Of a stretch of DNA of 64,000 nt, positions 1 to 64,000 are shown piece by piece. The translations under genes were made by a program, and so were the position numbers. The notes beneath the pieces are model-generated. The model was not told where the DNA came from, did no database searches, and worked only from the letters and a program-made list of their open reading frames with translations. The DNA is taken from positions 180,138-244,137 of the forward strand of contig DASRYH010000008.1 of the NCBI GenBank assembly GCA_035687245.1. The letters are read 5' to 3'. Position 1 is the stretch's first letter, and every line of letters starts with the position of its first letter. Source of the stretch: Coriobacteriia bacterium (GTDB taxonomy: Bacteria; Actinomycetota; Coriobacteriia; Anaerosomatales; PHET01).

Positions 1-396
1 CTCAGGATGATCTGGAAGGACCAAACCTACGTGGCAGCCTCAATCGACCAAGATTATGGTGTCGGCGTCGAAATGGCCAAGGGCTATGACGCTGCGGCCG
101 ACCTTTCAGGCGGAGAGGATGTCTGCTTGGCCCTGTCCTTCAGCCAGGCGCTTGGCCGAGTATCTGACTTCGACGTGCCGCTGGTCTTTGATAGCCCCCT
201 AGTCAAGGTCGATGACGAGGTGAAGGTGCTCGTTGCGCAGACGATGCTCAAGAACCTGAACGGACGCCAGCTCATACTGCTTATGAAGCCGGACGAGTTT
301 GGTGCAGTTGAGAGCACTTTCGTCGAGAGCGGGGTCTCATCGGTGGTTCGAATTGAATTTGACGAAGCAGCCCAGTCGACCACGGTGGTGATCTAG
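1..396 (+). CDS. C-terminal fragment (5' end outside window) of an SMC/ABC-type ATPase resembling DndD-family proteins
   Basis: The frame is open to nt 1. The translation has an ABC-signature-like LSGGE, then about 25 aa later VPLVFDSPLVKVDD (hydrophobic-D Walker B/D-loop), then QLILLMKPDEF. Order and spacing match the LSxGE...PhhhDTPLGRLD...QhhhLSTDxE C-terminus I recall for DndD/SMC-like ATPases. The TAG stop (394-396) overlaps the GTG of the next ORF by 1 nt. Confidence 0.6.
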   Translation, partial: LRMIWKDQTYVAASIDQDYGVGVEMAKGYDAAADLSGGEDVCLALSFSQALGRVSDFDVPLVFDSPLVKVDDEVKVLVAQTMLKNLNGRQLILLMKPDEFGAVESTFVESGVSSVVRIEFDEAAQSTTVVI

Positions 397-818
397 TGGC
401 TCAGAGAGACCGTGTATACATCGACGGCGAACGCCGCGGTGAATTTGAGACCCTTGCGCGCCGAATGGGCGGCGTGGACAACAAGGACGCATTTCTCTTT
501 GCTATGTCATATGGTTTCGCTCACGGTATGCGCAAGCCGTTCAGGGATCGGTACGGCTTCGTGCTGTCTAAGTACTTCAACGAGGAAGACCACTGCCTAA
601 TGGCAGCGGTGGCGATGGCAGGGCGAGATGAGATTAGCGAGGACTTCTCGATGGATGAGGCATACGGCATCGCGGAGGAGTACGCCCGCGGTGGCATCGG
701 GCTACTGAGAGAGCAACTCGCTGACGGCGTTGAGTTCCGTGAGAACTTGTCAATCGAGGTTCTTCAGACAGCCGCAGGGCTAGCGATAAGTGAACGAAGC
801 GGGGATGCAACAGAGTGA
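396..818 (+). CDS. Small (140 aa) hypothetical protein, possibly DndE-like DNA-binding protein
   Basis: GTG start overlaps the upstream stop (TAGTG) and its stop overlaps the next start (GTGA at 815-818). It sits directly after the DndD-like ATPase, as dndE follows dndD. The segment GGVDNKDAFLFAMSYGFAHG ... YFNEEDHCLMAAVAMAG loosely parallels my recollection of DndE (GITPNVLCRFALMYSLEEG ... EFNAYTLTGEY..LL.ALV). The assignment comes from memory only and is weak. Confidence 0.45.
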   Translation: MAQRDRVYIDGERRGEFETLARRMGGVDNKDAFLFAMSYGFAHGMRKPFRDRYGFVLSKYFNEEDHCLMAAVAMAGRDEISEDFSMDEAYGIAEEYARGGIGLLREQLADGVEFRENLSIEVLQTAAGLAISERSGDATE

Positions 819-2047
819 GCAAGATCCTGCTGGTTCAACCCAGATTCCCGCTGCCCGCCAAGAGCCTGAACCACAAGGACTACTTGCCGATCGGGCTTCT
901 GAAGCTCTCGACCTGGCACAAGGAGCAGGGTGACGAAGTTCAGGCCGACTTCGGTGTGTATCGCATTCGCGAGGACTGGGTACCAGACACTATTTACGTC
1001 ACGTCCCTGTTCACCTACTGGGCAAATGCTGTTCGTGAGGCTGTACGCTTCTATCGGGATGCGTATGGCAGTGGCGCGGAGATTGTCGTCGGAGGCATAT
1101 ATGCCTCCCTTGAACCGGTGCACTGCAAGCAGCACACCGGATGCGACCGCGTCCATGAGGGTGTCCACGTGCAGGCGGAAGCGTTGTCACACACTCTGGC
1201 ACCCGACTACGGCCTACTGGAGCCAGAGCCGGAGTTCCAAATTGTCCATGCCTCGAGGGGCTGCATCCGCAAATGCACGTTCTGTGGAACTCATAGAATC
1301 GAGGAGGAGTTTCTGCCAAAGGCCTCCATCATGAGTGAGTTGAAGAAGAACCACTTGGTCTTCTACGACAACAACCTTCTGGCCAATCCCTACATCGGGG
1401 ACATCTTTGAGGAAATCGCGTCAACAAGAATGCATGGCCGTGTCATCACTTGTGAGAGCCAGAGCGGGATAGATGGGCGAATACTCCGAAAGGAACCGCA
1501 TCTCGCCGCTGCGATGAAGCGAGCTAGATTCAAGAATGTCCGCATCGCATGGGACGCGGGATTGGGTGAGCGGGGACGGGTTGCAGAGCAGCTTCAGATC
1601 CTCGAAGATGCGGGATTCTCCCGCAAGGAGATCCAGGTCTTCATGATCTACAACCATGACCTCGATCCCGAGGTGATGGTGGAGAAGGCGCAGCAGTGCT
1701 TCGATTGGGGCGTGCAAGTCTCAGATTGTCGCTACCGCCCGCTCGATGCCTTCAGTGACGGTTATCGGCCAATGAAGAAGTCGCAGGATCGTGGTGAGTA
1801 TCACATCCACCCGAACTGGTCTGACGCAGACGTAAGAGCTTTTCGTCGCCTCGTTCGCGAAAACAACATCTGCATTCGCTACGGCATTCCGAAAGACAGA
1901 TACGATCAGCGGCTTGAGGGCTTCTCAAGGCATGCTCGGGTTGAGATCGCTGAGATGCTTGGAATTGACGGACGCCTCAAGCACTCAGACTCGGAGCTCG
2001 CTCGAATCAATGAGGAATGGCTCAAGTCGCGCGAGGTGCATGGGTGA
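815..2047 (+). CDS. B12-binding-domain-type (class B-like) radical SAM protein
   Basis: The N-terminus (KILLVQPRFP...DYLPIGLLKLSTWHKEQGDEV...PDTIYVTS...IVVGGIYASLEP) has the pattern of the B12-binding-like Rossmann domain of class B radical SAM enzymes. It is followed by HASRGCIRKCTFCG, a CxxxCxxC 4Fe-4S/SAM motif. Both junctions are GTGA 4-nt overlaps. Confidence 0.8.
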   Translation: MSKILLVQPRFPLPAKSLNHKDYLPIGLLKLSTWHKEQGDEVQADFGVYRIREDWVPDTIYVTSLFTYWANAVREAVRFYRDAYGSGAEIVVGGIYASLEPVHCKQHTGCDRVHEGVHVQAEALSHTLAPDYGLLEPEPEFQIVHASRGCIRKCTFCGTHRIEEEFLPKASIMSELKKNHLVFYDNNLLANPYIGDIFEEIASTRMHGRVITCESQSGIDGRILRKEPHLAAAMKRARFKNVRIAWDAGLGERGRVAEQLQILEDAGFSRKEIQVFMIYNHDLDPEVMVEKAQQCFDWGVQVSDCRYRPLDAFSDGYRPMKKSQDRGEYHIHPNWSDADVRAFRRLVRENNICIRYGIPKDRYDQRLEGFSRHARVEIAEMLGIDGRLKHSDSELARINEEWLKSREVHG

Positions 2048-4491
2048 GCGTCTTTGACGATCCGTCTGACTGGGGCGTGGGACCCACGGGACTCTTCGGA
2101 CGAGTAGTTCGGTATCCGAGAAGGGGACAGGCTCTCGTGCCTGTCGCTCTTCAAAGGGATCTGGACTTGGCCTTGCCATCGGGCTACAGACGCATTGGAT
2201 TCCGCCGCTATTCAGACCTGAACGAGAAGGTGTGGCATGCCTTCACCGAGCACGAATGCCTTTGCCTCGCAGACAAGGCATCCGCGGAATTGAGGAGTAT
2301 TCCTCCCGAGCGTCTGTCCATCGGACCGCGCAAACTCGGGGAATTGTACGGGAGTGAGTCTCCAGCCAATCCCATCGTACTGGGCGCGCGCTCCTGGAAT
2401 CGATTTAGGCTCGGAAGAATCACGACCTGGAGTCAGATGGCTGAGATGACACCGAGTGATCTGCTCTCGATTCGCAGCTTTGGGACTAAGGCGCTGCTTG
2501 ATGTTCTGGTCGCCACGGAGTCCGCCTTCTGGAGTCAGCCTCAAGCCCCTGAGCCGAGCATCAGCCGGATTGTCACGACTCCTTGGAGACGAAGTCCGAG
2601 CCGCTTTCCGAGGCCGACACACAGCCTGGTGCCTCGTGTACTTGCGCCGCTACTTCAGTGCGCCATGCCGTCAGGACTTCAGCGCTCTGGGTTCTCGAAC
2701 TTCGGGGACTTGGATGACCGCGTATGGTCTGTCTACCAGCCGATAGAGATCGTGCGGCTGACGGATCTCGCCGCCAGTGCAGTACAGGGCGTGCGTACAT
2801 CGCTTCCACCCAAACTAGGCCTCGCGCAGCTCCAGGACCTTTTTGCGCTGGAGGGTGGCCAAGTTGACTTGACTGTCAGAACAAGGAATTGCCTTGGGCG
2901 AGCAGGCCTCAACACTTGGGAGAGACTCGGCGCAGCAACCATTAGTGAGATCCTGTCTATTGGCGGTTTTGGCGCTCTGAGCTTCATGGACCTGCTGACC
3001 TCGATTGAGTCCATCTCACGCCTGAATCCTCTCGAGGATTCCATCTACTCTCGCAGACGAGTTCTAGAGCCGCTTGATCTGGGTTCTCGTCCGTTGGACG
3101 TGGCTCTTCGAGAAGTACTCTGTCAGGCGGCCAAGAACGAACGCGCAAGCGAGATGATGCTATTGCGCCACGGCTGGGGTGGAACGGCACCGCTGACACT
3201 CGAGGAAACCGCACGCCGGTTCGGCGTCACTCGCGAGCGCATTCGACAGATTTGCAAGAAGGTAGAGTCTCGGATCTTGGAGGCGGGTGTAGCGGGGACC
3301 GCACTCACCGATGCGCTGGCTGTAGCTGGATCCAGCATCCCGATGGACAAGGCGCTGCTGGAGAGGACCTTGCTTACGCAGGGGCTTGTTCAAGACGCCT
3401 TCTCAGTGGAGTCACTGCTCGATGCGGCGCGGTTCTTCGGCGCAGAAGCCAGCTTCCGTATACGGGGTGACCAGGTCGTCTCGCTGGATAGTGTGACTGA
3501 CGAGGATGATATCGGCGACGCGATTCACTCGCTGATGTCACGCTGTTCAATTCGTGCGTACGCCGACCTAGTTTGCGCCGCTGGCGCTGAAGAGTCCCAT
3601 GATGACGATCTGCGCCATGCCATTGATGAGGACCCGGAACTCCTATGGCTTGATGATGAGAGAAGCTGGGTCGGGATGCCGTCCTTAGTGGCCACCAAGG
3701 ATCGAGTTGGCAACCGACTGAGGAAAGCCCTGGCTATGGCTGACACCGCACTCTCAATAGAGTCGATGGTCGATGCTGTAGGTAGAGACAGGCGAGGCGT
3801 CGAGGTTCCAAGCTCAGTGATGCAGGTGTATGCGACGAACAGCCCGTGGCTGCAGCAGGATGGGGCTCGTTTCGCTGCGGCCCCACCACTTAGGGGCGAG
3901 GAAGTTCTTCAGGGCGCGGAGCTTCAACTGGTCCGGGCGCTTAGGGATGAAGGCGGCATTGCACACCTCCACGATCTATGGTCCGTCGCCTATCGGCTGG
4001 GAGTGGGGAAGGTGAACTTCCACCGCTTGCTCGCCGAGTCTCCATGCGTAGTCAAACACGGGCCTTGTGTGTACGGGCTCAGGGGTGCGGACGTTTCGGC
4101 AAACGAAGTGTACGAGCGCGTACGTGAGGTCGAGAAGCATCGAGCGGTTCGTCTTGGAGGCAGTGGCCCGGTCACCTGGGTACTGTGGCGTCTCGCGGCC
4201 AGCGGCATCCGTATGGGGCGATGTAGTCTCCGGCAAGTGCCCTCAGGGCTAGTCGAGGGCACATATGACGTTCGGGTCGACGAGTCCGGGCCAAGCTTTC
4301 CGGTGAGAGTCGAAGACAACATAGTCTGCGGCGCCCTTGGAAGTCTCCTTAGAGTCATAGAGGCGTCTTCTGGCCGCCTGCTGCTACTTGTACTTGATGG
4401 CGCATCAATGTCCGGGACAGGAATGCTGGTCGGCGATCAATGGTCAATTGCCGACGATGACGAGATCGATGAGTTGGTCGGAACCCTCTGA
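2044..4491 (+). CDS. Large multidomain protein: two RNA polymerase alpha-CTD-like (HhH) modules + sigma-70 region 4.2-like HTH + unassigned C-terminal half
   Basis: The start could be ATG 2017 (31-nt overlap) or GTG 2044 (GTGA overlap with the radical SAM stop). I prefer 2044 because every other junction in this operon is an overlap of this kind. [49 protein letters not shown] aligns residue for residue with E. coli alpha-CTD [48 protein letters not shown]. A weaker copy is [72 protein letters not shown] matches sigma-70 region 4.2 ([27 protein letters not shown]). Confidence 0.7.
   Translation: [815 protein letters not shown]
2131..3012 (+). repeat. Intragenic tandem duplication of a module of about 130 aa (about 2131-2523 and 2623-3012)
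   Basis: [38 protein letters not shown] and [38 protein letters not shown] share 16 of 38 identical positions in my hand alignment. Each copy ends in an alpha-CTD-like HhH motif. Confidence 0.6.
3193..3279 (+). other. Sigma-70 region 4.2-like helix-turn-helix segment inside the large protein
   Basis: It translates as [38 protein letters not shown] is the hallmark core of sigma-70 region 4.2. Confidence 0.7.
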
Positions 4492-4845
4492 GTTTCGCGC
4501 GTTCTGATTGTCACTCGTACACCAGACGACCCAGAAGTGCATCAGACCACCCGGTCCCCCGGCGAGTCCTCCTGTCGGACGTCCACTAGCTTGACGCATC
4601 GCGGTGTAGTCGCCACGACCGTGGTCTGCCGATGTAATAGTGATTTGTGAGCTAGTGAGCGAGCGAGATTCTCACCGCCGCTAGTCGTGGGATGGCGACA
4701 GGGTTGATCGAGGGAACTTTGTGAGCTGCGAATTCTCATTCATTTCGGCTCCTGCACTACCCCCTCTTGGCCCGCGCCGGGGGTCTGTTGTGCTTGCCTG
4801 TTCTCGTTGCTAGGCAGAATGCTGACCGGTGGCGTTGCCGTGGAA

Positions 4846-5244
4846 TCAGCCGATTCCCAATTCCTTCAGAACCAAGGCGACTGCGTCCACCGTGGCTGGC
4901 TGGCCGAAGTGATACTTGCGATGACAACTTGCACACAGCGAGATGCACACGCTCGCGTCGATATCAGTGCGTGATTGTCGCTCCCATTTTGAGTAGACGT
5001 GGTGATTGTCCAACGCGCCCTGGTAGTCCTCGCCGCAGACAACGCACGGTCTTCGTTTGCGGGGACGCCTCTGTGGGTTGGCCGCAGGCAGAGGAGCGGG
5101 CCGCCCGGTGCGACCTATTGCCAACCGCGGCTGTCGGACAGAACCACCCCGTATCTCCGCGATCCACTCACCATAGTGTGACGAGAGCCACTCACTTGGT
5201 GGGGTCCACTCGGGTTCGTGCTCTGTCACGCGAGGTCCCCTCAC
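4846..5244 (-). CDS. HNH endonuclease family protein
   Basis: CVVCGE...DNHHV...LCASCHRKYH forms a Cys-pair / His-Asn-His type HNH motif in a basic 132-aa protein. It is on the opposite strand to the surrounding island genes. Confidence 0.65.
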   Translation of the reverse strand: MRGPRVTEHEPEWTPPSEWLSSHYGEWIAEIRGGSVRQPRLAIGRTGRPAPLPAANPQRRPRKRRPCVVCGEDYQGALDNHHVYSKWERQSRTDIDASVCISLCASCHRKYHFGQPATVDAVALVLKELGIG

Positions 5245-5905
5245 GAACGAGCCGGACCTTCGCCAGTTCGCGCAGGACCGACGTACTAAGGTGGTCAGTC
5301 CTTGTGACGATTCTTACCACAGACCGTGCGAACGGGACAGGATGGCATCCCTTGGGTGATTCATCACCGGGTCAGCGCTCGCCGTGGCTGACCCCCGCTT
5401 CTCCTGAGAAGAGGTAGCGATATGCCACTGATCACAGACCGTGGCCATGCTCCGGCGAAAAGGGTAGTGATGTGTGGCACCAGCCGTCGGCTCCACAGAA
5501 GGTATGAAGAATAGGCCTTAGTTCGTCAGGATGCCCCCATACTCAAGTCAGGCGGGGATGGATGGGCATTCTCGGGGGTCCACAGGCACTACATGAGGCC
5601 AATCTGGACCAATAGGCCCCTAGTTTGTTCAAGAGGGCCCACACTGATCGAAGACAAGACCACCAGGCAGAGAGGGGACCGATCCGAGGTAGCGACATTT
5701 CAGGGCGCGCCTACAGCAGGGGCGAACGCACCGACCGAGCACTGCTAACACTCTGAGCCTCTTCGGCTCACAACTCACGTACCCGCATAGATGAACCGGC
5801 CATTGCTGTCTTTGGCTTGTTCGGTCACGTCCAGAAGGCCCCTGATGCCCCCAAACAAGCACTTCGTGTTCGTGACTGCGGAAATCGATTCTGAAAACCC
5901 TTTGA

Positions 5906-6331
5906 TTGGTTAGGAGACCAATGCAGCTGATCTTCGACGACCTGGGCTACAAGCTCGTTCCCTACGCTTCTGGCCTTTGCTACGAAATCTGGCGATATCT
6001 GCCCGAGCGCATCGCCAAGCGGGGTCGGACGTCCGGCAAGGTGGCGCCCGCGGGATGGAAGTCGATCGACTGTTATCCCGTAGATCCCCATGCAGGGGCG
6101 CTGAAGGTTTACAGCCTTTGCGTCAATGCCGACCCCTCAGTTCATCAGCATTGGGAGAGCGCGGTTAAGCGCATGGAGGAGATTCGCGACTCCATCCTCC
6201 GTGCCACATGGCGTGAGGTGGGAGACGATGCACCGCCACGCTCGCTCTGTAACTGCGGCAATCAGTGCGCGTGTCGTAGCACCGCCACCAACCCCCCGGT
6301 AGGGGGGTGTGTCTCGGAGCGGGACTCCTAA
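5906..6331 (+). CDS. Hypothetical island protein (Cys-rich C-terminus CNCGNQCAC)
   Basis: The ORF is followed by a good hairpin terminator at 6378-6397. I recognise no motif. The start may be ATG 5921. Confidence 0.35.
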   Translation: MVRRPMQLIFDDLGYKLVPYASGLCYEIWRYLPERIAKRGRTSGKVAPAGWKSIDCYPVDPHAGALKVYSLCVNADPSVHQHWESAVKRMEEIRDSILRATWREVGDDAPPRSLCNCGNQCACRSTATNPPVGGCVSERDS

Positions 6332-6377
6332 CCCGCTTCCGTGTGCCGATCACATCATCGTTCTGACTCACCGAAGC

Positions 6378-6397
6378 GAAGGGCCACGAGGCCCTTC
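6378..6397 (+). terminator. Hairpin terminator after the hypothetical island gene
   Basis: GAAGGGCC-ACGA-GGCCCTTC is a perfect 8-bp stem with a 4-nt loop, followed by TTCATTT. Confidence 0.55.
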
Positions 6398-6461
6398 TTC
6401 ATTTGGGGGCTGGTGGTTCATTGGCGGGCCGCCAGCCCCATCCAAAGCTGAAAGGATATTG

Positions 6462-6659
6462 ATGAACCTCGATAACGCGGAAGAAGTCCTGACGATCAGC
6501 GAGGTGGCGAAGCTCCTCCGTATTGGACGCAACACGGCATATCGCATGGCGAAGCGGAAGACGATCCCGACCCTCAGTCTTGGCCGCCGCCTGGTAGTGC
6601 CGAAGCGAGCACTTCTCATCATGCTCTCTGATGGCTGTTCGTTCGTCGGAGTGCAGTAG
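6462..6659 (+). CDS. Excisionase/MerR-like helix-turn-helix DNA-binding protein (Xis-like)
   Basis: ATG 6462 is preceded by AAAGGA. The 65-aa product contains LTISEVAKLLRIGRNTAYRMAKRKTIPTLSLGRRLVVPK, typical of the excisionase-family HTH_17 pattern. Its stop is immediately followed by the ATG of the next gene (TAG-ATG at 6657-6662). Confidence 0.7.
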   Translation: MNLDNAEEVLTISEVAKLLRIGRNTAYRMAKRKTIPTLSLGRRLVVPKRALLIMLSDGCSFVGVQ

Positions 6660-7649
6660 ATGGCGGGCCTCGGAATCATCTCTTTGGAGGACGTTGCCAC
6701 TACGGAGATGGAGTGGCTTTGGCCGGGATGGATTCCGAAAGGAGCACTGACGTTCCTGGTGGGGGATCCAGGAGTAGGGAAGTCCAGTCTCTCTTGGGAC
6801 CTGGCCGCCCGACTTAGTACCGGGGACGATCTTCCGGATGGCGGCGAGGGTAGGTCGGGCAGGGCACTGATCATCTCTGGTGAGGATGGGCTTTCTGACT
6901 GGATTCGCCCCCAGCTCATCGCGTACGGAGCGCGAATCGACAACATCTCGGCGATGAACATGCGATCCCAGGAGCGGGGACTCAGGCTCGACACCGATTG
7001 CGAGGAGCTGGAGCGACTCGTGGACAAGAAGAACATCGAGCTCGTCATCATTGATCCGCTTGACGCGTTCCTGGGCCGCAGCAATCCGAACAGTGGTGCG
7101 GACATCAGGGCCATCACCAATGGTCTGGCAGGACTTGCGCAGAGGACGGGAGCGGCTGTTCTTGTCCTGCATCACTTCAACAAGAAGGAGAAGGCGGCCG
7201 CCGGCCACCGCGTCTCGGGTTCGATCGACTTGGTGGGGGCGGCTCGCTCGGTGCTCTACCTCGTCGTGCATCGGCGCAAGAACACGCATCGCATCTTGTA
7301 CCGGCAGAAGGGGAACTGCGGCCGGGCCCCACAGCCCATGCTGCTCGGACTTGGTAAGGGCGAGCGCTTGGAGTGGAGTCAGACGCCCGACGACTTCGAC
7401 TTGGATACGTACGCGACGGGTCGCAGGAGCGCCGCGGTAGCTGAGGCAGTGCGCTTTCTCAAGACGATCATGGACGAACACAACGGATGTGTTGAATCGT
7501 CTGTGGTGCTCAGGGAGGCTGCAGCCGCAGGGATTTCCCGGCACGCCCTCGAGAGGGCAAAGGACGAACTCTGTGTGTCTTCGAGGAAGAGTAAGAGCAA
7601 GTTCAAGGGTGGCTGGGCGTACTGCTACGAGGAGGACGAGGAGTCCTAG
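6660..7649 (+). CDS. RecA-like AAA ATPase of mobile elements (AAA_25 / RepA-like)
   Basis: It has Walker A GDPGVGKSS and Walker B LVIIDPLDAFLG, and the N-terminus EWLWPGWIPKGALTFLVG is typical of the phage/ICE AAA_25 family. It lies between the Xis-like gene and the integrase. Confidence 0.7.
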   Translation: MAGLGIISLEDVATTEMEWLWPGWIPKGALTFLVGDPGVGKSSLSWDLAARLSTGDDLPDGGEGRSGRALIISGEDGLSDWIRPQLIAYGARIDNISAMNMRSQERGLRLDTDCEELERLVDKKNIELVIIDPLDAFLGRSNPNSGADIRAITNGLAGLAQRTGAAVLVLHHFNKKEKAAAGHRVSGSIDLVGAARSVLYLVVHRRKNTHRILYRQKGNCGRAPQPMLLGLGKGERLEWSQTPDDFDLDTYATGRRSAAVAEAVRFLKTIMDEHNGCVESSVVLREAAAAGISRHALERAKDELCVSSRKSKSKFKGGWAYCYEEDEES

Positions 7650-7664
7650 GGAGGAATAGCTCAT

Positions 7665-7700
7665 CATCTTCGTCTTCTTCCTGCCAAGAGGATGAAGATG
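7665..7700 (+). terminator. Imperfect long hairpin after the ATPase gene
   Basis: CATCTTCGTCTTCTT...AAGAGGATGAAGATG pairs about 15 bp including G-U pairs, followed by TTGCTCTATT. Confidence 0.35.
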
Positions 7701-7827
7701 TTGCTCTATTCGCGTCTGGTGCACTGTCATCGTCGGATTCAAGTGATAACTTCGAGGGGCTGGGATTCCCACTGGGATCTCGGCCCCTTTCCCGTCTGGA
7801 CGACGTGAACTGAAAGGGAAATGCACC

Positions 7828-8967
7828 TTGGAAATGGAAAAGACATCGAGCGGAAGGTACAAGGTCCGCATCTGGGACAAGCATCTCTGCAAGAAGGTCT
7901 ACGTAGGGACCTATCCCACGAAGACCGCCGCCAGGACGGCAGGGACGCAAGCTGAGCTTCGATTGCTCACTTTCGGTCACCTGCCCGAGCACAAGGACAT
8001 CACGCTGGTCGCTCTGTGCGATCGCTACATCGAGATGAACCCTCAGCTCCGCACAAGCACGATCGACTGGTATGCGAATGCGCTCAAGAAGGCACGCGCC
8101 TTCTTTGGCGATGAGGCCAGTGTCAGACGTATGTCCAAGGAAGACATGCAGTCCTACGTTTCGAGCCTCATTTCTCAGAAGAAGGCATCGAAGACGGTCG
8201 TGGGCTACCTCAAGGCACTCGGGGCGGTGTTCGAGCAGGCGGTTGAGTGGGGCTATCGCGAGAGCAATCCCTGCCGCAAGCTCCGCAATCTACCGGAGAA
8301 CCGGCGAGCAGATGACGCAATCCGCGTACTGAGCACCACGGAGCACGCACGATTGGCGGATTCGGCCCCGGGTCACTACAGGACGATGGTATCGGTGTGG
8401 CCTTTCATCGGACTTCGCCGCTCAGAGATGCAGGGCCTGCGGTGGGAAGACGTCGACTTGGTTGGTGGCCGGCTGCACGTAAGGCACCAGCTCCGTGAGG
8501 ACGGAAGCCTCGATCCTAACCTCAAAACGCGTAAGTCCCGGCGAACGATCGTGATGCCGCAAAACGTAGTGAACGAGCTTCGCAAGTGGCGCTTGGAGAG
8601 CAAGCCCAACCTGCTCGACCTCGTCTTCCCAACGCAGCAGGGTCTGCCGCAAACCTCTAAGCCGAACTTCTACAGTTGGTGGAACAAGGCGTGTGCAAAG
8701 GCAGGCCTCGCCGGCTGCAATCCCCACGACATGCGGCACACTTTCGCCACGTGGTCTTTGGCGGCAGGGGAGAACCCCAAACGGGTCGCCGACGAGATGG
8801 GGCACGAGAAGACGTCGATGATGCTCGACACGTATCTTCACCTGCTCGTTGACGACAATGTAGGGGGTACAAAGCGGCTCGAGGAATGGTACTATTCTCA
8901 GGCTGCTACGAGCGGGATGGATGCAAGTACCGCCCCTATACCGCCCCTGAAGGCCTCAAACGCCTGA
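7828..8967 (+). CDS. Tyrosine recombinase / phage-type integrase
   Basis: The N-terminal SAM-like core-binding region is followed by the catalytic domain: GLRRSE (Arg I), HDMRHTFATWSL (His-x-x-Arg) and GHEKTSMMLDTYLHL (His ... catalytic Tyr). The start is TTG 7828 or ATG 7834. The gene ends 47 nt before tRNA-Pro. Confidence 0.85.
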   Translation: MEMEKTSSGRYKVRIWDKHLCKKVYVGTYPTKTAARTAGTQAELRLLTFGHLPEHKDITLVALCDRYIEMNPQLRTSTIDWYANALKKARAFFGDEASVRRMSKEDMQSYVSSLISQKKASKTVVGYLKALGAVFEQAVEWGYRESNPCRKLRNLPENRRADDAIRVLSTTEHARLADSAPGHYRTMVSVWPFIGLRRSEMQGLRWEDVDLVGGRLHVRHQLREDGSLDPNLKTRKSRRTIVMPQNVVNELRKWRLESKPNLLDLVFPTQQGLPQTSKPNFYSWWNKACAKAGLAGCNPHDMRHTFATWSLAAGENPKRVADEMGHEKTSMMLDTYLHLLVDDNVGGTKRLEEWYYSQAATSGMDASTAPIPPLKASNA

Positions 8968-8984
8968 TCGGGGAGGATCGGGGA
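8966..8984 (+). repeat. Tandem direct 9-mer GATCGGGGA x2 (10-bp period) between integrase stop and tRNA
   Basis: GATCGGGGA at 8966-8974 and again at 8976-8984, read directly from the sequence. Confidence 0.5.
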
Positions 8985-9013
8985 AGTGAGTTTCCGCAGG
9001 TAGAAGCATATAT

Positions 9014-9090
<77 letters not shown>

Positions 9091-9098
9091 GCACTCTT

Positions 9099-9122
9099 CG
9101 AGGCACCCTCCGGGGTGCCTCG
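9099..9122 (+). terminator. Hairpin terminator after tRNA-Pro
   Basis: CGAGGCACCC-TCCG-GGGTGCCTCG is a perfect 10-bp stem, followed by TTTCGTCT. Confidence 0.55.
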
Positions 9123-9334
9123 TTTCGTCTATCTGCACAAGCGTGCTCGACAGTTCAAGAGCCGTTTCAAAGGCTTCGGCCGCCTTCTTGGAGACAAACG
9201 AAGACCCCGCGAGGCGGTGATTCCTCCGGGGCCGTGATCAGCGCCTTGCGATGGGCGACTGACTTGCATAGGGTATCACGCCCGAATCGGCAGAGAGGCC
9301 CCAGTGAATTCGGCCGCGCAGGGAAAAGGCCTGA

Positions 9335-10198
9335 CTACGCCGCCGGTGCATCGCCCATCTCGTCTTCCATCATCGACAGGAGCTTCAGCCCGTCACGGTA
9401 GGTGCCTTCGAGGAAGAGGGCCTCATCGTGCAGCCCAGAGCGCCGCATCTCCGTCTCGAATGTGAGGAACTTGTCGTAGGGGGACGCGGCCACCGTTCGG
9501 ACTAGCTCAGCCCAGTCGACCGTCCCGGAGAATACGGGTTTGTGCTGGTCGGCGGTTCCGTCGTTGTCGTGCAGGTGAAGTGAGATGAGGCGCTCCTTCA
9601 CGGAATCAAGGTGCCGGAGCCCCATCCCTCCTATGTTTCCGTGGCCCGTGTCGTAGCAGAGGCCCAAGAAGGTCGACTCGTACTCCGAAAACAGCTCGCG
9701 AATCCCGATGAACTTGTCGTTTGCCCGATTCTCCACCGCGATCTTGACGGACCTTGCGGTGCAGTACTCCTCAAGCTCGTCCAGCGATTTCCTGAGCTGA
9801 CTCCACGCATCGCGGTTGGCGGAGTTCGCGGGGGGTGTATGAACCACAATCACCGAACCACCCAGAACGGTGCACATGTCGACGCGGTTCTTGATGATCT
9901 CGACACCAGCTAGCCGCTGGTACTCGACGATTGAGTACCAGTTCTTCTCAGCGCCTGCGGGAGCGTGGATGTCGTAGAGCGAAAGCGCCAAGCGGTTCAG
10001 GAGTTGCTCGATGTGCCTGATCTCCGGCGCGGTGTAGACAAAGTCGTGCCTCCAGTGGTGGATCCACTGGATGTGCCGGAAGCCCGCCTCCGCGATCCGT
10101 GTCAGGGCGGGTTCGGCATTGCCGGTGTCGCCGGCATAGTCCGTTGCCATTGCGAGTTCCATGTCGTGAGGCCTCCCGGCTTTGTTGGAGTTGAACAT
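9335..10198 (-). CDS. Sugar phosphate isomerase/epimerase (xylose isomerase-like TIM barrel)
   Basis: The length and pattern fit AP_endonuc_2/TIM-barrel proteins: AGFRHIQW...IHAP...VVHTPP...IAVENR...GLCYDTGH...LHLHDN. The start may be the downstream MELAMATDY. Confidence 0.65.
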   Translation of the reverse strand: MFNSNKAGRPHDMELAMATDYAGDTGNAEPALTRIAEAGFRHIQWIHHWRHDFVYTAPEIRHIEQLLNRLALSLYDIHAPAGAEKNWYSIVEYQRLAGVEIIKNRVDMCTVLGGSVIVVHTPPANSANRDAWSQLRKSLDELEEYCTARSVKIAVENRANDKFIGIRELFSEYESTFLGLCYDTGHGNIGGMGLRHLDSVKERLISLHLHDNDGTADQHKPVFSGTVDWAELVRTVAASPYDKFLTFETEMRRSGLHDEALFLEGTYRDGLKLLSMMEDEMGDAPAA

Positions 10199-10277
10199 AC
10201 TCCGAATACGCGCCCAATGCGGCGCGAGGCTCGACGCCTTCGGTCAATGGGACGTTTGGTGAGCGTTACAGACGTGG

Positions 10278-11270
10278 ATGGCAGACCGGTGGTGCCTACT
10301 CGGCGTCGCCACCGCTGCCGCGTGGGTTGAGCGACCACCCGCTGCGTTCGACCCGGTCAGTCTGGTGGGAGATACTGGGGAGACTAGTGTCGCCAGCGAA
10401 GGGGCAATCACGGTGGCTGAAGAGAATATAGCGATACTCGTGGATTCGGGCTGCGACGTACCCCAGGAATACCGGGACAGGTACCACATCTACGTCGCCC
10501 CGCTCACGATCGTCTACAAGGAGGGCGAGTATCGGGACGGAATCGACATCGCTCCCGATACGGTCTACGAACGCTTCAAGGATGAGGTTCCGTCGACTTC
10601 ATTGCCGAGTCCTGCGACGGTCGCGGAGCTCTTTCGGCAGATCAAGGCCGATGGCTACGAGAAGGTCATCGTGATCGCGATTTCCAGCGGCTTGAGCGGG
10701 ACCTTCAACATGCTGATGACATTCGGGCCGGAGCCGGAGGGGCTCGAGGCGCGCTACATCGATACCAGGAACATCGGGATCGGGAGCGGCTTTTCGGCGA
10801 TTCGCGCTGGCGAACTGATCGAGAAGGGGCTGTCGTTTTCCGAGGTGTGCAGCCAAGTTGAGATCGCGGCGAACAACACGAAGCTGTTCTTCTGTGTCGC
10901 GTCCCTCGAGTACCTGATGAAAGGCGGTCGAATCGGACTTGTCTCGGGAGTGATGGGAATGCTCCTGGATGTGAAGCCGGTCATCGCCTGCAACGAGGAC
11001 GGCATCTACTACACGGTTGCGAAGGCCCGCGGGCGCGAGAAGTCGCTGAGGGTTGCGCTTCAGAAGGCCGTCGAGTTCGCCGAAGGGGCCAAGGAGTACA
11101 ACATCGCGGTGGTTCAAGGCGCTGCAGCCGCCGAAGGTGCCGCGCTGATGGCCACAATGAAGGAGCAGCTGCCGGACTTCGGGTACGCGATCGAAGAAGT
11201 GCTCACGCCCGCGCTCGTCGTCCACACCGGACCAGGGCTGATCGGCATAGGCGTACAGCGGTTGGCCTAG
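10278..11270 (+). CDS. DegV family fatty-acid-binding protein
   Basis: IAILVDSGCDVPQEY...TSLPSPATVAELF...VIVIAISSGLSGTFN is the DegV signature. The true start is probably an internal GTG near VAEENIAIL. Confidence 0.85.
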   Translation: MADRWCLLGVATAAAWVERPPAAFDPVSLVGDTGETSVASEGAITVAEENIAILVDSGCDVPQEYRDRYHIYVAPLTIVYKEGEYRDGIDIAPDTVYERFKDEVPSTSLPSPATVAELFRQIKADGYEKVIVIAISSGLSGTFNMLMTFGPEPEGLEARYIDTRNIGIGSGFSAIRAGELIEKGLSFSEVCSQVEIAANNTKLFFCVASLEYLMKGGRIGLVSGVMGMLLDVKPVIACNEDGIYYTVAKARGREKSLRVALQKAVEFAEGAKEYNIAVVQGAAAAEGAALMATMKEQLPDFGYAIEEVLTPALVVHTGPGLIGIGVQRLA

Positions 11271-11376
11271 CGCTTGCCGAAGGTAGTGAGACGCAACGGC
11301 GTCGACGTGGTACGGATGTCGGCGTCGTCGTTCGACTAGGTAGGGGACAAGCTGCGCGCGCAAAGGTGAACGAGGC

Positions 11377-13569
11377 ATGATGACTGATTCTGCAGGCACC
11401 AGCAACGAGGCAACCGAAGTCTTGGCGGCCGCCATCGCGCAGGAGCTGCACGCGCTGGACGAGTGGCAGGCGAAGCGGTTGCTTGCTAGTTACGGCATTT
11501 CGGTGCCTGAAGGCGGGCTCGCGCGCGATGCGGACGAGGCCGCGGCGATCGCGCGGCGGCTCGGGGGTCCCGTGGCCGTCAAGGCGATCGGGACGAGCAT
11601 CAATCACAAGACCGAGCGCGGGCTCGTCGCGCTCAATCTGAGTGACGAGTCGGCCGTACGCGACTCCGCTAGCTCACTTCTCGTGGCCGCCGAAGATCCG
11701 AGCGCATCGCTTCTCGTGGAGCGCATGGTCAAGGGCTCTCGGGAGTTCATGATCGGCATGAAGCGTGACCCCTCCTACGGCCCTGTCGTTGTCTTTGGCA
11801 TCGGCGGAGTCTTAGCCGAGGCGCACAGGGACATCTCGCTCGGCGTGACACCATTGGACGACGGGGATATTGAGCGCATGCTCTCCGGGATTCGGGCGAG
11901 TGCGCTGCTTGATGCGTTTCGGGGCATGCCACCGGTGGATCGCGTGGCGCTTGTGGCGGCCATTCGTGCGCTCGCGCAGATTGCCGAGGACCATCCCGCT
12001 ATCACTGAGATCGACGTGAACCCTCTCATCATCGACGGCACGAGGCCGGTTGCCGCCGATGCGCTCGTGATCCTCGATCCCGGAGCGGCTACGCGTGCAT
12101 CGGGCGCCACTCGAGCAGCGCCTGCATCGCCGAATCTGTCGCCGATGTTCGCGCCGCGGGCCGTGGCTGTCGTTGGCGCTTCGAACGACCCCCTTAAGTG
12201 GGGCGGTTCTCTCATGCGCAACATCATCAACGGGGGTTTCGCTGGCCCCATCTACCCCGTCAACGGGCGCGGCGGCTCCGTGTGTGGCCTGGAGGCCTTC
12301 GCCAGCATCTCGGATCTGCCCGAGGCGCCTGATCTTGCGTTGGTTGCAGTAGGAGCTGCCTACGTGGATGGCGTAATCGAGCAGTGCGGAGAGCGCGGCA
12401 TTCCTGTCGCGCTGGTGGTCGCTGCAGGCTTCTCTGAAGCAGGCGAGGAGGGGATTGCCGCAGAGGCGGCGCTCGTCAAGACCGCCGAGGACGCAGGCGT
12501 CACGCTCGTCGGTCCCAACTGCATGGGACTGCTGTCAACGCATAGCCATCTGCATGCCGTCGGCTTCTTGGAGCTCCGGCCCGAAGCCGGCGGCCTGAGC
12601 ATCATCTCCCAGTCCGGCAACATCGGCGTCCAGCTTGTGACCAGGGCGGAGCGGCGCCACGTCGGCATCGACAAGTACGTGACGGTCGGCAACCAGGCCA
12701 CTACCACCGCGCTCGATGTGCTCGAAGCGCTGGCAGACGACCCCAAGACAGCTGCTGTGCTCGTCTATCTCGAGGAGATCGGCGACGGCCGCCGCTTCAT
12801 CGACGTCTTGCGCCGCACCACGACCCAGAAGCCGGTGGTCGTACTGCCCGGCGGCATGACCGACTACGGCCGCCGCGCTGCTGCTTCGCACACCGGGGCC
12901 ATGGCCGGTTCAACGGATGTCTTCCTGGCAGCGACCCGGCAGACAGGCACCCTCGTCCGTACGGGTCCAGACGAGAGCCTGGACCTTGCGCTGTGCCTCT
13001 CGGCTCTTCCACTGCCGAAAGGCCGCAGAGTAGCAGTGATGACACTCGGCGGCGGATGGGGAGTGCTTGCCGCCGACGAACTGGCTCGCAACGACCTGGA
13101 GCTGGCGACGCTCGAGCCGGAGGTGCTTGCCGCACTGGATGAGCTTCTGCCCGGCTACTGGTGTCGCAGCAACCCTGTCGACCTCGTCGCGACAGTTGGC
13201 CCAGACCTCGCGGCGAGCACTCTGACCAAACTCGCGCAGAGCGATGATGTCGACGCCGTCGTGGTCCTCGGTATTCTGCGCAGCCCGTCGACGGGCTGGA
13301 CATCGGATGACCCGGCAGCGGCAGGCGTACCGGGCGGTCCCGGCCGCGGCAACTTCAACGCGGCCGAGGTCGCATTCCTCGAGCGCGTCACCGAGCTCAT
13401 GGAGAGCACCGGCAAGCCGATCATCAACGCCCCGCTCCGCCCGCTCGATGCCGCGACTTTCCCCGGTGGAAGGCGATATGACCCTGTCATCCTCTACTCT
13501 CCGGTCGCCGCAGTCCGGGCCCTTGCCGCGATGGCGTGGTATCGCGAGTACGTCGACGGGGCCTCGTGA
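11377..13569 (+). CDS. ADP-forming acyl-CoA synthetase (acetate-CoA ligase family), fused beta-alpha subunits
   Basis: An N-terminal ATP-grasp domain (EWQAKRLLASYGISVPEG...VAVKA) is followed by CoA-binding and ligase-CoA domains (PRAVAVVGASNDPLKWGG...GPNCMGL...SQSGN...AASHTGAMAG). Confidence 0.8.
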   Translation: MMTDSAGTSNEATEVLAAAIAQELHALDEWQAKRLLASYGISVPEGGLARDADEAAAIARRLGGPVAVKAIGTSINHKTERGLVALNLSDESAVRDSASSLLVAAEDPSASLLVERMVKGSREFMIGMKRDPSYGPVVVFGIGGVLAEAHRDISLGVTPLDDGDIERMLSGIRASALLDAFRGMPPVDRVALVAAIRALAQIAEDHPAITEIDVNPLIIDGTRPVAADALVILDPGAATRASGATRAAPASPNLSPMFAPRAVAVVGASNDPLKWGGSLMRNIINGGFAGPIYPVNGRGGSVCGLEAFASISDLPEAPDLALVAVGAAYVDGVIEQCGERGIPVALVVAAGFSEAGEEGIAAEAALVKTAEDAGVTLVGPNCMGLLSTHSHLHAVGFLELRPEAGGLSIISQSGNIGVQLVTRAERRHVGIDKYVTVGNQATTTALDVLEALADDPKTAAVLVYLEEIGDGRRFIDVLRRTTTQKPVVVLPGGMTDYGRRAAASHTGAMAGSTDVFLAATRQTGTLVRTGPDESLDLALCLSALPLPKGRRVAVMTLGGGWGVLAADELARNDLELATLEPEVLAALDELLPGYWCRSNPVDLVATVGPDLAASTLTKLAQSDDVDAVVVLGILRSPSTGWTSDDPAAAGVPGGPGRGNFNAAEVAFLERVTELMESTGKPIINAPLRPLDAATFPGGRRYDPVILYSPVAAVRALAAMAWYREYVDGAS

Positions 13570-13662
13570 CACCGCACGCGAGCACATGCTCAGGTCGGTC
13601 CGAAGCGCGTCGGGTGCCCGTTAGCGGGTAAGTACTCAGCTACGGACTATCGATGAGGGGAC

Positions 13663-14163
13663 GTGCTTGCAGAGATGGTGGAGCCTGCAGATCTTCAGGT
13701 ATCCGACATCTCGGAGATCACCGACCAGCTCTACATCGCCTCACGGCTGCACGCGCGGCACGTCGAATCCGTTCGTGATCTAGACATCGATCTCATCCTG
13801 AGCACGATCTGGTTGGCGCCGACCCGTGGGCTGCGGCGAGAGCCGTTTCGCTCGCTGTGGCTCCCATTAGTGGACTCGCCTCTAGTTCCGCTTCCCCTCT
13901 TCATTCTTCGGCGAGGCGCCCGCGCTGCGGTTCTGGTGATGGCCTCGGGCGGGAAGGTGCTCATCTACTGTCGCGGGGGCATCCACCGCAGTGTCGCGAT
14001 GGCTTCATGCATCCTCATTGCCCGCGGTATGGCGGCAGACGAGGCAATGGCGCTGATCACCGATCATCGGCCTGTCGCAGATCCCCACGCTCCCTACATC
14101 GAGCGACGGATACGGGCATTCGAGAAGGACTGGCTGTCCCGACAGCGGCCGGCATCAAGGTGA
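13663..14163 (+). CDS. Dual-specificity / tyrosine protein phosphatase
   Basis: The CX5R active-site loop is VLIYCRGGIHRSVAMAS. Confidence 0.7.
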   Translation: MLAEMVEPADLQVSDISEITDQLYIASRLHARHVESVRDLDIDLILSTIWLAPTRGLRREPFRSLWLPLVDSPLVPLPLFILRRGARAAVLVMASGGKVLIYCRGGIHRSVAMASCILIARGMAADEAMALITDHRPVADPHAPYIERRIRAFEKDWLSRQRPASR

Positions 14164-14191
14164 GGCGCACCCACAGGAGGAGGGGCCGGAC

Positions 14192-15082
14192 ATGCGCGTG
14201 AAGGTCATCATCAACCCGGCAGCGGGGAAACCCGAACCCGTTCTGAGCGTTCTGAACGACGTGTTCTCGCCCGCGGCGATCGACTGGGAAGTCGACATCA
14301 CGCACGAGAGCGGCGACGCCAAGCGATCGGCGCAGCGCGCTGCTGACGAGGGCTACGATCTAGTCGGCGTCTATGGCGGTGACGGAACCGTCTCCGAAGT
14401 GGCCGCCGGTCTGGCCGAGGGTGGCCCTCCGATCCTTCTGCTACCGGGCGGAACGGGCAACGCGCTCGCAGCAGAGCTTGGGATATCGCCGGGGCTGGCC
14501 GAAGCCGCTGCGCTTGCGGTGGGAGACGCCGGGGAGATCAGGCGGGTCGACGTTGGGCGCTCCGGCGATCAGTACTTTGTGTTGCGGCTGACCACGGGAC
14601 TCGAGGCCGAGATGGTGAGCGCGGCCACCCCGGAGATGAAAGACAAGTTCGGGTGGCTGGCCTACGCACTCTCGGGGCTGTCGGCCATCGCTGAAGCGCC
14701 GATGGCTGCATACCGCTTCACGGTCGATGGCGCAGAGGTCGAGTGTGAGGGGCTGGCAGCGCTGGTCGCCAACTCCGCAATGGTAGGGGTCTCAGGCCTG
14801 AGAATCGCCGCTGACGTCGATGTCTCGGACGGCCTACTTGATGTGGTGGTGGTGCAGCGGACGGACCTCCCAGGCCTCATTGGTAGCGCAGCCGATGCGG
14901 CCCAGGGACAACAGCCGCGCATGATGAGCCGGTGGCGTGGCAAGGTGATTCACGTGGAGACGACGCCTGTGCAGACTGTCTTGGCGGACGGCGAAGACGC
15001 CGGCCAGACGCCACTAGATGTGAGCGTCGTTCCGGGTGCGATCGGCGTGCTTGTTCCGAGGCTACAGATCGGGCCTGCTTGA
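14192..15082 (+). CDS. Diacylglycerol kinase family lipid kinase (YegS/DagK-like)
   Basis: The product shows KVIINPAAG, GGDGTVSEVAAGL and LLPGGTGNALA motifs. Confidence 0.8.
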   Translation: MRVKVIINPAAGKPEPVLSVLNDVFSPAAIDWEVDITHESGDAKRSAQRAADEGYDLVGVYGGDGTVSEVAAGLAEGGPPILLLPGGTGNALAAELGISPGLAEAAALAVGDAGEIRRVDVGRSGDQYFVLRLTTGLEAEMVSAATPEMKDKFGWLAYALSGLSAIAEAPMAAYRFTVDGAEVECEGLAALVANSAMVGVSGLRIAADVDVSDGLLDVVVVQRTDLPGLIGSAADAAQGQQPRMMSRWRGKVIHVETTPVQTVLADGEDAGQTPLDVSVVPGAIGVLVPRLQIGPA

Positions 15083-15331
15083 CGCGCGGTTCGCGTCGAG
15101 TGCGTCAACGGCGTATAATCAAGCTCCAACTGCGTCGCTATTGGACGCTCTCGCGACGACACCGGCGGCCCTCTCAATGGCGCACCGCATCGTCCTTCGG
15201 TGTCTTTGATAGCTCCCTGGTATGCCCACCGGGCACAGCGCGACAGGGGGGAGTAAGGCGTTACGGCTGTCGGGTTTGAGACCTCGGCGTCGGTTCGACC
15301 GCACCGTCACTGGACGGAAGCGGCAACCACG

Positions 15332-16156
15332 ATGACCGAGGAGTCCCCATTGCGTAGCGTCACAGAAGCACGTCCCGAAAGACCCACCACCGCGCTCCTT
15401 CTTGCCGCGGGAATGGGTAGTCGTCTATCTCCGCTCACGGATTCAACGGCGAAATGCCTGGTGGGTCTGAGCGGAATCCCGATACTCGAACGGCTCATGC
15501 GAGCCTTGTGTGCCCACGGCTTCACGCGGCTCGTCGTCGTTGTCGGCCACGAGTCGGATTCGATCCAGGACTACCTGGGCGATCACGTAGGTGACATCGA
15601 GGTCAGCTATGTGAAGAGCACCTGCTACCGGACGACGAACAACCTCTACAGCCTGTGGCTCGCCAAAGACGTCATCGACGAGCCGGTGCTGCTGATCGAG
15701 AGCGATCTCGTCTTCCGCGAGGCCCTCTTCGAGGGAATGATGACCCCCAACACCGCGGCTGTGTCTCGTCAGCTTCCGTGGATGAACGGCACGACCGTCA
15801 CGCTCGACGGAAGAAAGCGCGTGGGTGCCTTCTGCCTCGGCGAGATGAGCCGTCCTGACGCGACTCACTTCAAGACCGTCAACATCTACAGCTTCTCGCG
15901 CGAAACGTGGCGGGCTATCGGTGAGCGCTTGGACCGGTATGTGACTGCCAAGCGCACCGGTGATTACTACGAGTCCGTCTTCGCCGAGATGATCGCAGAC
16001 GGCAGCATGTCGCTTGCGCCGGTCATGTTCGAAGCTAATAGCTGGTATGAGGTCGATACGCTCGAGGATCTCGCGGCAGCAGAGCTGCTCTTCCCGGGTC
16101 ATTCGGCAACACTGCGCCATGCAGCGGCGAGCCGATCTTCGGAGCTGGCCGGCTGA
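15332..16156 (+). CDS. Nucleotidyltransferase (NTP_transferase family, LicC/IPCT-like phospho-alcohol cytidylyltransferase candidate)
   Basis: LLAAGMGSRLSPLTDSTAKCLV is the G-rich NTP-binding signature. The TGATG junction overlaps the next gene by 1 nt. Confidence 0.7.
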   Translation: MTEESPLRSVTEARPERPTTALLLAAGMGSRLSPLTDSTAKCLVGLSGIPILERLMRALCAHGFTRLVVVVGHESDSIQDYLGDHVGDIEVSYVKSTCYRTTNNLYSLWLAKDVIDEPVLLIESDLVFREALFEGMMTPNTAAVSRQLPWMNGTTVTLDGRKRVGAFCLGEMSRPDATHFKTVNIYSFSRETWRAIGERLDRYVTAKRTGDYYESVFAEMIADGSMSLAPVMFEANSWYEVDTLEDLAAAELLFPGHSATLRHAAASRSSELAG

Positions 16157-17277
16157 TGGCAGACGGAGACAGACAGACGCTCGACGCAAGGCAGAGCGAG
16201 TACGAGGCCCTCGCGTCGACGCATGGCGGTTACTGGCGCCACGGGTTCGTCGATCACGCCTACCTCTACAATCTCTACTTCCCGCCACAGCTGCTGGTAC
16301 AGCAACTCCGCAATAGCTTCGATGAGCTGCTACTGAACTACCCAGTCGCACAGGACGAACTGGCAGCACTCGTCGGCGACCTGATCGGGCAGCCTGCCTC
16401 ACACGTTGTCGTTGGCAACGGAGCCGCGGAGCTCATCAAGATCATCTCGGGGGGCCTCGCGAAGCGCCTGATCGTCCCGGTGCCGTCGTTCAACGAGTAT
16501 GCGAACGCGGCTGCCGAAGGGACCGTGATCGAGTTTCCGCTCGATTCGACATCGTTCCATCTCGACGTGGATAGCTTTGCGGCTGCGGCCATCGACGGTG
16601 GCGCGGACATCGCAGTGGTAGTGACGCCGAACAACCCCACGTCACTTACCGTGCCGAGAGCTGACCTGCTGCGGTTGTCGCGCAAGCTCGAGCCGCATGG
16701 CTGCACCCTCATCGTCGACGAGTCGTTCATCGACTTCACCGAGACACCGGCTTCAGAGTCGGTGGAGCGTGACGTTCACGACCACAAGAATCTGGCCGTG
16801 ATCAAGAGCATGAGCAAGGCCTACGGCATCTGTGGGCTGCGCATCGGCTATCTCTTGACCGCCGATCCTGCCCTGGCATCTCGCGTGCGTGACGGCCTGC
16901 ACATCTGGAACATCAACGGCATCGCGGAGGAGTTCCTTCGGGTGGCCCCGGCCTTCCGCCAGGACTTCGTTGAGAGCTGCGCGAAGGTGCGGGCCGACCG
17001 CGATGCGTTCTACGAAGCGCTCTGCGGAATCGATGGGATGCGTGTCTTTCGCCCCACCGCCAACTTCGTCTTCTGCCGTCTTCCGGCGCAGTCGGCATCC
17101 GGCGTCGAGATCGAACGTCGCCTATTCGTGGAACACAACATCTATATCAAGCACTGCGGAGGCAAGACCATGGACGACGGCGACCGCTACGTGCGGATCG
17201 CAAGCCGCACACAGGCCGAGAACGAGGCGCTCGTCTCCGCACTGTCAGAGGTTCTCGAAGCCGGTGAACACCGATGA
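16156..17277 (+). CDS. Class I/II aminotransferase-fold PLP enzyme (HisC / CobD threonine-phosphate decarboxylase-like)
   Basis: KSMSKAYGICGLRIGY carries the PLP lysine, and the product also shows NPNNPT-like TPNNPTS. An ATGA overlap links it to the next gene. Confidence 0.7.
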   Translation: MADGDRQTLDARQSEYEALASTHGGYWRHGFVDHAYLYNLYFPPQLLVQQLRNSFDELLLNYPVAQDELAALVGDLIGQPASHVVVGNGAAELIKIISGGLAKRLIVPVPSFNEYANAAAEGTVIEFPLDSTSFHLDVDSFAAAAIDGGADIAVVVTPNNPTSLTVPRADLLRLSRKLEPHGCTLIVDESFIDFTETPASESVERDVHDHKNLAVIKSMSKAYGICGLRIGYLLTADPALASRVRDGLHIWNINGIAEEFLRVAPAFRQDFVESCAKVRADRDAFYEALCGIDGMRVFRPTANFVFCRLPAQSASGVEIERRLFVEHNIYIKHCGGKTMDDGDRYVRIASRTQAENEALVSALSEVLEAGEHR

Positions 17278-17921
17278 CCCGTTCACGCACGTCAACTCCG
17301 CACTCAATGCTCTGGTTCGCCCGTGACATGCCGAATCTGTGCTCGCTGGCCGGGCTCGCGTGCGCTGTCACCGGCATCTACTTCGCGATTAGGGGTGTGT
17401 TCCCCGCAGCGATGGTGGGGCTCATCTGGGCAGTCGTCTTCGACTGGATGGATGGGCGTGTCGCTCGCCGAATGGGGGAGCGCACCGAGCAGCAGCGCCA
17501 GTTCGGCGCTCACTTGGACTCGTTGATTGATGTCGTGAGTTTCGTGGTCGCGCCGGCGCTGATCCTGCTGTCCGTGAGCGACTTCAGCCTATTGTGCCTC
17601 CCCGGCGCTGTGATCTACATGGCTGCGGGTGTCGTGCGACTGGGCTACTTCAACACCTTTGGCCTGATAGGCAGCACGACGTATCGAGGCCTCGCGCTCG
17701 ACAACAACATGCTGCTGCTGGTGGCCGTCTTCGCGTTCCAGCCGCTTCTCAGCACATTCGCGTTCACGGCACTGATCTACGTCACGCTGCTCGTTCTCGC
17801 AGGCCTGAATGTAGCGCCGATCAAGACGCCCAAGCTGACCGGGGGCTGGTACTACGCGATCGTTGCATACGCCGCAGCAGCGAGCGTCTTCTACGGCTGG
17901 CGCATCTTCGCGCAGGCTTAG
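17274..17921 (+). CDS. CDP-alcohol phosphatidyltransferase family membrane protein
   Basis: DWMDGRVARRMGERTEQQRQFGAHLDSLIDVV matches D-G-x2-A-R-x(n)-G-x3-D-x3-D. The protein has multiple hydrophobic segments. Confidence 0.8.
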   Translation: MTRSRTSTPHSMLWFARDMPNLCSLAGLACAVTGIYFAIRGVFPAAMVGLIWAVVFDWMDGRVARRMGERTEQQRQFGAHLDSLIDVVSFVVAPALILLSVSDFSLLCLPGAVIYMAAGVVRLGYFNTFGLIGSTTYRGLALDNNMLLLVAVFAFQPLLSTFAFTALIYVTLLVLAGLNVAPIKTPKLTGGWYYAIVAYAAAASVFYGWRIFAQA

Positions 17922-19735
17922 CCGAGGATCTCAGACAGCCTCAGCCACTCGTCTTCGAGTGCTGCCACGTTGTCCTCGGCCTGCTGGAGAGCCTGTTGGG
18001 CTTCGAGGATGGCGACGTAGTCGGACGCGTCGACGTCCTCTAGGGCCTGGCGTGCGACATCGACCTTGCCCGCGGCGGTGGCCATCTTGCGTTCGACGGA
18101 CGCGGACTCCTTCTTGAGGCGGTACTCATCAGCGCGCGTCAGGGGAGCGGACCCGGCCGACGCGGGAGTGCCGTCACCTTCGGCAGGCTGGATGACAGCG
18201 GCATTCGCCGGCTTCGGGGAGCCGCCGTTGCGACCAGCTTCGACCAGCTTGAGGTACTCCTCGACGCCGCCCGGCACATGCCGGATATGGCCGTTGATGA
18301 TCGCGAACTGGTCGTCGGTTACGCGCTCCATCAGGTGCCGGTCGTGCGTGATGAGCAGCAGCGTGCCTGGCCACGTGTCGAGCAGCCCCTCCATTACGGC
18401 GAGCATATCGGTGTCCAGATCGTTGTCCGGCTCGTCGAGGATCAGCACGTTGGGGCGGTCCAGCAGGATCAGCATCAACTGCAGACGGCGCTTTTGTCCG
18501 CCGGACAGGTCGGCCACGTACGCCGAAAGATGCGCCGACTCGAAGCCGAGTCGCTCGAGCAGCTGCGCGGGGCTCAGCTCGCGGCCCTCGATCTCGTAGC
18601 GCGTGTTGTAGCGGCTCAGTACGTCTCGAACGCGCTGGTCGGCCAGGGAGTTGAGCTCGGTGAGGTGCTGGGAGAGGTAGGCGAACTTCACGGTCTGCCC
18701 GATTCGGACCTCACCGGTCTGTGGCTCAAGCTTGCCCTGCATGAGGTTGAGCAGCGTGGTCTTGCCCGATCCGTTCTCGCCAAGGATGCCGAACCGGTCG
18801 CCTGCGCCGATGTGCCACGTGACGTTGTCGATGACGCGCGTTTCGCCGAAACGCATGGAGACGCCCAACACGTCGACGACCTGTTTGCCGAGACGCGAGA
18901 TCGCCGAGCGCTTGAGTTCGAGCGAGTTTCGCAGCGGTGGTTCTTCGGCGATCAGCTCTTTGGCTGCGGCAACCCGGAACTTCGGCTTGGTGCTGCGCGC
19001 CTGTGCGCCGCGCGAAAGCCACGCAAGTTCCTTGCGCATGATGTTGCGGCGCTTTCGCTCCGCCGAACGCTCGGCAAGATCACGTTCGACGCGCTGCAGC
19101 ACATAGGCGGAGTAGCCGCCCTCGAACTCGTCGACCTGCCCGTCGTGGACCTCCCACATCTGCAGGCAGACTTCGTCGAGGAACCAGCGATCGTGAGTAA
19201 CCACCAGCAGTGCGCCCGACTTCTTGGGCCAGCGCCGCTTGAGGTGCTCCGCGAGCCAGGCGATCGCGTGAACGTCGAGGTGGTTGGTGGGCTCGTCGAG
19301 CATGAGGATGTCGGAGTCCTCGATGAGCACGCGTGCTAGGTCCACACGCCGCCTCTGACCGCCAGAGAGCTCGCCGATGCGCGCGTCCCACGCCACATCG
19401 CCGATGAGCCCCTTGATGATGTCGCGAATGCGTGCGTCCGACGCCCATGTGTGCTCAGCAACGTCGCCCACGACGGCGTGCTCTACGCTCGATTCTGGGT
19501 CGAGCGAATCGGCTTGCCGAAGGGTCGTGACGCGAACGCCGGTGCGCCTGACGACACTGCCAGAGTCCGGTTGGAGCTGGCCAGCAAGCACAGCCAGAAG
19601 CGTGGACTTGCCGTCGCCATTGGCACCCAGAACGCCGACGCGCTCGCCCTCGTCGATGCCGAGCGTCACGTCGGTGAGCACCTTCTTTGAGGGGTACTCC
19701 AAGGTGACACTCTCGCATCCGAGCAGGTGCGCCAC
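17918..19735 (-). CDS. ABC-F family ATPase (Uup/EttA-like, two ABC domains, C-terminal coiled coil)
   Basis: Two Walker A motifs (GANGDGKST, GENGSGKTT) and two signatures (LSGGQRRR, LSGGQKRR) are present. I prefer GTG 19735 because AAAGGA lies 5 nt upstream. The longest ORF starts at 19888. Confidence 0.85.
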   Translation of the reverse strand: MAHLLGCESVTLEYPSKKVLTDVTLGIDEGERVGVLGANGDGKSTLLAVLAGQLQPDSGSVVRRTGVRVTTLRQADSLDPESSVEHAVVGDVAEHTWASDARIRDIIKGLIGDVAWDARIGELSGGQRRRVDLARVLIEDSDILMLDEPTNHLDVHAIAWLAEHLKRRWPKKSGALLVVTHDRWFLDEVCLQMWEVHDGQVDEFEGGYSAYVLQRVERDLAERSAERKRRNIMRKELAWLSRGAQARSTKPKFRVAAAKELIAEEPPLRNSLELKRSAISRLGKQVVDVLGVSMRFGETRVIDNVTWHIGAGDRFGILGENGSGKTTLLNLMQGKLEPQTGEVRIGQTVKFAYLSQHLTELNSLADQRVRDVLSRYNTRYEIEGRELSPAQLLERLGFESAHLSAYVADLSGGQKRRLQLMLILLDRPNVLILDEPDNDLDTDMLAVMEGLLDTWPGTLLLITHDRHLMERVTDDQFAIINGHIRHVPGGVEEYLKLVEAGRNGGSPKPANAAVIQPAEGDGTPASAGSAPLTRADEYRLKKESASVERKMATAAGKVDVARQALEDVDASDYVAILEAQQALQQAEDNVAALEDEWLRLSEILG

Positions 19736-19886
19736 AGCATTCCTTTCGAGGCCGCGGCGAAGATGCCACGGCGAGACTACGTCTTTTCGGCCACCTAGCA
19801 TACCCGCCTTGTGGCAATACGGTGCAGATGCGTCCCTTTCGGCGGCCTGTTGTGATAACACTGAATGAGAGCGACAAGGGGGGCAC

Positions 19887-20843
19887 ATGGGTGGAATCAG
19901 CGTCCGATGGCTAGAGGGCGAGAAGATTGCGACTGGAGGTATCGCAGACCTCGCGCGCGCACGTGAGCGCGCGCCGTGGGTGTGGGTCGACGTGCTCGAG
20001 CCCGATGAGGCGGCCCTACGACCGCTTGCCGAAGCGTTCGGGCTGCACCCCCTCGCGATTGAGGACTGCCTTCACTACCCGCAGCGACCCAAGATCGAGA
20101 CGTACCTCTCCGGCCTGTTCATGATCTGGATCACGCCGCTTCGGCCGGACGGCGAGGATGTCCCCACCCGAGAACTCGACGTCTTCATGGCCGCGGACCA
20201 CCTGATCACGGTGCACAGCCATTCCTTGAAGGCGATCGACGATGTCGTGGAGCGGGCCGAAGACCTCATGCCGCGCGGCGCGGACTTCGTGCTGCATGGA
20301 ATCATCGACCGGCTGGTCGACGGGGTCTTGGGCTACGTGGATGAAGTAGCCGATGATCTCGAAGATATTGAAGACGTGCTGCTGGGAAGCCCGTCGAGAG
20401 AGCACATGCAGGCAATCTACGCGGTTCGCCGACGGCTCGTGAAGCTGCACCGTATCGTGGGTCCCGAGCGCGACATCATCAGGGCACTCGCCCGCGAGCG
20501 CGACCTGATCAGCGAGGAAGGCTTCCGCTACCTGCAAGACGTAGGCGACCATCTCGCGCGGCTCGAGGACTCGATCGAGACCGCACGCGAGATCGCCTCG
20601 GCAGCCATGGACATCTACCTGTCTTCAGTCTCGAACCGCATGAACGAGATCATGAAGGCGCTCACGGTGGTGGCCACGATCTTCATGCCGCTAACGCTGC
20701 TGACGGGTGTTTACGGGATGAACGTCGTGCGAGGTATGTGGCCCCCGGTCGATGCGACGTGGAGTTTTGCGGCAGTCATCGGTTTCATGGTTGCGATTAT
20801 CATCTGGATGATGTGGTACTTCCGAAGGAGGAAGTGGTGGTAG
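19887..20843 (+). CDS. corA: Magnesium/cobalt transporter CorA
   Basis: The YGMN motif (LLTGVYGMNV) precedes the last TM helix, and the protein ends in a basic tail RRRKWW. Confidence 0.9.
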   Translation: MGGISVRWLEGEKIATGGIADLARARERAPWVWVDVLEPDEAALRPLAEAFGLHPLAIEDCLHYPQRPKIETYLSGLFMIWITPLRPDGEDVPTRELDVFMAADHLITVHSHSLKAIDDVVERAEDLMPRGADFVLHGIIDRLVDGVLGYVDEVADDLEDIEDVLLGSPSREHMQAIYAVRRRLVKLHRIVGPERDIIRALARERDLISEEGFRYLQDVGDHLARLEDSIETAREIASAAMDIYLSSVSNRMNEIMKALTVVATIFMPLTLLTGVYGMNVVRGMWPPVDATWSFAAVIGFMVAIIIWMMWYFRRRKWW

Positions 20844-21496
20844 AGCGCGACGATGAAGTGCAAGTCCCGACCGAAGAGCCAGCACAGTCCGATCGCTCGC
20901 ACGACATCCTTACGGTCGCCAACATCATCACGGTCCTCAGGCTCATTCTGGTGCCGATGTTCTTCGCAGTGCTTCTGAGCGGCCGAAGCGACGGCGTGGC
21001 GTTCGTGCTGTTTGCAGTGGCCGCTTCGACCGACTGGCTGGACGGGCAGATCGCCCGCCGCACCGGTACGGTAACCGCCGTAGGGGCCGCGATCGATCCG
21101 CTTGTCGACAGGCTGCTGATTGCTTCGGGAGTCGTGGGTGTCTATCTGCTCGAGCGTCTGCCGCTCTGGGTGGTCGTTGTGCTCGTCGCGCGCGATGTCT
21201 ACCTCCTGGGCGGCGCTGCCTACCTTGCTCGCCGCGGAGCTCGCTCGGTCGAGGTCGTCTTCGTCGGCAAGCTCACGACGGCGCTGCTGCTATTCGGCTT
21301 CTCCGACCTGATACTCAACTGGCCCCTCATTCCGGGTATTGGCATCTTGGACTCACCCTATGCACCGGGCCTCGGGTACACGCCTGCTGCAGCCGGCATC
21401 TGGTTCGTCTACATGGGGATCGCGACGTCGCTTGTGACTGCGGTGGTATACACCATCAGAGCGGTTAGGACGGTTCGGAGCCTCGCGCCGAGGTAG
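20834..21496 (+). CDS. pgsA: CDP-diacylglycerol-glycerol-3-phosphate 3-phosphatidyltransferase
   Basis: NIITVLRLILVP...DWLDGQIARRTGTVTAVGAAIDPLVDRLL is the CDP-alcohol transferase motif with a PgsA-like N-terminus. AAGGAGG at 20825-20831 precedes GTG 20834/20837. Confidence 0.8.
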   Translation: MVVERDDEVQVPTEEPAQSDRSHDILTVANIITVLRLILVPMFFAVLLSGRSDGVAFVLFAVAASTDWLDGQIARRTGTVTAVGAAIDPLVDRLLIASGVVGVYLLERLPLWVVVVLVARDVYLLGGAAYLARRGARSVEVVFVGKLTTALLLFGFSDLILNWPLIPGIGILDSPYAPGLGYTPAAAGIWFVYMGIATSLVTAVVYTIRAVRTVRSLAPR

Positions 21497-21679
21497 GGGA
21501 GTCTTGAAGCAGCTTGCTGGTACGCTGTTCACCTGCCGATGTCTTACCCGGAGCGTAAGGTTGATGGCGCCGCCGTAGGTGGCGGACGCTGGCAGGTACC
21601 TTGCTTCTGAGAGCCAGTGTGCTACCGGATGTGACGGTGCAGCTACAAAAGCCCACCCGCAAGGCTACGAGCAGGCACA

Positions 21680-23596
21680 ATGCCTGAGATTCAGCGTGTC
21701 GCGGGACAAAATGGAGATCGAGTGGAAGAACGGCGAGAGCATAGGTCGCATCGCAGGCCGGTCGCGCGTCAAGCGGCGAGGTCGCATCGCCACGCGCGCA
21801 AGCAGCGAGACTCGCTGCCGTGGATCATAGGCGCCGTGGCCGTCGTGGTCGTGCTCGTTCTCGCGATCGGTCTCGATCTGCTGCTCAGTTCCGGTCGGAT
21901 TCACCCACGGGTGTCGATCGCCGGAGTCGATGTCGGCAGCATGAGCGCCGGTGGCGCGACGGCCACGCTGGACAAGGAGCTTGGTGCACGGATCGCGAAG
22001 CCGGTGAAGGTGGTCTACGGAGACAGCTCGTGGGATGTCACCGCGAAGCAGATCGGACTGTCTTTCGACGACGCCGACCAGACGCGTCGGGCTATGGAGG
22101 TCGGGCGTGCAGGCGGCTTCCTCAGCGCCGTGGGAGCTCGTATCGACGCGATCTTCACTGGAGTCGACCTAGCGCCAACGCCCGTCGTTGACGAAGAGAA
22201 GCTCAACGAGACCCTAGACGTGATAGCGGAGAGCACTGACGTGCCTGCCAAGAACGCCTCAGTGGTGATCGAGGGGACGACGCCGCAGGTCGTAGAAGGC
22301 AAAGACGGCCACATGATGCGTCGCGACGTCATCAGGTCACGGCTGCTGGCAGCGTTCTGGTCCACGGGTAACCGTGTCGTGAAGGCTCCCGTGGTAGTGG
22401 ATCGCATGCACGTCGACGCGGCTGAAGCTGGGCGGGCCGCCAAGGTGGCCGAAGGGATGCTGGACTCGGCGGTCACCATCACTTTCGACGAGAAGAGCTG
22501 GAAGTTCCCGCCTGCTGATATCGCCAAGTGGATCGACATCGCACCTTCACAGGAGGACAGCAAGACCCCGTCTGCCGAGTCCACCCTCACGGTTGTTGTC
22601 TCTCCCGAACTTGCCGAAGAACCGATTCTCAAGAAGCTGGGCTCAGACGTCGGCCGTCCCGCGAAGAATGCGCGCTTCAAGACCGCGCACGGCAGCGTGA
22701 CGATCATTCCGTCGGAGGAAGGCATCGGACCGGATATCGCGAGCCTGTCCGACAACATGACTCGCGAACTCAAGAAGGGTGGGGGAGAACACTCGGTTGC
22801 GCTGCGCACTACTCGCGTACAACCGAAGATCACCACCGAGAAGGCTCGAGGCATGGGCGTTACCCAGCGCATCTCGACCTTCAGCACCACCTACGAACCG
22901 AGCAACCGCCCCAGGGTCAACAACATCCATCTGCTCGGGAACGCCCTCGACGGCACGCTGATCAAGCCGGGAGGCACCTTCTCGTTCAACGGTGCGGCTG
23001 GCCAGCGAACTGCTGCCAAGGGCTATCAGGAGGCTAATGCGATCGTCAAGGGCCGCTTGGTGCCTCAGCTTGGGGGCGGCGTGTGTCAGGTCGGTACTAC
23101 CGTATTCAACGCGGTGTTCCTCTCGGGCCTTCCGGTCGTCGAGCGGCACAACCACTCTTTCTACATCTCGCACTACCCCGATGGGCGCGACGCGACGGTC
23201 TCATGGGGTGGTCCGGACCTGAAGTTCAAGAACGAGACCGACCACTGGGTGCTCGTCTCGGTCTCCTACACCAGCTCGTCGATCACGGTCTCCTTGTATG
23301 GAACCGACCCCGGCTACGACGTCACGGCCGAGAAGGGCAAGTGGACCAACATCCGCGAGGCTGGGACCGAGGAGATCAAGGACCCCAAGCTCGAAAAGGG
23401 CAGCAAGGTGGTTGAGGAGCAAGGCGTATCAGGCCGCAGTATTGTGGTAAAGCGCATCGTGGAGAAAGACGGTAAGGTGGTGCGTACTGACTCGTTCTTC
23501 TCGAACTACCGGCCCAAGGCGCAGATTGTGCGCGTGGGAACCAAGAAGGTCGAGCAGCCTGAGACAGATACGACGACTTCGACAACGACGCCTTAA
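21680..23596 (+). CDS. VanW family protein with N-terminal membrane anchor and C-terminal G5 domain
   Basis: The VanW core is GTFSFNGAAGQRTAAKGYQEA...GGGVCQVGTTVFNA...HYPDGRDATV. The G5-like tail is EEQGVSGRSIVVKRIVEKDGKVVRTD...IVRVGTKK. The Arg-rich N-terminus is followed by TM helix WIIGAVAVVVVLVLAIGL. Confidence 0.8.
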   Translation: MPEIQRVAGQNGDRVEERREHRSHRRPVARQAARSHRHARKQRDSLPWIIGAVAVVVVLVLAIGLDLLLSSGRIHPRVSIAGVDVGSMSAGGATATLDKELGARIAKPVKVVYGDSSWDVTAKQIGLSFDDADQTRRAMEVGRAGGFLSAVGARIDAIFTGVDLAPTPVVDEEKLNETLDVIAESTDVPAKNASVVIEGTTPQVVEGKDGHMMRRDVIRSRLLAAFWSTGNRVVKAPVVVDRMHVDAAEAGRAAKVAEGMLDSAVTITFDEKSWKFPPADIAKWIDIAPSQEDSKTPSAESTLTVVVSPELAEEPILKKLGSDVGRPAKNARFKTAHGSVTIIPSEEGIGPDIASLSDNMTRELKKGGGEHSVALRTTRVQPKITTEKARGMGVTQRISTFSTTYEPSNRPRVNNIHLLGNALDGTLIKPGGTFSFNGAAGQRTAAKGYQEANAIVKGRLVPQLGGGVCQVGTTVFNAVFLSGLPVVERHNHSFYISHYPDGRDATVSWGGPDLKFKNETDHWVLVSVSYTSSSITVSLYGTDPGYDVTAEKGKWTNIREAGTEEIKDPKLEKGSKVVEEQGVSGRSIVVKRIVEKDGKVVRTDSFFSNYRPKAQIVRVGTKKVEQPETDTTTSTTTP

Positions 23597-23653
23597 GGGC
23601 CCCGTTTCGGCAAGCCGCCGAGGGCCCGTGGGCGCACCGTGAGAGGAGGGGCG

Positions 23654-24958
23654 GTGTTCCAGCCGGAGCTTGAGGCGATGCCTCGTGAACAGCTGGAGGC
23701 GCTGCAGCTCGAGAGGTTGCAGTCCCTGCTGGTTCGCGTCTACGAGAACGTCGAGACCTACCGACGCAAGTTCGACGACGCGGGGTTCGACCCGCGCTCG
23801 GTGAACTCGCTTCAGGACTTGGCCAGCGTCCCGTTCACGGTCAAAGACGACCTTCGCGCCGCGTATCCGTACGGCATGTTTGCGGTGCCGCTACGCGAGA
23901 TCGTTCGTGTGCACTCGTCCAGTGGCACCACGGGCCAGGTGAGCGTTGTCGGCTACACGCAAGGCGATCTCGACCGGTGGGCCGATCTGATGGCGCGCAC
24001 CTTCGCTGCGGCCGGGGCCACGAACGACGACATCGTTCAGGTCACCTACGGATACGGCTTGTTCACAGGTGGTTTGGGCGCGCACTACGGCTCTGAGCGC
24101 CTCGGTGCTGTGACGATTCCGGTCTCCGGCGGCAATACCAAGCGCCAGGTGCAGATCCTACGCGACTTCAACGTCACCGTTCTGGCCTGCACGCCAAGCT
24201 ATGCACAACTCATTGGTGAGACCGCCCGTGACATGGGTATCGACCCCCACGACCTACCTCTTCGCATAGGCGTCTTCGGCGCCGAACCGTGGAGCGAGTC
24301 CATGCGCACGCAACTCGAGGCTGATCTCGGGATCCGCGCAATCGACATCTACGGCCTGTCAGAGGTCATGGGGCCGGGCGTCGCCACAGAGTGCGAGTGT
24401 CAGCACGGCCTCCATGTCTTCGAGGACCACTTCATCGTCGAGATCATCGATCAGGAGACGCTCCAGCCGGTACCCGACGGCGAGATGGGCGAGGTCGTCT
24501 TCACGACGCTCACCAAGGAGGGTATCCCCGTAATCCGCTACCGGACACGCGACATCAGCCGGATCATTCCGGAGCGGTGCGAGTGCGGAAGGACCTTCCG
24601 CCGCATCGAGCGCGTGACCGGCCGCAGCGACGACATGCTCATCATCCGCGGTGTGAACGTCTACCCGAGCCAGATCGAACAGGTGCTTCTGGGCATCCCG
24701 AACGTGGCTCCGCACTACCAGGTCGTGCTCACCAAGCGCGGCTCGATGGACTCAGTCGAGGTACACGTCGAGGTCGCTCCTGACGTGGCATTTGACGAGG
24801 TGCGCGAGCTCGAGGCGCTGCAGAAGCGTGTGAAGGCGGAGATCGAGTCCGCACTCGCCGTTTCCATAGCCGTCAAGCTCGTAGAGCCGAAGTCGATCGC
24901 GCGCAGTGAAGGCAAGGCTAAACGAGTAGTGGATCTGCGAGCCGAAGGGGAGGCCTAG
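23654..24958 (+). CDS. paaK: Phenylacetate-CoA ligase (copy 1)
   Basis: VHSSSGTTGQ is the AMP-binding P-loop, and the N-terminus EAMPREQLEALQLERLQ and C-terminus SEGKAKRVVDLR are PaaK-like. GGAGG precedes GTG 23654. Confidence 0.85.
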   Translation: MFQPELEAMPREQLEALQLERLQSLLVRVYENVETYRRKFDDAGFDPRSVNSLQDLASVPFTVKDDLRAAYPYGMFAVPLREIVRVHSSSGTTGQVSVVGYTQGDLDRWADLMARTFAAAGATNDDIVQVTYGYGLFTGGLGAHYGSERLGAVTIPVSGGNTKRQVQILRDFNVTVLACTPSYAQLIGETARDMGIDPHDLPLRIGVFGAEPWSESMRTQLEADLGIRAIDIYGLSEVMGPGVATECECQHGLHVFEDHFIVEIIDQETLQPVPDGEMGEVVFTTLTKEGIPVIRYRTRDISRIIPERCECGRTFRRIERVTGRSDDMLIIRGVNVYPSQIEQVLLGIPNVAPHYQVVLTKRGSMDSVEVHVEVAPDVAFDEVRELEALQKRVKAEIESALAVSIAVKLVEPKSIARSEGKAKRVVDLRAEGEA

Positions 24959-24960
24959 CC

Positions 24961-25395
24961 GTGATCCAGCAGCTGAGCGTGTTCCTTGAGAACAAGTCCG
25001 GCCGTCTCGCCGAGATGACGCGTGTTCTCGGCGATGCGAGCGTCAACATGCACGCCCTCATGGTTGCTGACACCACCGAGTTCGGTGTGATCCGCATTAT
25101 CTGCGACAACCCCGTTAGGGCCAAGGCGGTGCTTGAAGAGGCCGGATTCGGCGTGTCGGTCACTCTGGTGACGGCGGTCGAGATACCTGACCGCCCAGGT
25201 GGGCTTGCAGACGTGCTGGAGGCACTGGACGCGGCGGGCGTGAACGTCGAGTACGCCTACTGCTTCGTCGAGCCTTCCGGTGATGCAGCTGTCGACGTGT
25301 TCAAAGTCGACACGGAGGGTGCGGAGACCGCACTTCGCAACGCCGGGTTCAAGGTGATGTCCGACGACGAGCTGTACGCGCCGGACGGCTCCTGA
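24961..25395 (+). CDS. ACT domain-containing protein (copy 1)
   Basis: IQQLSVFLENKSGRLAEMTRVL...GVIRII is a tandem ACT pattern. It is a paralogue of 39974-40399. Confidence 0.8.
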   Translation: MIQQLSVFLENKSGRLAEMTRVLGDASVNMHALMVADTTEFGVIRIICDNPVRAKAVLEEAGFGVSVTLVTAVEIPDRPGGLADVLEALDAAGVNVEYAYCFVEPSGDAAVDVFKVDTEGAETALRNAGFKVMSDDELYAPDGS

Positions 25396-26210
25396 TCCTC
25401 GTCGGTCGCTGAAGATATCGATTCGAGCAGAGCCGTGATCGCATCGCGGTCACTAGGCAGTGCGAGAAGTCGTGCCGTGACGCCCTCAATGTGTGAGGAG
25501 CCAAGCACCGCCAAGACGTCGTCGCGGATGCGGTCGCGCGCCACCGAGCCGCCTTCGGCGTCCGTATGGGGCATCAAGATGACGAAGCGCCCGTCGGTGA
25601 GCCGTGCCACTTCGTCCATCATGCGTACGTCTGAGCGGATCACACCTGCGATAGCACGCACGAGACCGCGCTGCCGCACAGGCTTCATGGTCCCGAATAC
25701 CCGCGGTGAGAGGGCCATGATGATGACCGCGATCGGGTCGCCGTAGCGTTCGTGACGTGCCACGGCCATCGAGATCGTGGTGTGGATGTACTCCTGATTG
25801 AAGACGCGGCTCCAGTCGTCTAACGCGCTGCCCGGGCCCAACTTGGTCAGCCCGTAACGGAACCGCGTAACCAGCTCGCCACCGACGATGCCTACCAGTC
25901 CGAAGGCGACCAGTCGCAGCACCAGGACGGGTATGTGCGTGGGGCCGGCGGTCGTGTCGGGCGCGCTCGCAATCACAACGAGGGAGTAGGCAACTGAGGC
26001 GAGCATGGCGGCTGTGGCTCCACCGCGACGGCCAAGCCGCACGGCCGCATACAGCACGACAAACAAGAGGCCCTGGGCCACGACCTCAACATAGTCGGCC
26101 CCACCGGCTGCTATCGAGATGGCCATGCTGCATAGGATCGCAGCTCCGCCTGCCAGAAGTACGATCTGCTCGAATCGCGTGAATCTCATAAGTCCTCCAC
26201 TCCCGGCCAC
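25257..26210 (-). CDS. Membrane protein with degenerate GGDEF-like domain
   Basis: N-terminal hydrophobic helices are followed by ARHERYGDPIAVIIMAL...RLTDGRFVILMPHTD. This follows the GGDEF-domain layout, but TDGRF replaces GGDEF. The last 139 nt overlap the convergent ACT gene. Confidence 0.5.
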   Translation of the reverse strand: MAGSGGLMRFTRFEQIVLLAGGAAILCSMAISIAAGGADYVEVVAQGLLFVVLYAAVRLGRRGGATAAMLASVAYSLVVIASAPDTTAGPTHIPVLVLRLVAFGLVGIVGGELVTRFRYGLTKLGPGSALDDWSRVFNQEYIHTTISMAVARHERYGDPIAVIIMALSPRVFGTMKPVRQRGLVRAIAGVIRSDVRMMDEVARLTDGRFVILMPHTDAEGGSVARDRIRDDVLAVLGSSHIEGVTARLLALPSDRDAITALLESISSATDEDQEPSGAYSSSSDITLNPALRSAVSAPSVSTLNTSTAASPEGSTKQ

Positions 26211-26409
26211 CCTCGCGGGCGCCGGGAACGTGGCATACTGCTCTGCGGCAGTGCCACACCCTCATCCAATGCCAAGGAACGGCATCCAAGACTCGATGAT
26301 CACTGTACTCAATGTTCTTCGCCGAATGGGCCTTGTAGGCTCGTCGTCGGTGCCAGCGCGCGCGGCCACGCCGCGTCGTGCCTCCTCTACGCACCATCTG
26401 TATATCGGC

Positions 26410-27693
26410 ATGGCGCACGCGACCTATAAGCGCGCTTCATCGGTCGTGCTCTTGGCTCTGTCGCTCGTCCTGATCGGCACTCCCGCGGCAGCGTTCGCGC
26501 GAGCCGGCGACAAGGTTGACGGACGCTCACCATCGGCCCTCGGGGTATCGAGCGAAACCATGCCCGATGTGACGATGGCCGCGGGTGAGTTGGTCGCCGC
26601 AGACGGACGTGTCTTGTGGTCGCGAAAGGCAGATACGCGCCGTGCTATGGCGAGCCTGACCAAGATCATGACGGCCGTAGTGGCTATGGAGAACTCGACG
26701 CCCAACGAGCTGGTGAAGGTTCCGGCCGAAGCGAGCCGGGTCGGCGAGTCTACCTCGTTTCTCGTGCCCGGAGACACGATCGAAATGGACGAGCTGCTCG
26801 AAGGGCTGCTCGTCAAGTCGGGAAACGACTCCGCGGTCACAATCGCCGACCATGTGGCGGGCAACGAGACGGCCTTCGTAGCGATGATGAACAAGCGGGC
26901 GAAGGAGCTCGGTCTCACACACACGCACTTCGCGAACGCCCACGGGCTGGATGCCCCCGGTCACTACACCACCGCTAACGACTTGGGCACACTCGCGCGC
27001 TTCGCGATGACCAAACCCGAGTTCCGCCGAATAGTTGGGGAGCGCACCGCGGTTGTCAGAAGCAAGCAGCACTCCCACAAAGTCGAGAGCACCAACCTCA
27101 TGATTCACGCCTACAACGGTGCGACTGGGGTGAAGACCGGCTACACCAGCGACGCAGGTCGTTGTCTTGTCGCTTCGGCAACGCGCAACGGAATCGAGCT
27201 CTACGCTGTCGTGCTTGGCACCCGTTCGGAGATCCGGCGGTTCGCCGAGGCACGCGACCTGCTGGACTGGGGCTTTGCCCACTACAGGCCGCAGAGTCTG
27301 GCCTCGAAGGGTACAGTTCTGGGGGAGTCAGTGGTCTTGGACTACCTCGATCAGACAGTGAATGGTCAGGTCTCCCAGGACGCCACGCTGGCCGTCTTTG
27401 ACCTGGCAGGACCAATGGAGCGACGCGTCTCGATGGCGGAGCAGAAGGCCCCTGTGAAGAGGGGCCAGCGCATCGGCGTCGCCACCTTCACGCAGGCCGG
27501 CGACGTAGTAGCGACGGTGCCGCTTCGTGCGACGATTGATGTGAAGAGGCCGAACATCTTCGCGCGGGCGTGGATCGGGACCGTGCGCGTGTGGCGACGC
27601 ATATTCGGCGGGCAACTACACGCGGCCGCGGCCGCGGTGACCAACATGAGAAGCGCAGCGTCTCAACAAGAGATGGGAGCACACAGGGCATGA
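26410..27693 (+). CDS. D-alanyl-D-alanine carboxypeptidase (PBP5/6 family serine peptidase)
   Basis: The SxxK (ASLTK), SxN (SGND) and KTG (KTGYT) motifs are present. ATG 26410 gives a signal peptide, MAHATYKRASSVVLLALSLVLIGTPAAAFA. The longest ORF begins at 26119. Confidence 0.85.
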   Translation: MAHATYKRASSVVLLALSLVLIGTPAAAFARAGDKVDGRSPSALGVSSETMPDVTMAAGELVAADGRVLWSRKADTRRAMASLTKIMTAVVAMENSTPNELVKVPAEASRVGESTSFLVPGDTIEMDELLEGLLVKSGNDSAVTIADHVAGNETAFVAMMNKRAKELGLTHTHFANAHGLDAPGHYTTANDLGTLARFAMTKPEFRRIVGERTAVVRSKQHSHKVESTNLMIHAYNGATGVKTGYTSDAGRCLVASATRNGIELYAVVLGTRSEIRRFAEARDLLDWGFAHYRPQSLASKGTVLGESVVLDYLDQTVNGQVSQDATLAVFDLAGPMERRVSMAEQKAPVKRGQRIGVATFTQAGDVVATVPLRATIDVKRPNIFARAWIGTVRVWRRIFGGQLHAAAAAVTNMRSAASQQEMGAHRA

Positions 27694-28793
27694 GTGACGA
27701 GAAGCTGTTGAGAACCCCCTTGCACGAGGAGCATCTGGCTCTGGGCGCGCGGATGGTGCCGTTCGCCGGGTGGGAGATGCCCGTTCAGTACGCCGGCATC
27801 CTTGAAGAGCACCGCGCGGTGCGTTCGTCCTGTGGCATCTTTGACGTCTGCCACATGGCGGAGTTCAGGGTCTTCGGCTTTGGCGCCTTCGACTTCCTCC
27901 AGCGCATGTTCACCAACGACCTGTCGCGCATCGCTGAGCTCGGTCAAGCGCAGTACACGCTGATGCTTGACGAAGACGGCGGCATCATCGACGACCTGAT
28001 CGTCTACCACACTGGCGATCTCGAGTATCTGATCATCGCGAACGCCTCCAACCACGCCGCCGACTTTGGTTGGCTCAAGCAGCACGCGCCTGAGGACCTC
28101 GAGCTGGTTGACGAGTCCGATCGCACCGCGCTCATCGCCGTGCAGGGCCCTGAGGCGCTCAGGATCATGGGCGAGCTGTGCGGCGCGGACTGGGAGGCTC
28201 CCGCGCGATTCACTGTACGCGAGGCCTCAATCGACGGCTCGGTTCCGGCACTGATTGCTCGCACCGGCTACACCGGTGAGGATGGCGTAGAGATAGTATG
28301 TCGCGCCGGGGACGCTGCGGCTGTGTGGCGCGTGCTGCTCTCGTTTGCGGAGGTCACACCCTGCGGACTTGGTGCGCGCGATACTCTGCGTCTCGAGATG
28401 GGCTACCACCTCTACGGCAACGACATGGATCGCAACGTCGACCCGATCTCAGCTGGGCTCGGATGGGTCTGCCCCAAGGCAAAGTCGGGCTACACCGGGG
28501 CCGAGACGGTGGCGCGCGTGCGCGAGGCAGGGCCAACGCGTAAGCTCAGCTACCTGCGCGTCGAGGGCGCCATTCCCCGACCGGGTTTTCCCGTGTTGCG
28601 TGAGGGAGTTGAGGTGGGTAAGGTAGCGAGCGGTACCTTCTCGCCTTCGCTCGAGACGGGAATCGCAACCGCCTACCTTCCGGCCGAGTTGGCTGTCGAA
28701 GGGCAGACGGTGGAGATCTCCATCAGGAAGAAGACGGTCGATGCGACTGTCGTGAAGGCACCGTTCGTAACCAAGACATCGCTGAACGGCTAG
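27690..28793 (+). CDS. gcvT: Glycine cleavage system aminomethyltransferase T
   Basis: LLRTPLHEEHLALGARMVPFAGWEMPVQY is a typical GcvT N-terminus. ATG 27690 overlaps the upstream TGA (ATGA). Confidence 0.9.
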   Translation: MSDEKLLRTPLHEEHLALGARMVPFAGWEMPVQYAGILEEHRAVRSSCGIFDVCHMAEFRVFGFGAFDFLQRMFTNDLSRIAELGQAQYTLMLDEDGGIIDDLIVYHTGDLEYLIIANASNHAADFGWLKQHAPEDLELVDESDRTALIAVQGPEALRIMGELCGADWEAPARFTVREASIDGSVPALIARTGYTGEDGVEIVCRAGDAAAVWRVLLSFAEVTPCGLGARDTLRLEMGYHLYGNDMDRNVDPISAGLGWVCPKAKSGYTGAETVARVREAGPTRKLSYLRVEGAIPRPGFPVLREGVEVGKVASGTFSPSLETGIATAYLPAELAVEGQTVEISIRKKTVDATVVKAPFVTKTSLNG

Positions 28794-28837
28794 TTGCGGT
28801 CACTTTGAGTGACTGCACGGAGGGAGCGCGCGAGAGC

Positions 28838-29221
28838 ATGGCACATCCGAACGATCGCAAGTACTCGAACGAGCATGAGTGGGTCCTCGTCGACGGTGAC
28901 GTCGCGACCATCGGCATCACTTCGTTCGCTCAGGACCAGCTTGGCGAGGTCGTCTACGTTGACCTGCCCGATGCCGGCGACACCATTACGGCCGGCGACA
29001 CTTTCGGTGAGATCGAGTCGGTCAAGTCGGTATCCGAGCTGTTCGCTCCGGTCACCGGTGAGATCCTCGAGGTCAACGACGGCTTGGCCGACACGCCTGA
29101 GACGGTCAATAAGGACCCGCACGACGCGGGTTGGATGATCAAGGTCAAGCTCGACGACGCCTCCGAGTACGACGGCCTCATGTCGGCCGAGGAGTACGAC
29201 GACTTCGTGACTCAGGGCTAG
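28838..29221 (+). CDS. gcvH: Glycine cleavage system H protein
   Basis: The product shows YSNEHEWV and the lipoyl-lysine motif GEIESVKSVSEL. Confidence 0.9.
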   Translation: MAHPNDRKYSNEHEWVLVDGDVATIGITSFAQDQLGEVVYVDLPDAGDTITAGDTFGEIESVKSVSELFAPVTGEILEVNDGLADTPETVNKDPHDAGWMIKVKLDDASEYDGLMSAEEYDDFVTQG

Positions 29222-29227
29222 CCGTTC

Positions 29228-30562
29228 ATGCGCTACATACCGATCACGTGCGAGCAGCGCGAAGCCATGCTTCGCGCTGTTGGCGTTGAGCAGGTCGATG
29301 ACCTGTTCGCTGATGTGCCCGAAGCGGCGCGTCTGAACCGACCGCTGGACATCGAGCCGGGCATGAGCGAGATCGAGCTCGCCGGTCACCTTCGGCGTCT
29401 TTCGGCGGAGAATACCCCAGCCACCTGGCTCGTGAGCTTTGCTGGCGCAGGCATCTACGACCACTACATCCCGTCGGTCGTGGACCATGTACTGCGCAAG
29501 CCCGAGTTCTTCACGGCCTACACGCCCTATCAGCCCGAGGTCTCTCAGGGGACGCTGCAGGCGATCTTCGAGTACCAGACGATGATCTGCGAGCTCACGG
29601 GGATGGAGGTGGCTAACGCCTCCATGTACGACGGCGCCACCGCCTTCGTTGAGGCCGCGCTGATGGCGTGTCGCGTCACCAAACGTGGGCGTGTGCTCGT
29701 GGCCGGCAGCGTGCACCCAGAGTGGATCGAGACGCTCGACACCTACGCGGAGTCGGGCATGCTCGAGGTCGACGTTATCGACTTCGACGGCGGACGTCTG
29801 GCGGCCGTTGATGTCGCCGCTGCACTCGATGACACAGTTGCGGCTGTACTCATCGCATCACCGAACTTCATCGGCGTGCTCGAAGACGTCGAAGGCATCA
29901 TTGCTGCGGCTCACGAGGCCGGCGCGCTCGCGGTGGTCGCGGCGAACCCGATTCTGCTGGGCGTCATGACGCCTCCGGGCGAGATGGGCGCAGATATCGT
30001 GGTGGGAGAGGGTCAGCCGCTGGGCAACGCCATGAGCCTTGGCGGCCCGGACTTGGGCTTCTTCGCCTGCCGCGAGAAGAACGTTCGGCAGATGCCGGGC
30101 CGCGTGGTGGGGCAGACCGTCGACACCGATGGCGAGCGCGCCTTCGTGCTGACGCTCTCCACGCGCGAGCAGCACATCCGCCGAGAGAAGGCCACGAGCA
30201 ACATCTGCAGCAACCATGCGCTTAACGCACTGGCCGCAGCTGTCTACCTCTCTGCCGTGGGCAGCGAGGGCCTGGCCGGCATCGCGCGTGCGTGTGTCGC
30301 CAAGGCGCACTACCTGCGCGACCAGCTCATCGCTACCGGCAAGTTCAGCGCAGTCTGGGACGAAGCCTTCGGCTACGAGTTCGCCCTGGCCTACGACGGC
30401 GACGCGATGGACCTGCACCACGACCTGCTGGAGAAGGGCTTCCTTGCGGGTGTGGTCCTCGAGACAGCCGAAGACGGGCCGGACCTGATGCTGTTTGCGG
30501 TGACCGAGAAGCGTACGCGCGCAGAGATCGACGCGTTCGTGAAGGAGGTGCAGGCCCTGTGA
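29228..30562 (+). CDS. gcvPA: Glycine dehydrogenase (decarboxylating) subunit 1
   Basis: The product shows MRYIPIT...FAGAGIYDHYIP...TAYTPYQPEVSQGTLQ. Confidence 0.9.
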   Translation: MRYIPITCEQREAMLRAVGVEQVDDLFADVPEAARLNRPLDIEPGMSEIELAGHLRRLSAENTPATWLVSFAGAGIYDHYIPSVVDHVLRKPEFFTAYTPYQPEVSQGTLQAIFEYQTMICELTGMEVANASMYDGATAFVEAALMACRVTKRGRVLVAGSVHPEWIETLDTYAESGMLEVDVIDFDGGRLAAVDVAAALDDTVAAVLIASPNFIGVLEDVEGIIAAAHEAGALAVVAANPILLGVMTPPGEMGADIVVGEGQPLGNAMSLGGPDLGFFACREKNVRQMPGRVVGQTVDTDGERAFVLTLSTREQHIRREKATSNICSNHALNALAAAVYLSAVGSEGLAGIARACVAKAHYLRDQLIATGKFSAVWDEAFGYEFALAYDGDAMDLHHDLLEKGFLAGVVLETAEDGPDLMLFAVTEKRTRAEIDAFVKEVQAL

Positions 30563-32049
30563 CCTCCGCACACACGACCCCAACGGGTGCGCCCAAGCGC
30601 GGACCCCGCGAGCTGATCTTCGAGCTGGGTGCTCCTGAATCGAGCTGCGTGCTCGCTCCCGAGATGGATGTGCCAGAGATCGACCTTTCGGCAGCTCTGG
30701 GTGGAGCGATCCGCTCCGCTGCTCCCGCCCTCGCGCAGGTGACCGAGCTCGAGATCATGCGCCACTACGCGCATCTGGCCGAGATGAACTTCGGCGTCGA
30801 CTCGGGCTTCTACCCGCTGGGCAGCTGCACGATGAAGTACAACCCGCGCATCAACGAGGATGCCGCGCGCCTTGAAGGCTTCGCGGGTCTGCACCCGTAC
30901 CAGCCGGTGGACACGATCCAGGGCGCGCTGCAGCTGATGGTGGAGCTCTCTGAGTCTCTTGCCGAAGTGTCCGGGCTGCCAGGCGTGACGCTGCAGCCTG
31001 CCGCCGGCGCTCACGGCGAGCTCACCGCTCTCATGTGCTTCCGCGCGGCACACACGGCGGCTGGCGACCCTCGCAAGAAGGTCATCATTCCGAACACAGC
31101 GCACGGCACCAACCCTGCGACCGTGACGATGTGCGGCTACGAGACCGTCACCATCCCAAGCGACGAGCGCGGCTTGGTGGATCTCGAGGCTCTCAAGGCC
31201 GCACTCGATGAAGATGTTGCGGCGTTCATGCTCACGAACCCCAACACGCTGGGCCTCTTCGACCCGCAGATTCTCGAGATCACTGCTGCCGTTCATTCGG
31301 TGGGCGCCTACGCCTACTGCGACGGCGCGAACCTCAACGCGGTCATGGGAAAGACACGCCCGGGTGACCAGGGCTTCGATGCGCTTCACATCAACCTGCA
31401 CAAGACGTTCTCGACGCCGCACGGTGGCGGCGGTCCCGGTTCCGGCCCCGTGTGCGTGACGGCGGACCTGGCGCGCTTTCTGCCCGGACCGCTTCCGGTA
31501 CGTGCGGAAGAGGGCTTCTCCTTAGAGTCGCCCGAGGAGTCGATCGGCCGCGTCCGCAGCTTCTATGGCAACTTCGGCGTGCTCGTACGCGCGTACGCGT
31601 ACGTGAAAGCGCTGGGCGGAGAGGGTCTGCGCGAGGTGTCTGAGCAGGCGGTCCTTTCGGCGAACTACATGAGGGTGCGCTTGAACGACGTCTTCGACGT
31701 GCCGTTCGACCGTACCTGCATGCACGAGTTCGTGATGTCGGGCGCGCGCCAGAAGCGTGAAGGTGGCGTGCGCACTCTGGACATGGCCAAGAGGCTGCTC
31801 GACTACGGCTTCCACCCGCCCACGGTCTACTTCCCGCTGCTCGTCGAAGAGGCGCTCATGATCGAGCCCACCGAGACCGAGCCGCTCTCCGCACTCGACG
31901 CCTTCATCGGCGCTATGCGCGCGATTGCCGAAGAGGCCGCGAGCGATGCAGACGTCGTGAAGGGTGCTCCGTACACGACGCCGGTCAAGCGGCTCGACGA
32001 GGCCCGTGCGGCACGCGAGACGATCCTGCGGTACCGCCCCGAGCAGTAG
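30559..32049 (+). CDS. gcvPB: Glycine dehydrogenase (decarboxylating) subunit 2
   Basis: The start is a GTGA overlap. The product shows YPLGSCTMKYNP and NLHKTFSTPHGGGGPG (PLP lysine region). Confidence 0.9.
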   Translation: MTSAHTTPTGAPKRGPRELIFELGAPESSCVLAPEMDVPEIDLSAALGGAIRSAAPALAQVTELEIMRHYAHLAEMNFGVDSGFYPLGSCTMKYNPRINEDAARLEGFAGLHPYQPVDTIQGALQLMVELSESLAEVSGLPGVTLQPAAGAHGELTALMCFRAAHTAAGDPRKKVIIPNTAHGTNPATVTMCGYETVTIPSDERGLVDLEALKAALDEDVAAFMLTNPNTLGLFDPQILEITAAVHSVGAYAYCDGANLNAVMGKTRPGDQGFDALHINLHKTFSTPHGGGGPGSGPVCVTADLARFLPGPLPVRAEEGFSLESPEESIGRVRSFYGNFGVLVRAYAYVKALGGEGLREVSEQAVLSANYMRVRLNDVFDVPFDRTCMHEFVMSGARQKREGGVRTLDMAKRLLDYGFHPPTVYFPLLVEEALMIEPTETEPLSALDAFIGAMRAIAEEAASDADVVKGAPYTTPVKRLDEARAARETILRYRPEQ

Positions 32050-32050
32050 C

Positions 32051-32827
32051 GTGACCGCCTGGAGACTAGTGATAGACGGCCCGGTCGATGGAGCCACCAA
32101 CATGGCCATCGACCGGGCCGTTCAACTATCCGTTGAGGCTGGAGAGCAGCCGCCGACGCTGCGGCTCTACCAGTGGCAGCGTCCGACGGTCACGCTTGGG
32201 CGCTTTCAGAGCGCCGAAGGCGTCGACCTCGACTACTGCCGCGACAACGGTATCGATGTCGTGCGGCGCTTCACGGGCGGCAGGGGAGTGCTACACGACG
32301 ACGAGCTCACCTACTGCGTGGTCGCGGGGACCAAAGATGGCATCCCCCGAGGTGTCGCCGCGTCCTACCGACACCTGAGCGAAGTGCTCGCGGAGGCCTA
32401 CGTGCGCCTGGGAGTCACTCAGGCGGCGGTCACTCAGCGGGATAGCGCGCCGAGCGCGTCATCGGCCTGCTACCTGGCCACGACTCGTGCTGACCTCTCG
32501 GCGGGCGCCCATAAGCTCTCCGGCTCCGCACAGGTCTGGTCGGGCTCCACAGTGATGCAGCACGGCTCCTTCACGATCAGCCGTGACGTGGATCGGGAGG
32601 CGCAGGTCTTTCGGCTGAGTACTCAGGAGGCCGCAGACCTCGCTGCTCACACGCTCACTTTCATCGATGCGCTCGGGCGGCGGGTCAGCATCGAGGAGAT
32701 TCAGCAGGCGTCAATCGGGGCGTTTGCAGACGTGCTCGGCGCCGAGTTTGAGCTTTCGGATCTGGCCGAAGCAGAACGCTCGTCTGCGAACGCCTTGATG
32801 CACGAGGTTGTAGTTTGTGAGAAGTAA
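32051..32827 (+). CDS. Lipoate-protein ligase / BPL-LplA-LipB family protein
   Basis: TLRLYQWQRPTVTLGRFQ...RRFTGGRGVLHD...KLSGSAQ are the LplA-type motifs including the catalytic Lys context. It lies directly after the gcv genes. Confidence 0.75.
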   Translation: MTAWRLVIDGPVDGATNMAIDRAVQLSVEAGEQPPTLRLYQWQRPTVTLGRFQSAEGVDLDYCRDNGIDVVRRFTGGRGVLHDDELTYCVVAGTKDGIPRGVAASYRHLSEVLAEAYVRLGVTQAAVTQRDSAPSASSACYLATTRADLSAGAHKLSGSAQVWSGSTVMQHGSFTISRDVDREAQVFRLSTQEAADLAAHTLTFIDALGRRVSIEEIQQASIGAFADVLGAEFELSDLAEAERSSANALMHEVVVCEK

Positions 32828-32913
32828 GGCTTCAGTACACCTTTAGGGCGGCGCTATGTCAGCCCGTTACGGTACAATCGGAACCGAGCAGGTCCTTACG
32901 AGGGGAGTGCGGT

Positions 32914-33225
32914 GTGATGGACGAGCATGTGAACCCGGGCGAGGACGCCCTGTTCGACCTAGGCAAGAAGTCCAATGAGGACCTAAGGTCGCTCCTCGAT
33001 GAGCTGCACGCTGAAGAGCAGAGGATCTCGTATCGGCGCCGCGTGCTTCACGGCAAGATCGACATTCTTCGCGCCGAGCTGGTGCGCCGCCTGAAGTCGG
33101 GCCGCGAAGCTGGCGATGACGTCATCAGCGGGCAGGACGTTGCGCGTCTGGTGGACATCCTGTCGAACGACTTGCGCGGGGCATCCCGCTTTGATGTGAC
33201 GGCCGAGGCCGACGAGGACGAGTAG
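32914..33225 (+). CDS. Small coiled-coil protein with a single RsiG-like c-di-GMP-binding motif (tentative)
   Basis: EQRISYRRRVLHGKID fits ExxxSxxRxxxQxxxD except for Q to H. Confidence 0.4.
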   Translation: MMDEHVNPGEDALFDLGKKSNEDLRSLLDELHAEEQRISYRRRVLHGKIDILRAELVRRLKSGREAGDDVISGQDVARLVDILSNDLRGASRFDVTAEADEDE

Positions 33226-33231
33226 GTTCTC

Positions 33232-33513
33232 TTGGGTATCGAGGAAAGGGTATCTGTGACCACGATCAACGACCGCATCAAGCAGTTCATGACCGACATG
33301 GCGTCCGACCCGCTCGAAGAGCGTGTAGTCGAATACGTCGTGCGCGAGGTACACAACGGGCGCCGGCTGATGGAAGTCATCGACGATCCGTATGTGCGCA
33401 ACCGTATCAACGAAGAGAAGCGTGCATCGATTCTTGAGAGCCCGGAGATCGTCGAGGCCCTCGAGAGTGAGATTCGTGCGAGCATGACCCGCAAGGACCT
33501 CGACTTCTCCTAA
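33232..33513 (+). CDS. Hypothetical small protein (93 aa)
   Basis: The ORF has even codon usage and sits 6 nt after the previous gene. I recognise no motif. Confidence 0.4.
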   Translation: MGIEERVSVTTINDRIKQFMTDMASDPLEERVVEYVVREVHNGRRLMEVIDDPYVRNRINEEKRASILESPEIVEALESEIRASMTRKDLDFS

Positions 33514-33530
33514 GACGACTCGAATGACGG

Positions 33531-33986
33531 GTGATTGGCGTGGCTGAGTGCCCGAAGTGCGGTGCCGCAATCGAGAACCTGAACCTGCCGTGCGAATCCT
33601 GCGGTTGGTCACCTGAGGGTGCGACCGCCTCATTCACACCGATAGGTGACGTCGAAGCCAAGCCGCTCGACTCAGGTCTTGAAGGCCCGGTGCTAGTCGT
33701 CTGCAAGGGACCCCAGCTCGGAGAGAGGTTCTTCCTCGACCGGGCTCAGTTCACTATCGGTCGGGATCCAGGCAGTGACATCTTCCTGAACGACATGACT
33801 GTGTCACGAGAACACGCGACCCTGTCGGTCGATGCCGGGGACACGGTCACCGTCGCTGACGTCGGCTCTCTGAACGGCACCTACGTCAACGGGATCTGCC
33901 TGGACAAGGCCGAGCTTACTGATGGCGATGTCGTTCAGATCGGCACGTTCCAGATGGTCTTCCATGGAGGGACGGTCGTTCGATGA
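33531..33986 (+). CDS. FHA domain protein with N-terminal zinc ribbon (GarA/OdhI position)
   Basis: CPKCG...CESCG is followed by the FHA core TIGRDPGSDIFLNDMTVSREHATL...DVGSLNGTYVNG. It sits where garA sits in gcvH-garA-merR synteny. Confidence 0.85.
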   Translation: MIGVAECPKCGAAIENLNLPCESCGWSPEGATASFTPIGDVEAKPLDSGLEGPVLVVCKGPQLGERFFLDRAQFTIGRDPGSDIFLNDMTVSREHATLSVDAGDTVTVADVGSLNGTYVNGICLDKAELTDGDVVQIGTFQMVFHGGTVVR

Positions 33987-34690
33987 GTAGCAGGGACTAC
34001 CTCACGATCGGGGAGGTCGTCCAGCGCTTGCTGCCGGCCTACCCGGACCTCTCAATCAGCAAGGTGCGCTTCCTTGAGGAGGAGGGTCTGGTCACTCCCG
34101 AGCGCACCGCTGGTGGCTATCGCAAGTTCACGCCCAACGATGTGGTGCGTATCGAGATGGTGCTGCGCCTTCAGCGCGACCACTTCCTGCCGCTCGCGGT
34201 GATCCGCGAGAAGCTCTCCGATCTCGATCGCGGTCGTATGCCGGTCGAGCTCCAGAAGACGCCCGTGGGCGGAACAGAGCCGCTGCCTTTCGGCGCGGTC
34301 GATGACGGCCCGCTCGCTCTCGAAGACGCCCCTTCGGCACTTGGTGTTCCTGTGAGCTTCATTCGGGAACTCGCCGAGTTCGGCATAGTGAAGATCGAGA
34401 AGGGCGATTCGGGCGAGCAGATCGATCGCAGCGACATTGCGACCGTCCACTCGGCGTGGGACCTGCGCAAGTTCGGCGTCGAGCCTCGGCACCTCAGGAT
34501 GTATGCAGCATCGGCTGATCGCGAAGCTGCGCTCTTCCAGCAGATTCTGATGCCTGCGTTCCGCCACCGCACTCCCGAGACGCGTCAGAAGCTCAACGAG
34601 ACACTCAACGAGCTGTGCTCCCTGACCGATGCGCTCAAGAGCCGGCTGCTGCGGCGCGCGCTCGACTCCGCTTTCGAGGACCTCAAGTGA
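33983..34690 (+). CDS. MerR family transcriptional regulator
   Basis: YLTIGEVVQRL...SISKVRFLEEEGLVTPERTAGGYRKFTPNDV is a MerR HTH. An ATGA overlap links it to the FHA gene. Confidence 0.85.
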   Translation: MSSRDYLTIGEVVQRLLPAYPDLSISKVRFLEEEGLVTPERTAGGYRKFTPNDVVRIEMVLRLQRDHFLPLAVIREKLSDLDRGRMPVELQKTPVGGTEPLPFGAVDDGPLALEDAPSALGVPVSFIRELAEFGIVKIEKGDSGEQIDRSDIATVHSAWDLRKFGVEPRHLRMYAASADREAALFQQILMPAFRHRTPETRQKLNETLNELCSLTDALKSRLLRRALDSAFEDLK

Positions 34691-34694
34691 GCCG

Positions 34695-35132
34695 ATGACG
34701 CAGATCGACCACTACACGCCCCCGCAACCGCCCGAAGCGCAACAGGAACACCCGCCGCTCGACGAGATAGCCTTCGCTCATCCCAGCGAGCGGGTCGCCG
34801 CCGAGATCCTGGACTACTACCAGATCCGCTGGCTCTACGAACCCACGAGGTTTCCGATTCAGTGGGACGGAGAGGGCAGGGTCATCGCGTACTTCACGCC
34901 CGACTTCTTTCTGCCGGACTTCGATCTCTACATCGAGCTCACCACGATGAGCCAGAAGCTCGTGACAAAGAAGAACCGTAAGGTGCGACGCCTCAAGGAG
35001 CTCTACCCGGACGTGAACATCAAGGTCTTCTACCAGAAGGACTTCCGTGCGCTTCTGGCTCGCTTCGGAATCGCGAGCCATCCTCGCTTGCAGGCTGATG
35101 GCGGCGGATACGGCGCCGCCGAAGGGGAGTGA
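34695..35132 (+). CDS. Hypothetical protein, possible PD-(D/E)XK nuclease-like fold
   Basis: TPDFFLPDFDLYIELTTMSQK resembles a D...E-x-K motif. The assignment is weak. Confidence 0.4.
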   Translation: MTQIDHYTPPQPPEAQQEHPPLDEIAFAHPSERVAAEILDYYQIRWLYEPTRFPIQWDGEGRVIAYFTPDFFLPDFDLYIELTTMSQKLVTKKNRKVRRLKELYPDVNIKVFYQKDFRALLARFGIASHPRLQADGGGYGAAEGE

Positions 35133-35680
35133 GCCCGCTGCACGAGCTGCCGCCGGGCTGCCGGCGAGTCGCACTCACTGAAGAGGTTCTGCAGGCCCGA
35201 ATCGCCGAACTCGGGGCCGAGATCACCGCGCACCACGCAGGCCACCCGGTGCGGCTGGTGACGGTGTTGCGCGGCGGCCTGTTCTTCCTGGCGGACCTGT
35301 GCCGGCACATCGACTTGGATATCGCGCTGGACTTCATGGCGGTTGCACCGTACGTGCAGGGAGCCGGTGGGGTGGTGCGTGTCACGAAGGACCTCGATGA
35401 CTCCGTCGCCGGCGCACGCGTGATCCTCGTCGAAGACGTCGTCGACACCGGACTCACCGTGAACTACGTGCTCAATTTCCTCCGGACTCACAACCCCGAG
35501 TCGGTAGAGGTTTGTGCGCTTCTCGACAAGCATGCTCGCCGAATTGCACCGGTGCCGGTCACCTACACGGGCTTCAAGATGAGCGACCGCTTCCTTGTGG
35601 GCTACGGCTTGGATCTCGCAGGACGCTATCGAAACCTGCCCTACATCGCCGAACTCGAAGAGCACGTGGCTCTTGGCTAG
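35129..35680 (+). CDS. hpt: Hypoxanthine phosphoribosyltransferase
   Basis: VILVEDVVDTGLT is the PRPP-binding motif, and the product ends GYGLDLAGRYRNLPYI. The start is a GTGA overlap. Confidence 0.85.
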   Translation: MSPLHELPPGCRRVALTEEVLQARIAELGAEITAHHAGHPVRLVTVLRGGLFFLADLCRHIDLDIALDFMAVAPYVQGAGGVVRVTKDLDDSVAGARVILVEDVVDTGLTVNYVLNFLRTHNPESVEVCALLDKHARRIAPVPVTYTGFKMSDRFLVGYGLDLAGRYRNLPYIAELEEHVALG

Positions 35681-35754
35681 AAGACGGTAGTGATGCACAT
35701 GGCTGCGTGCGCTACTCTGTGACGGTCGTTTTGAACCTCTCAAGGAGGCCTGCC

Positions 35755-36273
35755 TTGGATCTTTCGAGCTACATCCGTGACATTCCCGACTGGCCGACAG
35801 AAGGCGTCATGTTCAAAGACATCACGCCGCTGCTCCAGAGTCCGGAGGGCTTTCGCGAGGCTATCGATACGCTGGCCGAGCAGTACCAGAACATCGGCGT
35901 GACCAAGGTGATGGGTGCTGAGGCGCGCGGCTTCATCTTCGGCGGGGCGCTGGCCTACACTCTCGGCGCAGGCTTCGTGCCTGCCCGCAAGCCGGGAAAG
36001 CTGCCGTGGACGACTACGAGCGTGACCTACGATCTTGAGTACGGCACCGACTCGCTTGAGATGCATGCAGATGCGGTAGGCCCTGCAGACAAGGTACTGA
36101 TCGTCGACGACGTGCTGGCCACCGGCGGCACGGCCGCCGCTAAGGCGGAGCTGGTGACCGCAACGGGCGCTGAGGTCGTGGGCTTTGCCTTCCTGATAGA
36201 GCTGGACTTCTTGTCGGGACGCGACAAGCTCCCGGCGGGCTCCAAGATAGTCTCGCTCATCCGCGTCCCCTAG
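35755..36273 (+). CDS. apt: Adenine phosphoribosyltransferase
   Basis: IRDIPDWPTEGVMFKDITPLL and VLIVDDVLATGGTA are the characteristic motifs. TTG 35755 is preceded by AAGGAGG at 35742-35748. Confidence 0.85.
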   Translation: MDLSSYIRDIPDWPTEGVMFKDITPLLQSPEGFREAIDTLAEQYQNIGVTKVMGAEARGFIFGGALAYTLGAGFVPARKPGKLPWTTTSVTYDLEYGTDSLEMHADAVGPADKVLIVDDVLATGGTAAAKAELVTATGAEVVGFAFLIELDFLSGRDKLPAGSKIVSLIRVP

Positions 36274-36302
36274 ACTGCCGAAAACACCTGTGTAGAACCT
36301 GT

Positions 36303-36326
36303 GCGGGCCCGCGTCAGCGGGCCCGC
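36303..36326 (+). terminator. GC-rich hairpin after apt
   Basis: GCGGGCCCGC-GTCA-GCGGGCCCGC forms a 10-bp stem. There is no U-tract. Confidence 0.4.
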
Positions 36327-36407
36327 GCGTGCTACCATGGGTAGTGTCACAGAGACGTAAGTGGCACCTCATGTAGTAGCACTGGATCGCAGCTGGAGGA
36401 CCACCAG

Positions 36408-37538
36408 GTGGCAGCCACGCCGATGCGCCCCACGCGCTGGCGCTCACTGCGTGCAATTGTGGCGTTCGCGCTTGTCGCGTCGCTCATCGTTCCTGCCTCC
36501 GCACTCGCTGCTCCCACCAACGCCCAGATCAAGGCCACTCAGGCTGAAGCCGCTCGAGCGCAGAACAAGCTCGACGATCTTCAGGACGAGGTCGAGGAGC
36601 GCGCCGAAGAGCAGGCAGCTGCCGAAGACGAACTGGCCAAGACAAAGAAGCGGCTTGAGGTCACCCAGAGCGATATCACCTCCGCGCAGGCCCATGTCAA
36701 CGCATCGCAAGCACGTCTCAACCGCCGCGTAGAGACGGTCTATCGCGGGGGAGAGATCGACCCGATCGTCCTAGTGCTGGGAGCAACGTCTTTCGAAGAT
36801 CTTGTAACGCGCATGGAGCTGCTCCGCCGAATCGAGGCCAATGACGCCTCACTTCTCGCAGACGTCGAGGCCGCTCGTGCCGAGCTGCAGACGCTCTACG
36901 AATCGCTGGATGCGCGCAAGAACGAGCAGGTAGCCCTTGTCGCGCAGGTCCGATCCAAGTCCCAGGAGACTCAACGTGCGCTGGGCGCCCAGCAGCAGTA
37001 CCTGAAGACGATCGGTGCGAAGCTCAAGAAGCTCATCGCTGCCGAGCGCGAACGCCTGGCCAAGATCGCAAGACAACGGGCCGCCGAGGCCGCCCGTAGA
37101 GCCGCTGCACTGGCCCGCGCTTCCGGTCGCAGTACCTCGGGTTCACTCCCTTCGGCGCATACCGACGTCGTTACCGTCGCGCGGCGCTACATCGGCAAGA
37201 CGCCGTACGTGTGGGGCGGCACGACTCCGGCGGGCTTCGACTGCAGCGGTCTGACGTTGTACTGCTATCGCGAGATCGGCATCACGCTTCCTCGAACCTC
37301 ACGTATGCAGTACCGCGTCGGCTCCTTCATCGGTCCGGACAGGCTGGACCTGCTCAAGCCCGGCGACCTCGTGTTCTTTGGCACGAACGGGGACCCGAAT
37401 CGCGTGCATCATGTGGGCATCTACTCCGGCGGCGGACACTTCATCCATGCGCCACAGACCGGGATGCGAGTGTCCGAGTCATCGCTGAACGCCCGTATCC
37501 TGTCCAGAGGCGATTACGTAGGCGCCATTCGCCCCTGA
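36408..37538 (+). CDS. NlpC/P60 family peptidoglycan endopeptidase with N-terminal coiled coil (RipA-like)
   Basis: A signal peptide and a long coiled coil precede YVWGGTTPAGFDCSGL (catalytic Cys) ... HHVGIYSGGGHFIHAP (His). Confidence 0.85.
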   Translation: MAATPMRPTRWRSLRAIVAFALVASLIVPASALAAPTNAQIKATQAEAARAQNKLDDLQDEVEERAEEQAAAEDELAKTKKRLEVTQSDITSAQAHVNASQARLNRRVETVYRGGEIDPIVLVLGATSFEDLVTRMELLRRIEANDASLLADVEAARAELQTLYESLDARKNEQVALVAQVRSKSQETQRALGAQQQYLKTIGAKLKKLIAAERERLAKIARQRAAEAARRAAALARASGRSTSGSLPSAHTDVVTVARRYIGKTPYVWGGTTPAGFDCSGLTLYCYREIGITLPRTSRMQYRVGSFIGPDRLDLLKPGDLVFFGTNGDPNRVHHVGIYSGGGHFIHAPQTGMRVSESSLNARILSRGDYVGAIRP

Positions 37539-37638
37539 ATGGGCGTCGCGAACTGCGGTTTATGCACTCTGCTGTGTTATGATTCGCGCACCTTGATCGG
37601 CCGGTCGGGGCCGATCGCATCCTGACAAGGGGCTGTGC

Positions 37639-39399
37639 GTGACTCGGATCCTGCTCTCAGGTAACGAGGCGATCGCGCAAGGGGCTTGGGAAGCAGGAGC
37701 ACACGCCGGCTTGGGGTATCCCGGCACTCCGTCGACCGAGACCCTCGAGCGCTTCGCCACTCTGCCCGGCGTCTACGCCGAATGGGCTCCTAACGAGAAG
37801 GTCGCGCTCGAAGTCGCGGCCGGAGTCTCCCTGGCCGGCAAACGCTCGCTGGTCACGATGAAGCATGTCGGACTCAACGTCGCCGCCGACCCACTCTTCA
37901 CCCTTGCCTACACGGGCGTTCGCGGCGGCATCGTGATTCTTGTGGCCGACGACCCCGGAATGCACTCGTCCCAGAACGAGCAGGACAGTCACAACTACGC
38001 CGCGTTCGCTCGCGTTCCCATGCTCGACCCGTCGGACTCTCAGGAGGCTCTTGCTTTCGCCAAGGCGGCGTTCGAGCTTTCTGAGCGCTTCGACCTGCCG
38101 GTGCTCATTCGCAGCACGGTCCGCGTCTCCCACGCGAAGTCGCTGGTAGAGACCGGTGTGCGTGTGGAGCAGGCCACTCCAGCCGACTACCGCACCGACC
38201 CCGCCAAGTGGGTCATGATGCCAGCCATGGCGCGTGCGCGCCGCATCGATCTCGACAAGCGCATGGCCGCCGTTGGCGAGTGGGTCGAGGACTGCGACTT
38301 CAACCGCGAGGAGATGCGCGACACGGCACTGGGTATCGTGTGCAGCGGCGTCTCCTACCAGTACGTCCGCGAAGCCGCGCCCGAAGCCTCCGTCCTCAAG
38401 CTTGGGGTGACCTACCCGCTCGCGACGGAGACGATTCGGCGGTTCGCGCAACGCGTGGACAAGCTCGTTGTGATCGAAGAGGCCGACGCCTACCTGGCTC
38501 GCTCCATGCGAGCGGCGGGGATCGATATCTCCGAGCTCGAGCTGCCGAAGTCCGGTGAACTCTCTCCGGGTGCCATCCGTAGGGCGCTGGGGGAGCCGGA
38601 GCCTGCACTTCGCGAGGAGGAGACCTCCTTGCCTCCACGACCGCCGCTCATGTGTCCCGGCTGTCCGCACAGGCCGGTCTTCGACGCCCTGCGTAAGCTT
38701 CGGGCTGTCGTAAGCGGAGACATCGGCTGCTACACGTTAGGGGCGCTCAAGCCACTTGCGGCGATGGACTCCTGCGTAGACATGGGTGCGTCGATCGGCA
38801 TGGCCCACGGCATCGAGGTTGCCGGGGGCGTAGGGGAGAGGCCGGTAGTGGCCGTTATCGGTGACTCAACGTTTGCTCACTCGGGCATCACGGGAGTCGT
38901 TAACACGGTCTACAACGGTGGCGCCGGTACGATTCTTATCCTGGACAACCGAATCACCGCGATGACCGGGCATCAGGGCAATCCGGTCAACGGCATCACC
39001 CTTCAGAACCGGCCCTCACACGAACTCGACCTTGTGGCCCTTCTGCAGGCGATCGGGGTGCCCCGCATCCGAGTCGAAGACCCGCACAACCTCGATTCTG
39101 TGGCGTCCGCGCTCGCCGAAGAGACCGCTGCCGAAGAGCTGTCGGTGATCGTCTTCAAAGCGCCGTGCGCGCTGCTTGTACGCGAGAAGGGCGACCCTTA
39201 CGCCGTCGACGAAGATGCGTGCACGAAGTGCGCTGTCTGCGTGAAGCTCGGCTGCCCCGCAATCGGGCGCGACGAGCGTAGCCGCGTGGCCTACATCGAC
39301 ACTGGTATCTGCGTCGGCTGTGGCCAGTGCGTTCAGGTCTGCAAGTACGGCGCAATCGTCCACACAGGACCGTCTTGCGACTTGGGAGGTGTCTCGTGA
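37639..39399 (+). CDS. iorA: Indolepyruvate:ferredoxin oxidoreductase alpha subunit
   Basis: LLSGNEAIAQGAWEAG and the TPP-binding region GDSTFAHSG are followed by two ferredoxin-type clusters, CTKCAVCVKLGCP and CVGCGQCVQVC. Confidence 0.9.
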   Translation: MTRILLSGNEAIAQGAWEAGAHAGLGYPGTPSTETLERFATLPGVYAEWAPNEKVALEVAAGVSLAGKRSLVTMKHVGLNVAADPLFTLAYTGVRGGIVILVADDPGMHSSQNEQDSHNYAAFARVPMLDPSDSQEALAFAKAAFELSERFDLPVLIRSTVRVSHAKSLVETGVRVEQATPADYRTDPAKWVMMPAMARARRIDLDKRMAAVGEWVEDCDFNREEMRDTALGIVCSGVSYQYVREAAPEASVLKLGVTYPLATETIRRFAQRVDKLVVIEEADAYLARSMRAAGIDISELELPKSGELSPGAIRRALGEPEPALREEETSLPPRPPLMCPGCPHRPVFDALRKLRAVVSGDIGCYTLGALKPLAAMDSCVDMGASIGMAHGIEVAGGVGERPVVAVIGDSTFAHSGITGVVNTVYNGGAGTILILDNRITAMTGHQGNPVNGITLQNRPSHELDLVALLQAIGVPRIRVEDPHNLDSVASALAEETAAEELSVIVFKAPCALLVREKGDPYAVDEDACTKCAVCVKLGCPAIGRDERSRVAYIDTGICVGCGQCVQVCKYGAIVHTGPSCDLGGVS

Positions 39400-39986
39400 G
39401 CTGCACGACTGTGATGCTTTGCGGCGTCGGCGGCCAGGGCACCATCCTCGCCGCTGACCTGCTTGCCAAAGTGGCCGCCGCCTCGGGCCTCGACGTGAAG
39501 CTCTCCGAGGTTCACGGCATGGCCCAGCGTGGCGGCAGCGTCGATACGATCGTCCGCTTCGGCCAGAAGGTCTACTCACCTGTCGCCGATCCGGGGACCG
39601 TCGACCATCTGGTCGCGTTCGAGCGTATCGAGGGCGCCCGCAGGATCCACTACGTGCGACCCGAGGGTCGCCTGCTCGTCAATCCCGCCACCGTTCTACC
39701 GCTGCCAGTGCTCATAGGAGACGTCGCTCACCCGCACGGACTTCTCGCGGTGCTGGAGGATGAAGGGGCGATCTTCATCGATGCGGATGAACTTGCGTGC
39801 GAGGCAGGAAGCCCGAAGTCCGCTAACGTGGTACTCATGGGCGCCCTGTCCACCGGACTCGAGTTCAGCGAAGAGACATGGAAGGACGTTATCGCCAAGC
39901 GCGTGCCGCCCAAGACGGTGGACGCGAACCTGCGCGCCTTCGATCTGGGGCGGCAGGCCTGTGAGAGGGGGTCGTGCGACCTGTGA
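39396..39986 (+). CDS. iorB: Indolepyruvate:ferredoxin oxidoreductase beta subunit
   Basis: The start is a GTGA overlap with GGGAGG 6 nt upstream. The product shows LCGVGGQGTILAADLLA. Confidence 0.85.
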   Translation: MSCTTVMLCGVGGQGTILAADLLAKVAAASGLDVKLSEVHGMAQRGGSVDTIVRFGQKVYSPVADPGTVDHLVAFERIEGARRIHYVRPEGRLLVNPATVLPLPVLIGDVAHPHGLLAVLEDEGAIFIDADELACEAGSPKSANVVLMGALSTGLEFSEETWKDVIAKRVPPKTVDANLRAFDLGRQACERGSCDL

Positions 39987-40399
39987 ACGTGCGGCAGCTA
40001 TCGGTCTTCATTGAGAACAAGGCCGGCCGGGTCTCTGAGGTCTCAGACACGCTTGGAGACGCCGGCATCAACATCCGGGGCTTCTCGGTCTCAGACACGG
40101 CGGACTACGGCATAGTCCGCCTGATCGTGGACGACCCGGACGCGGGCAAGGCCGCCCTCGAGGCGCGCGGCTTCACGGTCAAGACCTCTGAGGTCTTGTG
40201 CATCGACCTTCCCGACAAGCCCGGTGGGCTCGCTGGCATCCTCAAGATCGTGTCGGATGCGGGGGTCAACATCGAGTACGTCTACTCGCTCATCTCGACC
40301 TACGTGGTCATCAACGTTGCCGACATCGACCGTGCTCAAGTCCTGCTCAAGGACAAGCCGGTCGTGCTTGTTACCCAAGAAGAGATCGCGCGCATCTAA
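39974..40399 (+). CDS. ACT domain-containing protein (copy 2)
   Basis: RQLSVFIENKAGRVSEVSDTL...GIVRLIV makes it a paralogue of 24961-25395. Alternative GTG starts lie at 39983 (GTGA overlap) and 39989. Confidence 0.8.
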   Translation: MRPVNVRQLSVFIENKAGRVSEVSDTLGDAGINIRGFSVSDTADYGIVRLIVDDPDAGKAALEARGFTVKTSEVLCIDLPDKPGGLAGILKIVSDAGVNIEYVYSLISTYVVINVADIDRAQVLLKDKPVVLVTQEEIARI

Positions 40400-40453
40400 A
40401 GCCACTCGTCGGAGTGCACGCGATCGCCAAAGGGAGAGAGAAAGGAGAGTCAA

Positions 40454-41656
40454 ATGCGTGGACGGATACTGCGATTGTCGCTTGCCACCCTCGAAGCTGC
40501 GCTGGCGGCGGCACTCGCCGTGACGTTGGTGGGGTGTGCAGCGACGAAGTCCGACACTGGGACTGCGTCGAAGGAGGACAAGACGCCGATCAAGATCGGT
40601 GCGGTCGTGTCTCTCACGGGTACCTACGCCGGCCTCGGTGAGCCTGAGAAGAACACGATCGAGATGGAAGTCGCACGGGTCAATGAGGCCGGAGGAGTCA
40701 ACGGTCGTCCTATCGAGGTCATCATCGAGGACGACGCAACAGACGACGCGAAGGCGAATGCCGCCGCCAGCAAGCTGATCGAGAAGGACGGCGTCGTCGC
40801 TGTCATCGGTGCTACCGGCACCGGCGGAACCATGGCCATGCGTGACGTCATCACGCGCGCTGGTGTTCCACAAGTCTCCATGGCGGGTGGCACCGTCATC
40901 ACCAATCCCGTAGCTGAACTCGTGTGGGCCACGCCCTGGTCCAACACGATCGTCGCCCCGTTTGAGATTACGGCGATGCAGAAGGACGGGATCAAGAAGG
41001 TCGCGCTCATCTCTGATACCGGCGGATTCGGCAAGGATGGTCGTGCCGTGTTCACCGAGGCTGCCAAGAAGGCCGGCCTAGAGATCGTCAGCGACCAGAC
41101 GTTCAACCCGAACGACGCCGACATGAGCGCCCAGCTCACCAACATCAAGAAGTCGGGCGCGGAGGCGATCGTCATCTGGAACGCGGGCAAGGAAGCGTCT
41201 ACCGTGGTCAAGAACGCCAAGGACCTCGGGATCGAGCTTCCGCTGTACGGCAGCCATGGAAACGCGCGCAAGGAGTTCGTCGAAGGCGCGGGTGACGCTG
41301 CTGAAGGCTTCCGGTTCGCAGCAGGCAAGATCCTCATGCCTGAGGCCTACGGGAAGGACAGCGAGGCGTACAAGGTCGGTACCGACTTCGTCTCCCGCTA
41401 TCAAACCGAGTTCGGTGCTCCTCCGAGCACCTTCGCAGGCCACGCCTACGACGCGCTCTACATCGTCGTGGACGCAGCCAAGCGCGTGAAGGGCGACGTG
41501 ACGCCCGAGTCCCTTTCGGCAGAGATCGCAAAGACCAGCGGCCTCGTCGGAATCGGCGGCACGTTCACGTTCTCTGAAACCGACCACAATGGCCTGACCG
41601 CCAACGACCTGACGCTCTACGAGGTCAAGGACGGCAACTGGTCTATCGTTCAGTAA
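40454..41656 (+). CDS. ABC transporter substrate-binding lipoprotein, branched-chain/hydrophobic amino acid type (copy 1)
   Basis: The lipobox is LVGCAA. IKIGAVVSLTGTYAGLGEPEKN is the LivK/Peripla_BP_6 pattern. Confidence 0.85.
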   Translation: MRGRILRLSLATLEAALAAALAVTLVGCAATKSDTGTASKEDKTPIKIGAVVSLTGTYAGLGEPEKNTIEMEVARVNEAGGVNGRPIEVIIEDDATDDAKANAAASKLIEKDGVVAVIGATGTGGTMAMRDVITRAGVPQVSMAGGTVITNPVAELVWATPWSNTIVAPFEITAMQKDGIKKVALISDTGGFGKDGRAVFTEAAKKAGLEIVSDQTFNPNDADMSAQLTNIKKSGAEAIVIWNAGKEASTVVKNAKDLGIELPLYGSHGNARKEFVEGAGDAAEGFRFAAGKILMPEAYGKDSEAYKVGTDFVSRYQTEFGAPPSTFAGHAYDALYIVVDAAKRVKGDVTPESLSAEIAKTSGLVGIGGTFTFSETDHNGLTANDLTLYEVKDGNWSIVQ

Positions 41657-41720
41657 ACGCACAGTCTGGGGCGCCGGGTCAGAGGGCCGGCGCCCCAGAA
41701 GTGACTGCAGGAGGTACACG

Positions 41721-42899
41721 ATGGGGTGGACCAGACGGATCGTGACCCTCGGCCTTGTCGCGGCACTCGGCTTCACGCTAGTGGGCTGCGGCAGCAAGTC
41801 AGGCGGAGGGGAGAGCAAGACCACTGAGCCCTACAAGATCGGCGCCGTGCTGTCTTTGACCGGCACGTACGCTGCGCTTGGCACTGCGGAGAAGAACGCC
41901 ATCGAGCTCGAGGTCAAGCGCATCAACGACGCGGGTGGCATCAACGGCCGCCAGCTCGACGTGATCATCGAAGACGACGCCACCGACGAGGCTAAGGCCG
42001 TCTCGGCGGCCACGAAGCTCATCGAGCAAGACGGCGTCATCGGCATCATTGGTGCGACAGGCACAGGCCAGACGATGGCCATGCGTTCCGAGCTTCAGCG
42101 CGCGTCCATCCCGCAGGTTTCGATGGCCGGCGGCAACGCCGTGACCTCGAAGTTCGACAAGCTCGTCTTCCAGACGCCGTGGCCGAACAAGATAGTCGTT
42201 CCGTTCGTGCTGCAGGCGATCAAGGACGCTGGCTACACCAAGGTCGCTGTGGTCTCTGACTCCGGCGGCTACGGTAAGGACGGTCACGAGATCATCGTTG
42301 CCGAAGCGAAGAACATGGGACTGACCATCGTCAGCGACCAGACGTTCAACGCCGGCGACACCGACATGAGCGCTCAGCTCACCAACATCAAGAAGGCCGA
42401 CGCCGACGCGCTGCTGATGTGGACCGCCGGCAAGGAGGCCGCGACCGTCGTCAAGAGCGCGACCGACCTCGGGCTGGGACTGCCGTTGTTCGGCGGCTCG
42501 GGCCAGGCGCGCGCTGAGTTCGCCTCAGGCTCCGGCGTGGCCGCCGAAGGCTTCGTCTTCGGCACCGGCAAGAGCCTCATGCCGTCGAACTGGCCGGAGG
42601 GCTCCGAGGAGCGCAAGGCCGTTCAGGACTTCGCCGACCGTTACAAGAAGGCCTACGGCGCAGATGCCGACATCTTTGCCGGCCATGCATTCGACGCGGT
42701 CGGGATCGTTGCCGACGCGCTCAAGCGGGCCGAGGGCGACGTGGACTCCGCGAAGCTTCGCGATCTGATCGAGCAGACGAAGGACCTGCCTGGTTTTGGC
42801 GGGACGTTCACGTTCTCTGCGACAGACCACAATGGCCTTACCGCCGACGATCTCGCGCTCTACAAGATCGAGGGCGGCAAGTGGGTCCTTGCGAAGTGA
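41721..42899 (+). CDS. ABC transporter substrate-binding lipoprotein, branched-chain/hydrophobic amino acid type (copy 2)
   Basis: The lipobox is LVGCGS. YKIGAVLSLTGTYAALGTAEKN is a clear paralogue of the previous gene. Confidence 0.85.
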   Translation: MGWTRRIVTLGLVAALGFTLVGCGSKSGGGESKTTEPYKIGAVLSLTGTYAALGTAEKNAIELEVKRINDAGGINGRQLDVIIEDDATDEAKAVSAATKLIEQDGVIGIIGATGTGQTMAMRSELQRASIPQVSMAGGNAVTSKFDKLVFQTPWPNKIVVPFVLQAIKDAGYTKVAVVSDSGGYGKDGHEIIVAEAKNMGLTIVSDQTFNAGDTDMSAQLTNIKKADADALLMWTAGKEAATVVKSATDLGLGLPLFGGSGQARAEFASGSGVAAEGFVFGTGKSLMPSNWPEGSEERKAVQDFADRYKKAYGADADIFAGHAFDAVGIVADALKRAEGDVDSAKLRDLIEQTKDLPGFGGTFTFSATDHNGLTADDLALYKIEGGKWVLAK

Positions 42900-42935
42900 T
42901 GAGCTTGCATACACATGTACTGACTGAGGCGGCCG

Positions 42936-43808
42936 ATGTCTGAGCTGCTGCAGTTCTTCATCGCCGGCCTGAAGAACGGCGCCATATACGCACTGCTGGC
43001 CCTGGGGTTCACGATCGTGTACGCGAGCACGGGTGCCATCAACTTCGCTCAGGGCGAGTTCTTCATGCTCGGTGGCATGCTGGGAGTCTGGTTCTCTTCG
43101 CTTGGACTGCCGCTGCCGGTCGCTGTAGTCGCCGCAATCGTGGCGACCGCGGCGATCGGCGCGGCCTTCGAGCTGTTGGCGGTCCGCCCGCTCGGTGCCG
43201 GTGACCCGCTGCGGGTCATCATGGTGACGATCGGCGGGTCGGTGATCTTGCGACAGCTCGCCCTGCACCTGTTCGGCCCGGACGAACTGCCGCTTCCTCC
43301 GTTCACTGAGGGCGCATCGATCAAGGTGCTGGGCGCCGCAATCGAGCGCCAGACCGTCTGGATCTGGGCGCTCACGCTGCTGGCGGTGCTGGGTCTGGCG
43401 TTTCTCTACCGCAAGACGGCCTTCGGCAAAGCGATGCGTGCGACGTCGTTGCAGCGTGATGCGGCGCGGCTCGTAGGCGTCGACACCGGCCGAATGGTGA
43501 CCTACTCGTTTGCGCTCGCAGCCGCACTCGGTGCGCTGGCCGGTCTCGCCGTCACGCCGCTCACGCAGACGGTCTTCGATGTCGGAGCGGGCATCAGCGT
43601 GAAGGGCTTTGCTGCCGCCATTCTCGGCGGACTTGGCAACCCGGTGGCCGCCGTGGCTGGCGGCATCGTCCTGGGTCTGCTCGAAAGCATGACGGCCGGC
43701 TACTTGAATCCGCTCTACAAAGACGCTGTTGCGCTCGTCGTGCTCCTAATCGTGCTGTTTGTGAAGCCGTCTGGGATCTTCGGCGGCGGCCGAAGGGAGA
43801 AGGTCTGA
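42936..43808 (+). CDS. livH: Branched-chain amino acid ABC transporter permease (LivH-type)
   Basis: The product shows LKNGAIYALLALGFTIVYASTGAINFAQGE. Confidence 0.85.
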   Translation: MSELLQFFIAGLKNGAIYALLALGFTIVYASTGAINFAQGEFFMLGGMLGVWFSSLGLPLPVAVVAAIVATAAIGAAFELLAVRPLGAGDPLRVIMVTIGGSVILRQLALHLFGPDELPLPPFTEGASIKVLGAAIERQTVWIWALTLLAVLGLAFLYRKTAFGKAMRATSLQRDAARLVGVDTGRMVTYSFALAAALGALAGLAVTPLTQTVFDVGAGISVKGFAAAILGGLGNPVAAVAGGIVLGLLESMTAGYLNPLYKDAVALVVLLIVLFVKPSGIFGGGRREKV

Positions 43809-44779
43809 TGAACAGACTCCTCCGCTTCGTGCCGGCAGCCGTACTGACCATTGTGGTGGCGGTACTTCCGCTGGTGGTTGCCGACCGCTTCCTACTCAAG
43901 GTGTTCACATTCGTGGGCCTCAACGCACTGACCGCGGTCGGGCTCGCGTTGCTCTTCGGCTATGCAGGTCAGGTATCCCTCGGACACGCCGCGTTCGTGG
44001 GCATCGGGGCCTACGCCTGTGCCTTCTGCACCACCAAGCTCGAACTGCCCTGGCTCGCAGGCTTTGCGATCGCCGCGCTGCTTTCTGCACTGGGCGGTCT
44101 GCTTCTGTCGCTGCCGAGCCTTCGGCTCAAAGGACACTACCTCGCTATGGCCTCACTGGGCTTCGGCGAGCTCATGAGCGTCGCCTTCGTTGAGGGCTCG
44201 CCGGTTACCGGCGGCGTGAACGGCCTTGGGGGCATCCCGTTCCCCGCGATCGGAGCGTTCGAGATACGCGAGCCTGCGACGCTCTACTGGCTCGTATGGG
44301 GCGTTGTGGGCCTCGCTGCGCTTATCGCGTTCAACATCACGTCTCTGCGCCCGGGTAGGGCCATGCGTTCGCTTCACGGCAGCGAGCTGGGCGCACAGGC
44401 GTGCGGCGTGGACGTCACGGGCGTCAAGGTGCGCAGTTTCGTGCTCAGCGCGGCGTTTGCGGGCATGTCGGGTGCGCTCTACGCAAGCTTCGTCGGCTTC
44501 ATCTCGCCGAGCGTCTTCACGCTGTCGGTCTCAGTGAACCTGCTGGCTATGGCCGTGGTGGGCGGCACCGGCTCGCTGATTGGTCCCATCCTGTCGGCGG
44601 CGGCACTCACGCTGCTGCAGTACATAGACGCGCTCATTCCCGGCCTGGCGCGCGAGACCGCCCAGGTTGTGCAGTCCTTCCAAGCCGACATCTACGGTCT
44701 GGCTATCGTGCTCGTGGTGCTCTTTGCACCCGGCGGCCTTGCGGGTCTGTGGCGCCGAAGGGGAGGGGAGCGCCCATGA
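43808..44779 (+). CDS. livM: Branched-chain amino acid ABC transporter permease (LivM-type)
   Basis: The product shows LLFGYAGQVSLGHAAFVGIGAY. The junction with livH is TGATG. Confidence 0.85.
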   Translation: MNRLLRFVPAAVLTIVVAVLPLVVADRFLLKVFTFVGLNALTAVGLALLFGYAGQVSLGHAAFVGIGAYACAFCTTKLELPWLAGFAIAALLSALGGLLLSLPSLRLKGHYLAMASLGFGELMSVAFVEGSPVTGGVNGLGGIPFPAIGAFEIREPATLYWLVWGVVGLAALIAFNITSLRPGRAMRSLHGSELGAQACGVDVTGVKVRSFVLSAAFAGMSGALYASFVGFISPSVFTLSVSVNLLAMAVVGGTGSLIGPILSAAALTLLQYIDALIPGLARETAQVVQSFQADIYGLAIVLVVLFAPGGLAGLWRRRGGERP

Positions 44780-45546
44780 CGATGCTCTCTGTCAAAGGCG
44801 TCACGCGGCGTTTCGGCGGCCTTACCGCAGTCGACGGCGTCTCCTTCGACGTGCATGAAGGCACGATCAAGGCCCTTATCGGGCCCAACGGGGCCGGCAA
44901 GTCCACGCTCTTCAACTGTCTCACCGGCTTCGATACACCTAGCGAGGGGAGTGTGAGCTTCGAGGGCACGCCGCTCGTAGGCCGCTCTGCCCGGCAGGTG
45001 GTGCGGCTTGGAGTTGCGCGGACATTCCAGAACACCCAGCTGTTCGACGAGATGACGGCGCTTGAGAACGTCATGGTGGGCGCTCAGGCCCGCCAGGGGA
45101 CGGGATTTGTCGCCGCAGCGCTCCGACTGCCTTCGGCGTTCGCCGAAGAGCGCAGAGCGCTTGAGGACGCGGAGCGCCTGTTGCGCCTCATCGGCATCGA
45201 GGAGTGGGCGCACTCGCTCGGACGCGACCTGCCCGCTGGCATCAGGCGGCTCGTGGAGATCGCGAGAGCCCTGGCGACCGCACCCAAGCTCGTGCTGCTC
45301 GACGAGCCGGCCGCCGGACTCAACGGCACGGAGACGCGCGAGCTGATGCATGCTCTGTTCCGCATCCGCGACGCTGGCGTCACCACCCTCATCGTTGAGC
45401 ACGATATGGGACTCGTCATGGAGGTCTCGGATGAGATTGTGGTCATCGACCGGGGAGCCAAGATTGCCGAAGGCCCGCCGCGGATGATCCAGAAGGACCC
45501 GGTAGTGATAGCCGCCTATCTCGGAGAGGAGGACGTCGATGAGTGA
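44776..45546 (+). CDS. livG: Branched-chain amino acid ABC transporter ATP-binding protein (LivG-type)
   Basis: The start is an ATGA overlap. The product shows GPNGAGKST, the RTFQN Q-loop and LLLDEPAAGL. Confidence 0.9.
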   Translation: MTMLSVKGVTRRFGGLTAVDGVSFDVHEGTIKALIGPNGAGKSTLFNCLTGFDTPSEGSVSFEGTPLVGRSARQVVRLGVARTFQNTQLFDEMTALENVMVGAQARQGTGFVAAALRLPSAFAEERRALEDAERLLRLIGIEEWAHSLGRDLPAGIRRLVEIARALATAPKLVLLDEPAAGLNGTETRELMHALFRIRDAGVTTLIVEHDMGLVMEVSDEIVVIDRGAKIAEGPPRMIQKDPVVIAAYLGEEDVDE

Positions 45547-46282
45547 CACCGTGCTTGCTGTGGAAGGGCTCACATCCGGATACGGTCGCGTCGAGGTCCT
45601 CCATGGCGTGAACGTAGAGGTCCATGCGGGCGAGCTCGTAGCGCTCATCGGAGCCAACGGCGCAGGTAAGTCCACGCTGCTCAAGACGATCGTGGGCCTC
45701 GTGCCTGTTGGTCAGGGCAGCATCGCGCTTCACGGCGAGCGGCTGCATCGGCACACGCCCGAACAGCTCGTTCGCCGGGGCGTGGCGCTCGTGCCGGAGG
45801 GTCGACTGCTATTCGGCCCGATGTCGGTGCGGGAGAACCTCGAGCTGGGGGCCTACACTGCCAAGCCGCGCCTGGCGGCGGTCGCTGCGGGTCTTGAGCT
45901 CGTGCACTCGCTCTTCCCGGTACTCGAGCAGCGAGCCGTCCAGCCCGCAGCCACGCTTTCCGGTGGCGAGCAGCAGATGCTGGCTATCGGGCGCGCTCTG
46001 ATGAGCGACCCAAAGGTGCTACTTCTCGACGAGCCGTCGCTCGGGCTGGCGCCCAAGGTGATCGCCGAGATCTTCACCGTGCTGGACAAGTTGCGCGCAC
46101 GCGGGGTCACGATCGTACTCGTGGAGCAGGACGCGAGGCTCGCCCTTCGTCATGCGGACCGCGGCTACGTGATGCGGACTGGTCAGGTCGTCTTGAGCGG
46201 AACGTCGGCGGAGCTTCTCGCCGACGAGTCCGTGCGGAGCATCTATCTTGGGTCGGGAGACATCGAAGGGGAGTCGTCATGA
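45539..46282 (+). CDS. livF: Branched-chain amino acid ABC transporter ATP-binding protein (LivF-type)
   Basis: The product shows GANGAGKST, LSGGEQQML and LLLDEPSLGLAP. Confidence 0.9.
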   Translation: MSDTVLAVEGLTSGYGRVEVLHGVNVEVHAGELVALIGANGAGKSTLLKTIVGLVPVGQGSIALHGERLHRHTPEQLVRRGVALVPEGRLLFGPMSVRENLELGAYTAKPRLAAVAAGLELVHSLFPVLEQRAVQPAATLSGGEQQMLAIGRALMSDPKVLLLDEPSLGLAPKVIAEIFTVLDKLRARGVTIVLVEQDARLALRHADRGYVMRTGQVVLSGTSAELLADESVRSIYLGSGDIEGESS

Positions 46283-47577
46283 TCTGGAACCCCGAGTACG
46301 AGTGTATGGATCGAGACGCCCTGCGCGAGCTGCAGCTCCGGCGGCTCCAGATGACCGTCTCGTGGACCTACGAGCGCGTGTCGCACTACCGCGATCAGAT
46401 GGATGCCGCAGGAGTGAAGCCGCGTGACATCCGCACCCTCGATGACGTGCGCAAACTCCCGTACACCGATAAGACCGCCTTGCGCGACACCTACCCCTTC
46501 GGCATGTTCGCGCTGCCGCTGGACGAGGTCGTGCGAGTGCACAGTTCGAGCGGTACCACCGGCAAGCCTATCGTGGTGGGCTACTCGCGCGGCGACATCA
46601 ACACGTGGACGGACTTGACCGCACGGGTTGCGAGCGCGGCGGGCGTCAACCGCCACGACCTTGTGGATATGGCCTTCCTCTACGGCATGTTCACCGGCGG
46701 CTGGGGCATGCACTACGGCATCGAGCGCATTGGGGCGACGATCATCCCGGCTGGGTCGGGACAGACTGAGCGCCACCTCATGATGATGAAGGACTTCGGC
46801 ACGACGGTGCTTGTTGGTACCCCGAGTTACGCGCTCTACCTCGCCGAACAGGCCGAAGCTGCCGGAATCAACTTCGCCGACCTCTCGCTGCGTCTGGGTC
46901 TATTCGGCGGGGAGCCTTGCTCCGACAAGATGAAGGAAGAGATCGAGCAGCGCCTTCAGATCCGGGCAACCGACAACTATGGCCTGTCGGAGGTCATGGG
47001 ACCGGGCGTGGCCGGCGAATGCGAGTGCGGCTGCGGACTCCATGTTGCCGAAGACCACTTCCTTCTCGAGCTCATCGACCCGGAGTCCGGCGAGCCGGTC
47101 GGCTCGGGTGAGCAGGGCGAACTCGTAATCACGACGCTCACCAAAGAGGCCTTCCCGGTGCTTCGCTATCGCACGCACGACCTCACGACTCTCGACGAGG
47201 CGCGATGCGAGTGCGGGCGCACCCTTGCCCGTATGCGAAAGGTGCGCGCCCGTACCGACGATATGCTCATCATTCGGGGCGTGAACGTCTTCCCGAGCCA
47301 GATCGAGGATGTGCTCTTCCAAATCGAGGGGATTCGCCCGCACTACCTGATCGTCGTAGACCGCAAGCACAACCTCGACGATCTCGAGGTTCGCATCGAA
47401 GTCGAGCCTGCGGTCTTTTCCGATATCATGGCCGATATGGTGGCGTTTCAGCGCAACGTGGCCGACAAGTTGCAGTCAGTTCTCGGGCTCAGGGCTAAGA
47501 TCAAGCTGGTCGAACCCGGTGCCATCGAGCGTAGTGCGGGTAAGAGCAAACGAGTGCTCGACCTGCGTGACGCGTAA
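46279..47577 (+). CDS. paaK: Phenylacetate-CoA ligase (copy 2)
   Basis: The start is an ATGA overlap with livF. The product shows VHSSSGTTGKP and SAGKSKRVLDLR. Confidence 0.9.
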   Translation: MIWNPEYECMDRDALRELQLRRLQMTVSWTYERVSHYRDQMDAAGVKPRDIRTLDDVRKLPYTDKTALRDTYPFGMFALPLDEVVRVHSSSGTTGKPIVVGYSRGDINTWTDLTARVASAAGVNRHDLVDMAFLYGMFTGGWGMHYGIERIGATIIPAGSGQTERHLMMMKDFGTTVLVGTPSYALYLAEQAEAAGINFADLSLRLGLFGGEPCSDKMKEEIEQRLQIRATDNYGLSEVMGPGVAGECECGCGLHVAEDHFLLELIDPESGEPVGSGEQGELVITTLTKEAFPVLRYRTHDLTTLDEARCECGRTLARMRKVRARTDDMLIIRGVNVFPSQIEDVLFQIEGIRPHYLIVVDRKHNLDDLEVRIEVEPAVFSDIMADMVAFQRNVADKLQSVLGLRAKIKLVEPGAIERSAGKSKRVLDLRDA

Positions 47578-47619
47578 GAAGTCGCTTCCGGCGGTTCGCA
47601 ATCGAACGAAGGGACGTCC

Positions 47620-48162
47620 GTGGCCATCTGGGCCTGGATAGTTGTCGGTGTGGGCGCGGTCCTGATAGTGGTCGCCGCTGTGGTGGTCTCGGTCATCGCG
47701 TGGCGTACCTACAGGCGTCGCATGTTGCTGCGCCTGCTGGTACGAGCGGAGGCGGTCCAGGCCGCCGGCAGCGCCCTGCGCGACACCGTGCTGCGGCTCG
47801 CCGACGGGCCTATTGAGGAGCTGCAGGTCTTCATCGACGACCCGGATTCGGTCGAGCGTCGCGCCATGGCTGAGGTGCGGTCCCGCGCGGGCATGCTCTA
47901 CGACGAACTAGATCGCATGGCGTTGCCTAAGTCACTCATTCCGGTCGCCGAGGCCTTGGCCGACGCCGCGTATGCCACCTATGAGCAGGCCGGATGCGTC
48001 GCCGATGCCGATAGCAGCAACGATGCGCTCGACCATCTGGCGGGCATCAAGCTGGAGAAGGTGCGTACCTACTCCCTGAAGGCGCGCACGCTCGTTGCCG
48101 GTGCCTGTGACGTGTGCGGACTCGACGACACTGCCGTCTACGGCGGAGGGTTGTACTTGTGA
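47620..48162 (+). CDS. Hypothetical membrane-anchored protein
   Basis: It has a single N-terminal TM helix (IWAWIVVGVGAVLIVVAAVVVSVIAW). I recognise no other motif. Confidence 0.45.
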   Translation: MAIWAWIVVGVGAVLIVVAAVVVSVIAWRTYRRRMLLRLLVRAEAVQAAGSALRDTVLRLADGPIEELQVFIDDPDSVERRAMAEVRSRAGMLYDELDRMALPKSLIPVAEALADAAYATYEQAGCVADADSSNDALDHLAGIKLEKVRTYSLKARTLVAGACDVCGLDDTAVYGGGLYL

Positions 48163-48623
48163 CGATGTCGCTCGACAAGCTGATTAAGGGCGTTGCTGGC
48201 GCAATCGTTCTCGTGTTCCTGTTCCTCGTGATGTCGAACTGGTGGGGCGACTTCAAGACAGCTTCTGAGGCTGCCAAGGCTGCAGGTACCGAGACAAGCT
48301 CAACGGCGACTCCCGCCGCCGCTCCGCAGGGGGAGGGGAGCAAGCCCGCTGCCAGCACAGATGCCAGCGCAGGTGCTTCGGCAGGCGACTCCACGCCCTC
48401 AGACACCGCCGCGCAGGCCAGTAAGGGCACTGTGGTTGTGATGATCGAGGGCCTGAACTTCCGGGAGAAGGCCGATAGAGGGTCGAAGGCCATTCGCGCG
48501 CTGTCGAAGGGCGAGAAGGTGGAGCTGCTCGACACCATCGACTCTTGGTACCAGGTGAAAGACAAGAACGGGGACATCGGGTGGATTTCCTCGAATCGGG
48601 CGTACGCGAAGGTGGAGAAGTAG
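48159..48623 (+). CDS. Membrane-anchored bacterial SH3 domain protein
   Basis: The start is a GTGA overlap with GGAGGG 8 nt upstream. A TM helix and an Ala/Ser/Thr-rich linker precede LNFREKADRGSKAIRALSKGEKVELLDTIDSWYQVKDKNGDIGWISSNR (SH3_3 pattern). Confidence 0.6.
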   Translation: MTMSLDKLIKGVAGAIVLVFLFLVMSNWWGDFKTASEAAKAAGTETSSTATPAAAPQGEGSKPAASTDASAGASAGDSTPSDTAAQASKGTVVVMIEGLNFREKADRGSKAIRALSKGEKVELLDTIDSWYQVKDKNGDIGWISSNRAYAKVEK

Positions 48624-48628
48624 TCCAG

Positions 48629-48976
48629 ATGCGCATAATCGGCGCTGCCGACGAGTTCTGGCGGCTCAGGGTGACTCGGGTGGACGTTGCAGACGGCCTC
48701 GACTTCGAATGGCACCCGGACATCCTTTACCGGCGGCCCAGTGTCGGGCAGATCGATGAAGTAGAGACGTGGTACGTCGAGGCGGTCAAGCTTGATGACG
48801 TAGAGACGGTTGTGCGCGTTGCCGGTTTTGCGGAGCGCGATGACGCGGACAAGTTCGTCCAGCGGGCGACAGATGACCTCGCGGAGATGACGAAGAGTCA
48901 GTTCGAGGATGCGTACCTGTCTGGTGATGTCGCAGATGCAGACGATTCCGAGGATGGTTCGTCCGAGGCGCTCTAG
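48629..48976 (+). CDS. Hypothetical acidic protein (115 aa)
   Basis: The ORF starts 5 nt after the previous stop. I recognise no motif. Confidence 0.4.
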   Translation: MRIIGAADEFWRLRVTRVDVADGLDFEWHPDILYRRPSVGQIDEVETWYVEAVKLDDVETVVRVAGFAERDDADKFVQRATDDLAEMTKSQFEDAYLSGDVADADDSEDGSSEAL

Positions 48977-49283
48977 GCCCAGCCGCGTGTCGGAGAGGCG
49001 CCTTCACCGTTGGCGAGAGCCGCGCGCAGGAGGGCGGTCAGCGGGAATCCCCATCGATGCACGTAAGGGGACGAAGCTTTAAACAGAGATGCGACATAAG
49101 ATACGTTATCAGACATACGGGCATACTGTCGGAGAGAGGCTGTGAGAGCGCTTCTAACGTGTGCGACGTGCGCAAACACCCGTGACCACTCCTGCGCTAG
49201 AGCTGAAGCGGCCCCGGACCGCGCGTGCGCACAGCCCGGGGCCGTCAATGATGCAACGCCGCTTGCGCGACGATCGCAACTAC

Positions 49284-50618
49284 CTAGGCGTCGGCCTTAG
49301 CGGCCTCTGCTTGTGCCTCAGCGACGAATGACGGTGCATCTACCGCCAGTCCTTCGCTCTCCTTCGGCAGGATCAGGTTCAAGATGATGCCCACGACGGT
49401 TGCCAAGGCCATGCCCGGAATCGTGTACCGTCCGACCGGAATGGCGAAGCCACCGGTCTCCATGCCGATACCAATGACCAGAACGACGCTAGCGAGAATC
49501 AGGTTGCGGCTATGGCTGAAGTCGATGCCGCTGTCCACGAGCAGGCGCAGGCCGGAGCTCGCAATCAGGCCGAACAGAAGCAGCGAAATGCCGCCCATGA
49601 CCGGCGTCGGAATCGAGTTGATCACGGCGCTGAACTTCGGAATGAAGCCGCCGATGATGAATGCGAAGGCGCCGGCGAACCAGAAGATCTGGGTCGCGTA
49701 GACCTTCGTAACCGCCATGACGCCGATGTTCTCGGCATAGGTGGTCGACGGCGTGCCGCCCATCGCTCCAGAGATCGCGGTGGCGAGTCCGTCACCGAAC
49801 AGCGACTCAGGCAGCATGTCAGTGAAGTCCTTGCCCACGATCTCATTGATCACGAGCAGGTGGCCGATGTGCTCGACGACAACGACGATGGCGACCGGTG
49901 CGATGATCAGGATCGGGCCCAGCTCGAACGTCGGGAAGACGAGCTTAGGCAGACCGAACCACGCGGCATCCATGACCGGCTTGAAGTCCACCAGGCCGAA
50001 CGGAATCGCGGCCAGATAGCCCACGATGATGCCCATGAGGACCGGAATCGTCTTGAGGAAGCCCTTGAAGTACGACGAGAAGACGATCGCCGCGCCGAGC
50101 GTGATGCCCGCGATGGCAACCCTCTTGAGCTCGAGTCCCTGTGTCGGGTCCGCAAACGGGTACAACGACATCTTCACCGCGACCGCCGAAAGCCCAAGAC
50201 CAATGACGATGACAACGGCGCCAACGAGCGCCGGCGGGAGAATCTTGTTGAGCCAGGCGGTGCCGACTGCCTTGATGATCGCCGCGACGATCATGTAGAC
50301 GACACCGGCGGCGACGAGACCACCCAAGGCAGCCGGGATGTTCTCAGGCTTGCCTCCGATGACCGCGATAAGCGGCGCGATGAACGCGAAGCTCGAACCA
50401 AGGTAGCTCGGGATCTTGTTGCGCACACAAATCAGGTACAGGATCGTGCCGATACCGGAGGTCATCAGACCGATTCCGGGATCGAGGCCGGTGAGAATCG
50501 GTACGAGAACAGTCGCGCCGAACATGGCCATGAGGTGCTGTAGCGCGAGCGGAATCGCGCGTGTCAGCGGCAGTACATCGTCGGTCTGAATGACGCCTTG
50601 GTTGTCAGCCACTACCAC
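49284..50618 (-). CDS. NCS2 family uracil/xanthine permease
   Basis: The product shows LALQHLMAMFGATVLVPILTG and SYLGSSFAFIAP. Confidence 0.85.
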   Translation of the reverse strand: MVVADNQGVIQTDDVLPLTRAIPLALQHLMAMFGATVLVPILTGLDPGIGLMTSGIGTILYLICVRNKIPSYLGSSFAFIAPLIAVIGGKPENIPAALGGLVAAGVVYMIVAAIIKAVGTAWLNKILPPALVGAVVIVIGLGLSAVAVKMSLYPFADPTQGLELKRVAIAGITLGAAIVFSSYFKGFLKTIPVLMGIIVGYLAAIPFGLVDFKPVMDAAWFGLPKLVFPTFELGPILIIAPVAIVVVVEHIGHLLVINEIVGKDFTDMLPESLFGDGLATAISGAMGGTPSTTYAENIGVMAVTKVYATQIFWFAGAFAFIIGGFIPKFSAVINSIPTPVMGGISLLLFGLIASSGLRLLVDSGIDFSHSRNLILASVVLVIGIGMETGGFAIPVGRYTIPGMALATVVGIILNLILPKESEGLAVDAPSFVAEAQAEAAKADA

Positions 50619-50636
50619 TCTCCTTTCCTAGAGGAA

Positions 50637-50656
50637 GGGCCCGGTTGCCCGGGCCC
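50637..50656 (-). terminator. GC hairpin between the two permease genes
   Basis: GGGCCCGG-(4 nt)-CCGGGCCC is a perfect 8-bp stem. On the minus strand it is followed by TTCCTCT and then the RBS of the downstream permease. Confidence 0.45.
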
Positions 50657-50672
50657 TGTGATTTTGCGGGGT

Positions 50673-52100
50673 TTAGCCTGCGATGAGGGCGTTGATCGGG
50701 CCCTGGAGGAACATCACCAGGAACGCGAGCGACGCGACCCACATGAGGGCGTGGACCTCGCCGGCCTTGCCCTTGAAGATCTTGAGCAGCACGTAGCTGA
50801 TGAAGCCAAAGCCGATGCCGTAGCTGATGTTGTAGGTCAGCGGGATACCAACGATGGTCAAGAAGGCCGGGAAGGCGTTCTCCAGGTCGTCCCAGGAGAT
50901 CTCCTTGACCAGACGCATCATCAGGTAGCCGACCACGATCAGTGCACCAGCAGTGATCGGGTAGACGTAGAAGTCCGGGTTGACCTTGGCGATGTCGAAG
51001 CCCGAGCCCACATAGGAGCTGTAGTGCTCAGCGGCGCCGGTGTTGAAGCCGCCACCCACCATGGCGACGAGCGGCGAGAAGAACGCCGCGAGTGCGAAGA
51101 AGACGCCGGTGACGATGGCGGTAAGACCAGTGCGTCCACCCTCGGCGACACCAGCGGCGGACTCGATGTAAGTCGTGATCGAACTGGCGCCGAACAGGCC
51201 ACCGACGCTTGCGGCGACGGAGTCGACTGCGAGGATGTTGCGGATGCCCGGAACCTCGCCGTCCTTGCCCACGAAGCCAGCCTGCTCGCCGACGGAGATG
51301 ACGGTGCCCATGGTGTCAAAGAAGTCAGAGAGCATGACCGCGAAGACCGCGAACAGCAGGGCCGGCGTGAACATCTGCGCGATAGCCAAACCGCCCTTGA
51401 CCTGCTGGAACGGTGCAAAGAAGGTCGAGAAGTCCGGTGCGGCGACGACCGCGGTCGGCAGGCTCGTGACCTTGAAGAGCAGCGCGGCTGCTGTGGCCAC
51501 GAGGATGCCCCAGAGGATGTCGCCCTTCACCTTCAGTGCCATGAAGATGAGGATCGAGACCAAACCGATAACCGTGACCCAGACGTAGGGCTGGGAGAAG
51601 CTGCCCAGGGTGACCATCGTGTTGGGGTCCGGCTTGATGAAGCCGCCCTCGAACAGGCCGATGGTGGTGATGAACAGGCCGATGCCTACGCCGATGGCGC
51701 GCTTGAGCTCCATCGGGATGGCGTTCATGATCGCCTCGCGAAGACCGGTCATGACCAGCACGAGGATGATGAGACCCTCGACGAAGATGACCGACATGCC
51801 GACCTGCCACGGCACGTTCGCCTGCTGGAAGCCGATTATCGAGAAGGTCACAACGGCGTTCAGGCCCATGCCCGATGCCAGTGCGAACGGCCTGTTGCTG
51901 ATAAGGCCCATCGAGATACACATCAGAGCAGCACCGAGCGCGGTTGCCGTTGCGGCGCCAGCGAACGGCACGCCCGCAGCAGAAAGAATGCCCGGATTGA
52001 CGAAGACGATGTATGCCATCGTCAAGAACGTGGTGAAGCCGGCCAGGATCTCAGTCTTGAGATCCGTTCCGCGCTCCGAGAACTTGAAGAACCCCTCCAT
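50673..52100 (-). CDS. NCS2 family purine permease (AzgA/PbuG-like adenine/guanine/hypoxanthine permease)
   Basis: FFKFSERGTDLKTEILAGFTTFLTMAYIVFVNP is a typical AzgA-type N-terminus. I prefer ATG 52100 because GAGG lies 8 nt upstream. The longest ORF starts at GTG 52109. Confidence 0.85.
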   Translation of the reverse strand: MEGFFKFSERGTDLKTEILAGFTTFLTMAYIVFVNPGILSAAGVPFAGAATATALGAALMCISMGLISNRPFALASGMGLNAVVTFSIIGFQQANVPWQVGMSVIFVEGLIILVLVMTGLREAIMNAIPMELKRAIGVGIGLFITTIGLFEGGFIKPDPNTMVTLGSFSQPYVWVTVIGLVSILIFMALKVKGDILWGILVATAAALLFKVTSLPTAVVAAPDFSTFFAPFQQVKGGLAIAQMFTPALLFAVFAVMLSDFFDTMGTVISVGEQAGFVGKDGEVPGIRNILAVDSVAASVGGLFGASSITTYIESAAGVAEGGRTGLTAIVTGVFFALAAFFSPLVAMVGGGFNTGAAEHYSSYVGSGFDIAKVNPDFYVYPITAGALIVVGYLMMRLVKEISWDDLENAFPAFLTIVGIPLTYNISYGIGFGFISYVLLKIFKGKAGEVHALMWVASLAFLVMFLQGPINALIAG

Positions 52101-52229
52101 GCATTTCACCTCTTTACTAGGGAAACAGCGTCCTTGTAAGGCATCAGTCGCGTGTTGGCAGCACGCCTAGCCCGACACCCCCTTCACACCCCTCGCGTCC
52201 CCAGACCTTGCGTCCACAAGTTCCATCCC

Positions 52230-52673
52230 TCAGCGCTCCACAAAGAGAGAGCCTAGATAGCGCGGACGTGCCGAAGCGCCTTCGGCGAGCACAGCAACGA
52301 CATCTGCGGCCATTGGCGGACGCAAGTCGAGTGTGAGTAGCTCATCGGGAGTAACGAGGTCGACTGCAACAACGCGGTCGTCCTCGGGAGTAGACGTGAT
52401 CTCACCGCCAGTGATCCTCGCGGACATGACGACGTTCACAACGTGACGGCTGCCGTTGGGATCGATGGTGTCGGAGACGATGAGCGGTTCGCCGACGGTG
52501 GCGACAAGCCCGGTCTCTTCACGAACCTCTCGTACAAGTGCGTCGCCGACGGTCTCGCGGTAGTCGACGCCGCCACCGGGAAGCAGGTGATACTCGGTGG
52601 TGCCGGCGCGATGTCGGACGACCACTATGCGGCCGTCGATCGTCATGAGGGCTGCTACGCGAATGCGGGGCAT
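52230..52673 (-). CDS. NUDIX hydrolase
   Basis: The Nudix box is GGGVDYRETVGDALVREVREETGL. ATG 52673 lies 1 nt after the dut stop. Confidence 0.8.
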   Translation of the reverse strand: MPRIRVAALMTIDGRIVVVRHRAGTTEYHLLPGGGVDYRETVGDALVREVREETGLVATVGEPLIVSDTIDPNGSRHVVNVVMSARITGGEITSTPEDDRVVAVDLVTPDELLTLDLRPPMAADVVAVLAEGASARPRYLGSLFVER

Positions 52674-52674
52674 C

Positions 52675-53106
52675 TCAGAGACCCGTGCTGCCAAAGCCGC
52701 CCTCCCCCCGCACCGTAGAATCGAGCCCATCAACTTCGATGACTTCGCAACGTTCCACACGCTGAATGACCAGCTGCGCGACCTTGTCGCACTTCCTGAT
52801 CTCTATTGGTGTGGAGGAGTCGAGATTGATGGCGATAAGCATGATCTCGCCGCGGTAGTGGCTGTCGATCAGGCCGGGAGTGTTCACGAAAGAGAGGCCG
52901 TGACGCAGGGCGAGACCGCTCCTGGGCTGCACGAAGCCTGCATAGCCTTCCGGAATGGCCACAGCGATGCCGGTGCGCACAAGGAGGCGATGTCCCGCCG
53001 CAATGGTTGCATCCTCGGCAGCGAAGAGGTCAAGACCGGCGTCGCCGTCGTGTGCGTAGCGCGGGATGGGCAGATCGGAGTCGAGTCGAGACACACGCAG
53101 CTGCAC
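52675..53106 (-). CDS. dut: dUTP diphosphatase
   Basis: The product shows [28 protein letters not shown] and a GFGSTG tail. Confidence 0.9.
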
Positions 53107-53110
53107 GGCG

Positions 53111-53557
53111 CTAGCTCAACCCCTTGAGCTCAGATGTGAACTCGTCGAGGTCCTGGAACTGCTTGTAGACCGATGCGAAGCGCACGTAGGCGACCTTGTC
53201 GAGGTCACGAAGGCGCAGCAACACCATGTCCCCCAGCCGAGTGGAGTCGACTTCGTAGCGGAACTCGTTGTGGAGTTCGCTCTCGATGTCATCGATCAAA
53301 GCTTCGAGGCGCTCGATGCCGACGTCGCGCTTGGCGGTGGCAACGAGAAGCCCCCGGAGGAGCTTGCCGCGATCGAAAGGTTCTGGGGTGCCGCCGCGCT
53401 TCACGACCATAAGAGGCATCTCTTCGCGACGCTCGTAGGTGGTGAATCTCTCGGCGCAGTTCAGACACTCGCGTCGACGTCTAATGGCGTCTTGAGACTC
53501 CGAGGTGCGGGAGTCGACGACCTTGGTTTCGTCGTGACCGCAGAACGGACAGCGCAT
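53111..53557 (-). CDS. nrdR: Transcriptional repressor NrdR
   Basis: [19 protein letters not shown]...[16 protein letters not shown] is a zinc ribbon, followed by an ATP-cone. Confidence 0.9.
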
Positions 53558-53698
53558 GGCCCTCTCCCCTATATCTTGGCTTGCCATGAAAGGTAGCACA
53601 CAAGATATGGGGCATCAACAAGTGCAGGGAACCATGTTCTTCCAGTTGAGGCTGCGAGATGCGCGTGTCTCGCGAACCCTCAGGACGCACGTGAGGGG

Positions 53699-54040
53699 TT
53701 ACCGCATGGCAACAGCATCTTGGAAGGTTTCAGAGGCCGGAACCCTCACCACCATGCCGGCAGCCAGCGTGGCGCCGGAAAGCCCATTGAGCTTCTGAAT
53801 CTCGGCGACCTTCTCAGCCGTAGACAGGCCGGGGAGTTCGACATCCTGCGCGATCTCCCAGAGCGTCTGGCCCTCGACGATACGAATCGCGCTTGTGCGG
53901 CGCATCTCAACGTGCCGCGTGAGTCCGGTGGAAGACGCGGCCGCGAACAGCGCAACGAGCAGGCCTACGACGATGATGATGTCGCGGGCGGTCAGCCCCT
54001 GGGCTGTGGCAACGCGAGCTCTGTGGGTTCGGTTAGTCAT
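53699..54040 (-). CDS. LysM domain membrane protein (position of mycobacterial LexA-regulated ChiZ/Rv2719c)
   Basis: A TM helix precedes the LysM core IVEGQTLWEIAQDV...EIQKLNGLSGATLAAGMVVRVP. It is divergent from lexA with shared LexA boxes. Confidence 0.75.
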   Translation of the reverse strand: MTNRTHRARVATAQGLTARDIIIVVGLLVALFAAASSTGLTRHVEMRRTSAIRIVEGQTLWEIAQDVELPGLSTAEKVAEIQKLNGLSGATLAAGMVVRVPASETFQDAVAMR

Positions 54041-54122
54041 CGGAAGAGCCCTCCTTCATGAGGTCCGGCTGTCGTGGACCACCCTACGCAAGGGGTCTGA
54101 CATCGATTGGCGTCTCAGAAAA

Positions 54123-54136
54123 CGAACAGGTGTTCG
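54123..54136. promoter_or_regulatory. LexA box 1 (perfect CGAAC-N4-GTTCG)
   Basis: CGAACAGGTGTTCG matches the Gram-positive/actinobacterial SOS box GAAC-N4-GTTC exactly. Confidence 0.7.
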
Positions 54137-54150
54137 TATCCGTAGAATAG

Positions 54151-54164
54151 CAAACATCTGTTCG
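54151..54164. promoter_or_regulatory. LexA box 2 (CAAAC-N4-GTTCG, one mismatch)
   Basis: CAAACATCTGTTCG starts 28 bp after box 1. Confidence 0.5.
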
Positions 54165-54180
54165 ATTGCAAGGGCAGAAT

Positions 54181-54194
54181 CGAACGCGTGTTTG
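54181..54194. promoter_or_regulatory. LexA box 3 (CGAAC-N4-GTTTG, one mismatch)
   Basis: CGAACGCGTGTTTG starts 30 bp after box 2 and lies 59 nt upstream of the lexA ATG. Confidence 0.55.
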
Positions 54195-54252
54195 CATGCC
54201 GGTAAAGTTACGGCTAGACTCGGGTCAGATAGCCGTCGATGGAGGGGACCCA

Positions 54253-54876
54253 ATGGGTTACCAGCGCGAACTCACACGTCGCCAGCAGGAGATTCTCGAC
54301 TTCATCCGTGCCGATATTCACCGCCGCGGCTATCCGCCGAGTGTGCGCGAGATCGGTGAGGCCATCGGCCTGTCGTCGTCATCTACCGTGCACTCGCACC
54401 TTGCCGCGCTCGAGACCAAGGGCTTCATTCGCAGAGACCCGTCCAAGCCGCGCGCCCTTGAAGTACTCGACTTCAGGGACACGGACGCTGCTATCGACAT
54501 GGGCCGCGTTCATGCGGTGCCGGTGGTGGGACAGGTTGCGGCAGGCCAGCCGATCCTGGCGGCCGAGAACATCGAGCAGACCCTCCCCTTGCCGGCGGAG
54601 TTCTCCGGCGAGCAGACGTTCATCCTCCGCGTTCGCGGCGAGTCGATGATCGAGGCCGGCATCTTGGACGGCGACTACGTGGTGGTCAAGCAGCAGAACT
54701 TCGCGAACAACGGCGAGATCGTTGTTGCGATGATCGAGGACGAAGCGACCGTCAAGACCTTCTACAAGGAGGCCGACCGGATCCGCCTGCAGCCCGAGAA
54801 CCGCACCATGGAGCCGATCTACGCACGCGACGTGCAAGTGCTCGGCAAGGTCGTCGCGCTCTTCCGCCGCGTCTAA
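54253..54876 (+). CDS. lexA: LexA repressor
   Basis: [12 protein letters not shown]...[37 protein letters not shown] is followed by the S24 peptidase part with GESM and KTF. GGAGGGG lies upstream of ATG 54253. Confidence 0.9.
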
Positions 54877-54926
54877 GAGACCCCATGCGGGGCTCGTCGG
54901 CCCGTGAGGCAGCGCCAGCCGACGGA

Positions 54927-56270
54927 CTACTCTGCCGCGTCCTCGCTCGATTCGGCATCAACCTCGTCGGGCGCTTGGAAGTCCCTGTAGTAGGCCGCGA
55001 TCTCCGGTGATGCCTGCAGAATCAGCTGTGTGCCATCTGGGGTGTGACGCTCGGCCACGACCTGCGCCTTTTCGTGCGCGAGCTGCACCAGGTCTCCACG
55101 CGTGTAAGGGACCAGAGCGCTGACGGAGACAGAACCGCGCACAGCCTCTTCGGCGATTCGTGTTTGCACTTCACCTATGCCGTCGCCGTTGAGTGCCGAA
55201 CAGAAGACCGCCCCCGGATAGCGCCGCGCCAAGGCCGCGCGATCAATCTCATCGAGCGTGTCGGCCTTGTTGAAGACCGTAAGCGACGGCTTGCCTGTGG
55301 CGCCGATCTCCGCCAGTACCTCGCGTACGGCCTGCATCTGGGCTTCGCGCTGCGGCGCTCCGGCGTCGGTGACGTGCAGGAGCAAGTCGGCCTCGTTGAC
55401 CTCATCGAGCGTGGACTTGAACGCTTCCACAAGCCCGTGCGGCAGTTTGTTGATGAAACCGACGGTGTCGGTGACTGTGATCTGGCGGCCCTCAGGCAGC
55501 TCGAGCTTGCGGGTGGTGGAGTCGAGCGTAGCGAAGAGCATGTCTGCCGAAAGGACGCCCGCGCCCGTGAGAGCGTTCAGAAGCGTCGATTTCCCCGCGT
55601 TGGTGTATCCGACCAAGGCGATGCGGAAGACGCCTGAACGGGCGCGACGTTTGCGCTGAAGGTGGCGCTCGGACGACACAGCCTCCAGTAGCTTGCGCAA
55701 CTCGGCGATTCTTCGGCGGGCCATACGACGGTCGGTCTCAAGCTGAGACTCGCCCGCGCCGAATCGCGTGCCGCGTCCGCCGCCAAGGCGCTCCTTCTCG
55801 AGGTGCCCCCACATGCCACGCAGCCTCGGCAGGATGTACTCCTGTTGGGCGAGCTCTACCTGCAGCTTGCCCTCGCGGGTCACCGCGTGCATGGCGAAGA
55901 TCTCGAGGATGAGCGCGGTGCGGTCGATGATGCGCGTCTCAGGGAGCATCTTCTCGATGTTGAGCTGCTGGGAGGGCGTGAGCTCGTCGTCGAAGATGAC
56001 GAGGTTGGCGCCCAGTTCCTTGGCGGTATCGGCAACCTCCTGAGCCTTGCCCGAGCCAATGAAGGTTCGCGGGTGCGGCCGGTCGAGCCGCTGAGAGATG
56101 ACCGAGATAACGTCGACCTCTGCCGTATCGGCCAGTCGCTCGAGCTCCGCTATCGACTCTTCAAGCGGCCAGTCCTCATTGCCTCGGTCGATGCCGACGA
56201 GCACCGCGACATCACGGTGCTCGAGGTGTTCTTCGCCAGTCTCTGGATATTTGCGCTCTCGTGGACTCAC
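54927..56270 (-). CDS. hflX: GTPase HflX
   Basis: The HflX N-domain is followed by the G-domain: GYTNAGKSTLLNALT, DTVGFI and NKAD. Confidence 0.9.
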   Translation of the reverse strand: MSPRERKYPETGEEHLEHRDVAVLVGIDRGNEDWPLEESIAELERLADTAEVDVISVISQRLDRPHPRTFIGSGKAQEVADTAKELGANLVIFDDELTPSQQLNIEKMLPETRIIDRTALILEIFAMHAVTREGKLQVELAQQEYILPRLRGMWGHLEKERLGGGRGTRFGAGESQLETDRRMARRRIAELRKLLEAVSSERHLQRKRRARSGVFRIALVGYTNAGKSTLLNALTGAGVLSADMLFATLDSTTRKLELPEGRQITVTDTVGFINKLPHGLVEAFKSTLDEVNEADLLLHVTDAGAPQREAQMQAVREVLAEIGATGKPSLTVFNKADTLDEIDRAALARRYPGAVFCSALNGDGIGEVQTRIAEEAVRGSVSVSALVPYTRGDLVQLAHEKAQVVAERHTPDGTQLILQASPEIAAYYRDFQAPDEVDAESSEDAAE

Positions 56271-56287
56271 GAAAGAGTATGTGCCCC

Positions 56288-57445
56288 TTAGAGGTTGGCC
56301 TTAATGCGCTCGAGGGCCTCAGCGAGGCGATCATCGGGCGTGGCCAGAGAGATTCGGATGTAGCCTTCGCCGTCAGGACCGTACGCGCTGCCGGCAGGCA
56401 TGATGACGTGCGCCTTCTCGAGCATAAGCGTGGCGAACTCCGCCGAAGTGTAGCCCTCGGGAACCGGGGCCCACACATAGATGGTGCCCTGCGACTTGCG
56501 CGCGTGGATGCCGACCTCGGCGAGCGTGGTGAGCACCATGTCGCGACGGCGCTGGTAGAGCGCGCTCATCTCGGCGACGTCGTCCTGCGGGCCAAGCATG
56601 GCCTCGATGGCGGCGTCCTGGATGGCGGTGAAGATGCCGGAGTCGATGTTGCTCTTGACCGTGCCAAGCGCCTTGATGGCCTCAGCGTTGCCGGCGGCGA
56701 AAGCGACACGCCAGCCGGTCATGTTGTAGGCCTTCGACATCGAGAAGAGCTCGATCGCTACGTCCTTAGCACCGGGGCGCTCGAGGATCGAAGGAGCCTT
56801 GTAGCCGTCGAAGCTGATCTCGGAGTAGGCGTGATCGTGTACCAGCAGCAGGTCGTGCTGCTTGGCGAACGCGATAGCGCGGTCGAAATACTCGACAGGC
56901 GCGGCGACCGCAGACGGGTTGTTGGGGTAGCTGATGAACATCATCTTGGCCTTGGCGAGCACGTCGGCCGGGGTGGCTTCGAAGTCAGCGAGCCAGTCGT
57001 TGCCCTCGTTCATCGGCATGTAGTGCACATTCGCGTCGATCAGGATGGCACCCGTGGTGTACACCGGATAGCCCACACCCGGGGCAAGAACGTAGTCGCC
57101 CGTGTCCACGAAGGCCGGGAAGAGGTGCGCGATGCCCTCCTTCGAGCCGATCATGGCGACGACCTCGGTGTTCGGGTCGACGCTGACTCCGAAGCGGCGG
57201 TTCAGCCACTCGGAGCAGGCCTCACGGTACGGCTTGGAGCCGGCGTAGGCCGGGTACTGGTGATTCTTGGGGTTCTCGATCGCCTTGTGCATGGCGTCGA
57301 TGATGCGCTGTGGCGTGGGCCGGTCGGGGTCACCGATACCAAGCGAGATGACGTCGGCGCCCTGAGCCTGCAGCGCCTCCTTCTTGCGGTCGATCTCGGC
57401 GAACAGATACGGCGGCAGGTTCTCCATACGCTTGGCGGTTCTCAC
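56288..57445 (-). CDS. dapL: LL-diaminopimelate aminotransferase (DapL-type)
   Basis: ENLPPYLFAEIDRKK...ISLGIGDPDRPTP and SMSKAYNMTGWR (PLP Lys) are the DapL motifs. It is adjacent to dapF. Confidence 0.8.
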   Translation of the reverse strand: MRTAKRMENLPPYLFAEIDRKKEALQAQGADVISLGIGDPDRPTPQRIIDAMHKAIENPKNHQYPAYAGSKPYREACSEWLNRRFGVSVDPNTEVVAMIGSKEGIAHLFPAFVDTGDYVLAPGVGYPVYTTGAILIDANVHYMPMNEGNDWLADFEATPADVLAKAKMMFISYPNNPSAVAAPVEYFDRAIAFAKQHDLLLVHDHAYSEISFDGYKAPSILERPGAKDVAIELFSMSKAYNMTGWRVAFAAGNAEAIKALGTVKSNIDSGIFTAIQDAAIEAMLGPQDDVAEMSALYQRRRDMVLTTLAEVGIHARKSQGTIYVWAPVPEGYTSAEFATLMLEKAHVIMPAGSAYGPDGEGYIRISLATPDDRLAEALERIKANL

Positions 57446-57591
57446 GAAGCTTCTCTCCCCTATGTCCGGGTGGTCGTGACGGCCTCACGGGGCCGCGCGT
57501 TGCAAGACATCCTAGCACTGAGCAAGCGCTGCGCGGGTAGCCAGCGCGCTACTTCTTGCGAATGGGTGACGAAGGCCTGCCGAAGGGTGGC

Positions 57592-58470
57592 TCAGGCGTC
57601 GTCTTCCGGGATTGTGACGGTGCCGGAGAAGGACTCGGCCGCAGGACCGGTCATGTAAACGTGGTTGTCCTCGGCCCAGCGAATCTGAAGATCTCCACCC
57701 GGCAGCTCGACGGTGGCCTCGCGACCGATTCGGCAGGTGAGAGCGGCGGCGACGGTCGTCGCACACGCCCCGGTACCGCAGGCCAGCGTCTCTCCGCAGC
57801 CCCGTTCCCACACGCGCAGGCGGATGAGATCATCAGCCACTACCTGCGCGAACTCGACGTTGGTCTTGTTCGGAAACGCCGGATGGGTCTCGATAATGGG
57901 GCCGACGGTGTGCACCGGCGCGTCGTCGACATCGTCTACGAAGATGACGCAGTGCGGGTTACCCATCGAGACGGGCGTAACGTCGAAGGTGCCTACCTCG
58001 GTCTCGAGGGGACATGCCACGACCATGTCTTCGTTCGTGCCGCACCGCATGGCGGTCGGGATGGCTGCCGGGCTCAGAGTGGGCTCGCCCATGTCGACGG
58101 TGGCGAAGGCAAGGGTGCCGTCGTAGTCGCGGGTCACTTGGATGGTAAGCACGCCAATGAGTGTCTCCACGCGCACGACGTCCTGATCGGCCGCCACCAG
58201 ACCTCGATCGACGAGGTACTTGGCGAAGCAGCGGATGCCGTTGCCGCACATCTCGGCCACCGAGCCGTCGGCGTTGCGGAACCACCAAGCGAAGTCGGCA
58301 TCTGAGAGGGTGGCAGGACGTACGAGCATCAGCCCGTCGGCGCCGATGCCGAAGTGGCGATCGCAAAGCCAGATGACGGCCTCTTCTGAGAAGTCGAGAT
58401 CGAAGCTGAGATCGTCGATGACTACGAAGTCGTTGCCCAGGCCATGCATCTTGGTGAAGTTCAGTTCCAT
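57592..58470 (-). CDS. dapF: Diaminopimelate epimerase
   Basis: FTKMHGLGNDFVVID is followed by the two catalytic Cys contexts MCGNGIRC and ACGTGACA. The start is a TGATG overlap with the miaA stop. Confidence 0.9.
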   Translation of the reverse strand: MELNFTKMHGLGNDFVVIDDLSFDLDFSEEAVIWLCDRHFGIGADGLMLVRPATLSDADFAWWFRNADGSVAEMCGNGIRCFAKYLVDRGLVAADQDVVRVETLIGVLTIQVTRDYDGTLAFATVDMGEPTLSPAAIPTAMRCGTNEDMVVACPLETEVGTFDVTPVSMGNPHCVIFVDDVDDAPVHTVGPIIETHPAFPNKTNVEFAQVVADDLIRLRVWERGCGETLACGTGACATTVAAALTCRIGREATVELPGGDLQIRWAEDNHVYMTGPAAESFSGTVTIPEDDA

Positions 58471-59480
58471 CAGCCGGCGTCCTCCGCAAAACAGCGCTTG
58501 TCGTGGCCACATTCTATCGCAGCAAGCGCGGCCTCCGCGGCTTGCTCAAACGTCAGGTCGGTAACATCGATCCAGCGGACGCGCTCATCGGACCTGAGCC
58601 ACGTGAGCTGGCGCTTGGCGTACCGGCGGGTGGACTGCTTGATCTCGTCGACCGCGTCCGACAGTTCTCGGGCGCCTTCGAGCACCGGGACAAGCTCCTT
58701 GTAGCCGATCGCGTACTGGGCCGTGATGCCTGCACGCAAGCCGGCCTCGAGCAGGCAACGTACCTCGTCAAGAAGCCCGGCCGCGAGCATCTCATCCACG
58801 CGAGCATTGATGCGTTGGTAGAGGGCCTCGCGCTCCATCGTCAGGCCGATGACAGAGACGTCGTAGAGGCTTTCACGCGATGCGAAACCAGCGTGCTGGT
58901 CAGCGTAAGACACTCCCTGTTCGAGCATTTCAAGCGCGCGAACGACCCGGCGCACGTTGTTTGGGTGGATGAGCTCGGCCGATCGAGGGTCTTTATCCCT
59001 CAAGTAGAGGTGCAGGCCGTCTGCGCCCAGCTCATCGGCCAGCTGCTCCAGACGCTCACGCACGGGGTTGTCGACCTGCTCGCCCGCCGGGAACTCCCAC
59101 GGGTCCAAGAGCGCGCGAACGTACATCCCGGTGCCCCCGACGACAACGGGTAGCTTGCCCCGGGAAGCGATGTCGGCGATCGCGGCTCTGCCTGCGCGCT
59201 GGTAGAGCGCCGCCGAATAGGCGTCTCCGGGTTCCGCAAGGTCGATGCAGTGGTACGGGACACGGCGCTCCGCGGATGGCGTCTTGGCGGTTCCGATGTC
59301 CATGCCGCGATACACCTGCATGGAGTCTGCTGAAACGATCTCGCCGCCTAGGCGAACGGCGATATGTTCAGCGAGCGCGCTCTTGCCGACCGCAGTCGGA
59401 CCCACGACGGCAACCACGCGCACGCTGCGGTGGTGAGAACCGTGGTCTTGGGAAATGTTGGGCTCGCTCGGTGAACTCAT
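58470..59480 (-). CDS. miaA: tRNA dimethylallyltransferase
   Basis: The product shows VVGPTAVGKSALA, VGGTGMY and RRYAKRQLTW. Confidence 0.9.
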   Translation of the reverse strand: MSSPSEPNISQDHGSHHRSVRVVAVVGPTAVGKSALAEHIAVRLGGEIVSADSMQVYRGMDIGTAKTPSAERRVPYHCIDLAEPGDAYSAALYQRAGRAAIADIASRGKLPVVVGGTGMYVRALLDPWEFPAGEQVDNPVRERLEQLADELGADGLHLYLRDKDPRSAELIHPNNVRRVVRALEMLEQGVSYADQHAGFASRESLYDVSVIGLTMEREALYQRINARVDEMLAAGLLDEVRCLLEAGLRAGITAQYAIGYKELVPVLEGARELSDAVDEIKQSTRRYAKRQLTWLRSDERVRWIDVTDLTFEQAAEAALAAIECGHDKRCFAEDAG

Positions 59481-59483
59481 GCG

Positions 59484-60854
59484 CTAAGTGTAGCGGTCTA
59501 CCTTGAATCGCTCGTACTCGACCGGCTCTTCCGGCGCGATCCCCGCCTTCGAACGGGCGATTCGCACCTGTGTCTCAACGTCGTCTATACCCTCAAGGTC
59601 GGGCAGTAGGAGGCCTCGACGATGCCCGTTGGTGACGATTACGCCGTACGTAGAGGGATCGAGGTCCTCTAGCCGAGCTGGCTCTGGGGCGTGAAGGACG
59701 TCCACCTTGACGTCGAGAAGGTCGAGCTCTGACTCTGAGACGGGATCGAATCGCGGATCCTGCGTGGCCGCGGCGATGGCGTTTCCAATCACCTCATCGG
59801 CCAACGTGGCCCGCGTCGGCGCGATAGTGCCTATGCAGCCGCGGAGTCCCTCGCCCTCATGAAGTGACACGAACGCTCCGGCACGCTGGGGGTAGTTGCC
59901 CTTCAGGACCGGCTTCGGCAGCGGACCGCCGGTGACGTATGCCTCGATGGTGGCTCGCGCCAACCGGACTATGTCGCTCTCTTCGCCGCCCGGCGAACCC
60001 GCCTTGGTGCCACTCTCAAGGACTCCCGCACGCTGCGCAGCGTCCAAGCCCGCCGCGCCGGCGATACCAACCAGGTAGCCCACGCCCCACGGGCCTTCAT
60101 AGGACATCACCGCGGTGGGCACCGGGTCCGGACCGCAGAAGCCACTCATCGCGATGAAGGAGCGCAGCCCGCACTCCCCTCCCGCCTCGACGAGGTCCGG
60201 GCCGATGTCGGAGAGCTCCTGGAGCGTACCCGCAGTCACCAGCGCGACGATCTTCGCATCGAGTTCGCTGCCGCGCTCAGAGAAGCCAGCGGGCGAGTCC
60301 CGCTTCAGACGGTGTGACAGGTCTCCGCTGGCCACGAAGACCACGCGGCGTCCCAGCCGTTCGGCAGCGGAACGTACTGCCATGCCGATCGAGCGGTGTT
60401 CTGGATACGGCACGTAGGACAGCGAGATGACCACGAGCTTGTTGACGTGATCGGGGTCGATGAAGCTGAGCGGCACGAGCGAACCGTGGTCCAGCCACCC
60501 GGCCCGCAGACGCGCATCGTGGCTGCGGGCAAGTGACGCGGTTCCTGAAGCCGCGAGGTCTTCGGCGATCGCCTGTGAGAGCGCAGGATCGCCGGCAAAG
60601 ACGTGCGCCACGGAGTCGCCGAAGTCCGAGAGAGAGCCACGGAGGTGCGACGAGTCGTCGATAACGATCGCATCGGCGAGCGCAGGCGCGTGCGGGGACA
60701 TCAGCACCAGAGTGTCGGGCTCAAACGTCTCGATGGCGCGACGAACCGAGTCAAGCGCGCGAATCGTAACTAGAGCGGGTTCTCGGCGTGAACCACCCAC
60801 TCCCGCCACGATGATTGGTGGATGCGGAGCGATGACGCCGAAGATGTCCGGCAT
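59484..60854 (-). CDS. Fusion protein: class III extradiol dioxygenase/Memo-like (LigB superfamily) domain + AMMECR1 domain
   Basis: The N-terminal half (GVIAPHPPIIV...LVLMSPHAP...FVASGDLSHRL) follows the LigB/Memo pattern. The C-terminal half (AGAFVSLHEGEGLRGCIGT...QDPRF...GLLLP) is the AMMECR1 signature. I prefer ATG 60854 as the start. Confidence 0.7.
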   Translation of the reverse strand: MPDIFGVIAPHPPIIVAGVGGSRREPALVTIRALDSVRRAIETFEPDTLVLMSPHAPALADAIVIDDSSHLRGSLSDFGDSVAHVFAGDPALSQAIAEDLAASGTASLARSHDARLRAGWLDHGSLVPLSFIDPDHVNKLVVISLSYVPYPEHRSIGMAVRSAAERLGRRVVFVASGDLSHRLKRDSPAGFSERGSELDAKIVALVTAGTLQELSDIGPDLVEAGGECGLRSFIAMSGFCGPDPVPTAVMSYEGPWGVGYLVGIAGAAGLDAAQRAGVLESGTKAGSPGGEESDIVRLARATIEAYVTGGPLPKPVLKGNYPQRAGAFVSLHEGEGLRGCIGTIAPTRATLADEVIGNAIAAATQDPRFDPVSESELDLLDVKVDVLHAPEPARLEDLDPSTYGVIVTNGHRRGLLLPDLEGIDDVETQVRIARSKAGIAPEEPVEYERFKVDRYT

Positions 60855-60978
60855 CGGCGAGACCCCCTCTTGGCCAGCTACCTTTCCGCTGGAGAATGTA
60901 CCCTTTTCTCGAAGTCGAGCAGCTGAGGCGAGTTCTACCGCACGTGCCCGTCGACACACGTTGTCGCAGGCCGTTGGG

Positions 60979-62310
60979 CTACCCGGCGGCGAAGTGGCCG
61001 TTCACGAACCAGGTCTGCGCCTCATCGATGGTCACGTCGAGAATGCGTCCGGCAAACTCGTCGGCGCTGCGGCCTTCAGGAAGCGGAACGTGGACGACGC
61101 GGTTAGTGGGCGTGCGGCCCGTCAGCACGGAGTCGTCGCGCTTGCTCACGCTCTCGAAGAGCACCGGCTGCACGGTGCCGACCAGTGCCCTATTGGTGGC
61201 AAAGGCCGAGGCCTGGACGCGCTCCACGAGGCGGTCGAAGCGCTTCTGCACCAGCTCGCGGTCGACCTGTCCCTCCATCAAAGCGGCCGGCGTGCCTTCG
61301 CGAGGCGAGTAGATGAAGGTGAAGGCCTGCGTGTAGTCCACGCTATTGACCACGTCCATCGTCTCGTCGAAGTCCTCTTCGGTCTCGCCGGGGAAGCCAA
61401 CGATGATGTCGGTGGAGAGGGCGAGGTTCGGCACGCGGCTACGAAGCCGGCCCACCAGTGCCATGTAGTCGGCCTTCGAGTAGACGCGGTTCATCGCTTC
61501 AAGAATGCGATCGGAGCCGGACTGGAGCGGCAGGTGCAGGTAGGGCATGACGGCTGGAATCGTGGCCATCGCTTCGATGATGTCGTCCGAAAGGTCCTTC
61601 GGGTGGCTCGTGGCGAACCGGATGCGTGCGACACCGGCGTCGGCCACGGCTGCAAGTACCTTGGCGAAGTTGGGCTCACCGTAGAGGTCTCGCCCGTAGG
61701 AGTTCACGTTCTGTCCGAGCAGAGTCACCTCAAGTACGCCGTCGGCAACGAGCGAGGTGATCTCGTCGACGATGTCCTCGAGGGGCCTGGAGCGTTCACG
61801 GCCTCGCACGTAGGGCACGATGCAATAGGTGCAGAAGTTGTCGCAGCCCACGGTGATGGGAACCCAAGCATGCCACGGGTGCTCGCGCTGTGCGGGCAAG
61901 TCGGAGGTGAAGTCCGCGCTCTCCTTGAGTACCTCGACCTGAGATCGACGCTCAGAAGCCGCAGTCTCAAGCAGAGCCGGAAGGTGCGCCACATTATGAG
62001 TGCCGAAGACGACGTCGATGTGCGGGAGTTGCTCGAGGAGCGTCTGACCGTCGCGCTGGCCGATACACCCTCCCACCGCGATCAAGGGACCGACGTTGCC
62101 GGGGCCCTTAAGCACCTTGAGGCTTGCGACTTGGCCACGCAGGCGTTCGTCGGCGTTCTCACGAACGCAACACGTCATGAAGACGATCACATCGGCGTCT
62201 TCGGCAACTTCGACCGGTCGCAGACCACGGGCCTCAAGGCTTCCGGCGATGCGCTCCGAGTCGTGCTTGTTCATCTGGCACCCGAAGGTGCGGATCAGGT
62301 AGGTCTCCAT
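60979..62310 (-). CDS. miaB: tRNA-2-methylthio-N6-dimethylallyladenosine synthase
   Basis: YLIRTFGCQMNKHDSE is the UPF0004 domain. It is followed by the radical SAM motif GCDNFCTYCIVP and a TRAM C-terminus. Confidence 0.9.
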   Translation of the reverse strand: METYLIRTFGCQMNKHDSERIAGSLEARGLRPVEVAEDADVIVFMTCCVRENADERLRGQVASLKVLKGPGNVGPLIAVGGCIGQRDGQTLLEQLPHIDVVFGTHNVAHLPALLETAASERRSQVEVLKESADFTSDLPAQREHPWHAWVPITVGCDNFCTYCIVPYVRGRERSRPLEDIVDEITSLVADGVLEVTLLGQNVNSYGRDLYGEPNFAKVLAAVADAGVARIRFATSHPKDLSDDIIEAMATIPAVMPYLHLPLQSGSDRILEAMNRVYSKADYMALVGRLRSRVPNLALSTDIIVGFPGETEEDFDETMDVVNSVDYTQAFTFIYSPREGTPAALMEGQVDRELVQKRFDRLVERVQASAFATNRALVGTVQPVLFESVSKRDDSVLTGRTPTNRVVHVPLPEGRSADEFAGRILDVTIDEAQTWFVNGHFAAG

Positions 62311-62350
62311 AGGCCAGCGAGTGTAGCACGCGTCATGCCCGAATCGTGCC

Positions 62351-63169
62351 CTACGACGCGCGCGTCCAGCGCACAATTCGCTCCACGACCGCGGAGGGTA
62401 CTACGACGTCCCCAATGTAGGGATTTGGCGCCGAAGGACCATGGAAGTCGGTGCCTCCACTGGTGAGCAGCGCATGCTCCTCGGCGTATCTGGCGAAGAG
62501 GGCGCGCTGCTCCGCCGTGTGGTCGGCGTGATATGCCTCGATGCCGTCGATCCCCGCCTCGAGGAGCGTGTCGAAGTGCGCAGGAACGTCGCCGATGCCC
62601 GGATGCGCGACGATCGCCACTCCCCCAGCGCCGTGTATCAGCTGAACGGCTTCTGCGGCCGTCTGAGCCTCTTTCGGTACGTAGAATGGCTTCCCTCTGC
62701 CTATGAAGCGGTCGAACGCTTCGTGGACGTCCACGGCGTGCCCGGCCGCGACAAGAGCGCGGGCGATATGGCTGCGTCCCACCGAGCCCCCATCAGAGTA
62801 GAGCAGGACCTCGTCGATATTCACCGCGAAGCCGGCCTCCGTCAGGGTTCTCACGAGCAGTTCGGCCCTACGTAGACGCGCGTTCTTGAGGAGCTCCAGA
62901 CGCTCAAGCAGGTGCGGGTCTTGGATGTCGACGTGGAATCCGAGGATATGGACGTCGGCGTCGTCGATCACGCAGGAGAGTTCCACAGCCGGAATCAGGC
63001 GTAGCGAGGTGGGTTCGGCTGCGGCGAGTGCCTCTCGTTGACCTGCGACAGTGTCGTGGTCGGCGATGGCGATCACGTCGAGTTCAGCGGCGAGCGCCGC
63101 GGCGACAAGCTCCGATGGCGTGAACGTCCCATCCGACGCGGTGGAGTGGACGTGGAGGTCGCCCTTCAT
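62351..63169 (-). CDS. PHP domain metal-dependent phosphoesterase (TrpH/YciV-like)
   Basis: The product shows GDLHVHSTASDG, IAIADHD, VAHP and GTDFHG. Confidence 0.8.
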   Translation of the reverse strand: MKGDLHVHSTASDGTFTPSELVAAALAAELDVIAIADHDTVAGQREALAAAEPTSLRLIPAVELSCVIDDADVHILGFHVDIQDPHLLERLELLKNARLRRAELLVRTLTEAGFAVNIDEVLLYSDGGSVGRSHIARALVAAGHAVDVHEAFDRFIGRGKPFYVPKEAQTAAEAVQLIHGAGGVAIVAHPGIGDVPAHFDTLLEAGIDGIEAYHADHTAEQRALFARYAEEHALLTSGGTDFHGPSAPNPYIGDVVVPSAVVERIVRWTRAS

Positions 63170-63175
63170 GACCGG

Positions 63176-63448
63176 CTAGCGATGCATGTCCCGCGGCTCC
63201 ACAAGCAGCCTGATGGCGGTGCGCTCTTCGCCGTTGATCTCGATATCAGCGAAGGCTGGGACGCAGGTGAGTTCGATGCCGGACGGAGCGATGAAGCCAC
63301 GCGCGATCGCGATGGCTTTGACAGCTTGGTTGAGCGCGCCTGCGCCAACGGTCTGCACCTCGACTGCGCCCTGCTCACGGACGATGCCCGCGAGCGCGCC
63401 CGCAACGGAGTTGGGGTTGGACTTACTCGAGACTTTGAGGACTTCCAT
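63176..63448 (-). CDS. spoVS: SpoVS family protein
   Basis: MEVLKVSSKSNPNSVAGALAGIVRE...VGAGALNQAVKAIAIARGF is a near-canonical SpoVS sequence. GGGAGAG lies upstream of ATG 63448. Confidence 0.85.
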   Translation of the reverse strand: MEVLKVSSKSNPNSVAGALAGIVREQGAVEVQTVGAGALNQAVKAIAIARGFIAPSGIELTCVPAFADIEINGEERTAIRLLVEPRDMHR

Positions 63449-63578
63449 GTCTCTCCCTGTTGTGATGTTGCTTCGGGCCACATGCACGGTGTGGCGGCTA
63501 CGTGTGTGCTGGAGCTGCTGGTTACTAAATCGGTACCTGAGGCGCAGTACTGAAGTATACAGCGAGCGATTCTGTCAG

Positions 63579-63995
63579 TCAGTCTTCCTTCTCCACGTCG
63601 AAACGCACGCGAATCTCGTCTTTGCCGACTGTGATCTTGGGCTCGCACTTCAGGTGCAGGTAGTAGCGTTCGGCAAGCTGATCGAAGGCCGACTCGAGTT
63701 CGGTACGGAACTGCTGAAGGTCCGTGTGGTGGATCTTCAGGCCCCGCCGGTCCTTGTAGATGTCGGGTGAAACGGCCTCGGGAACGGCCACAACCTGACC
63801 TGTCACCTTCTTGAGCACCGGCGCCAATGGCACGACCTCGCCGGCAAGAATCCGGTGCACGGTGCGCTCCGAGACCGGCAGCCCGATGCTCTCGGCGGTG
63901 TGAATGAGCTCCGAGGTGTCTGCTGCAGCGCCAGGGCGCTGCCAGACGGGCAGGCGGGCCGTGTCCTCACAGAAGAGCAGGTCCGACTCGGCCAT
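63579..63995 (-). CDS. Hypothetical protein (may continue beyond the window edge)
   Basis: The ORF has plausible composition and I recognise no motif. Only 5 nt of upstream sequence are available. Confidence 0.3.
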   Translation of the reverse strand: MAESDLLFCEDTARLPVWQRPGAAADTSELIHTAESIGLPVSERTVHRILAGEVVPLAPVLKKVTGQVVAVPEAVSPDIYKDRRGLKIHHTDLQQFRTELESAFDQLAERYYLHLKCEPKITVGKDEIRVRFDVEKED

Positions 63996-64000
63996 CTCAA

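Follow-up and report, generated by a model that had tools for sequence, protein, structure and literature searches.

Positions 1-4491 of the window, a 64,000-nucleotide stretch of a Coriobacteriia genome, hold the final four genes of a six-gene operon on an integrative element. The core of this operon is a PbeABCD-type anti-phage system (a CxC ABC-ATPase/DndE-cognate system), and it is accompanied by two translationally coupled accessory genes. The PbeABCD core is known; what is new is the presence of a B12-type radical SAM enzyme (ORF3) and a large protein built of DNA-binding modules (ORF4) as coupled add-ons to it, an arrangement not found in the profile libraries or literature searched. 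If our reading of ORF3 is correct, the operon may represent a new kind of DNA self-marking.

Results

Operon structure and the Pbe core

Four same-strand ORFs (ORF1-ORF4, Table 1) are joined by overlapping junctions, at exactly the coordinates given in an earlier note on this DNA. G396 is common to the stop of ORF1 and the start of ORF2 (TAG/GTG), and GTGA overlaps connect ORF2 to ORF3 (815-818) and ORF3 to ORF4 (2044-2047). An independent gene caller picked the same starts on L001, a public contig of identical sequence (offset +275), preferring GTG 2044 over ATG 2017. Tight junctions between PbeD and the radical SAM gene are seen in sister loci as well (in L002 and L004, the stop and start share one base), indicating conserved coupling rather than a product of chance. 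A scan of the + strand over 1-4491 detected no promoter-like or terminator-like site inside the operon.

ORF1 retains the LSGGE signature of ABC ATPases and a Walker B motif of DndD type, LVFDSPLVKVDD. It matched PADLOC PbeC at 3.1e-19 (with 40 PbeC/DndD models matched) and TIGR03185 DndD at 3.7e-9, and full-length PbeC proteins in 22 loci have C-termini homologous to it. ORF2 matched TIGR04062 dnd_assoc_4 at 4.6e-6, which is under the curated cut-off; the identical protein in L001 carries a precomputed PF27807 (DNA_S_mod_dnd_assoc_4) assignment, and ORF2 clusters with a 130-160 aa gene 3' of PbeC in 21 loci. Sister loci L002, L004, L005, and L007 share the gene order PbeA, a 61-70 aa ORF, PbeC, PbeD, radical SAM, ORF4 family. 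Since PbeA (a nuclease-helicase) and the small PbeB lie upstream in 4/4 untruncated sister loci, the window contains the 3' portion of such a PbeABCD system. The L002 proteins matched PADLOC PbeA at 8.9e-209 and PbeC at 9e-89, and PbeC of both L002 and L004 has a single CxC in the middle of the protein, consistent with the published definition (PMC10853773). From the sister loci, we infer that the source genome encodes PbeA (a fusion of HKD nuclease and SF2 helicase) and PbeB beyond the left edge, together with the bulk of PbeC, including its CxC hook.

These results bear out the earlier descriptions of ORF1 as a DndD-type ATPase C-terminus and ORF2 as DndE-like, the absence of DndA and DndC, and the suggestion that further upstream genes belong to the operon. 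The claim that no named system fits has to be divided. It fails for ORF1 and ORF2, which are PbeC and PbeD (Pbe had wrongly been listed as non-fitting): with PbeA and PbeC directly upstream in sister loci, the core belongs to an already described system. For the ORF3 and ORF4 add-ons it holds within the profile libraries and papers searched, none of which contained them.

Table 1. Features of the operon and its surroundings (window coordinates).
Feature	Position	Strand	Basis or remark
ORF1, PbeC C-terminal 131 aa, DndD-like CxC-type ABC ATPase, cut by window edge	1(7)..396	+	PADLOC, TIGR03185
ORF2, PbeD, DndE cognate of the CxC ATPase, 140 aa	396..818	+	TIGR04062, PF27807
ORF3, B12-binding-type (class-B-like) radical SAM enzyme, 410 aa	815..2047	+	Pfam (weak), AF2 model, fold match to MgmA
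ORF3 T63-S64-L65...G93-G94, N-terminal Rossmann domain	1001..1096	+	Matches SxL...GG of cobalamin-binding motif
ORF3 CxxxCxxC radical SAM cluster motif (C150, C154, C157)	1262..1285	+	Read from sequence; invariant in 82/82 members
ORF4, nucleic-acid-binding modules, 815 aa	2044..4491	+	Pfam, AF2/Foldseek; alternative ATG 2017 gives 824 aa
ORF4 first alpha-CTD-like helix-hairpin-helix module	2383..2517	+	Pfam RNA_pol_A_CTD, 2 stretches; BLAST internal repeat
ORF4 second alpha-CTD-like module	2860..2991	+	PF03118 3.7e-11, best stretch 282-325
ORF4 sigma-70 region 4 helix-turn-helix, recognition helix TRERIRQI	3136..3261	+	PF04545 3.2e-7
ORF4 four tandem winged-helix units	3283..4080	+	AF2 pLDDT 76; Foldseek best SelB WH2-WH4, 3.5e-4
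ORF4 C-terminal beta domain, B3/DNA-binding pseudobarrel-like	4168..4434	+	Foldseek AtVAL1, FUS3 B3
Terminator-like hairpin, first downstream of operon	4764..4783	+	Consensus match only
HNH-like ORF	4846..5244	-	
Integration module of carrying element (HTH_17, AAA_25, integrase, tRNA-Pro(GGG))	6462..9090	+	
HTH_17 Xis-like gene	6462..6659	+	Precomputed Pfam on identical contig L001
AAA_25 ATPase	6660..7649	+	Precomputed Pfam on identical contig L001
Tyrosine integrase	7834..8967	+	Precomputed Pfam on identical contig L001
tRNA-Pro(GGG)	9014..9090	+	ARAGORN

All components of the island context noted earlier (HNH, Xis-like HTH, ATPase, integrase, and tRNA) were located (Table 1), and HTH_17 and integrase genes are also found at the end of sister loci L004 and L005. 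The lower-GC block is likewise present, with a difference of about 4-6 points (56-61% at 1-11 kb vs 61-67% elsewhere), so the contrast stands and the figures originally attached to it (50-53% vs 60-68%) do not.

ORF3 is a B12-type radical SAM enzyme

The cluster motif, Pfam, and the fold match agree with the earlier reading of ORF3 as a radical SAM enzyme bearing CxxxCxxC and a B12-type N-domain. Its Pfam matches to Radical_SAM and B12-binding are weak (B12-binding, 18 bits, under cut-off). Like the cluster cysteines, TS[LIV] and GG in the N-terminal domain are invariant in 82/82 family members; going by the canonical B12-binding motif, we take T63-S64-L65...G93-G94 to be the SxL...GG part of a cobalamin motif. 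The AF2 model of ORF3 (pLDDT 87.8) is best matched among solved structures by the B12-dependent methylase MgmA (9ccb, E 6e-8, identity 13%), with a TM of 0.52 that represents a match at fold level only. MgmA was the sole PDB match with E < 1e-3, and sequence comparison with PDB chains gave none. No curated family for ORF3 was found in Pfam, NCBIfam, or PADLOC, and no target-recognition domain is obvious in the protein. ORF3 shares ~50% identity with relatives across Bacteria and Archaea. Overall, the family comprises highly conserved, uncurated cobalamin-domain radical SAM enzymes that move among DNA-tracking defence modules.

ORF4 is a modular nucleic-acid-binding protein

The two alpha-CTD modules and the sigma region 4 previously read from ORF4 were recovered by profile searches (Table 1), and structural comparison added winged helices and a beta domain. 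The beta domain matched the B3 domains of AtVAL1 and FUS3 with a Foldseek probability of 0.99 and a target TM of about 0.5. In the second alpha-CTD module, TVRTRNCL corresponds to TVRSANCL of E. coli alpha, Arg265 position included, and alignment A2 shows R279 and L284 to be invariant. The sigma region 4 shares 43-53% identity with the same region of primary sigma factors. In RNA polymerase, alpha-CTD and sigma region 4 are the two modules that contact promoters. ORF4 as a true sigma-70 factor was ruled out because sigma regions 2 and 3 are missing. Within the parts of ORF4 examined, no catalytic domain was detected. Pbe/DndD-like operons and GHKL triads repeatedly end with an ORF4 relative, and one relative is a fusion with a UvrD helicase; relatives also occur in loci that lack Pbe. 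Members are only 22-28% identical to each other, indicating a fast-evolving family.

Genomic neighbourhoods of the ORF3 family

Across 86 surveyed loci, ORF3 relatives follow ParB/GHKL proteins in 43, lie 3' of or abut Pbe genes in 24 (in both Bacteria and Archaea), follow DISARM DrmA-B-C-E in 4, and occur with DndB/DpdB-like proteins in 3 and with SNF2 modules in 3. The PbeD-radical SAM order is kept in Pbe-type loci of Actinomycetota, Chloroflexota, Planctomycetota, Methanobacteriota, Bathyarchaeia, and others. Partners include ParB_N proteins, DGQHR DndB/DpdB-like proteins (which match DpdB at 1e-23), and GHKL ATPases, all of them helpers of known DNA-modification machines. In the DISARM loci, ORF3 relatives end DrmA-DrmB-DrmC-DrmE operons at the position of the class 2 methylase (the DrmMII C5 methylase).

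The distribution of methylases points the same way. The L058 island, bounded by housekeeping genes, contains no methylase, and none of the best 25 Pfam families among 106 proteins flanking 17 Pbe-radical SAM loci was a DNA methylase or PAPS-reductase family present in at least 2 loci, a survey in which methylases of single loci could escape notice. Pbe-like operons that have an ORF4-type protein and lack the radical SAM gene do contain an N6_N4 methylase. We conclude that ORF3 occupies the modification-enzyme (methylase) slot of its system. Pbe systems without any linked modification gene exist (PMC10853773), however, and an empty methylase slot alone is therefore no proof that ORF3 fills it.

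Phages carry copies of the ORF3 family without any restriction partner. Phage contig L097 has an ORF3-family gene adjoining the large terminase subunit (phrog_38, 1.7e-93), L096 has only PbeD and the radical SAM gene, and the copy in Marinitoga camini virus 1 is solitary.

Discussion

Gene-neighbourhood evidence favours the first proposal of the earlier note, radical-SAM modification of nucleic acid guided by the ATPase. Under this reading, ORF3 would be to PbeC-PbeD what DndC is to DndD-DndE: PbeC and PbeD would scan and present DNA, ORF3 would mark host DNA covalently (in the simplest case with a C-methyl group added by class-B chemistry), and PbeA would restrict DNA without the mark. ORF4 would be a DNA-targeting or regulatory subunit, possibly steering the complex to promoter-like DNA or serving as a sensor. 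We lean modestly toward this scheme as a whole. Several points count against it. The nearest solved structure, MgmA, has a protein rather than DNA as its substrate, and conservation of ORF3 at ~50% identity whatever its partner, with no obvious target-recognition domain, is as compatible with a small-molecule or generic substrate as with DNA. To our knowledge, CPR bacteria and DPANN archaea, which account for many ORF3-family host lineages, are not expected to make cobalamin.

ORF3 might instead be an effector, causing radical damage to or blocking invader DNA recognised by PbeC-PbeD, ParB, or DISARM, or making a modified nucleotide that poisons replication in a viperin-like manner. We consider this rather unlikely. 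High conservation regardless of partner without a target-recognition domain would suit an effector, radical SAM effectors such as Ophion are known in defence, and PbeABCD is reported to have halted a virus without detectable DNA degradation and with PbeA only partly required (PMC6459918). However, the partner systems already have nucleases (the PbeA HKD and DrmC PLD domains), operons of otherwise similar make-up have either an ORF3-family gene or a methylase, and PADLOC gave ORF3 0 families. Solitary phage copies, one of them beside a terminase gene, are also hard to square with a host-protective toxin. The same copies have no partner to modify, which weighs against post-translational modification of a system protein, for example methylation of PbeD or PbeC. 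MgmA, which C-methylates a glutamine of methyl-coenzyme M reductase, favours such a role, but the neighbours of the ORF3 family are unrelated (PbeD, ParB, GHKL, DrmE, DGQHR) and hhalign found no domain common to PbeD and the ParB/GHKL partners, making this quite improbable.

The alternative raised in the earlier note is an abortive-infection device, in which ORF4 would mimic parts of RNA polymerase as a decoy, sense phage attack on the polymerase, and then trigger the system. The alpha-CTD and sigma region 4 are phage targets (T4 Alt/ModA, T4 AsiA), the recognition helix of primary sigma factors (TRERIRQI) and an alpha-CTD motif with the Arg265 equivalent are retained in ORF4, and the ORF4 family evolves fast, as sensors often do. 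The conserved residues are also DNA contacts, though, so that plain DNA binding explains their conservation equally; the remainder of ORF4 consists of further nucleic-acid-binding folds (SelB-like winged helices, a B3-like barrel), and the radical SAM enzyme is left unexplained. We therefore regard a decoy as improbable. That ORF3 and ORF4 are unrelated cargo beside a Pbe operon is barely credible: unrelated systems are packed together in defence islands and ORF4 relatives are also found without Pbe, but the four-base start/stop overlaps, the lack of an internal promoter or terminator, and the PbeD-radical SAM order kept from Actinomycetota to Bathyarchaeia all argue against it.

Comparison with known systems

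ORF4 and MzaA both have a sigma region 4 helix-turn-helix, and the pairing of MzaA with MzaB has a counterpart in ORF4 relatives, whose partners are GHKL ATPases. The MzaA match, however, covers ~42 ORF4 residues at 39.7 bits against a cut-off of 800, and the alpha-CTD pair, winged helices, and B3-like barrel of ORF4 are not assignable to MzaA. Dpd (DpdA and DpdB) places a DGQHR/ParB-like ATPase beside a DNA-modifying enzyme, much as ORF3 relatives pair with DGQHR and ParB_N proteins; in contrast, the window copy is paired with PbeC-PbeD, and neither a TGT-like DpdA nor a preQ0 pathway is present. In class 2 DISARM (DrmE-DrmA-DrmB-DrmC-DrmMII), ORF3 relatives lie in the slot of the DrmMII C5 methylase, but the window has no Drm genes and the accessory enzyme is the only link. 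ORF3 resembles class B radical SAM methyltransferases in its N-terminal Rossmann B12-type domain followed by a CxxxCxxC radical SAM barrel. It differs from MgmA, to which it is 13% identical and whose substrate is a protein; a 2026 review of B12-dependent radical SAM enzymes names none acting on DNA (PMC12931638).

Like DndABCDE, the system combines a DndD-family ATPase, a small DndE-family protein, and an iron-sulfur enzyme proposed to act on DNA. It lacks the DndA cysteine desulfurase and the DndC PP-loop enzyme, and its iron-sulfur enzyme is a radical SAM TIM-barrel with a B12-type domain, unrelated to DndC, so the product is unlikely to be a phosphorothioate. PbeABCD was described by Xiong et al. 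2019 (PMC6459918) and reannotated by the Aravind group in 2024 (PMC10853773). ORF1 and ORF2 are its PbeC and PbeD, and sister loci carry the full order of PbeA, small protein, PbeC, and PbeD. Described versions have dndCDEA or C5/N4 cytosine methylases with MTaX1 as linked genes, or occur by themselves, whereas here a radical SAM enzyme and an alpha-CTD/sigma-4 protein, neither mentioned in the accessible Pbe literature, are coupled to pbeD in the same mobile and defence-island setting.

Operon layout and island setting

The earlier note had described four overlapping plus-strand ORFs at the left edge of the window, and this layout was confirmed. TAG and GTG share G396 between ORF1 and ORF2, and GTGA overlaps at 815-818 and 2044-2047 join the remaining pairs, as claimed. 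Independent gene calling of L001, an identical public Logan contig of 8.8 kb that begins farther downstream than the window start (window position = L001 position + 275), returned the same boundaries. In that call ORF4 starts at GTG 2044, not ATG 2017, and GAGGTG lies five bases ahead of this GTG. A scan of the plus strand over 1-4491 detected no promoter-like or terminator-like sites.

Features of the operon and the adjacent island, in window coordinates
Feature	Position	Strand	Remark
ORF1, PbeC C-terminus	1(7)-396	+	131 aa, cut by the window edge
ORF2, PbeD	396-818	+	
ORF3, predicted B12-type radical SAM enzyme	815-2047	+	
ORF4, alpha-CTD/sigma-4 protein	2044-4491	+	
Terminator-like hairpin, first after the operon	4764-4783	+	Consensus match only
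HNH-like small ORF (CxxC ... H ... CxxCH)	4846-5244	-	No Pfam match recorded in L001
ORF of 136-141 aa, no family match	5921-6331	+	No Pfam match recorded in L001
HTH_17 gene (Xis-like)	6462-6659		
AAA_25 ATPase	6660-7649		
Integrase	7834-8967		
tRNA-Pro(GGG)	9014-9090		

The island genes reported next to a tRNA gene (HNH-like, Xis-like, ATPase and integrase) were all located, with the HNH-like ORF and the 136-141 aa ORF lying between the operon and the integration module. The lower-GC block was also found, but the figures first quoted for it were not reproduced: the first 11 kb has 56-61% GC versus 61-67% elsewhere, a dip that is modest but real. Since the integrase stops 47 bases before the tRNA-Pro 5' end, the element adjoins this gene on its 5' side and not on the usual 3' side. 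No second copy of the tRNA-Pro 3' end was found across the window, and the island's left end is outside it. Elsewhere, the most extreme AT skew of the window (-0.24 to -0.26 over ~2 kb, 43000-45000) is a negative stretch overlapping back-to-back plus-strand ORFs at 42936-43808 and 43808-44779.

ORF1 and ORF2 form the distal part of a Pbe core

The proposal that the operon fits no named system, Pbe included, fails for its core, which is a known system: ORF1-ORF2 are PbeC-PbeD. The DndD-like reading of ORF1 was upheld by matches to PADLOC PbeC (3.1e-19) and to TIGR03185 DndD (3.7e-9). Forty PADLOC models match this edge-cut sequence, all those listed being PbeC or DndD, and the ABC signature LSGGE and a Walker B motif are readable. 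ORF2 likewise proved DndE-like, matching TIGR04062, "DNA phosphorothioation-associated protein 4", at 4.6e-6, under the curated cut-off. Its identical counterpart in L001 carries a precomputed PF27807 match, and neighbour clustering groups ORF2 with the gene following PbeC from 21 loci.

Under the Pbe nomenclature, PbeA combines an HKD nuclease and an SF2 helicase in one polypeptide, PbeB is small and disordered, and PbeC is the CxC ATPase, with PbeD as its DndE cognate (PMC6459918, PMC10853773). The nearest relatives of the window operon are the sister loci L002, L004/L005 and L007, whose radical SAM (rSAM) proteins are 54-57% identical to ORF3. These loci share the order PbeA (~710 aa), an ORF of 61-70 aa, PbeC (~660 aa), PbeD (138-148 aa), rSAM and ORF4 family, and L002 matches PADLOC PbeA at 8.9e-209 and PbeC at 9e-89. 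PbeA and the small ORF lie upstream in all four untruncated sister loci; in the window genome that region is off the window edge. Only one CxC occurs per PbeC, CVC at 342 in L002 and CIC at 344 in L004 of ~660 residues, where the coiled-coil apex hook should be; it was read from the sister loci, the corresponding part of the window genome's PbeC being beyond the edge. Together, the ORF1 and ORF2 matches, the sister-locus order and the single CxC indicate that the window contains the 3' portion of a Pbe system. A different arrangement occurs in a Methanobrevibacter MAG (L034, ~3900-17400), where two complete PbeA-PbeC-PbeD cassettes, both on the minus strand, surround a single plus-strand rSAM gene.

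ORF3 is a predicted cobalamin-type radical SAM enzyme

ORF3 had been read as a radical SAM enzyme with a B12-type N-terminal domain. Its CxxxCxxC cluster is present, but Pfam support for both domains is only sub-threshold (Radical_SAM, 20.7 bits; B12-binding, 18.3 bits; each under its cut-off). No NCBIfam family was found for ORF3, the best being a 19-bit match to TIGR04013, and a sequence comparison with PDB chains gave no match. No PADLOC model matched at E up to 0.1, those for prokaryotic viperins and other known radical SAM defence enzymes included; Ophion was rejected as the same system by its gene set (rSAM, PHP and PRTase). All 82 aligned family members share C150, C154 and C157, as well as T63-S64-[LIV]65 and G93-G94, without exception, and we take the TS[LIV]...GG spacing to fit the SxL...GG element of the canonical motif for cobalamin binding. 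The sole significant PDB fold match of the AlphaFold model (pLDDT 87.8) is MgmA (PDB 9ccb; E 6e-8, TM 0.52); the other radical SAM folds, MoaA, LIAS and NifB, match the barrel only. The CxxxCxxC motif and the partial TIM barrel of the model thus place ORF3, as predicted, in the radical SAM superfamily.

The ORF3 family is large and tight. A set of 5.8 billion proteins yielded 1929 matches, many ~50% identical, in Bacteria and Archaea alike, and among 1.84 billion cluster representatives the threshold of E ≤ 1e-30 was passed by 255 clusters and that of E ≤ 1e-10 by 1341. Members reside mostly in uncultured anaerobes, CPR bacteria and DPANN archaea, which would be why screens based on E. coli and Bacillus missed them.

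ORF3 relatives adjoin several kinds of partner

The neighbourhood scan, with one genome per species, covered 80 loci, almost all from MAGs; 86 loci were tallied and their neighbours clustered. Half of these (43/86) have ParB_N or GHKL (HATPase_c_3) proteins with a common C-terminal domain, often plus a protein of ~333 or 505 aa. Pbe genes adjoin the rSAM gene in 24/86, seven of which also have the ORF4 family. The remainder comprise DrmA-DrmB-DrmC-DrmE (4/86; DrmA 5e-103, DrmB 1.6e-20, DrmC 4.9e-13, DrmE_fam 3.8e-20), DGQHR DndB/DpdB-like proteins (3/86), ParB-like plus SNF2 arrays (3/86), and contig ends or other contexts (9/86). A DndE-like adaptor domain common to all partners was rejected, as hhalign of the PbeD family versus the ParB/GHKL C-terminal domain gave a probability below 1%. 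Clades of a neighbor-joining tree follow partner type only loosely, with several switches, and the enzyme behaves as an exchangeable module.

In the DISARM-like arrays, from archaeal and bacterial MAGs (L058:697-11284, L074, L083 and L070), DrmA-DrmB-DrmC-DrmE is followed by the rSAM gene with no methylase at the end; in L058 the block, free of any methylase, has housekeeping genes on both sides. Distant relatives of ORF3 (25-27% identity, ~540 aa) are found on plasmids of cultured alphaproteobacteria. Novosphingobium aromaticivorans pNL1 (L091, record 62242-66382) and Rhizobium sophoriradicis pCC511_1 (L090) carry an array of DGQHR, rSAM and 'ATP-binding protein' genes adjoined by PIN-like and ATPase genes, and L090 also has a ParB-like/SNF2 array. 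These two plasmid loci are a tractable model for the family.

ORF4 combines predicted nucleic-acid-binding modules

The two alpha-CTD repeats and sigma region 4 ascribed to ORF4 are both supported (Pfam RNA_pol_A_CTD in two stretches, 3.7e-11; Sigma70_r4, 3.2e-7). Region 4 shares 43-53% identity with that of primary sigma factors and retains the recognition helix TRERIRQI; the second alpha-CTD keeps TVRTRNCL, whose Arg is invariant across the ORF4 family. The C-terminal 406 residues, as modelled (pLDDT 76), contain four tandem winged helices, best matched by SelB WH2-WH4 (3.5e-4), and a terminal beta domain predicted to resemble plant B3 DNA-binding barrels (probability 0.99). No catalytic domain was found in the parts examined, and the ~100-residue module ahead of each alpha-CTD drew no assignment.

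Two named identities were rejected because region 4, a helix-turn-helix, alone aligns. The match to MzaA model NF041931 reached 39.7 bits, the cut-off being 800, and Mza genes are absent nearby; for a sigma-70 factor, only PF04545 region 4 is present, regions 2 and 3 not being found. The family is small and fast-evolving, with 9 matches at 22-28% identity. In the NCBI annotation of the identical genome, ORF4 has only 593 aa (P0121), starting ~220 codons downstream and losing the first alpha-CTD repeat, and sister-locus annotations disagree likewise (729 vs 820 aa; 508 vs 728 aa). These late starts indicate that public gene models of this family are often truncated.

The alpha-CTD and sigma-4 modules also end Pbe/DndD-like operons that lack the rSAM gene. 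In L087:2396-7514, L088:7323-12204 and L089:7694-12163, a ~195 aa protein and a ~550 aa GHKL (HATPase_c_3) ATPase are followed by a full-length ORF4-family protein of 720-955 aa. Pbe and rSAM genes are absent from this three-gene array, which has no PADLOC match to a named system and appears to be a distinct candidate defence module, so far undescribed, with the ORF4 component in common. In L095:1581-12365, a 1454 aa UvrD-type helicase is fused to alpha-CTD and sigma region 4 modules, immediately behind the gene for a 2138 aa DEAD/Helicase_C/MZB (DUF1998-type) protein. Given its domain content and its occurrence in other arrays, ORF4 is a separable, recurrent accessory built of nucleic-acid-binding modules.

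A putative role in marking self DNA

In class 2 DISARM, the DrmMII methylase stands at the operon end that the ORF3 relatives occupy in the DISARM-like arrays. Among the top-25 families from 106 flanking proteins of 17 non-redundant Pbe+rSAM loci, no DNA-methylase or PAPS-reductase/DndC family occurred in at least two loci. Where Pbe/DndD-like operons close with an ORF4-type gene but lack the rSAM gene, an N6_N4 methylase is present, within the operon in L094 and beside an MTaX1-HNH gene in L093. All recurrent partners of ORF3 relatives fall into classes that help DNA-modifying enzymes in known systems, as DndD/DndE do with DndC and DpdB does with DpdA. From this context, and by analogy, we infer, as the reading we favour, that ORF3 may be the modification module of its systems. 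PbeC-PbeD would load onto DNA and pass it to ORF3, by which host DNA would be marked; PbeA would attack unmarked DNA, and ORF4 would direct or gate the complex. The mark would probably be a C-methyl group, judging from the class-B fold of the model. Class B radical SAM methylases transfer methyl via methylcobalamin, giving 5'-deoxyadenosine and SAH.

The marking reading also draws on phages, which carry the enzyme without a restriction partner. Cultured temperate phage Marinitoga camini virus 1 has a solitary rSAM gene near its lysogeny module (L092:8001-9083, UF08_54), and an IMG/VR sequence (L097:3532-6687) has one immediately ahead of the gene for the large terminase subunit (phrog_38, 1.7e-93). 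A second IMG/VR sequence (L096:7583-9257) carries only the rSAM gene and a PbeD homologue 54% identical to bona fide PbeD; its proteins had no match in PHROGs, so its viral status comes from IMG/VR alone. Orphan phage methylases show this familiar pattern. ORF3 could instead be an effector that harms invader DNA or makes a toxic nucleotide, an explanation we consider unlikely. Modification of a partner protein is less probable still; it would parallel MgmA, a B12-dependent glutamine C-methylase of methyl-coenzyme M reductase whose fold the ORF3 model matches over its full length.

For ORF4, targeting of promoter-like DNA, regulation of the operon, or decoying of phage factors that attack RNA polymerase may all be considered. 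Its RNA polymerase-like modules would suit the last of these, but a device in which ORF4 acts as an RNA polymerase decoy for abortive infection seems to us improbable. Least credible is a coincidental adjacency of Pbe with ORF3 and ORF4, which is very hard to reconcile with the shared order of the sister loci.

Returning to the marking role, we give somewhat less than an even chance that the enzyme represents new DNA-modification chemistry. The broader proposal is equally tentative, namely that the ORF3 family is a new DNA-modifying class whose mark is the self label of several mutually unrelated machines of restriction-like type, that phages have captured this cobalamin-type enzyme, and that its chemistry is directed or read at promoter-like DNA by ORF4. 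If true, the mark would be previously unseen, for example a C-methyl on an unactivated carbon, and would serve as one self label for Pbe, DISARM, ParB/GHKL, DGQHR and SNF2 machines in anaerobic Bacteria and Archaea. This would explain self/non-self discrimination in Pbe and some DISARM-like systems without a methylase, and phage capture of the enzyme, alone or with PbeD, would be an anti-restriction device. To our knowledge, every understood restriction-type system marks self by SAM-dependent methyl transfer, phosphorothioation, deazaguanine insertion or similar polar chemistry; radical SAM self-marking would be a new chemical route to epigenetic marks. The idea is testable in culture, because distant relatives sit on cultured alphaproteobacterial plasmids such as pNL1. 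The ORF4-type protein is a second recurring accessory, seen with Pbe-like operons and GHKL triads and also as a UvrD helicase fusion.

Relation to known systems

CxC systems were reportedly first described by Krishnan et al. in 2020 (NAR 48:10045), a paper outside the coverage of our literature search. Within that coverage, we found no description of the ORF3 and ORF4 add-ons, which are also absent from the profile libraries (Pfam, NCBIfam, PADLOC), of the pairing of the ORF3 enzyme with DISARM, ParB/GHKL or DGQHR modules, or of an accessory combining alpha-CTD and sigma-4. A 2024 summary of CxC systems names only the HKD-SF2 helicase, the small protein, methylases and MTaX1 (PMC10853773).

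PbeABCD as first defined depends on phosphorothioation and is linked to dndCDEA, whereas the window operon has no adjacent dndC, dndD, dndE or dndA; CxC systems also exist without Dnd (PMC10853773). DndABCDE has the DndC PP-loop enzyme and the DndA desulfurase; as the earlier note had observed for the operon, both are lacking, and the sister loci lack them as well. The DISARM genes DrmA, DrmB and DrmC are absent from the window and occur only beside ORF3 relatives in L058, L070, L074 and L083.

Follow-up and report, generated by a model that had tools for sequence, protein, structure and literature searches.

A radical SAM protein with a B12-binding-like domain in a Pbe-type operon probably marks DNA and has relatives in hundreds of microbes as well as in some viruses

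Few marks that distinguish self from non-self DNA are known in prokaryotes, namely classical methylation, phosphorothioation and 7-deazaguanines. The PbeABCD system is reportedly due to Xiong et al. (2019). According to the review of Krishnan, Burroughs and Aravind (2024, PMC10853773), the CxC/Pbe module is paired with Dnd phosphorothioation genes (DndCDEA) or with C5 or N4 cytosine methylases, PbeABCD is dependent on Dnd phosphorothioation, the dnd_assoc_4 protein is PbeD, a cognate of DndE, and Pbe operons also encode a small fast-evolving protein. DISARM consists of DrmA, DrmB and DrmC with DrmMI or DrmMII. In the Dpd 7-deazaguanine system the TGT-fold transglycosylase DpdA is paired with the ParB-like DGQHR ATPase DpdB. 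Two groups of radical SAM enzymes are relevant for comparison. In class B enzymes (TsrM, Fom3, PhpK, TokK/ThnK, HpnR, BchE, and the uncharacterised TIGR04013, or MJ_1487, family) the N-terminal domain is Rossmann-like and a homologue of B12-binding domains, and a radical SAM barrel with a CxxxCxxC motif follows it. Enzymes acting on nucleic acids include spore photoproduct lyase, RlmN/Cfr, MiaB/MtaB and the radical SAM enzymes that figure in an account of phage thymidine hypermodification (PMC5889632).

The analysed window is a stretch of 64,000 bp from a Coriobacteriia bacterium (contig DASRYH010000008.1, positions 180,138 to 244,137). It carries the following features, with the radical SAM gene referred to below as rSAM.

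1-396, plus strand: C-terminus of a PbeC-type ABC ATPase (CxC, DndD-like), whose gene extends beyond the left window edge
396-818, plus strand: PbeD-like protein of 140 aa (dnd_assoc_4, DndE cognate; TIGR04062, PF27807)
815-2047, plus strand: rSAM gene, GTG start, open reading frame of 410 aa, B12-binding-like and radical SAM protein
815 to about 1219, plus strand: B12-binding-like Rossmann domain of rSAM (aa 1 to about 135)
about 1232 to 1804, plus strand: radical SAM partial barrel of rSAM
1262-1285, plus strand: CxxxCxxC motif (CIRKCTFC; C150-I-R-K-C154-T-F-C157), ligands of the [4Fe-4S]/SAM cluster
3' of the barrel end at about 1804, plus strand: basic, helical C-terminal region of rSAM
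2044-4491, plus strand: multi-domain DNA-binding protein of 815 aa with two RNA polymerase alpha CTD-like domains and sigma-70 region 4 (MzaA-like)
6462-6659, plus strand: HTH_17 (excisionase-like) protein of the mobile-element backbone, from the Pfam annotation precomputed for the identical Logan contig L001
6660-7649, plus strand: AAA_25 ATPase of the mobile-element backbone, from the same source
7828-8967, plus strand: tyrosine integrase of the operon-carrying island (PF00589, Phage_integrase)
9014-9090, plus strand: tRNA-Pro(GGG), found by ARAGORN

The PbeC fragment matches the PADLOC model of PbeC (E-value 5.9e-19), the PADLOC model of DndD (3.5e-8) and TIGR03185 DndD (3.8e-9); full-length orthologues in relatives have about 660 aa and an invariant CxC in the middle of the protein. 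The next gene matches TIGR04062 below the cut-off (E-value 4.6e-6), PF27807 (DNA_S_mod_dnd_assoc_4) is precomputed on an identical gene, and the protein clusters with the gene directly 3' of PbeC in 19 loci. These matches identify the two genes before rSAM as PbeC and PbeD, which are paralogous to DndD and DndE. Relatives have the gene order PbeA, small protein, PbeC, PbeD, rSAM, which is the published Pbe order. The window begins inside PbeC; loci L002, L004 and L008, whose rSAM proteins are 54–57% identical to that of the window, have both PbeA and a small PbeB-like gene. PbeA of locus L064 matches TIGR04095 dnd_restrict_1 with an E-value of 1.4e-121, and the small genes of these operons encode 60–76 aa. 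Neither DndC (PAPS-reductase-like) nor DndA/IscS was found in the window operon or, for relatives that have precomputed Pfam annotation, in flanking regions of 10 kb, and DrmA, DrmB and DrmC are absent from the window. A preliminary description had put rSAM in the place of DndA and DndC and expected a chemistry other than phosphorothioation. Its position does lead one to expect a function in DNA modification, but the operon is a PbeABCD/CxC-ABC-ATPase cassette, not a Dnd modification operon without DndA and DndC.

The GTG start of rSAM (815-817) overlaps the TGA of the upstream gene (816-818), and its own TGA (2045-2047) overlaps the GTG start of the downstream gene at 2044, so that a 4-nt GTGA is shared on both sides (815-818 and 2044-2047). 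The gene is real and not a chance open reading frame, and is translationally coupled to its neighbours. The same description had it lie between a DndE-like gene and a DNA-binding protein, overlap both and belong to the operon rather than being a passenger; this agrees with the identity of the flanking genes, with the overlaps and with the gene order kept in relatives. Beyond the domains listed above, the downstream protein has tandem winged helices and, at its C-terminus, a B3-like barrel in the structural model. We recognised no catalytic domain in it. Proteins of this type are found 3' of rSAM in eight loci only, as an accessory confined to a subclade of Actinomycetota, and their homologues elsewhere are paired with a GHKL ATPase. 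An integrase is also located downstream of the operon in L002 and L003. The tRNA-Pro(GGG) gene is likely the integration site and the right-hand border of the island; the G+C content is 56–60% at 1–10 kb versus 62–66% beyond. An HNH-like open reading frame on the minus strand (4846-5244) was rejected, having only a marginal match to the HNH region of McrA (E-value 0.33).

An independent set of 51 metagenome Pbe loci was retrieved by similarity to PbeC alone, since PbeD is too divergent to serve as bait. An rSAM-family gene lies within five genes of PbeC in 40 of them (78%), mostly right after PbeD, so its presence in this Pbe clade is nearly constant, and a DNA methyltransferase was found in one. 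Thus, while the published partners of PbeABCD are Dnd phosphorothioation genes or cytosine methylases, the window and these 40 loci have rSAM instead; the Dnd/Pbe review (PMC10853773) contains no mention of it as a Pbe partner. That rSAM is a class B enzyme of ordinary metabolism or natural-product synthesis, carried in the island as a passenger, is scarcely credible and effectively refuted by such context statistics. The weak profile matches to BchE, ladderane-lipid, HpnR, PhpK and BzaD enzymes that would speak for it are far below the cut-offs, no biosynthetic genes are located nearby, both neighbours are overlapped by 4 nt, and the same adjacency recurs in the 40 Pbe loci as well as across dozens of phyla.

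The cysteines C150, C154 and C157 are invariant in all 39 homologues of our first alignment and in all 84 of a larger one. The window protein matches the Pfam families Radical_SAM (PF04055; E-value 5e-4, 20.7 bits, gathering score 29.5) and B12-binding (PF02310; 2e-3, 18.3 bits, gathering score 32.1) below their gathering scores; PF04055 is precomputed for many homologues and PF02310 for about half of those listed. In the AlphaFold (AF2) model, with pLDDT 91.5, a five-stranded Rossmann-like N-terminal domain is followed by a partial barrel of six beta/alpha units. The assignment to class B-like radical SAM enzymes made from the motif and the N-terminal pattern is supported, with Pfam matches below threshold for this protein; no homologue lacks the CxxxCxxC motif or the B12-like region. 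The residues T63-S64-L65 and G93-G94 are also invariant, with 29 residues from S64 to G93; the classical SxL...GG fingerprint of cobalamin proteins has a spacing of 26–28. We infer cobalamin binding from this likeness of the N-terminal domain, as it is not a property that can be read from sequence.

A usable solved structure was found by sequence neither with the protein query nor with the family profile, and a Foldseek search of the PDB with the model gave weak, generic matches to TIM-barrel and radical SAM proteins (LipA, MoaA, NifB). Among viral proteins the closest folds are MtaB-type methylthiotransferases and COG1032 'Fe-S oxidoreductases', with a TM-score of about 0.53. The best NCBIfam E-value in the family is 4.1e-7, and 33 of the 39 members weakly match TIGR04013, whose cut-off of 251 is far above the 19.3 bits of the window protein. 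No NCBIfam cut-off was reached for the curated class B families (TIGR04013, BchE, ladderane radical SAM, PhpK, HpnR, BzaD, MCR glutamine C-methyltransferase), and tight clustering with a characterised metabolic or RiPP subgroup is not seen. The family thus shares with class B enzymes the domain order, a near-canonical TSL...GG spacing and weak profile matches, whereas it is far shorter (365–410 aa), reaches some tens of bits where the cut-offs are 250 or higher, and occurs in a context of defence and DNA instead of metabolism or RiPPs. We collected 1929 word-indexed homologues; the rSAM profile, scanned against 1.84 billion clusters at 50% identity, matched 254, 1336 and 2947 clusters at E-values up to 1e-30, 1e-10 and 1e-3, respectively. 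B12-domain radical SAM proteins are abundant overall, and with only 2947 clusters at the loosest threshold the family appears to be set apart from most of them.

Of the enzymes acting on nucleic acids, MtaB is resembled in the two-domain fold, but the family has no significant sequence relation to this group, no auxiliary-cluster cysteines and no TRAM domain. This bears on the proposal that rSAM provides another route to DNA phosphorothioation or other sulfur insertion, replacing DndC and DndA while PbeABCD still reads a phosphorothioate. The resemblance of the fold to methylthiotransferases, the partners, which are paralogues of DndD, DndE and DndB, and the described dependence of PbeABCD on Dnd phosphorothioation (PMC10853773) are all in its favour. 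The hallmarks of MiaB, RimO and MtaB were nevertheless missing, as no auxiliary cysteine triad is conserved and MiaB/RimO models weakly match one or two of the 39 members; nor do the flanks of relatives contain a cysteine desulfurase. Sulfur insertion by radical SAM enzymes requires an auxiliary Fe-S cluster. The first alignment had suggested one with four cysteines, of which C104 and C110 are present in 67–69 of the 84 sequences and C295 and C305 in 82–84, but this candidate was rejected given that C104 and C110 are replaced by hydrophobic residues in about 20% of the 84 and C305 by methionine in the sister clade. With no extra set of three or four cysteines conserved, we regard the sulfur route as very improbable.

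The genomic context was studied in a sample of 83 non-redundant rSAM loci. The GHKL and ParB partners, merged in one sequence cluster (c1), were separated by motif. The partners are Pbe in 21 loci, GHKL ATPases in 20, ParB_N proteins in 19 and DISARM DrmA/B/C in four; smaller groups are ParB/DGQHR-SNF2 (3), DGQHR-HEPN (3) and HerA-like (2). An upstream gene on the same strand ends within 20 nt of rSAM in 46 of 70 loci, and the rSAM tree shows the types of partner intermingled. The family is a module common to at least six defence architectures, phages and methyltransferase fusions and is not bound to Pbe. Lineages carrying it include Methanobrevibacter, Coriobacteriia and sediment-derived genomes. 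Scanned with PADLOC, GHKL- and ParB-type partners had no match, and neither had the unannotated c5/c7, c9 and c36 partners.

In this sample the pairing with defence genes recurs without methylases: homologues of the four DNA methyltransferase families searched are present in only 11 of the 83 loci, and the methylases in the gene run of rSAM belong to neighbouring type I or type III systems. In some loci a type I methylase is adjacent to rSAM. The known CxC/Pbe and DISARM systems are paired with modification genes, so that rSAM stands where a methylase is expected. In the four DISARM-type loci (L059, L071, L075, L084) DrmA (7e-112), DrmB (1.6e-20) and DrmC adjoin rSAM. These loci share the DrmA/B/C core with DISARM, and the window does not; no DrmM methylase was detected in them, its place in known DISARM being taken by rSAM and an unannotated protein of 1060 aa. 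Matches of the ParB_N and DGQHR partners include DpdB (1.6e-27) and DGQHR (5e-45), and their frequent pairing with rSAM resembles that of DpdA with DpdB; however, a radical SAM enzyme is unrelated to the modifying enzyme of Dpd, and genes of preQ0 synthesis are lacking.

Identity within the family is about 50% between bacteria and archaea and also between contexts with unrelated partners, and numerous polar residues are invariant in both alignments, with no variable region. Such conservation fits a constant substrate, for example, a nucleotide in DNA, with sequence specificity, if any, provided by the partners. It also bears on the possibility that rSAM is a protein or peptide maturase, which modifies a partner after translation, for instance the NTPase or the small disordered protein resembling PbeB, and thereby arms or regulates the system. 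Many class B radical SAM enzymes do act on peptides in RiPP pathways. Tight translational coupling suggests a protein complex, and the small fast-evolving protein of Pbe operons (PMC10853773), corresponding to genes of 60–76 aa, might be a target. Yet no peptide or protein is common to the ParB-rSAM, GHKL-rSAM and phage contexts, and the identity across unrelated partners argues for a substrate that all of them share. Profile-profile comparison revealed no domain common to PbeD, GHKL proteins, c9, c36 and HerA; a universal docking domain of the upstream partners was rejected, as the only links were those of ParB475 with ParB330 and c8, and of c5 with c7. The methyltransferase fusions described below also point to DNA. 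The maturase is an improbable explanation.

These fusions occur in a sister clade whose rSAM is about 30% identical to the window protein; they are not seen in the window's own clade. In P0245 (GCA_054640675.1) a complete M.HaeIII-like C5 DNA methyltransferase (E-value 2.8e-29) is fused to an rSAM part whose alignment with the window protein (30% identity, 8e-41) is full-length. In P0264 (locus L150) rSAM is inserted between motifs I–VIII and IX–X of a split C5 methyltransferase, that is, in the position of the target-recognition domain, and P0225 is an rSAM-ParB fusion. Cultured bacteria carry the sister system on plasmids as well, namely Novosphingobium aromaticivorans (pNL1, NC_002033.1), Rhizobium and Bradyrhizobium; a DGQHR-rSAM-GHKL cluster lies at 62.2–66.4 kb of pNL1 and on pCC511_1 of Rhizobium sophoriradicis.

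True family members, with 42–48% identity, are encoded in 11 IMG/VR phage contigs, which contain terminase, portal and primase genes and lack all the defence partners. In six of the 11 contigs rSAM is at most seven genes away from a C5 methylase, and in L095 and L096 the two are direct neighbours; in three, an SPL/PA0069-like radical SAM gene is located directly 3' of rSAM. Orphan phage methylases typically have such a distribution.

Fusions and phages both weigh on whether rSAM could instead be an effector: once an NTPase partner senses an invader, its radical would damage the invading DNA (hydrogen abstraction from deoxyribose, with strand breaks or lesions), or it would make a viperin-like antiviral nucleotide or drain SAM. 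Prokaryotic viperins are indeed radical SAM effectors in defence. A further radical SAM defence effector exists in Ophion (bioRxiv 10.1101/2025.09.30.679545), the architecture of which differs from that of the rSAM loci; partner kinases, or PHP and PRTase genes, as in known anti-phage radical SAM systems, were not found with the window gene. Being constantly the gene 3' of sensor-like NTPases of various kinds, rSAM is placed like a shared defence effector, and the ParB-rSAM pairs contain no recognised nuclease. Most other partner modules, however, already hold a nuclease (the HKD domain of PbeA, the PLD domain of DrmC, HEPN, NurA-like proteins), and rSAM resembles neither viperins nor any PADLOC model. 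Phages that carry rSAM alone amid their own DNA methylase and packaging genes are hard to square with DNA damage, and a modification of bases is suggested by the members fused to, or inserted into, C5 DNA methyltransferases. We consider the effector role unlikely.

Taken with the place of its relatives, which in some viruses and hundreds of microbes is one normally held by DNA-marking methylases, rSAM probably puts a chemical mark on DNA. We hold with about even confidence that it is the DNA self-marking (modification) subunit of mobile Pbe-type restriction-like and related systems, acting by radical and possibly cobalamin-dependent chemistry. The [4Fe-4S] cluster and SAM would yield a 5'-deoxyadenosyl radical, cobalamin in the N-terminal domain would probably also be used, and a covalent group would be transferred onto DNA. 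Radical chemistry of this kind on DNA and RNA bases has precedent, including at the methyl group of thymine. C-alkylation of a base carbon, e.g. the C5-methyl of thymine or 5-methylcytosine, seems the most plausible. PbeC, as a DNA-tracking ABC ATPase, and PbeD, as the DndE cognate, would bring rSAM to DNA as DndD and DndE do for DndC and DndA, and PbeA, in which an HKD nuclease is joined to an SF2 helicase, would then act on unmarked DNA. In the Coriobacteriia lineage the large multi-HTH protein may have been added for targeting or sensing.

Several observations count against the marker. Sequence-specific methylases normally carry variable target-recognition domains, and rSAM has none. Partners with effector domains of their own (HEPN) would also fit an effector or a regulator, the methyltransferase fusions come from the sister clade at about 30% identity, and there are the loci with an adjacent type I methylase. 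As for cobalamin, numerous hosts are CPR bacteria, DPANN archaea or phages, in which its supply is doubtful, the first two having a reduced metabolism. We know of no modified nucleoside tied to the family.

No description of such an enzyme in a context of defence or DNA modification was found in the open-access literature, including PMC10853773, the YprA/DISARM preprint, the Ophion preprint (on another system), the EVE-domain paper and the ProPhylo paper. We tentatively suggest, as a reading that may or may not hold in full, that a compact radical SAM enzyme, probably dependent on cobalamin, writes a covalent DNA mark not described before, which serves as the 'self' label for Pbe, DISARM-like, GHKL, ParB/DGQHR and HerA-NurA systems of mainly anaerobic bacteria and archaea, and which phages captured as counter-defence. 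In anaerobes, other radical SAM enzymes replace O2-dependent ones. Candidate marks are a 5-ethyl-type base, formed when the C5-methyl of thymine or 5-methylcytosine is alkylated, or an O2-independent functionalisation of the same methyl. The five-gene Pbe-rSAM operon, the natural methyltransferase-rSAM fusions and the plasmid-borne sister system in cultured bacteria offer entry points for testing. If this proposal is true, a mark written by a radical SAM enzyme would be a further kind of DNA-marking chemistry, and would explain how self is discriminated from foreign DNA in many Pbe, DISARM-like, GHKL and ParB-type systems without methylases. It would also mean that the genomes of, for example, Methanobrevibacter, Coriobacteriia and sediment-derived lineages carry a modification outside the scope of current sequencing pipelines.

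The 410-aa radical SAM protein encoded at 815-2047 (rSAM below) is best explained as a DNA-modifying, self-marking enzyme, a reading we hold about as firmly as we doubt it. The features of the window that bear on it are as follows.

Left edge to 396: C-terminus of a PbeC/DndD-like ABC ATPase (PADLOC PbeC, 5.9e-19)
396-818: dnd_assoc_4 (TIGR04062, 4.6e-6; PF27807)
815-2047, + strand: rSAM, 410 aa, GTG start (ORF calling in the window)
1262-1285, + strand: CIRKCTFC motif of rSAM (aa 150-157), invariant in 39/39 and 84/84 homologues
7828-8967: integrase of an integrative element with HTH_17 and AAA_25
9014-9090: tRNA-Pro, adjoining the integrative element

The rSAM start codon and the upstream stop codon share bases (GTGA at 815-818), as do the rSAM stop codon and the GTG at 2044 with which the downstream gene begins (GTGA at 2044-2047). 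The preliminary description had stated both overlaps, and the downstream start agrees with the gene call on an identical Logan contig. The operon is carried by an integrative element that abuts tRNA-Pro and has a lower G+C content than the rest of the window. Convergent with the operon, a 132-aa ORF at 4846-5244 (− strand) shows the HNH-like pattern CVVCG...NHH...CASCH; its sole supporting match, to the McrA HNH region, is marginal (E 0.33), and the ORF is not conserved in related islands.

The preliminary description had assigned rSAM to class B-like enzymes from the CxxxCxxC motif and an N-terminal Rossmann-like pattern. This agrees with retention of the motif in all 84 homologues inspected, a modelled Rossmann-like domain and a weak B12-binding match. 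The Pfam matches of the protein, Radical_SAM (E 5e-4) and B12-binding (E 2e-3), both lie under the gathering scores, and both are recorded for many homologues. An AlphaFold model (alignment of 39 sequences, pLDDT 91.5) comprises, from N to C, a five-stranded Rossmann-like domain (aa 1-~135), six beta/alpha units and a basic helical C-terminal region. Foldseek matched it to an MtaB-type methylthiotransferase and COG1032 'Fe-S oxidoreductases' among viral models (TM about 0.53), and to LipA, MoaA, NifB and B12 domains in the PDB, all weakly. T63-S64-L65 and G93-G94 are invariant in the 84-member alignment, with 29 residues from S64 to G93. The classical cobalamin fingerprint is SxL-(26-28)-GG; the nearly identical spacing is a suggestive hint of a cobalamin site. 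Sulfur insertion or phosphorothioation by rSAM ranks far below self-marking and is very improbable, conserved auxiliary-cluster cysteines having been looked for in the alignments and not found.

Word-indexed homologues number 1929; P0001, from a Coriobacteriia MAG, is 100% identical to rSAM. When 1.84 billion cluster representatives were searched in full with a HMMER profile, 254 clusters passed E<=1e-30, 1336 passed 1e-10 and 2947 passed 1e-3. Column identity averages 49% in a set drawn from Coriobacteriia, Omnitrophota, Atribacterota and DPANN archaea; the genome scan added methanogens, Bathyarchaeia, Elusimicrobia, Planctomycetes and CPR bacteria. Invariant polar residues include DNN185-187, Q216, G218, D220, R222, AWD245-247, DCRxRP304-309, W335, R344, R348 and N351. 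No related solved structure was found by sequence, and no PADLOC model matched rSAM. In an NCBIfam scan of 39 members every match fell far under the cut-off and no family was reached: TIGR04013 matched 33/39 (best 4e-7), BchE 22, ladderane B12 rSAM 17, and PhpK, HpnR and BzaD 5 each. Tight clustering with a characterised subgroup, which would have spoken against the preliminary assignment, was thus not seen. Two readings that also rank below self-marking, that rSAM matures a protein or that it is a passenger metabolic enzyme, appear improbable and scarcely credible, respectively.

The published Pbe cassette consists of PbeA, in which an HKD endonuclease and an SF2 helicase are fused, the small disordered protein PbeB, the CxC-type ABC ATPase PbeC and the DndE cognate PbeD; such systems are partnered by Dnd phosphorothioation genes or C5/N4 cytosine methylases (Krishnan, Burroughs and Aravind, PMC10853773). 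In three relatives (L002, L004, L008; rSAM 54–57% identical) the order is PbeA, small protein, PbeC, PbeD, rSAM and a large sigma-r4 protein; their 10-kb flanks contain neither Dnd nor methylase genes. The upstream neighbour had been rightly called DndE-like, being the PbeD gene at 396-818. The proposal that rSAM takes the place of DndA/DndC holds as regards the modification slot; the cassette itself is Pbe.

Scanning metagenomes with an alignment of PbeC gave 472 relatives, of which the best 80 were retained; counting was restricted to the 51 loci where PbeC is followed by at least 2.5 kb. An rSAM-family gene lies within five genes in 40 of them (78%), mostly directly after PbeD, and a methylase was detectable in one. 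The query sequences came from rSAM-linked loci, which biases the sample towards that clade; despite this, the five-gene combination of Pbe and rSAM is widespread and no local accident. In this Pbe operon clade rSAM is close to being a core gene, which argues for a self-marking role. In many metagenomic loci (L155, L157, L158, L160, L165, L181, L184, L187, L189, L205) PbeD is about 315 aa, double the usual size, and a conserved gene of ~440–500 aa comes after rSAM, a distinct sub-architecture.

One scan of GTDB species genomes found a relative in 168 species. Eighty loci were kept, ORFs were called, and neighbours were clustered and annotated; the partner census covers 83 non-redundant loci.

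Partners of rSAM in the 83 loci
PbeA-B-C-D: 21/83
GHKL ATPase of ~520 aa, with or without an unannotated 330-aa protein: 20/83
ParB_N protein of ~475 aa, or of 330 aa with an unannotated 505-aa protein: 19/83
DISARM DrmA (7e-112), DrmB and DrmC with an unannotated 1060-aa protein: 4/83
ParB/DGQHR-like, SNF2, ParB/DGQHR-like: 3/83
DGQHR-HEPN fusion: 3/83
HerA-like ATPase and 386-aa protein, after HsdM/HsdS: 2/83

The other loci end at contig borders or have no clear partner. The GHKL domain is similar to the one in restriction enzymes of the BbrUII/HgiDII family (1e-11). In 58 of 70 loci no more than 120 nt separate rSAM from a same-strand upstream gene; in 46 of the 70 the distance is at most 20 nt, and overlaps of 4 nt are frequent. 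Partner types are interspersed on a neighbor-joining tree of rSAM, so partners have been swapped many times; profile-profile comparison of the upstream partners found no domain common to all. DNA methylases are scarce in these loci: methylase domains occur in 3/56 other genes of the same-strand runs (subset of at least about 130 aa), whose content is otherwise typical of defence islands, and BLAST found homologues of four methylase families in 11/83 loci, none of them DISARM loci. Five of these homologues, in the gene run of rSAM itself, belong to adjacent type I/III systems, and in Pbe locus L030 an N4/N6 methylase homologue lies three genes off on the opposite strand. The constant presence of DNA-tracking defence partners that otherwise lack a modification gene argues for self-marking by rSAM. 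That rSAM acts instead as a radical effector of defence is ranked lower and is unlikely, though the least so of the rivals.

Some arrangements depart from these. Thorarchaeota locus L087 (8676-11335) contains a tandem pair of rSAM paralogues without a recognised partner, Methanobrevibacter loci L035 and L074 have Pbe genes on both sides of rSAM, and in five archaeal loci (three from Methanobrevibacter) rSAM is convergent with pbeDCBA, not co-directional.

The 815-aa protein downstream of rSAM contains an MzaA-like sigma-70 region 4 and two units like the RNA polymerase alpha CTD; SelB-like tandem winged helices and a B3-like barrel at the C-terminus are further seen in its model (pLDDT 75), and neither domain search nor model revealed a catalytic domain. 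Such a large sigma-r4 protein follows rSAM in eight loci only, all of the Actinomycetota subclade. Elsewhere (L143, L145, L146) homologues of 720–955 aa sit in a cassette with a ~195-aa gene and a GHKL ATPase of ~550 aa; the downstream protein is therefore a separate defence-type module recruited in the lineage of the window. That three-gene cassette is like part of the MZA system and may itself form an independent defence system.

In IMG/VR, 11 contigs were found to carry true family members (42–48% identity), none with a Pbe, GHKL, ParB, DGQHR or DISARM partner. These contigs carry terminase, portal, primase and several DNA methylase genes. A C5 methylase lies within seven genes of rSAM in 6/11 and directly 3' of it in L095/L096; in L092 that place is held by the large terminase subunit. 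Orphan anti-restriction methylases of phages show the same kind of distribution, and carriage by phages among methylases without defence partners again favours self-marking. L090, L093 and L094 hold a two-rSAM cassette, in which an overlapping SPL/PA0069-like gene directly 3' of rSAM encodes a second radical SAM protein (e.g. L094 5101-5952) of 283 aa. It belongs to the PA0069/Rv2578c family (4e-22), which we take to be kin of spore photoproduct lyase, and also matches 'radical SAM mobile pair protein B' (1.7e-11). The cultured temperate virus Marinitoga camini virus 1 (L142, KP836355.1) has a homologue of 360 aa and 31% identity, whose gene (37383-38465) is convergent with genes annotated as HerA and a Rad50/Mre11-associated exonuclease, the latter NurA-like in our reading; this pairing with a HerA-like protein is akin to genome loci L046/L048.

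Fusions were surveyed in the best 150 cluster representatives of the profile search; the fusion and intein proteins fall outside the clade of the window, in a sister clade. In P0245 (777 aa, 175-kb NCBI contig) a complete C5 DNA methyltransferase (M.HaeIII, 2.8e-29, whole length) is fused to an rSAM that aligns with the window protein end to end (30% identity, E 8e-41). In P0264, found on two independent contigs, rSAM is followed by C5-methylase motifs IX-X (M.HhaI 266-315), and an overlapping 195-aa gene upstream supplies motifs I-VIII (DLFGGIGGF, GFPCQSFS, ENVKGL, QNRERVF); rSAM thus takes the place of the target-recognition domain in a split methyltransferase. Methylase-like motifs also occur in a small N-terminal portion of P0257, and in P0225 rSAM is fused to ParB. 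That such enzymes are physically joined to DNA cytosine methyltransferases likewise supports self-marking. Four representatives (P0224, P0228, P0265, P0274) carry inteins in or beside CxxxCxxC, for example ...RGCVNKC|intein|CKFC..., of which the literature searched makes no mention.

A sister family of ~540 aa, 25–27% identical to the window protein, occurs in a conserved cluster ordered ParB-like, small gene, DEAD/SNF2 helicase, ParB_N, DGQHR, rSAM and GHKL 'ATP-binding' protein, often accompanied by a PIN-like protein and an ATPase (L141, NC_002033.1, pNL1, 62242-66382; L147, L148; in IMG/VR L103, L104, L106-L109, L112). The long form is also joined to Pbe operons (L166, L173, L200). Plasmids of cultured aerobes (Novosphingobium, Rhizobium, Bradyrhizobium, Mesorhizobium) carry the cluster and offer a tractable model.

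Class B enzymes that extend methyl groups are a precedent; with the B12-like domain, they make C-alkylation of the pyrimidine C5-methyl an attractive guess of ours for what rSAM would catalyse. The open-access literature searched describes no defence or DNA-modification role of rSAM, and an earlier mention elsewhere is possible; the published rSAM defence system Ophion differs in architecture from the operon of the window. On this reading the system would be of the known modification-restriction type, with a radical SAM enzyme newly placed in the modification slot, and there is a substantial chance that the DNA mark itself is chemically new.

Follow-up and report, generated by a model that had tools for sequence, protein, structure and literature searches.

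A large protein encoded at positions 2044-4491 of the window, by which we mean the whole 64,000-nucleotide stretch of Coriobacteriia DNA analysed here, may be the DNA-recognition part of an antiviral-type gene cluster. Our best reading, held at about even confidence on the basis of sequence and structure modelling, is that it is the subunit by which a six-gene Pbe-like defence operon, borne by an integrative island at a tRNA-Pro gene, recognises or targets DNA, with no catalytic activity of its own. The initial annotation had suggested a DNA-targeting or regulatory subunit, and this fits a protein built of DNA-binding domains alone, in a family that conserves the residues for DNA contact. The gene is embedded in the following features.

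1-396, + strand: 3'-terminal part of a gene for a CxC-type (PbeC/DndD-like) coiled-coil ABC ATPase, truncated at the window start (PADLOC, NCBIfam)
396-818, + strand: DndE-like (PbeD-like, dnd_assoc_4) small protein, 140 aa (TIGR04062, E 4.6e-6, below the curated cutoff)
815-2047, + strand: B12-binding-like/radical SAM enzyme with CxxxCxxC motif, 410 aa (Pfam Radical_SAM and B12-binding, both weak)
2044-4491, + strand: target gene, last of the operon; two alpha-CTD-like domains, sigma region 4, four winged helices and a putative B3-like barrel
4846-5244, - strand: HNH-like small ORF on the island, a neighbour that may belong to the system (Pfam HNH, E 0.0022, below cutoff)
6660-7649, + strand: AAA_25 (RepA/RadA-like) ATPase of the integrative element (Pfam PF13481, E 6.9e-35)
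7828-8967, + strand: tyrosine integrase of the island (Pfam Phage_integrase, E 1.8e-21)
9014-9090, + strand: tRNA-Pro (GGG) (ARAGORN)

The ABC ATPase fragment matches PADLOC PbeC (E 5.9e-19) and the NCBIfam DndD C-terminus (E 3.8e-9), and a gene identical to the DndE-like one has a precomputed PF27807 match in another locus (L001). The window does not include the upstream half of the operon, whose genes were inferred from homologous loci (L091-L094). In these the order is HKD-SF2 helicase, small protein, CxC ABC ATPase, DndE-like protein, B12/radical SAM enzyme and a homologue of the target protein; it recurs in divergent loci of two other lineages, L091/L092 and L093/L094, which makes only three independent instances. 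The last gene of both is homologous to the target protein (E 1e-37 to 1e-50), and thus the linkage with ATPase and radical SAM genes, which had been put forward as a test at the outset, is borne out here. Compared with L094, identity is 62% for the ABC ATPase (our fragment against the C-terminus of a 658-aa protein with a CVC motif near residue 342), 56% for the radical SAM enzyme (54-56% over the same-position genes of L092 and L094), 43% for the DndE-like protein (34% to the L092 counterpart) and 30% for the target protein, which diverges far faster than its operon partners. The Pbe-linked family members form no obvious clade by BLAST, and neither dndCDEA phosphorothioation genes nor DNA methylases were found adjacent to the operon in L091-L094.

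The radical SAM enzyme belongs to a large and strongly conserved family (1,929 matches, many invariant Cys, mean column identity 50%). It is also found without a target-type protein, together with AIPR and a SLFN-like helicase or with a ParB-like protein, so the two are separable modules. As for the island, GC is 0.56-0.60 over the window's first 10 kb and 0.61-0.66 afterwards, housekeeping genes lie to the right of tRNA-Pro, and this tRNA gene is likely the integration site and the island boundary.

The target ORF ends at 4491 on the + strand and comprises 815 aa from GTG 2044 or 824 aa from ATG 2017, the latter being the frame used for all residue numbers. GTG 2044 is the better-supported start: it is preceded at 5 nt by a GAGGTG Shine-Dalgarno sequence, overlaps the radical SAM stop codon by 4 nt as GTGA, and was also chosen when genes were called independently on this DNA. 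Translation of the gene is coupled to that of the radical SAM gene. Its product is divided as follows, and the Pfam matches, the search of PDB sequences and the structural model all agree.

2110-2523, + strand: Module 1 (aa 32-169), an N-terminal YPRxG helical segment followed by a diverged alpha-CTD-like helix-hairpin-helix (aa 116-169)
2602-3021, + strand: Module 2 (aa 196-335), a YPRxG-type helical segment as in Module 1 followed by an alpha-CTD-like domain (aa 280-335)
3094-3282, + strand: sigma-70 region 4 helix-turn-helix (aa 360-422), Pfam PF04545, recognition helix TRERIRQ
3298-4080, + strand: four tandem winged-helix domains (aa 428-489, 495-553, 563-621 and 633-688), from AlphaFold2
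4147-4431, + strand: C-terminal beta-domain of seven strands and two helices (aa 711-805), from AlphaFold2 secondary structure

The duplicated alpha-CTD-like modules and the sigma-70 region 4 described in the initial annotation pass the Pfam thresholds, and the PDB sequence search agrees. Pfam RNA_pol_A_CTD (PF03118) matches in two stretches (43 bits, cutoff 23.8; E 3.7e-11), of which the best covers aa 282-325 in Module 2 and the weaker is Module 1. With phmmer against PDB sequences the only matches are sigma-A/RpoD region 4 and RpoA alpha-CTD chains, Module 2 aligning with the RpoA CTD of B. subtilis and Mycobacterium. The internal repeat, aa 32-169 against aa 196-332, shows 32% identity over 142 columns (BLASTP E 2e-22); a second, diverged copy had been placed about 160 aa upstream within a duplicated module of about 130 aa, and the measured offset is 164 aa, with a module length of about 138 aa. 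Equivalents of alpha R265, N268, C269, G296 and S299 are retained in Module 2, and those of R265, N268, G296 and K298, read from the sequence, in Module 1. Over a 55-member family set the equivalents of R265 and G296 are kept in 34 of 42 and 35 of 36 members, and those of N268 and C269 in 25 and 23 of 42.

The near-consensus region 4.2 proposed earlier likewise holds: Sigma70_r4 matches aa 374-415 above its cutoff (E 3.2e-7, 30.2 bits against 24.1), and the recognition helix TRERIRQ is identical to that of primary sigma factors, matching residues 583-589 of E. coli sigma-70. By Foldseek this domain resembles region 4 in structures of sigma-A (38-41% identity, rmsd 2-2.8 A), and the motif T/S-R/K-E-R-x-R-Q is nearly invariant, being kept in 46-55 of the 55 members. 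The residues by which RNA polymerase contacts UP-element and -35 DNA are retained in the protein and its family. Mimicry of RNA polymerase towards a protein partner would, however, predict this conservation in sigma-4 and alpha-CTD just as well.

The C-terminal 400 or so residues, in which no motif had been recognised at first, are resolved by AlphaFold2 and Foldseek into four winged helices and a beta-domain (102-sequence alignment, pLDDT 91.1, pTM 0.76). The top Foldseek match of the winged-helix array is the four-winged-helix fragment of SelB, 1lva (E 5.9e-5), and a relative, P0006, has a HARE-HTH Pfam match at this region. The SelB array binds RNA, unlike the DNA-reading role proposed here. 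The beta-domain is tentatively modelled as a B3/EcoRII-N-like DNA-binding pseudobarrel, since it matches the B3 domains of LEC2, FUS3, VAL1 and VRN1 with a probability of 0.96-1.0, with an E-value of only 0.02-0.1 and a target-normalised TM of about 0.5 to plant B3. Because the C-terminal part folds in this way, the protein has no catalytic domain and consists only of a string of nucleic-acid-binding domains, and no enzymatic domain was found anywhere in it with Pfam, NCBIfam or PADLOC.

The fusion of alpha-CTD and sigma region 4, first regarded as unusual, in fact defines a large unnamed family, with about 1,266 cluster representatives at E <= 1e-30 in a profile search and no model for the full-length protein in Pfam or NCBIfam. 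Sigma70_r4 is detected in 50 and RNA_pol_A_CTD in 40 of 55 members; relatives carry one to three alpha-CTD modules, and N-terminal variants include an XRE helix-turn-helix in a plasmid homologue and an integrase SAM-like domain in P0006. Most sampled members lie downstream of genes for a MORC-like GHKL ATPase and a protein of 190 aa; the ATPase is present upstream at 39 loci, and of the 36 informative metagenome loci 25 have it. A single member is followed by a type 4 BREX locus.

For the targeting subunit that we favour, the alpha-CTD and sigma-4 pair, joined by a linker of about 25 residues in a promoter-like upstream-to-downstream order, might read A/T-tract plus -35-like DNA, and the winged-helix array and barrel could add DNA contacts or hold partner proteins. 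Such binding would bring the DNA-clamping ATPase to its target DNA or license it there, together with the HKD-helicase nuclease, the radical SAM enzyme or both. The predominant pairing with GHKL/MORC-like ATPases elsewhere fits a general role in which the protein guides ATPase machines to DNA. In BrxL, PglW and DndH, too, DNA-binding accessories of the sigma-like helix-turn-helix and alpha-CTD-like kinds are described (PMC12839542, PMC10853773).

It is unlikely, in our judgement, that the protein is instead a transcription regulator or silencer which binds -35/UP-like promoter DNA and occludes RNA polymerase, whether autoregulating the operon or island or silencing promoters on incoming or A/T-rich DNA. 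Having DNA-binding domains only and a recognition helix identical to that of primary sigma factors would suit such a protein, and many relatives point the same way: about 30% of those sampled stand alone in housekeeping neighbourhoods of conserved synteny (HIT, HypA, HycI, ThrRS, glycosyl hydrolase), databases annotate relatives as sigma-like or XRE-family regulators, and plasmid homologues lie among arrays of small genes, like many plasmid regulators. The stand-alone members, like the separable radical SAM enzyme, the small number of operon instances and the lack of an obvious Pbe-linked clade, weigh against the targeting reading: an ATPase partner is not needed by the family, and its members may act as plain DNA-binding regulators. 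Most sampled members have neither an ABC ATPase nor a radical SAM gene beside them. The linkage drawn in the initial annotation fails for the stand-alone part of the family and stands for the window locus. However, 700-900 aa and seven to nine domains are far above the typical size of an operon regulator, the target gene is last and coupled rather than first or divergent, and family genes are consistently co-oriented directly 3' of a GHKL or ABC ATPase; moreover, fast divergence relative to the partners is more in keeping with a subunit for specificity or sensing than with autoregulation.

That last property, in a defence setting, also accords with a decoy or guard, as the initial annotation had speculated, in which alpha-CTD and sigma-4 imitate RNA polymerase parts attacked by phages, and a modification (e.g. 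ADP-ribosylation of alpha R265) or the binding of an anti-sigma factor or appropriator to sigma region 4 switches on the ATPase/nuclease system. The R265 equivalent is present in both modules, the sigma-4 surface is near that of primary sigma, its PDB neighbours include sigma region 4 in complex with a phage protein (G1 ORF67, 4g6d), and the alpha-CTDs of some members, about 57% identical to genuine RpoA, exceed any obvious need for DNA binding. We nevertheless rate this as quite improbable, for relatives swap the N-terminal modules for XRE helix-turn-helix or integrase SAM-like domains, which points to DNA binding rather than mimicry; in the two other Pbe-linked homologues the alpha-CTDs have diverged beyond what Pfam detects and would be poor mimics; the winged helices and barrel are left with no role; and stand-alone members in housekeeping contexts do not fit. 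The host rpoA and rpoD are absent from the window. Docking on RNA polymerase itself, with sigma-4 on the beta-flap and alpha-CTD on activator surfaces so as to compete with sigma and stall or redirect transcription in infection, is very improbable: the sigma-4 fold does match sigma-A region 4/beta-flap chimera structures at the identity given above, but Pfam finds neither of sigma regions 2 and 3, nor the N-terminal domain of alpha, so that core-binding determinants are mostly missing, and the gene contexts hold no pointer to RNA polymerase.

Regarding known systems, the parent RNA polymerase domains are homologous in sequence and fold and their DNA-contact residues are kept, whereas the target protein lacks the alpha N-terminal assembly domain and sigma regions 1-3 and fuses both domains in one chain with five more DNA-binding domains. 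It shares four consecutive winged helices with SelB 1lva and HARE-HTH arrays, and its last domain has the strand and helix order of the B3, EcoRII-N and BfiI-C pseudobarrels; these likenesses are at fold level only (9-16% identity), and the B3 match is weak in E-value. MzaA, the sigma-70-family protein of the MZA system, is another large defence-associated protein with sigma-70 region 4, and like most of the target family it is paired with a GHKL ATPase, MzaB, to which the family's GHKL neighbour has a weak match (E 1.7e-4). The alignment is, however, limited to the 42-residue region 4, C-terminal in MzaA (positions 655-696 of 726), and scores 39.7 bits where the cutoff is 800; outside it the two proteins are unrelated. 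The family's commonest partner, a HATPase_c_3 GHKL ATPase with an N-terminus like those of the BbrUII/HgiDII restriction enzymes, recalls the prokaryotic MORC/paraMORC systems (Iyer, Abhiman and Aravind 2008, PMC2292703); that paper makes no mention of sigma or RNA polymerase domains, and the window locus differs in having no GHKL ATPase.

In PglW of type 2 BREX, three winged helices are described as following a helical domain that resembles the RNA polymerase alpha-CTD (PMC12839542). A family member, L011, matches the PglW model over alpha-CTD, sigma-4 and the first winged helix (E 8.5e-9 with NCBIfam, 1.8e-8 with PADLOC), whereas the target protein itself has no significant match in either and lacks the kinase, NERD nuclease and inactive STAND domain. 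The closest operon is PbeABCD, with its CxC ABC ATPase and DndE (Xiong et al. 2019, PMC6459918; re-annotated in PMC10853773): the window operon likewise has a PbeC-like CxC ABC ATPase and a DndE cognate, and its homologous loci also encode a PbeA-like protein, the HKD-SF2 helicase, and a small PbeB-like one of about 63 aa. The published Pbe descriptions (PMC6459918, PMC10853773) do not mention radical SAM or alpha-CTD/sigma-4 genes as components. Relative to PbeABCD, then, two conserved genes are added here after PbeD, encoding the B12/radical SAM enzyme and the alpha-CTD/sigma-4 protein.

The protein under study, hereafter the target, is encoded by the last gene of an overlapping, co-oriented run (ABC ATPase, DndE-like protein, radical SAM protein, target) at the beginning of the window. 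The genes of this region are listed below, where L092 and L094 are loci of two other lineages that carry homologous genes.

1-396, + strand: C-terminus of a PbeC/DndD-like ABC ATPase (PADLOC PbeC, E 5.9e-19)
396-818, + strand: DndE-like protein (TIGR04062 26.9 bits, cutoff 74.25; PF27807 on the record of the identical gene; position kept in L092 and L094)
815-2047, + strand: B12-binding/radical SAM protein (Pfam)
2017 (ATG) or 2044 (GTG) to 4491, + strand: target (ORF call)
4846-5244, - strand: HNH-like ORF downstream of the target
about 5906-6331: downstream ORF of 136-141 aa without family match
about 6462-6659: downstream HTH_17 excisionase-like gene
between the HTH_17 gene and the integrase: AAA_25 ATPase
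before tRNA-Pro: tyrosine integrase
9014-9090: tRNA-Pro, the likely end of the island, of which 4491-9090 is the part 3' of the target

The GC content is 0.56-0.60 over the first 10 kb and 0.61-0.66 beyond, and the remaining 55 kb of the window is occupied by housekeeping functions. Because an integrase and tRNA-Pro lie downstream and the stretch of lower GC is followed by housekeeping genes, the target operon is the cargo of an integrative island in this Coriobacteriia MAG. Similar HTH_17 and integrase tails lie 3' of the operon in L092 and in L091, a locus of the same lineage, so that related integrative elements seem to carry the operon in Coriobacteriia.

Judged from the local sequence, GTG 2044 is the likelier start compared with ATG 2017, because a GAGGTG Shine-Dalgarno stands 5 nt upstream, the codon overlaps the stop of the radical SAM gene just before it (GTGA), and an independent gene call on the identical contig chose the same start; residues are nevertheless numbered here in the 824-aa frame counted from 2017. 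In the NCBI annotation (P0001, 593 aa) the protein begins only at residue 232, which affects window 2017-2710 and removes all of module 1 together with one half of module 2, although the part left out shows homology both to the module that is kept and to family N-termini. The two modules are an internal duplication (aa 32-169 against aa 196-332, 32% identity over 142 columns, E 2e-22), in agreement with the second, more diverged alpha-CTD copy perceived in the initial annotation.

The homologies to the RNA polymerase alpha-CTD and to sigma-70 region 4 (sigma-4), claimed at first by eye, are borne out by profile searches. Pfam RNA_pol_A_CTD (PF03118) matches the target in two stretches, the best being aa 282-325 (E 3.7e-11, 43 bits, cutoff 23.8), Sigma70_r4 (PF04545) matches aa 374-415 (E 3.2e-7, 30.2 bits, cutoff 24.1), and phmmer against all PDB sequences gives matches only to RpoA alpha-CTD chains and to region 4 of sigma-A/RpoD. 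With residue equivalents assigned by the E. coli alpha-CTD numbering (R265, N268, C269, G296, K298, S299), the '265 determinant' for DNA binding is mostly retained in both copies: module 2 keeps R265, N268, C269, G296 and S299, and module 1 keeps R265, N268, G296 and K298; the R265 equivalents are R125 and R288 of the target. The sigma recognition helix carries TRERIRQ, with R406, E407, R410 and Q411 in it, identical to E. coli sigma-70 residues 583-589, and only about 25 residues separate the second alpha-CTD from region 4.

The C-terminal 400 residues or so had been described as free of recognisable motifs, a description that does not survive structure prediction. An AlphaFold2 model of aa 350-824, built on a 102-sequence family alignment (pLDDT 91.1, pTM 0.76), predicts the following order of elements.

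first domain of the modelled aa 350-824: sigma-4 helix-turn-helix
aa 428-489, 495-553, 563-621 and 633-688: four consecutive winged-helix domains
between the fourth winged helix and the beta-domain: linker helix
aa 711-805: seven-strand, two-helix beta-domain
C-terminal to the beta-domain: terminal helix

Foldseek against the PDB relates this model to a four-winged-helix fragment of SelB (E 5.9e-5), to sigma-A region 4 structures (38-41% identity, rmsd 2-2.8 A) and to plant B3 DNA-binding domains (probability 0.96-1.0, target-normalised TM about 0.5); since E is only 0.02-0.1 for the last, the beta-domain is tentatively assigned as a B3-like pseudobarrel, of the B3 / EcoRII-N / BfiI-C type. 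The full-length model with a 6-sequence alignment reached pLDDT 56 and its N-terminal 350 aa are unusable; the segment of roughly 85 aa with a YPRxG motif that precedes each alpha-CTD belongs to this low-confidence part. Searches with Pfam, NCBIfam and PADLOC found no enzymatic domain in the target, which by prediction strings together about nine nucleic-acid-binding modules.

In word-indexed homologue searches the target had only 6 and then 4 relatives, at 23-30% identity. This near-uniqueness is an artefact of sensitivity, since an exhaustive profile search, run on 1.84 billion cluster representatives, yielded 1,266 representatives of the family (clusters at 50% identity) at E <= 1e-30, the best 150 matches scoring 390-760 bits across most of the profile. 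Members align collinearly with the target over the full length, including the C-terminal region of roughly 400 aa: BLASTP covers 806 columns with the relative P0080 (E 4e-56) and 533 columns with the L094 homologue (E 3e-48), and the C-terminal family profile gives 430 bits on the window protein. The mixture of alpha-CTD and sigma-4 in one protein, thought unusual in the initial annotation, is therefore the ordinary state of a family of about 1,266 representatives, with Sigma70_r4 found in 50 and RNA_pol_A_CTD in 40 of 55 diverse members. Among the same 55 members there is no Pfam model for the C-terminal 400 aa, and no NCBIfam model covers the full-length protein. The sources give relatives unspecific names: "XRE family regulator", "alpha C-terminal domain-containing protein", "sigma factor-like HTH DNA-binding protein" or simply hypothetical. 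As counted in the 133 top profile matches with a detectable module, the alpha-CTD module is single in 92 proteins, double in 37, as in the target, and triple in 4. The sigma-4 recognition residues are almost invariant across the family, and alpha R265 has its equivalent in 34 of 42 members, G296 in 35 of 36. One relative, P0004 (L003 6296-8467), shows long Arg/Gly-rich stretches in place of conserved sequence, probably from assembly frameshifts, and was excluded from the profiles.

With two radical SAM relatives (54-56% identical) as the entry, homologous loci were found in which the full six-gene order recurs in two further lineages, L091/L092 and L093/L094. The genes of these four loci are, in order:

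gene 1: PLD/HKD-SF2 helicase, 705-737 aa
gene 2: small protein, about 63 aa
gene 3: CxC ABC ATPase, 658-664 aa, with CIC or CVC near residue 343
gene 4: DndE-like protein
gene 5: radical SAM enzyme
gene 6: target homologue, 728-820 aa, E 1e-37 to 1e-50

The linkage of the target to ATPase and radical SAM genes, which the first interpretation had named as its test, is thus kept in the same order in both lineages. The HKD-helicase (PbeA) and the small protein (PbeB) seen in L091-L094 would fall upstream of window position 1. The gene order matches that of the CxC-ABC-DndE (Pbe) system as re-annotated in PMC10853773, but the present operon adds two genes absent from that description, namely the radical SAM gene and the target. 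In L091-L094 the radical SAM gene stands where the phosphorothioation/methylation genes of the Pbe class usually are, and Dnd, PAPS-reductase and methylase genes are absent over a distance of 10 kb. Compared with L094, identity is 62% for the ABC ATPase fragment, 56% for the radical SAM enzyme, 43% for the DndE-like protein and only 30% for the target; the fragment in the window is the C-terminal 130 aa, and the CxC motif, which sits mid-protein as CVC in the L094 ATPase, was read in the homologues, the corresponding region of the window ATPase being outside the window. By BLAST the Pbe-linked family members form no clear clade, which may mean that the link with Pbe genes arose repeatedly or that divergence has erased the signal. 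The operon of L093/L094 is flanked by a KAP NTPase and a 472-aa gene on one side (L093 1562-4778) and by a MazG-like gene and a SLFN-like helicase on the other (L093 13860-16139), surroundings which look like a defence island.

The radical SAM partner (window 815-2047) belongs to a family of its own, large and very conserved: it draws 1,929 hits, the mean column identity is about 50%, many Cys besides those of CxxxCxxC are invariant, and DPANN archaea are among the sources. Neither sequence nor profile searches found a relative of solved structure, and its plasmid and viral relatives are distant only. Across the window and L091-L097 the family occurs in at least three conflict-type settings, the Pbe-like operon being one. 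In L096 and L097 a relative adjoins an AIPR protein and a SLFN-like helicase, and in L095 one follows a ParB_N protein and a 505-aa protein inside a conjugative element.

Beyond the Pbe-like operon, 80 metagenome loci collected with the C-terminal profile were surveyed, with ORFs called and clustered for this analysis. Of these 80, 39 have a GHKL ATPase (about 550 aa), usually directly upstream on the same strand, and it is present in 25 of the 36 loci having at least 1.8 kb of upstream sequence; a 190-aa protein without family match lies one gene further upstream in 24 of the 80. The ATPase matches PF13589 (HATPase_c_3), its N-terminus resembles BbrUII/HgiDII restriction enzymes, and it has a weak MzaB match. 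Within the 80 loci, neither the DndE-like gene nor the radical SAM or PbeC gene has a relative. The three-gene operon (190-aa protein, GHKL ATPase, family protein) is found in L011 (1025-5511), L012, L023, L033, L047, L067 and about 30 others; PADLOC does not recognise it as a system, and no nuclease or other effector was recognised within it. The GHKL pairing is the majority setting, and the family as a whole is paired with DNA-acting ATPases of two unrelated classes. Another member, P0006 (L002 155-2941), is immediately followed by a type 4 BREX locus with genes for a PAPS reductase, DUF4007, a 1,222-aa protein, PglZ and BrxL. Relatives are also found on plasmids, in L009 10840-13398 (Rhodoferax ferrireducens T118 plasmid) and L010 11443-13302 (Piscinibacter plasmid); these keep sigma-4 and the C-terminal region, have N-termini that are XRE-type or without alpha-CTD, and lie amid long arrays of small hypothetical genes or next to DUF1845, DUF932 and toprim genes, neighbours typical of conjugative elements; their surroundings are conjugative or leading-region-like. 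In the literature searched there is no description of the target family, of the GHKL three-gene operon or of the six-gene Pbe variant.

The target has an all-DNA-binding architecture with retained DNA-contact residues, is translationally coupled to the radical SAM gene, holds an operon position conserved in three lineages, and diverges fast compared with its partners. We give about an even chance to the reading that it serves as the DNA-recognition or targeting subunit of the six-gene operon. In such a role, the alpha-CTD and sigma-4 pair, arranged across its joint of ~25 residues from upstream to downstream as on a promoter, would read A/T-tract plus -35-like DNA. Further DNA contacts, or a hold on partners, would come from the winged-helix array and the barrel, and once bound the protein would bring the ABC/DndE clamp, together with the HKD-helicase nuclease and/or the radical SAM enzyme, to its target DNA.

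A DNA-targeting or regulatory subunit had been proposed from the start, and the proposal stands in part: the linkage recurs in two lineages, whereas about 30% of the sampled family members stand alone among housekeeping genes. Stand-alone members with one module are seen in L007 (9473-13498), L008, L063 (8948-11745) and the contexts of P0002 and P0004, and in one lineage their synteny is conserved, with HIT upstream and the hydrogenase-maturation genes HycI/HypA/HypB downstream, which hints at a family role outside defence in that lineage. Such members would suit a target acting as a transcription regulator or silencer, a role we consider unlikely. It is very unlikely that the target is a decoy for phage factors attacking alpha-CTD or sigma-4: the alpha-CTDs of some members are indeed near-canonical, about 57% identical to genuine RpoA, but in other relatives unrelated DNA-binding domains, of the XRE helix-turn-helix or integrase SAM-like type, replace the N-terminal modules, and the alpha-CTD is strongly diverged in the other Pbe-linked homologues. 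P0006 (928 aa) combines an integrase SAM-like N-terminus with three near-canonical alpha-CTDs, sigma-4 and a HARE-HTH match (PF05066, E 1.2e-8) in the winged-helix region, a domain for which the target, with a winged-helix fold there, has no Pfam match. There is no sign of a phage-encoded target, since relatives were found neither in IMG/VR viral contigs nor, beyond sigma-4, in BFVD. Direct docking of the target on RNA polymerase is highly improbable.

On a wider reading, the whole family would be a portable, RNA-polymerase-derived promoter reader or an integrated phage-factor decoy that guides ATPase-driven immunity; we hold this idea to be quite unlikely. As a reader, alpha-CTD would recognise UP elements and sigma-4 the -35 hexamer, so the ATPases (CxC ABC/DndE or MORC-like GHKL) could find strong-promoter-like or A/T-rich foreign DNA, which would be silenced or cut; as an integrated decoy, the protein would sense phage factors aimed at alpha-CTD or sigma region 4. 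In the Pbe-like operon either form would be coupled to an undescribed radical SAM chemistry on DNA or nucleotides. If either were true, bacterial immunity would have a new route of invader recognition, one that reuses promoter-recognition hardware. What is new at present is a domain map and three recurring genomic settings for a family without a full-length Pfam or NCBIfam model, as well as a six-gene variant of the Pbe / CxC-ABC class with a radical SAM enzyme and an RNA-polymerase-derived DNA-binding protein, which offers a handle on the choice of DNA targets by Pbe-type systems, a class of disputed mechanism.

Several known identities were tried and rejected. As RpoA, the target has PF03118 (CTD) only, the alpha N-terminal domain being absent from the Pfam matches, and reaches 33-36 bits on the RpoA NCBIfam models against cutoffs of 228-434; as a sigma factor, it has PF04545 (region 4) only, without region 2, and 20.4 bits on the sigma70-ECF superfamily model against 42.9; as MzaA (NF041931 / PDLC02203), it scores 39.7 bits against a cutoff of 800, with residues 374-415 alone aligning; and as PglW, it is without a kinase or nuclease match in Pfam, NCBIfam or PADLOC. 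For the GHKL-linked operon, CapK/CapS, a GHKL kinase with a repressor, was rejected, CapK being anti-sigma-kinase-like and CapS a STAS-domain protein (PMC13373217). The closest likeness is to the central region of PglW, which is described as an alpha-CTD-like part and three winged helices (PMC12839542): the target resembles it in having alpha-CTD-like and winged-helix domains, and among its relatives the L011 member matches it (E 8.5e-9). Sigma-like helix-turn-helix domains occur in BrxL, DndH and MzaA as well, a general pattern into which the target fits, and on the ordinary reading it would be one more multi-domain DNA-binding accessory subunit, as in BREX and Dnd proteins.
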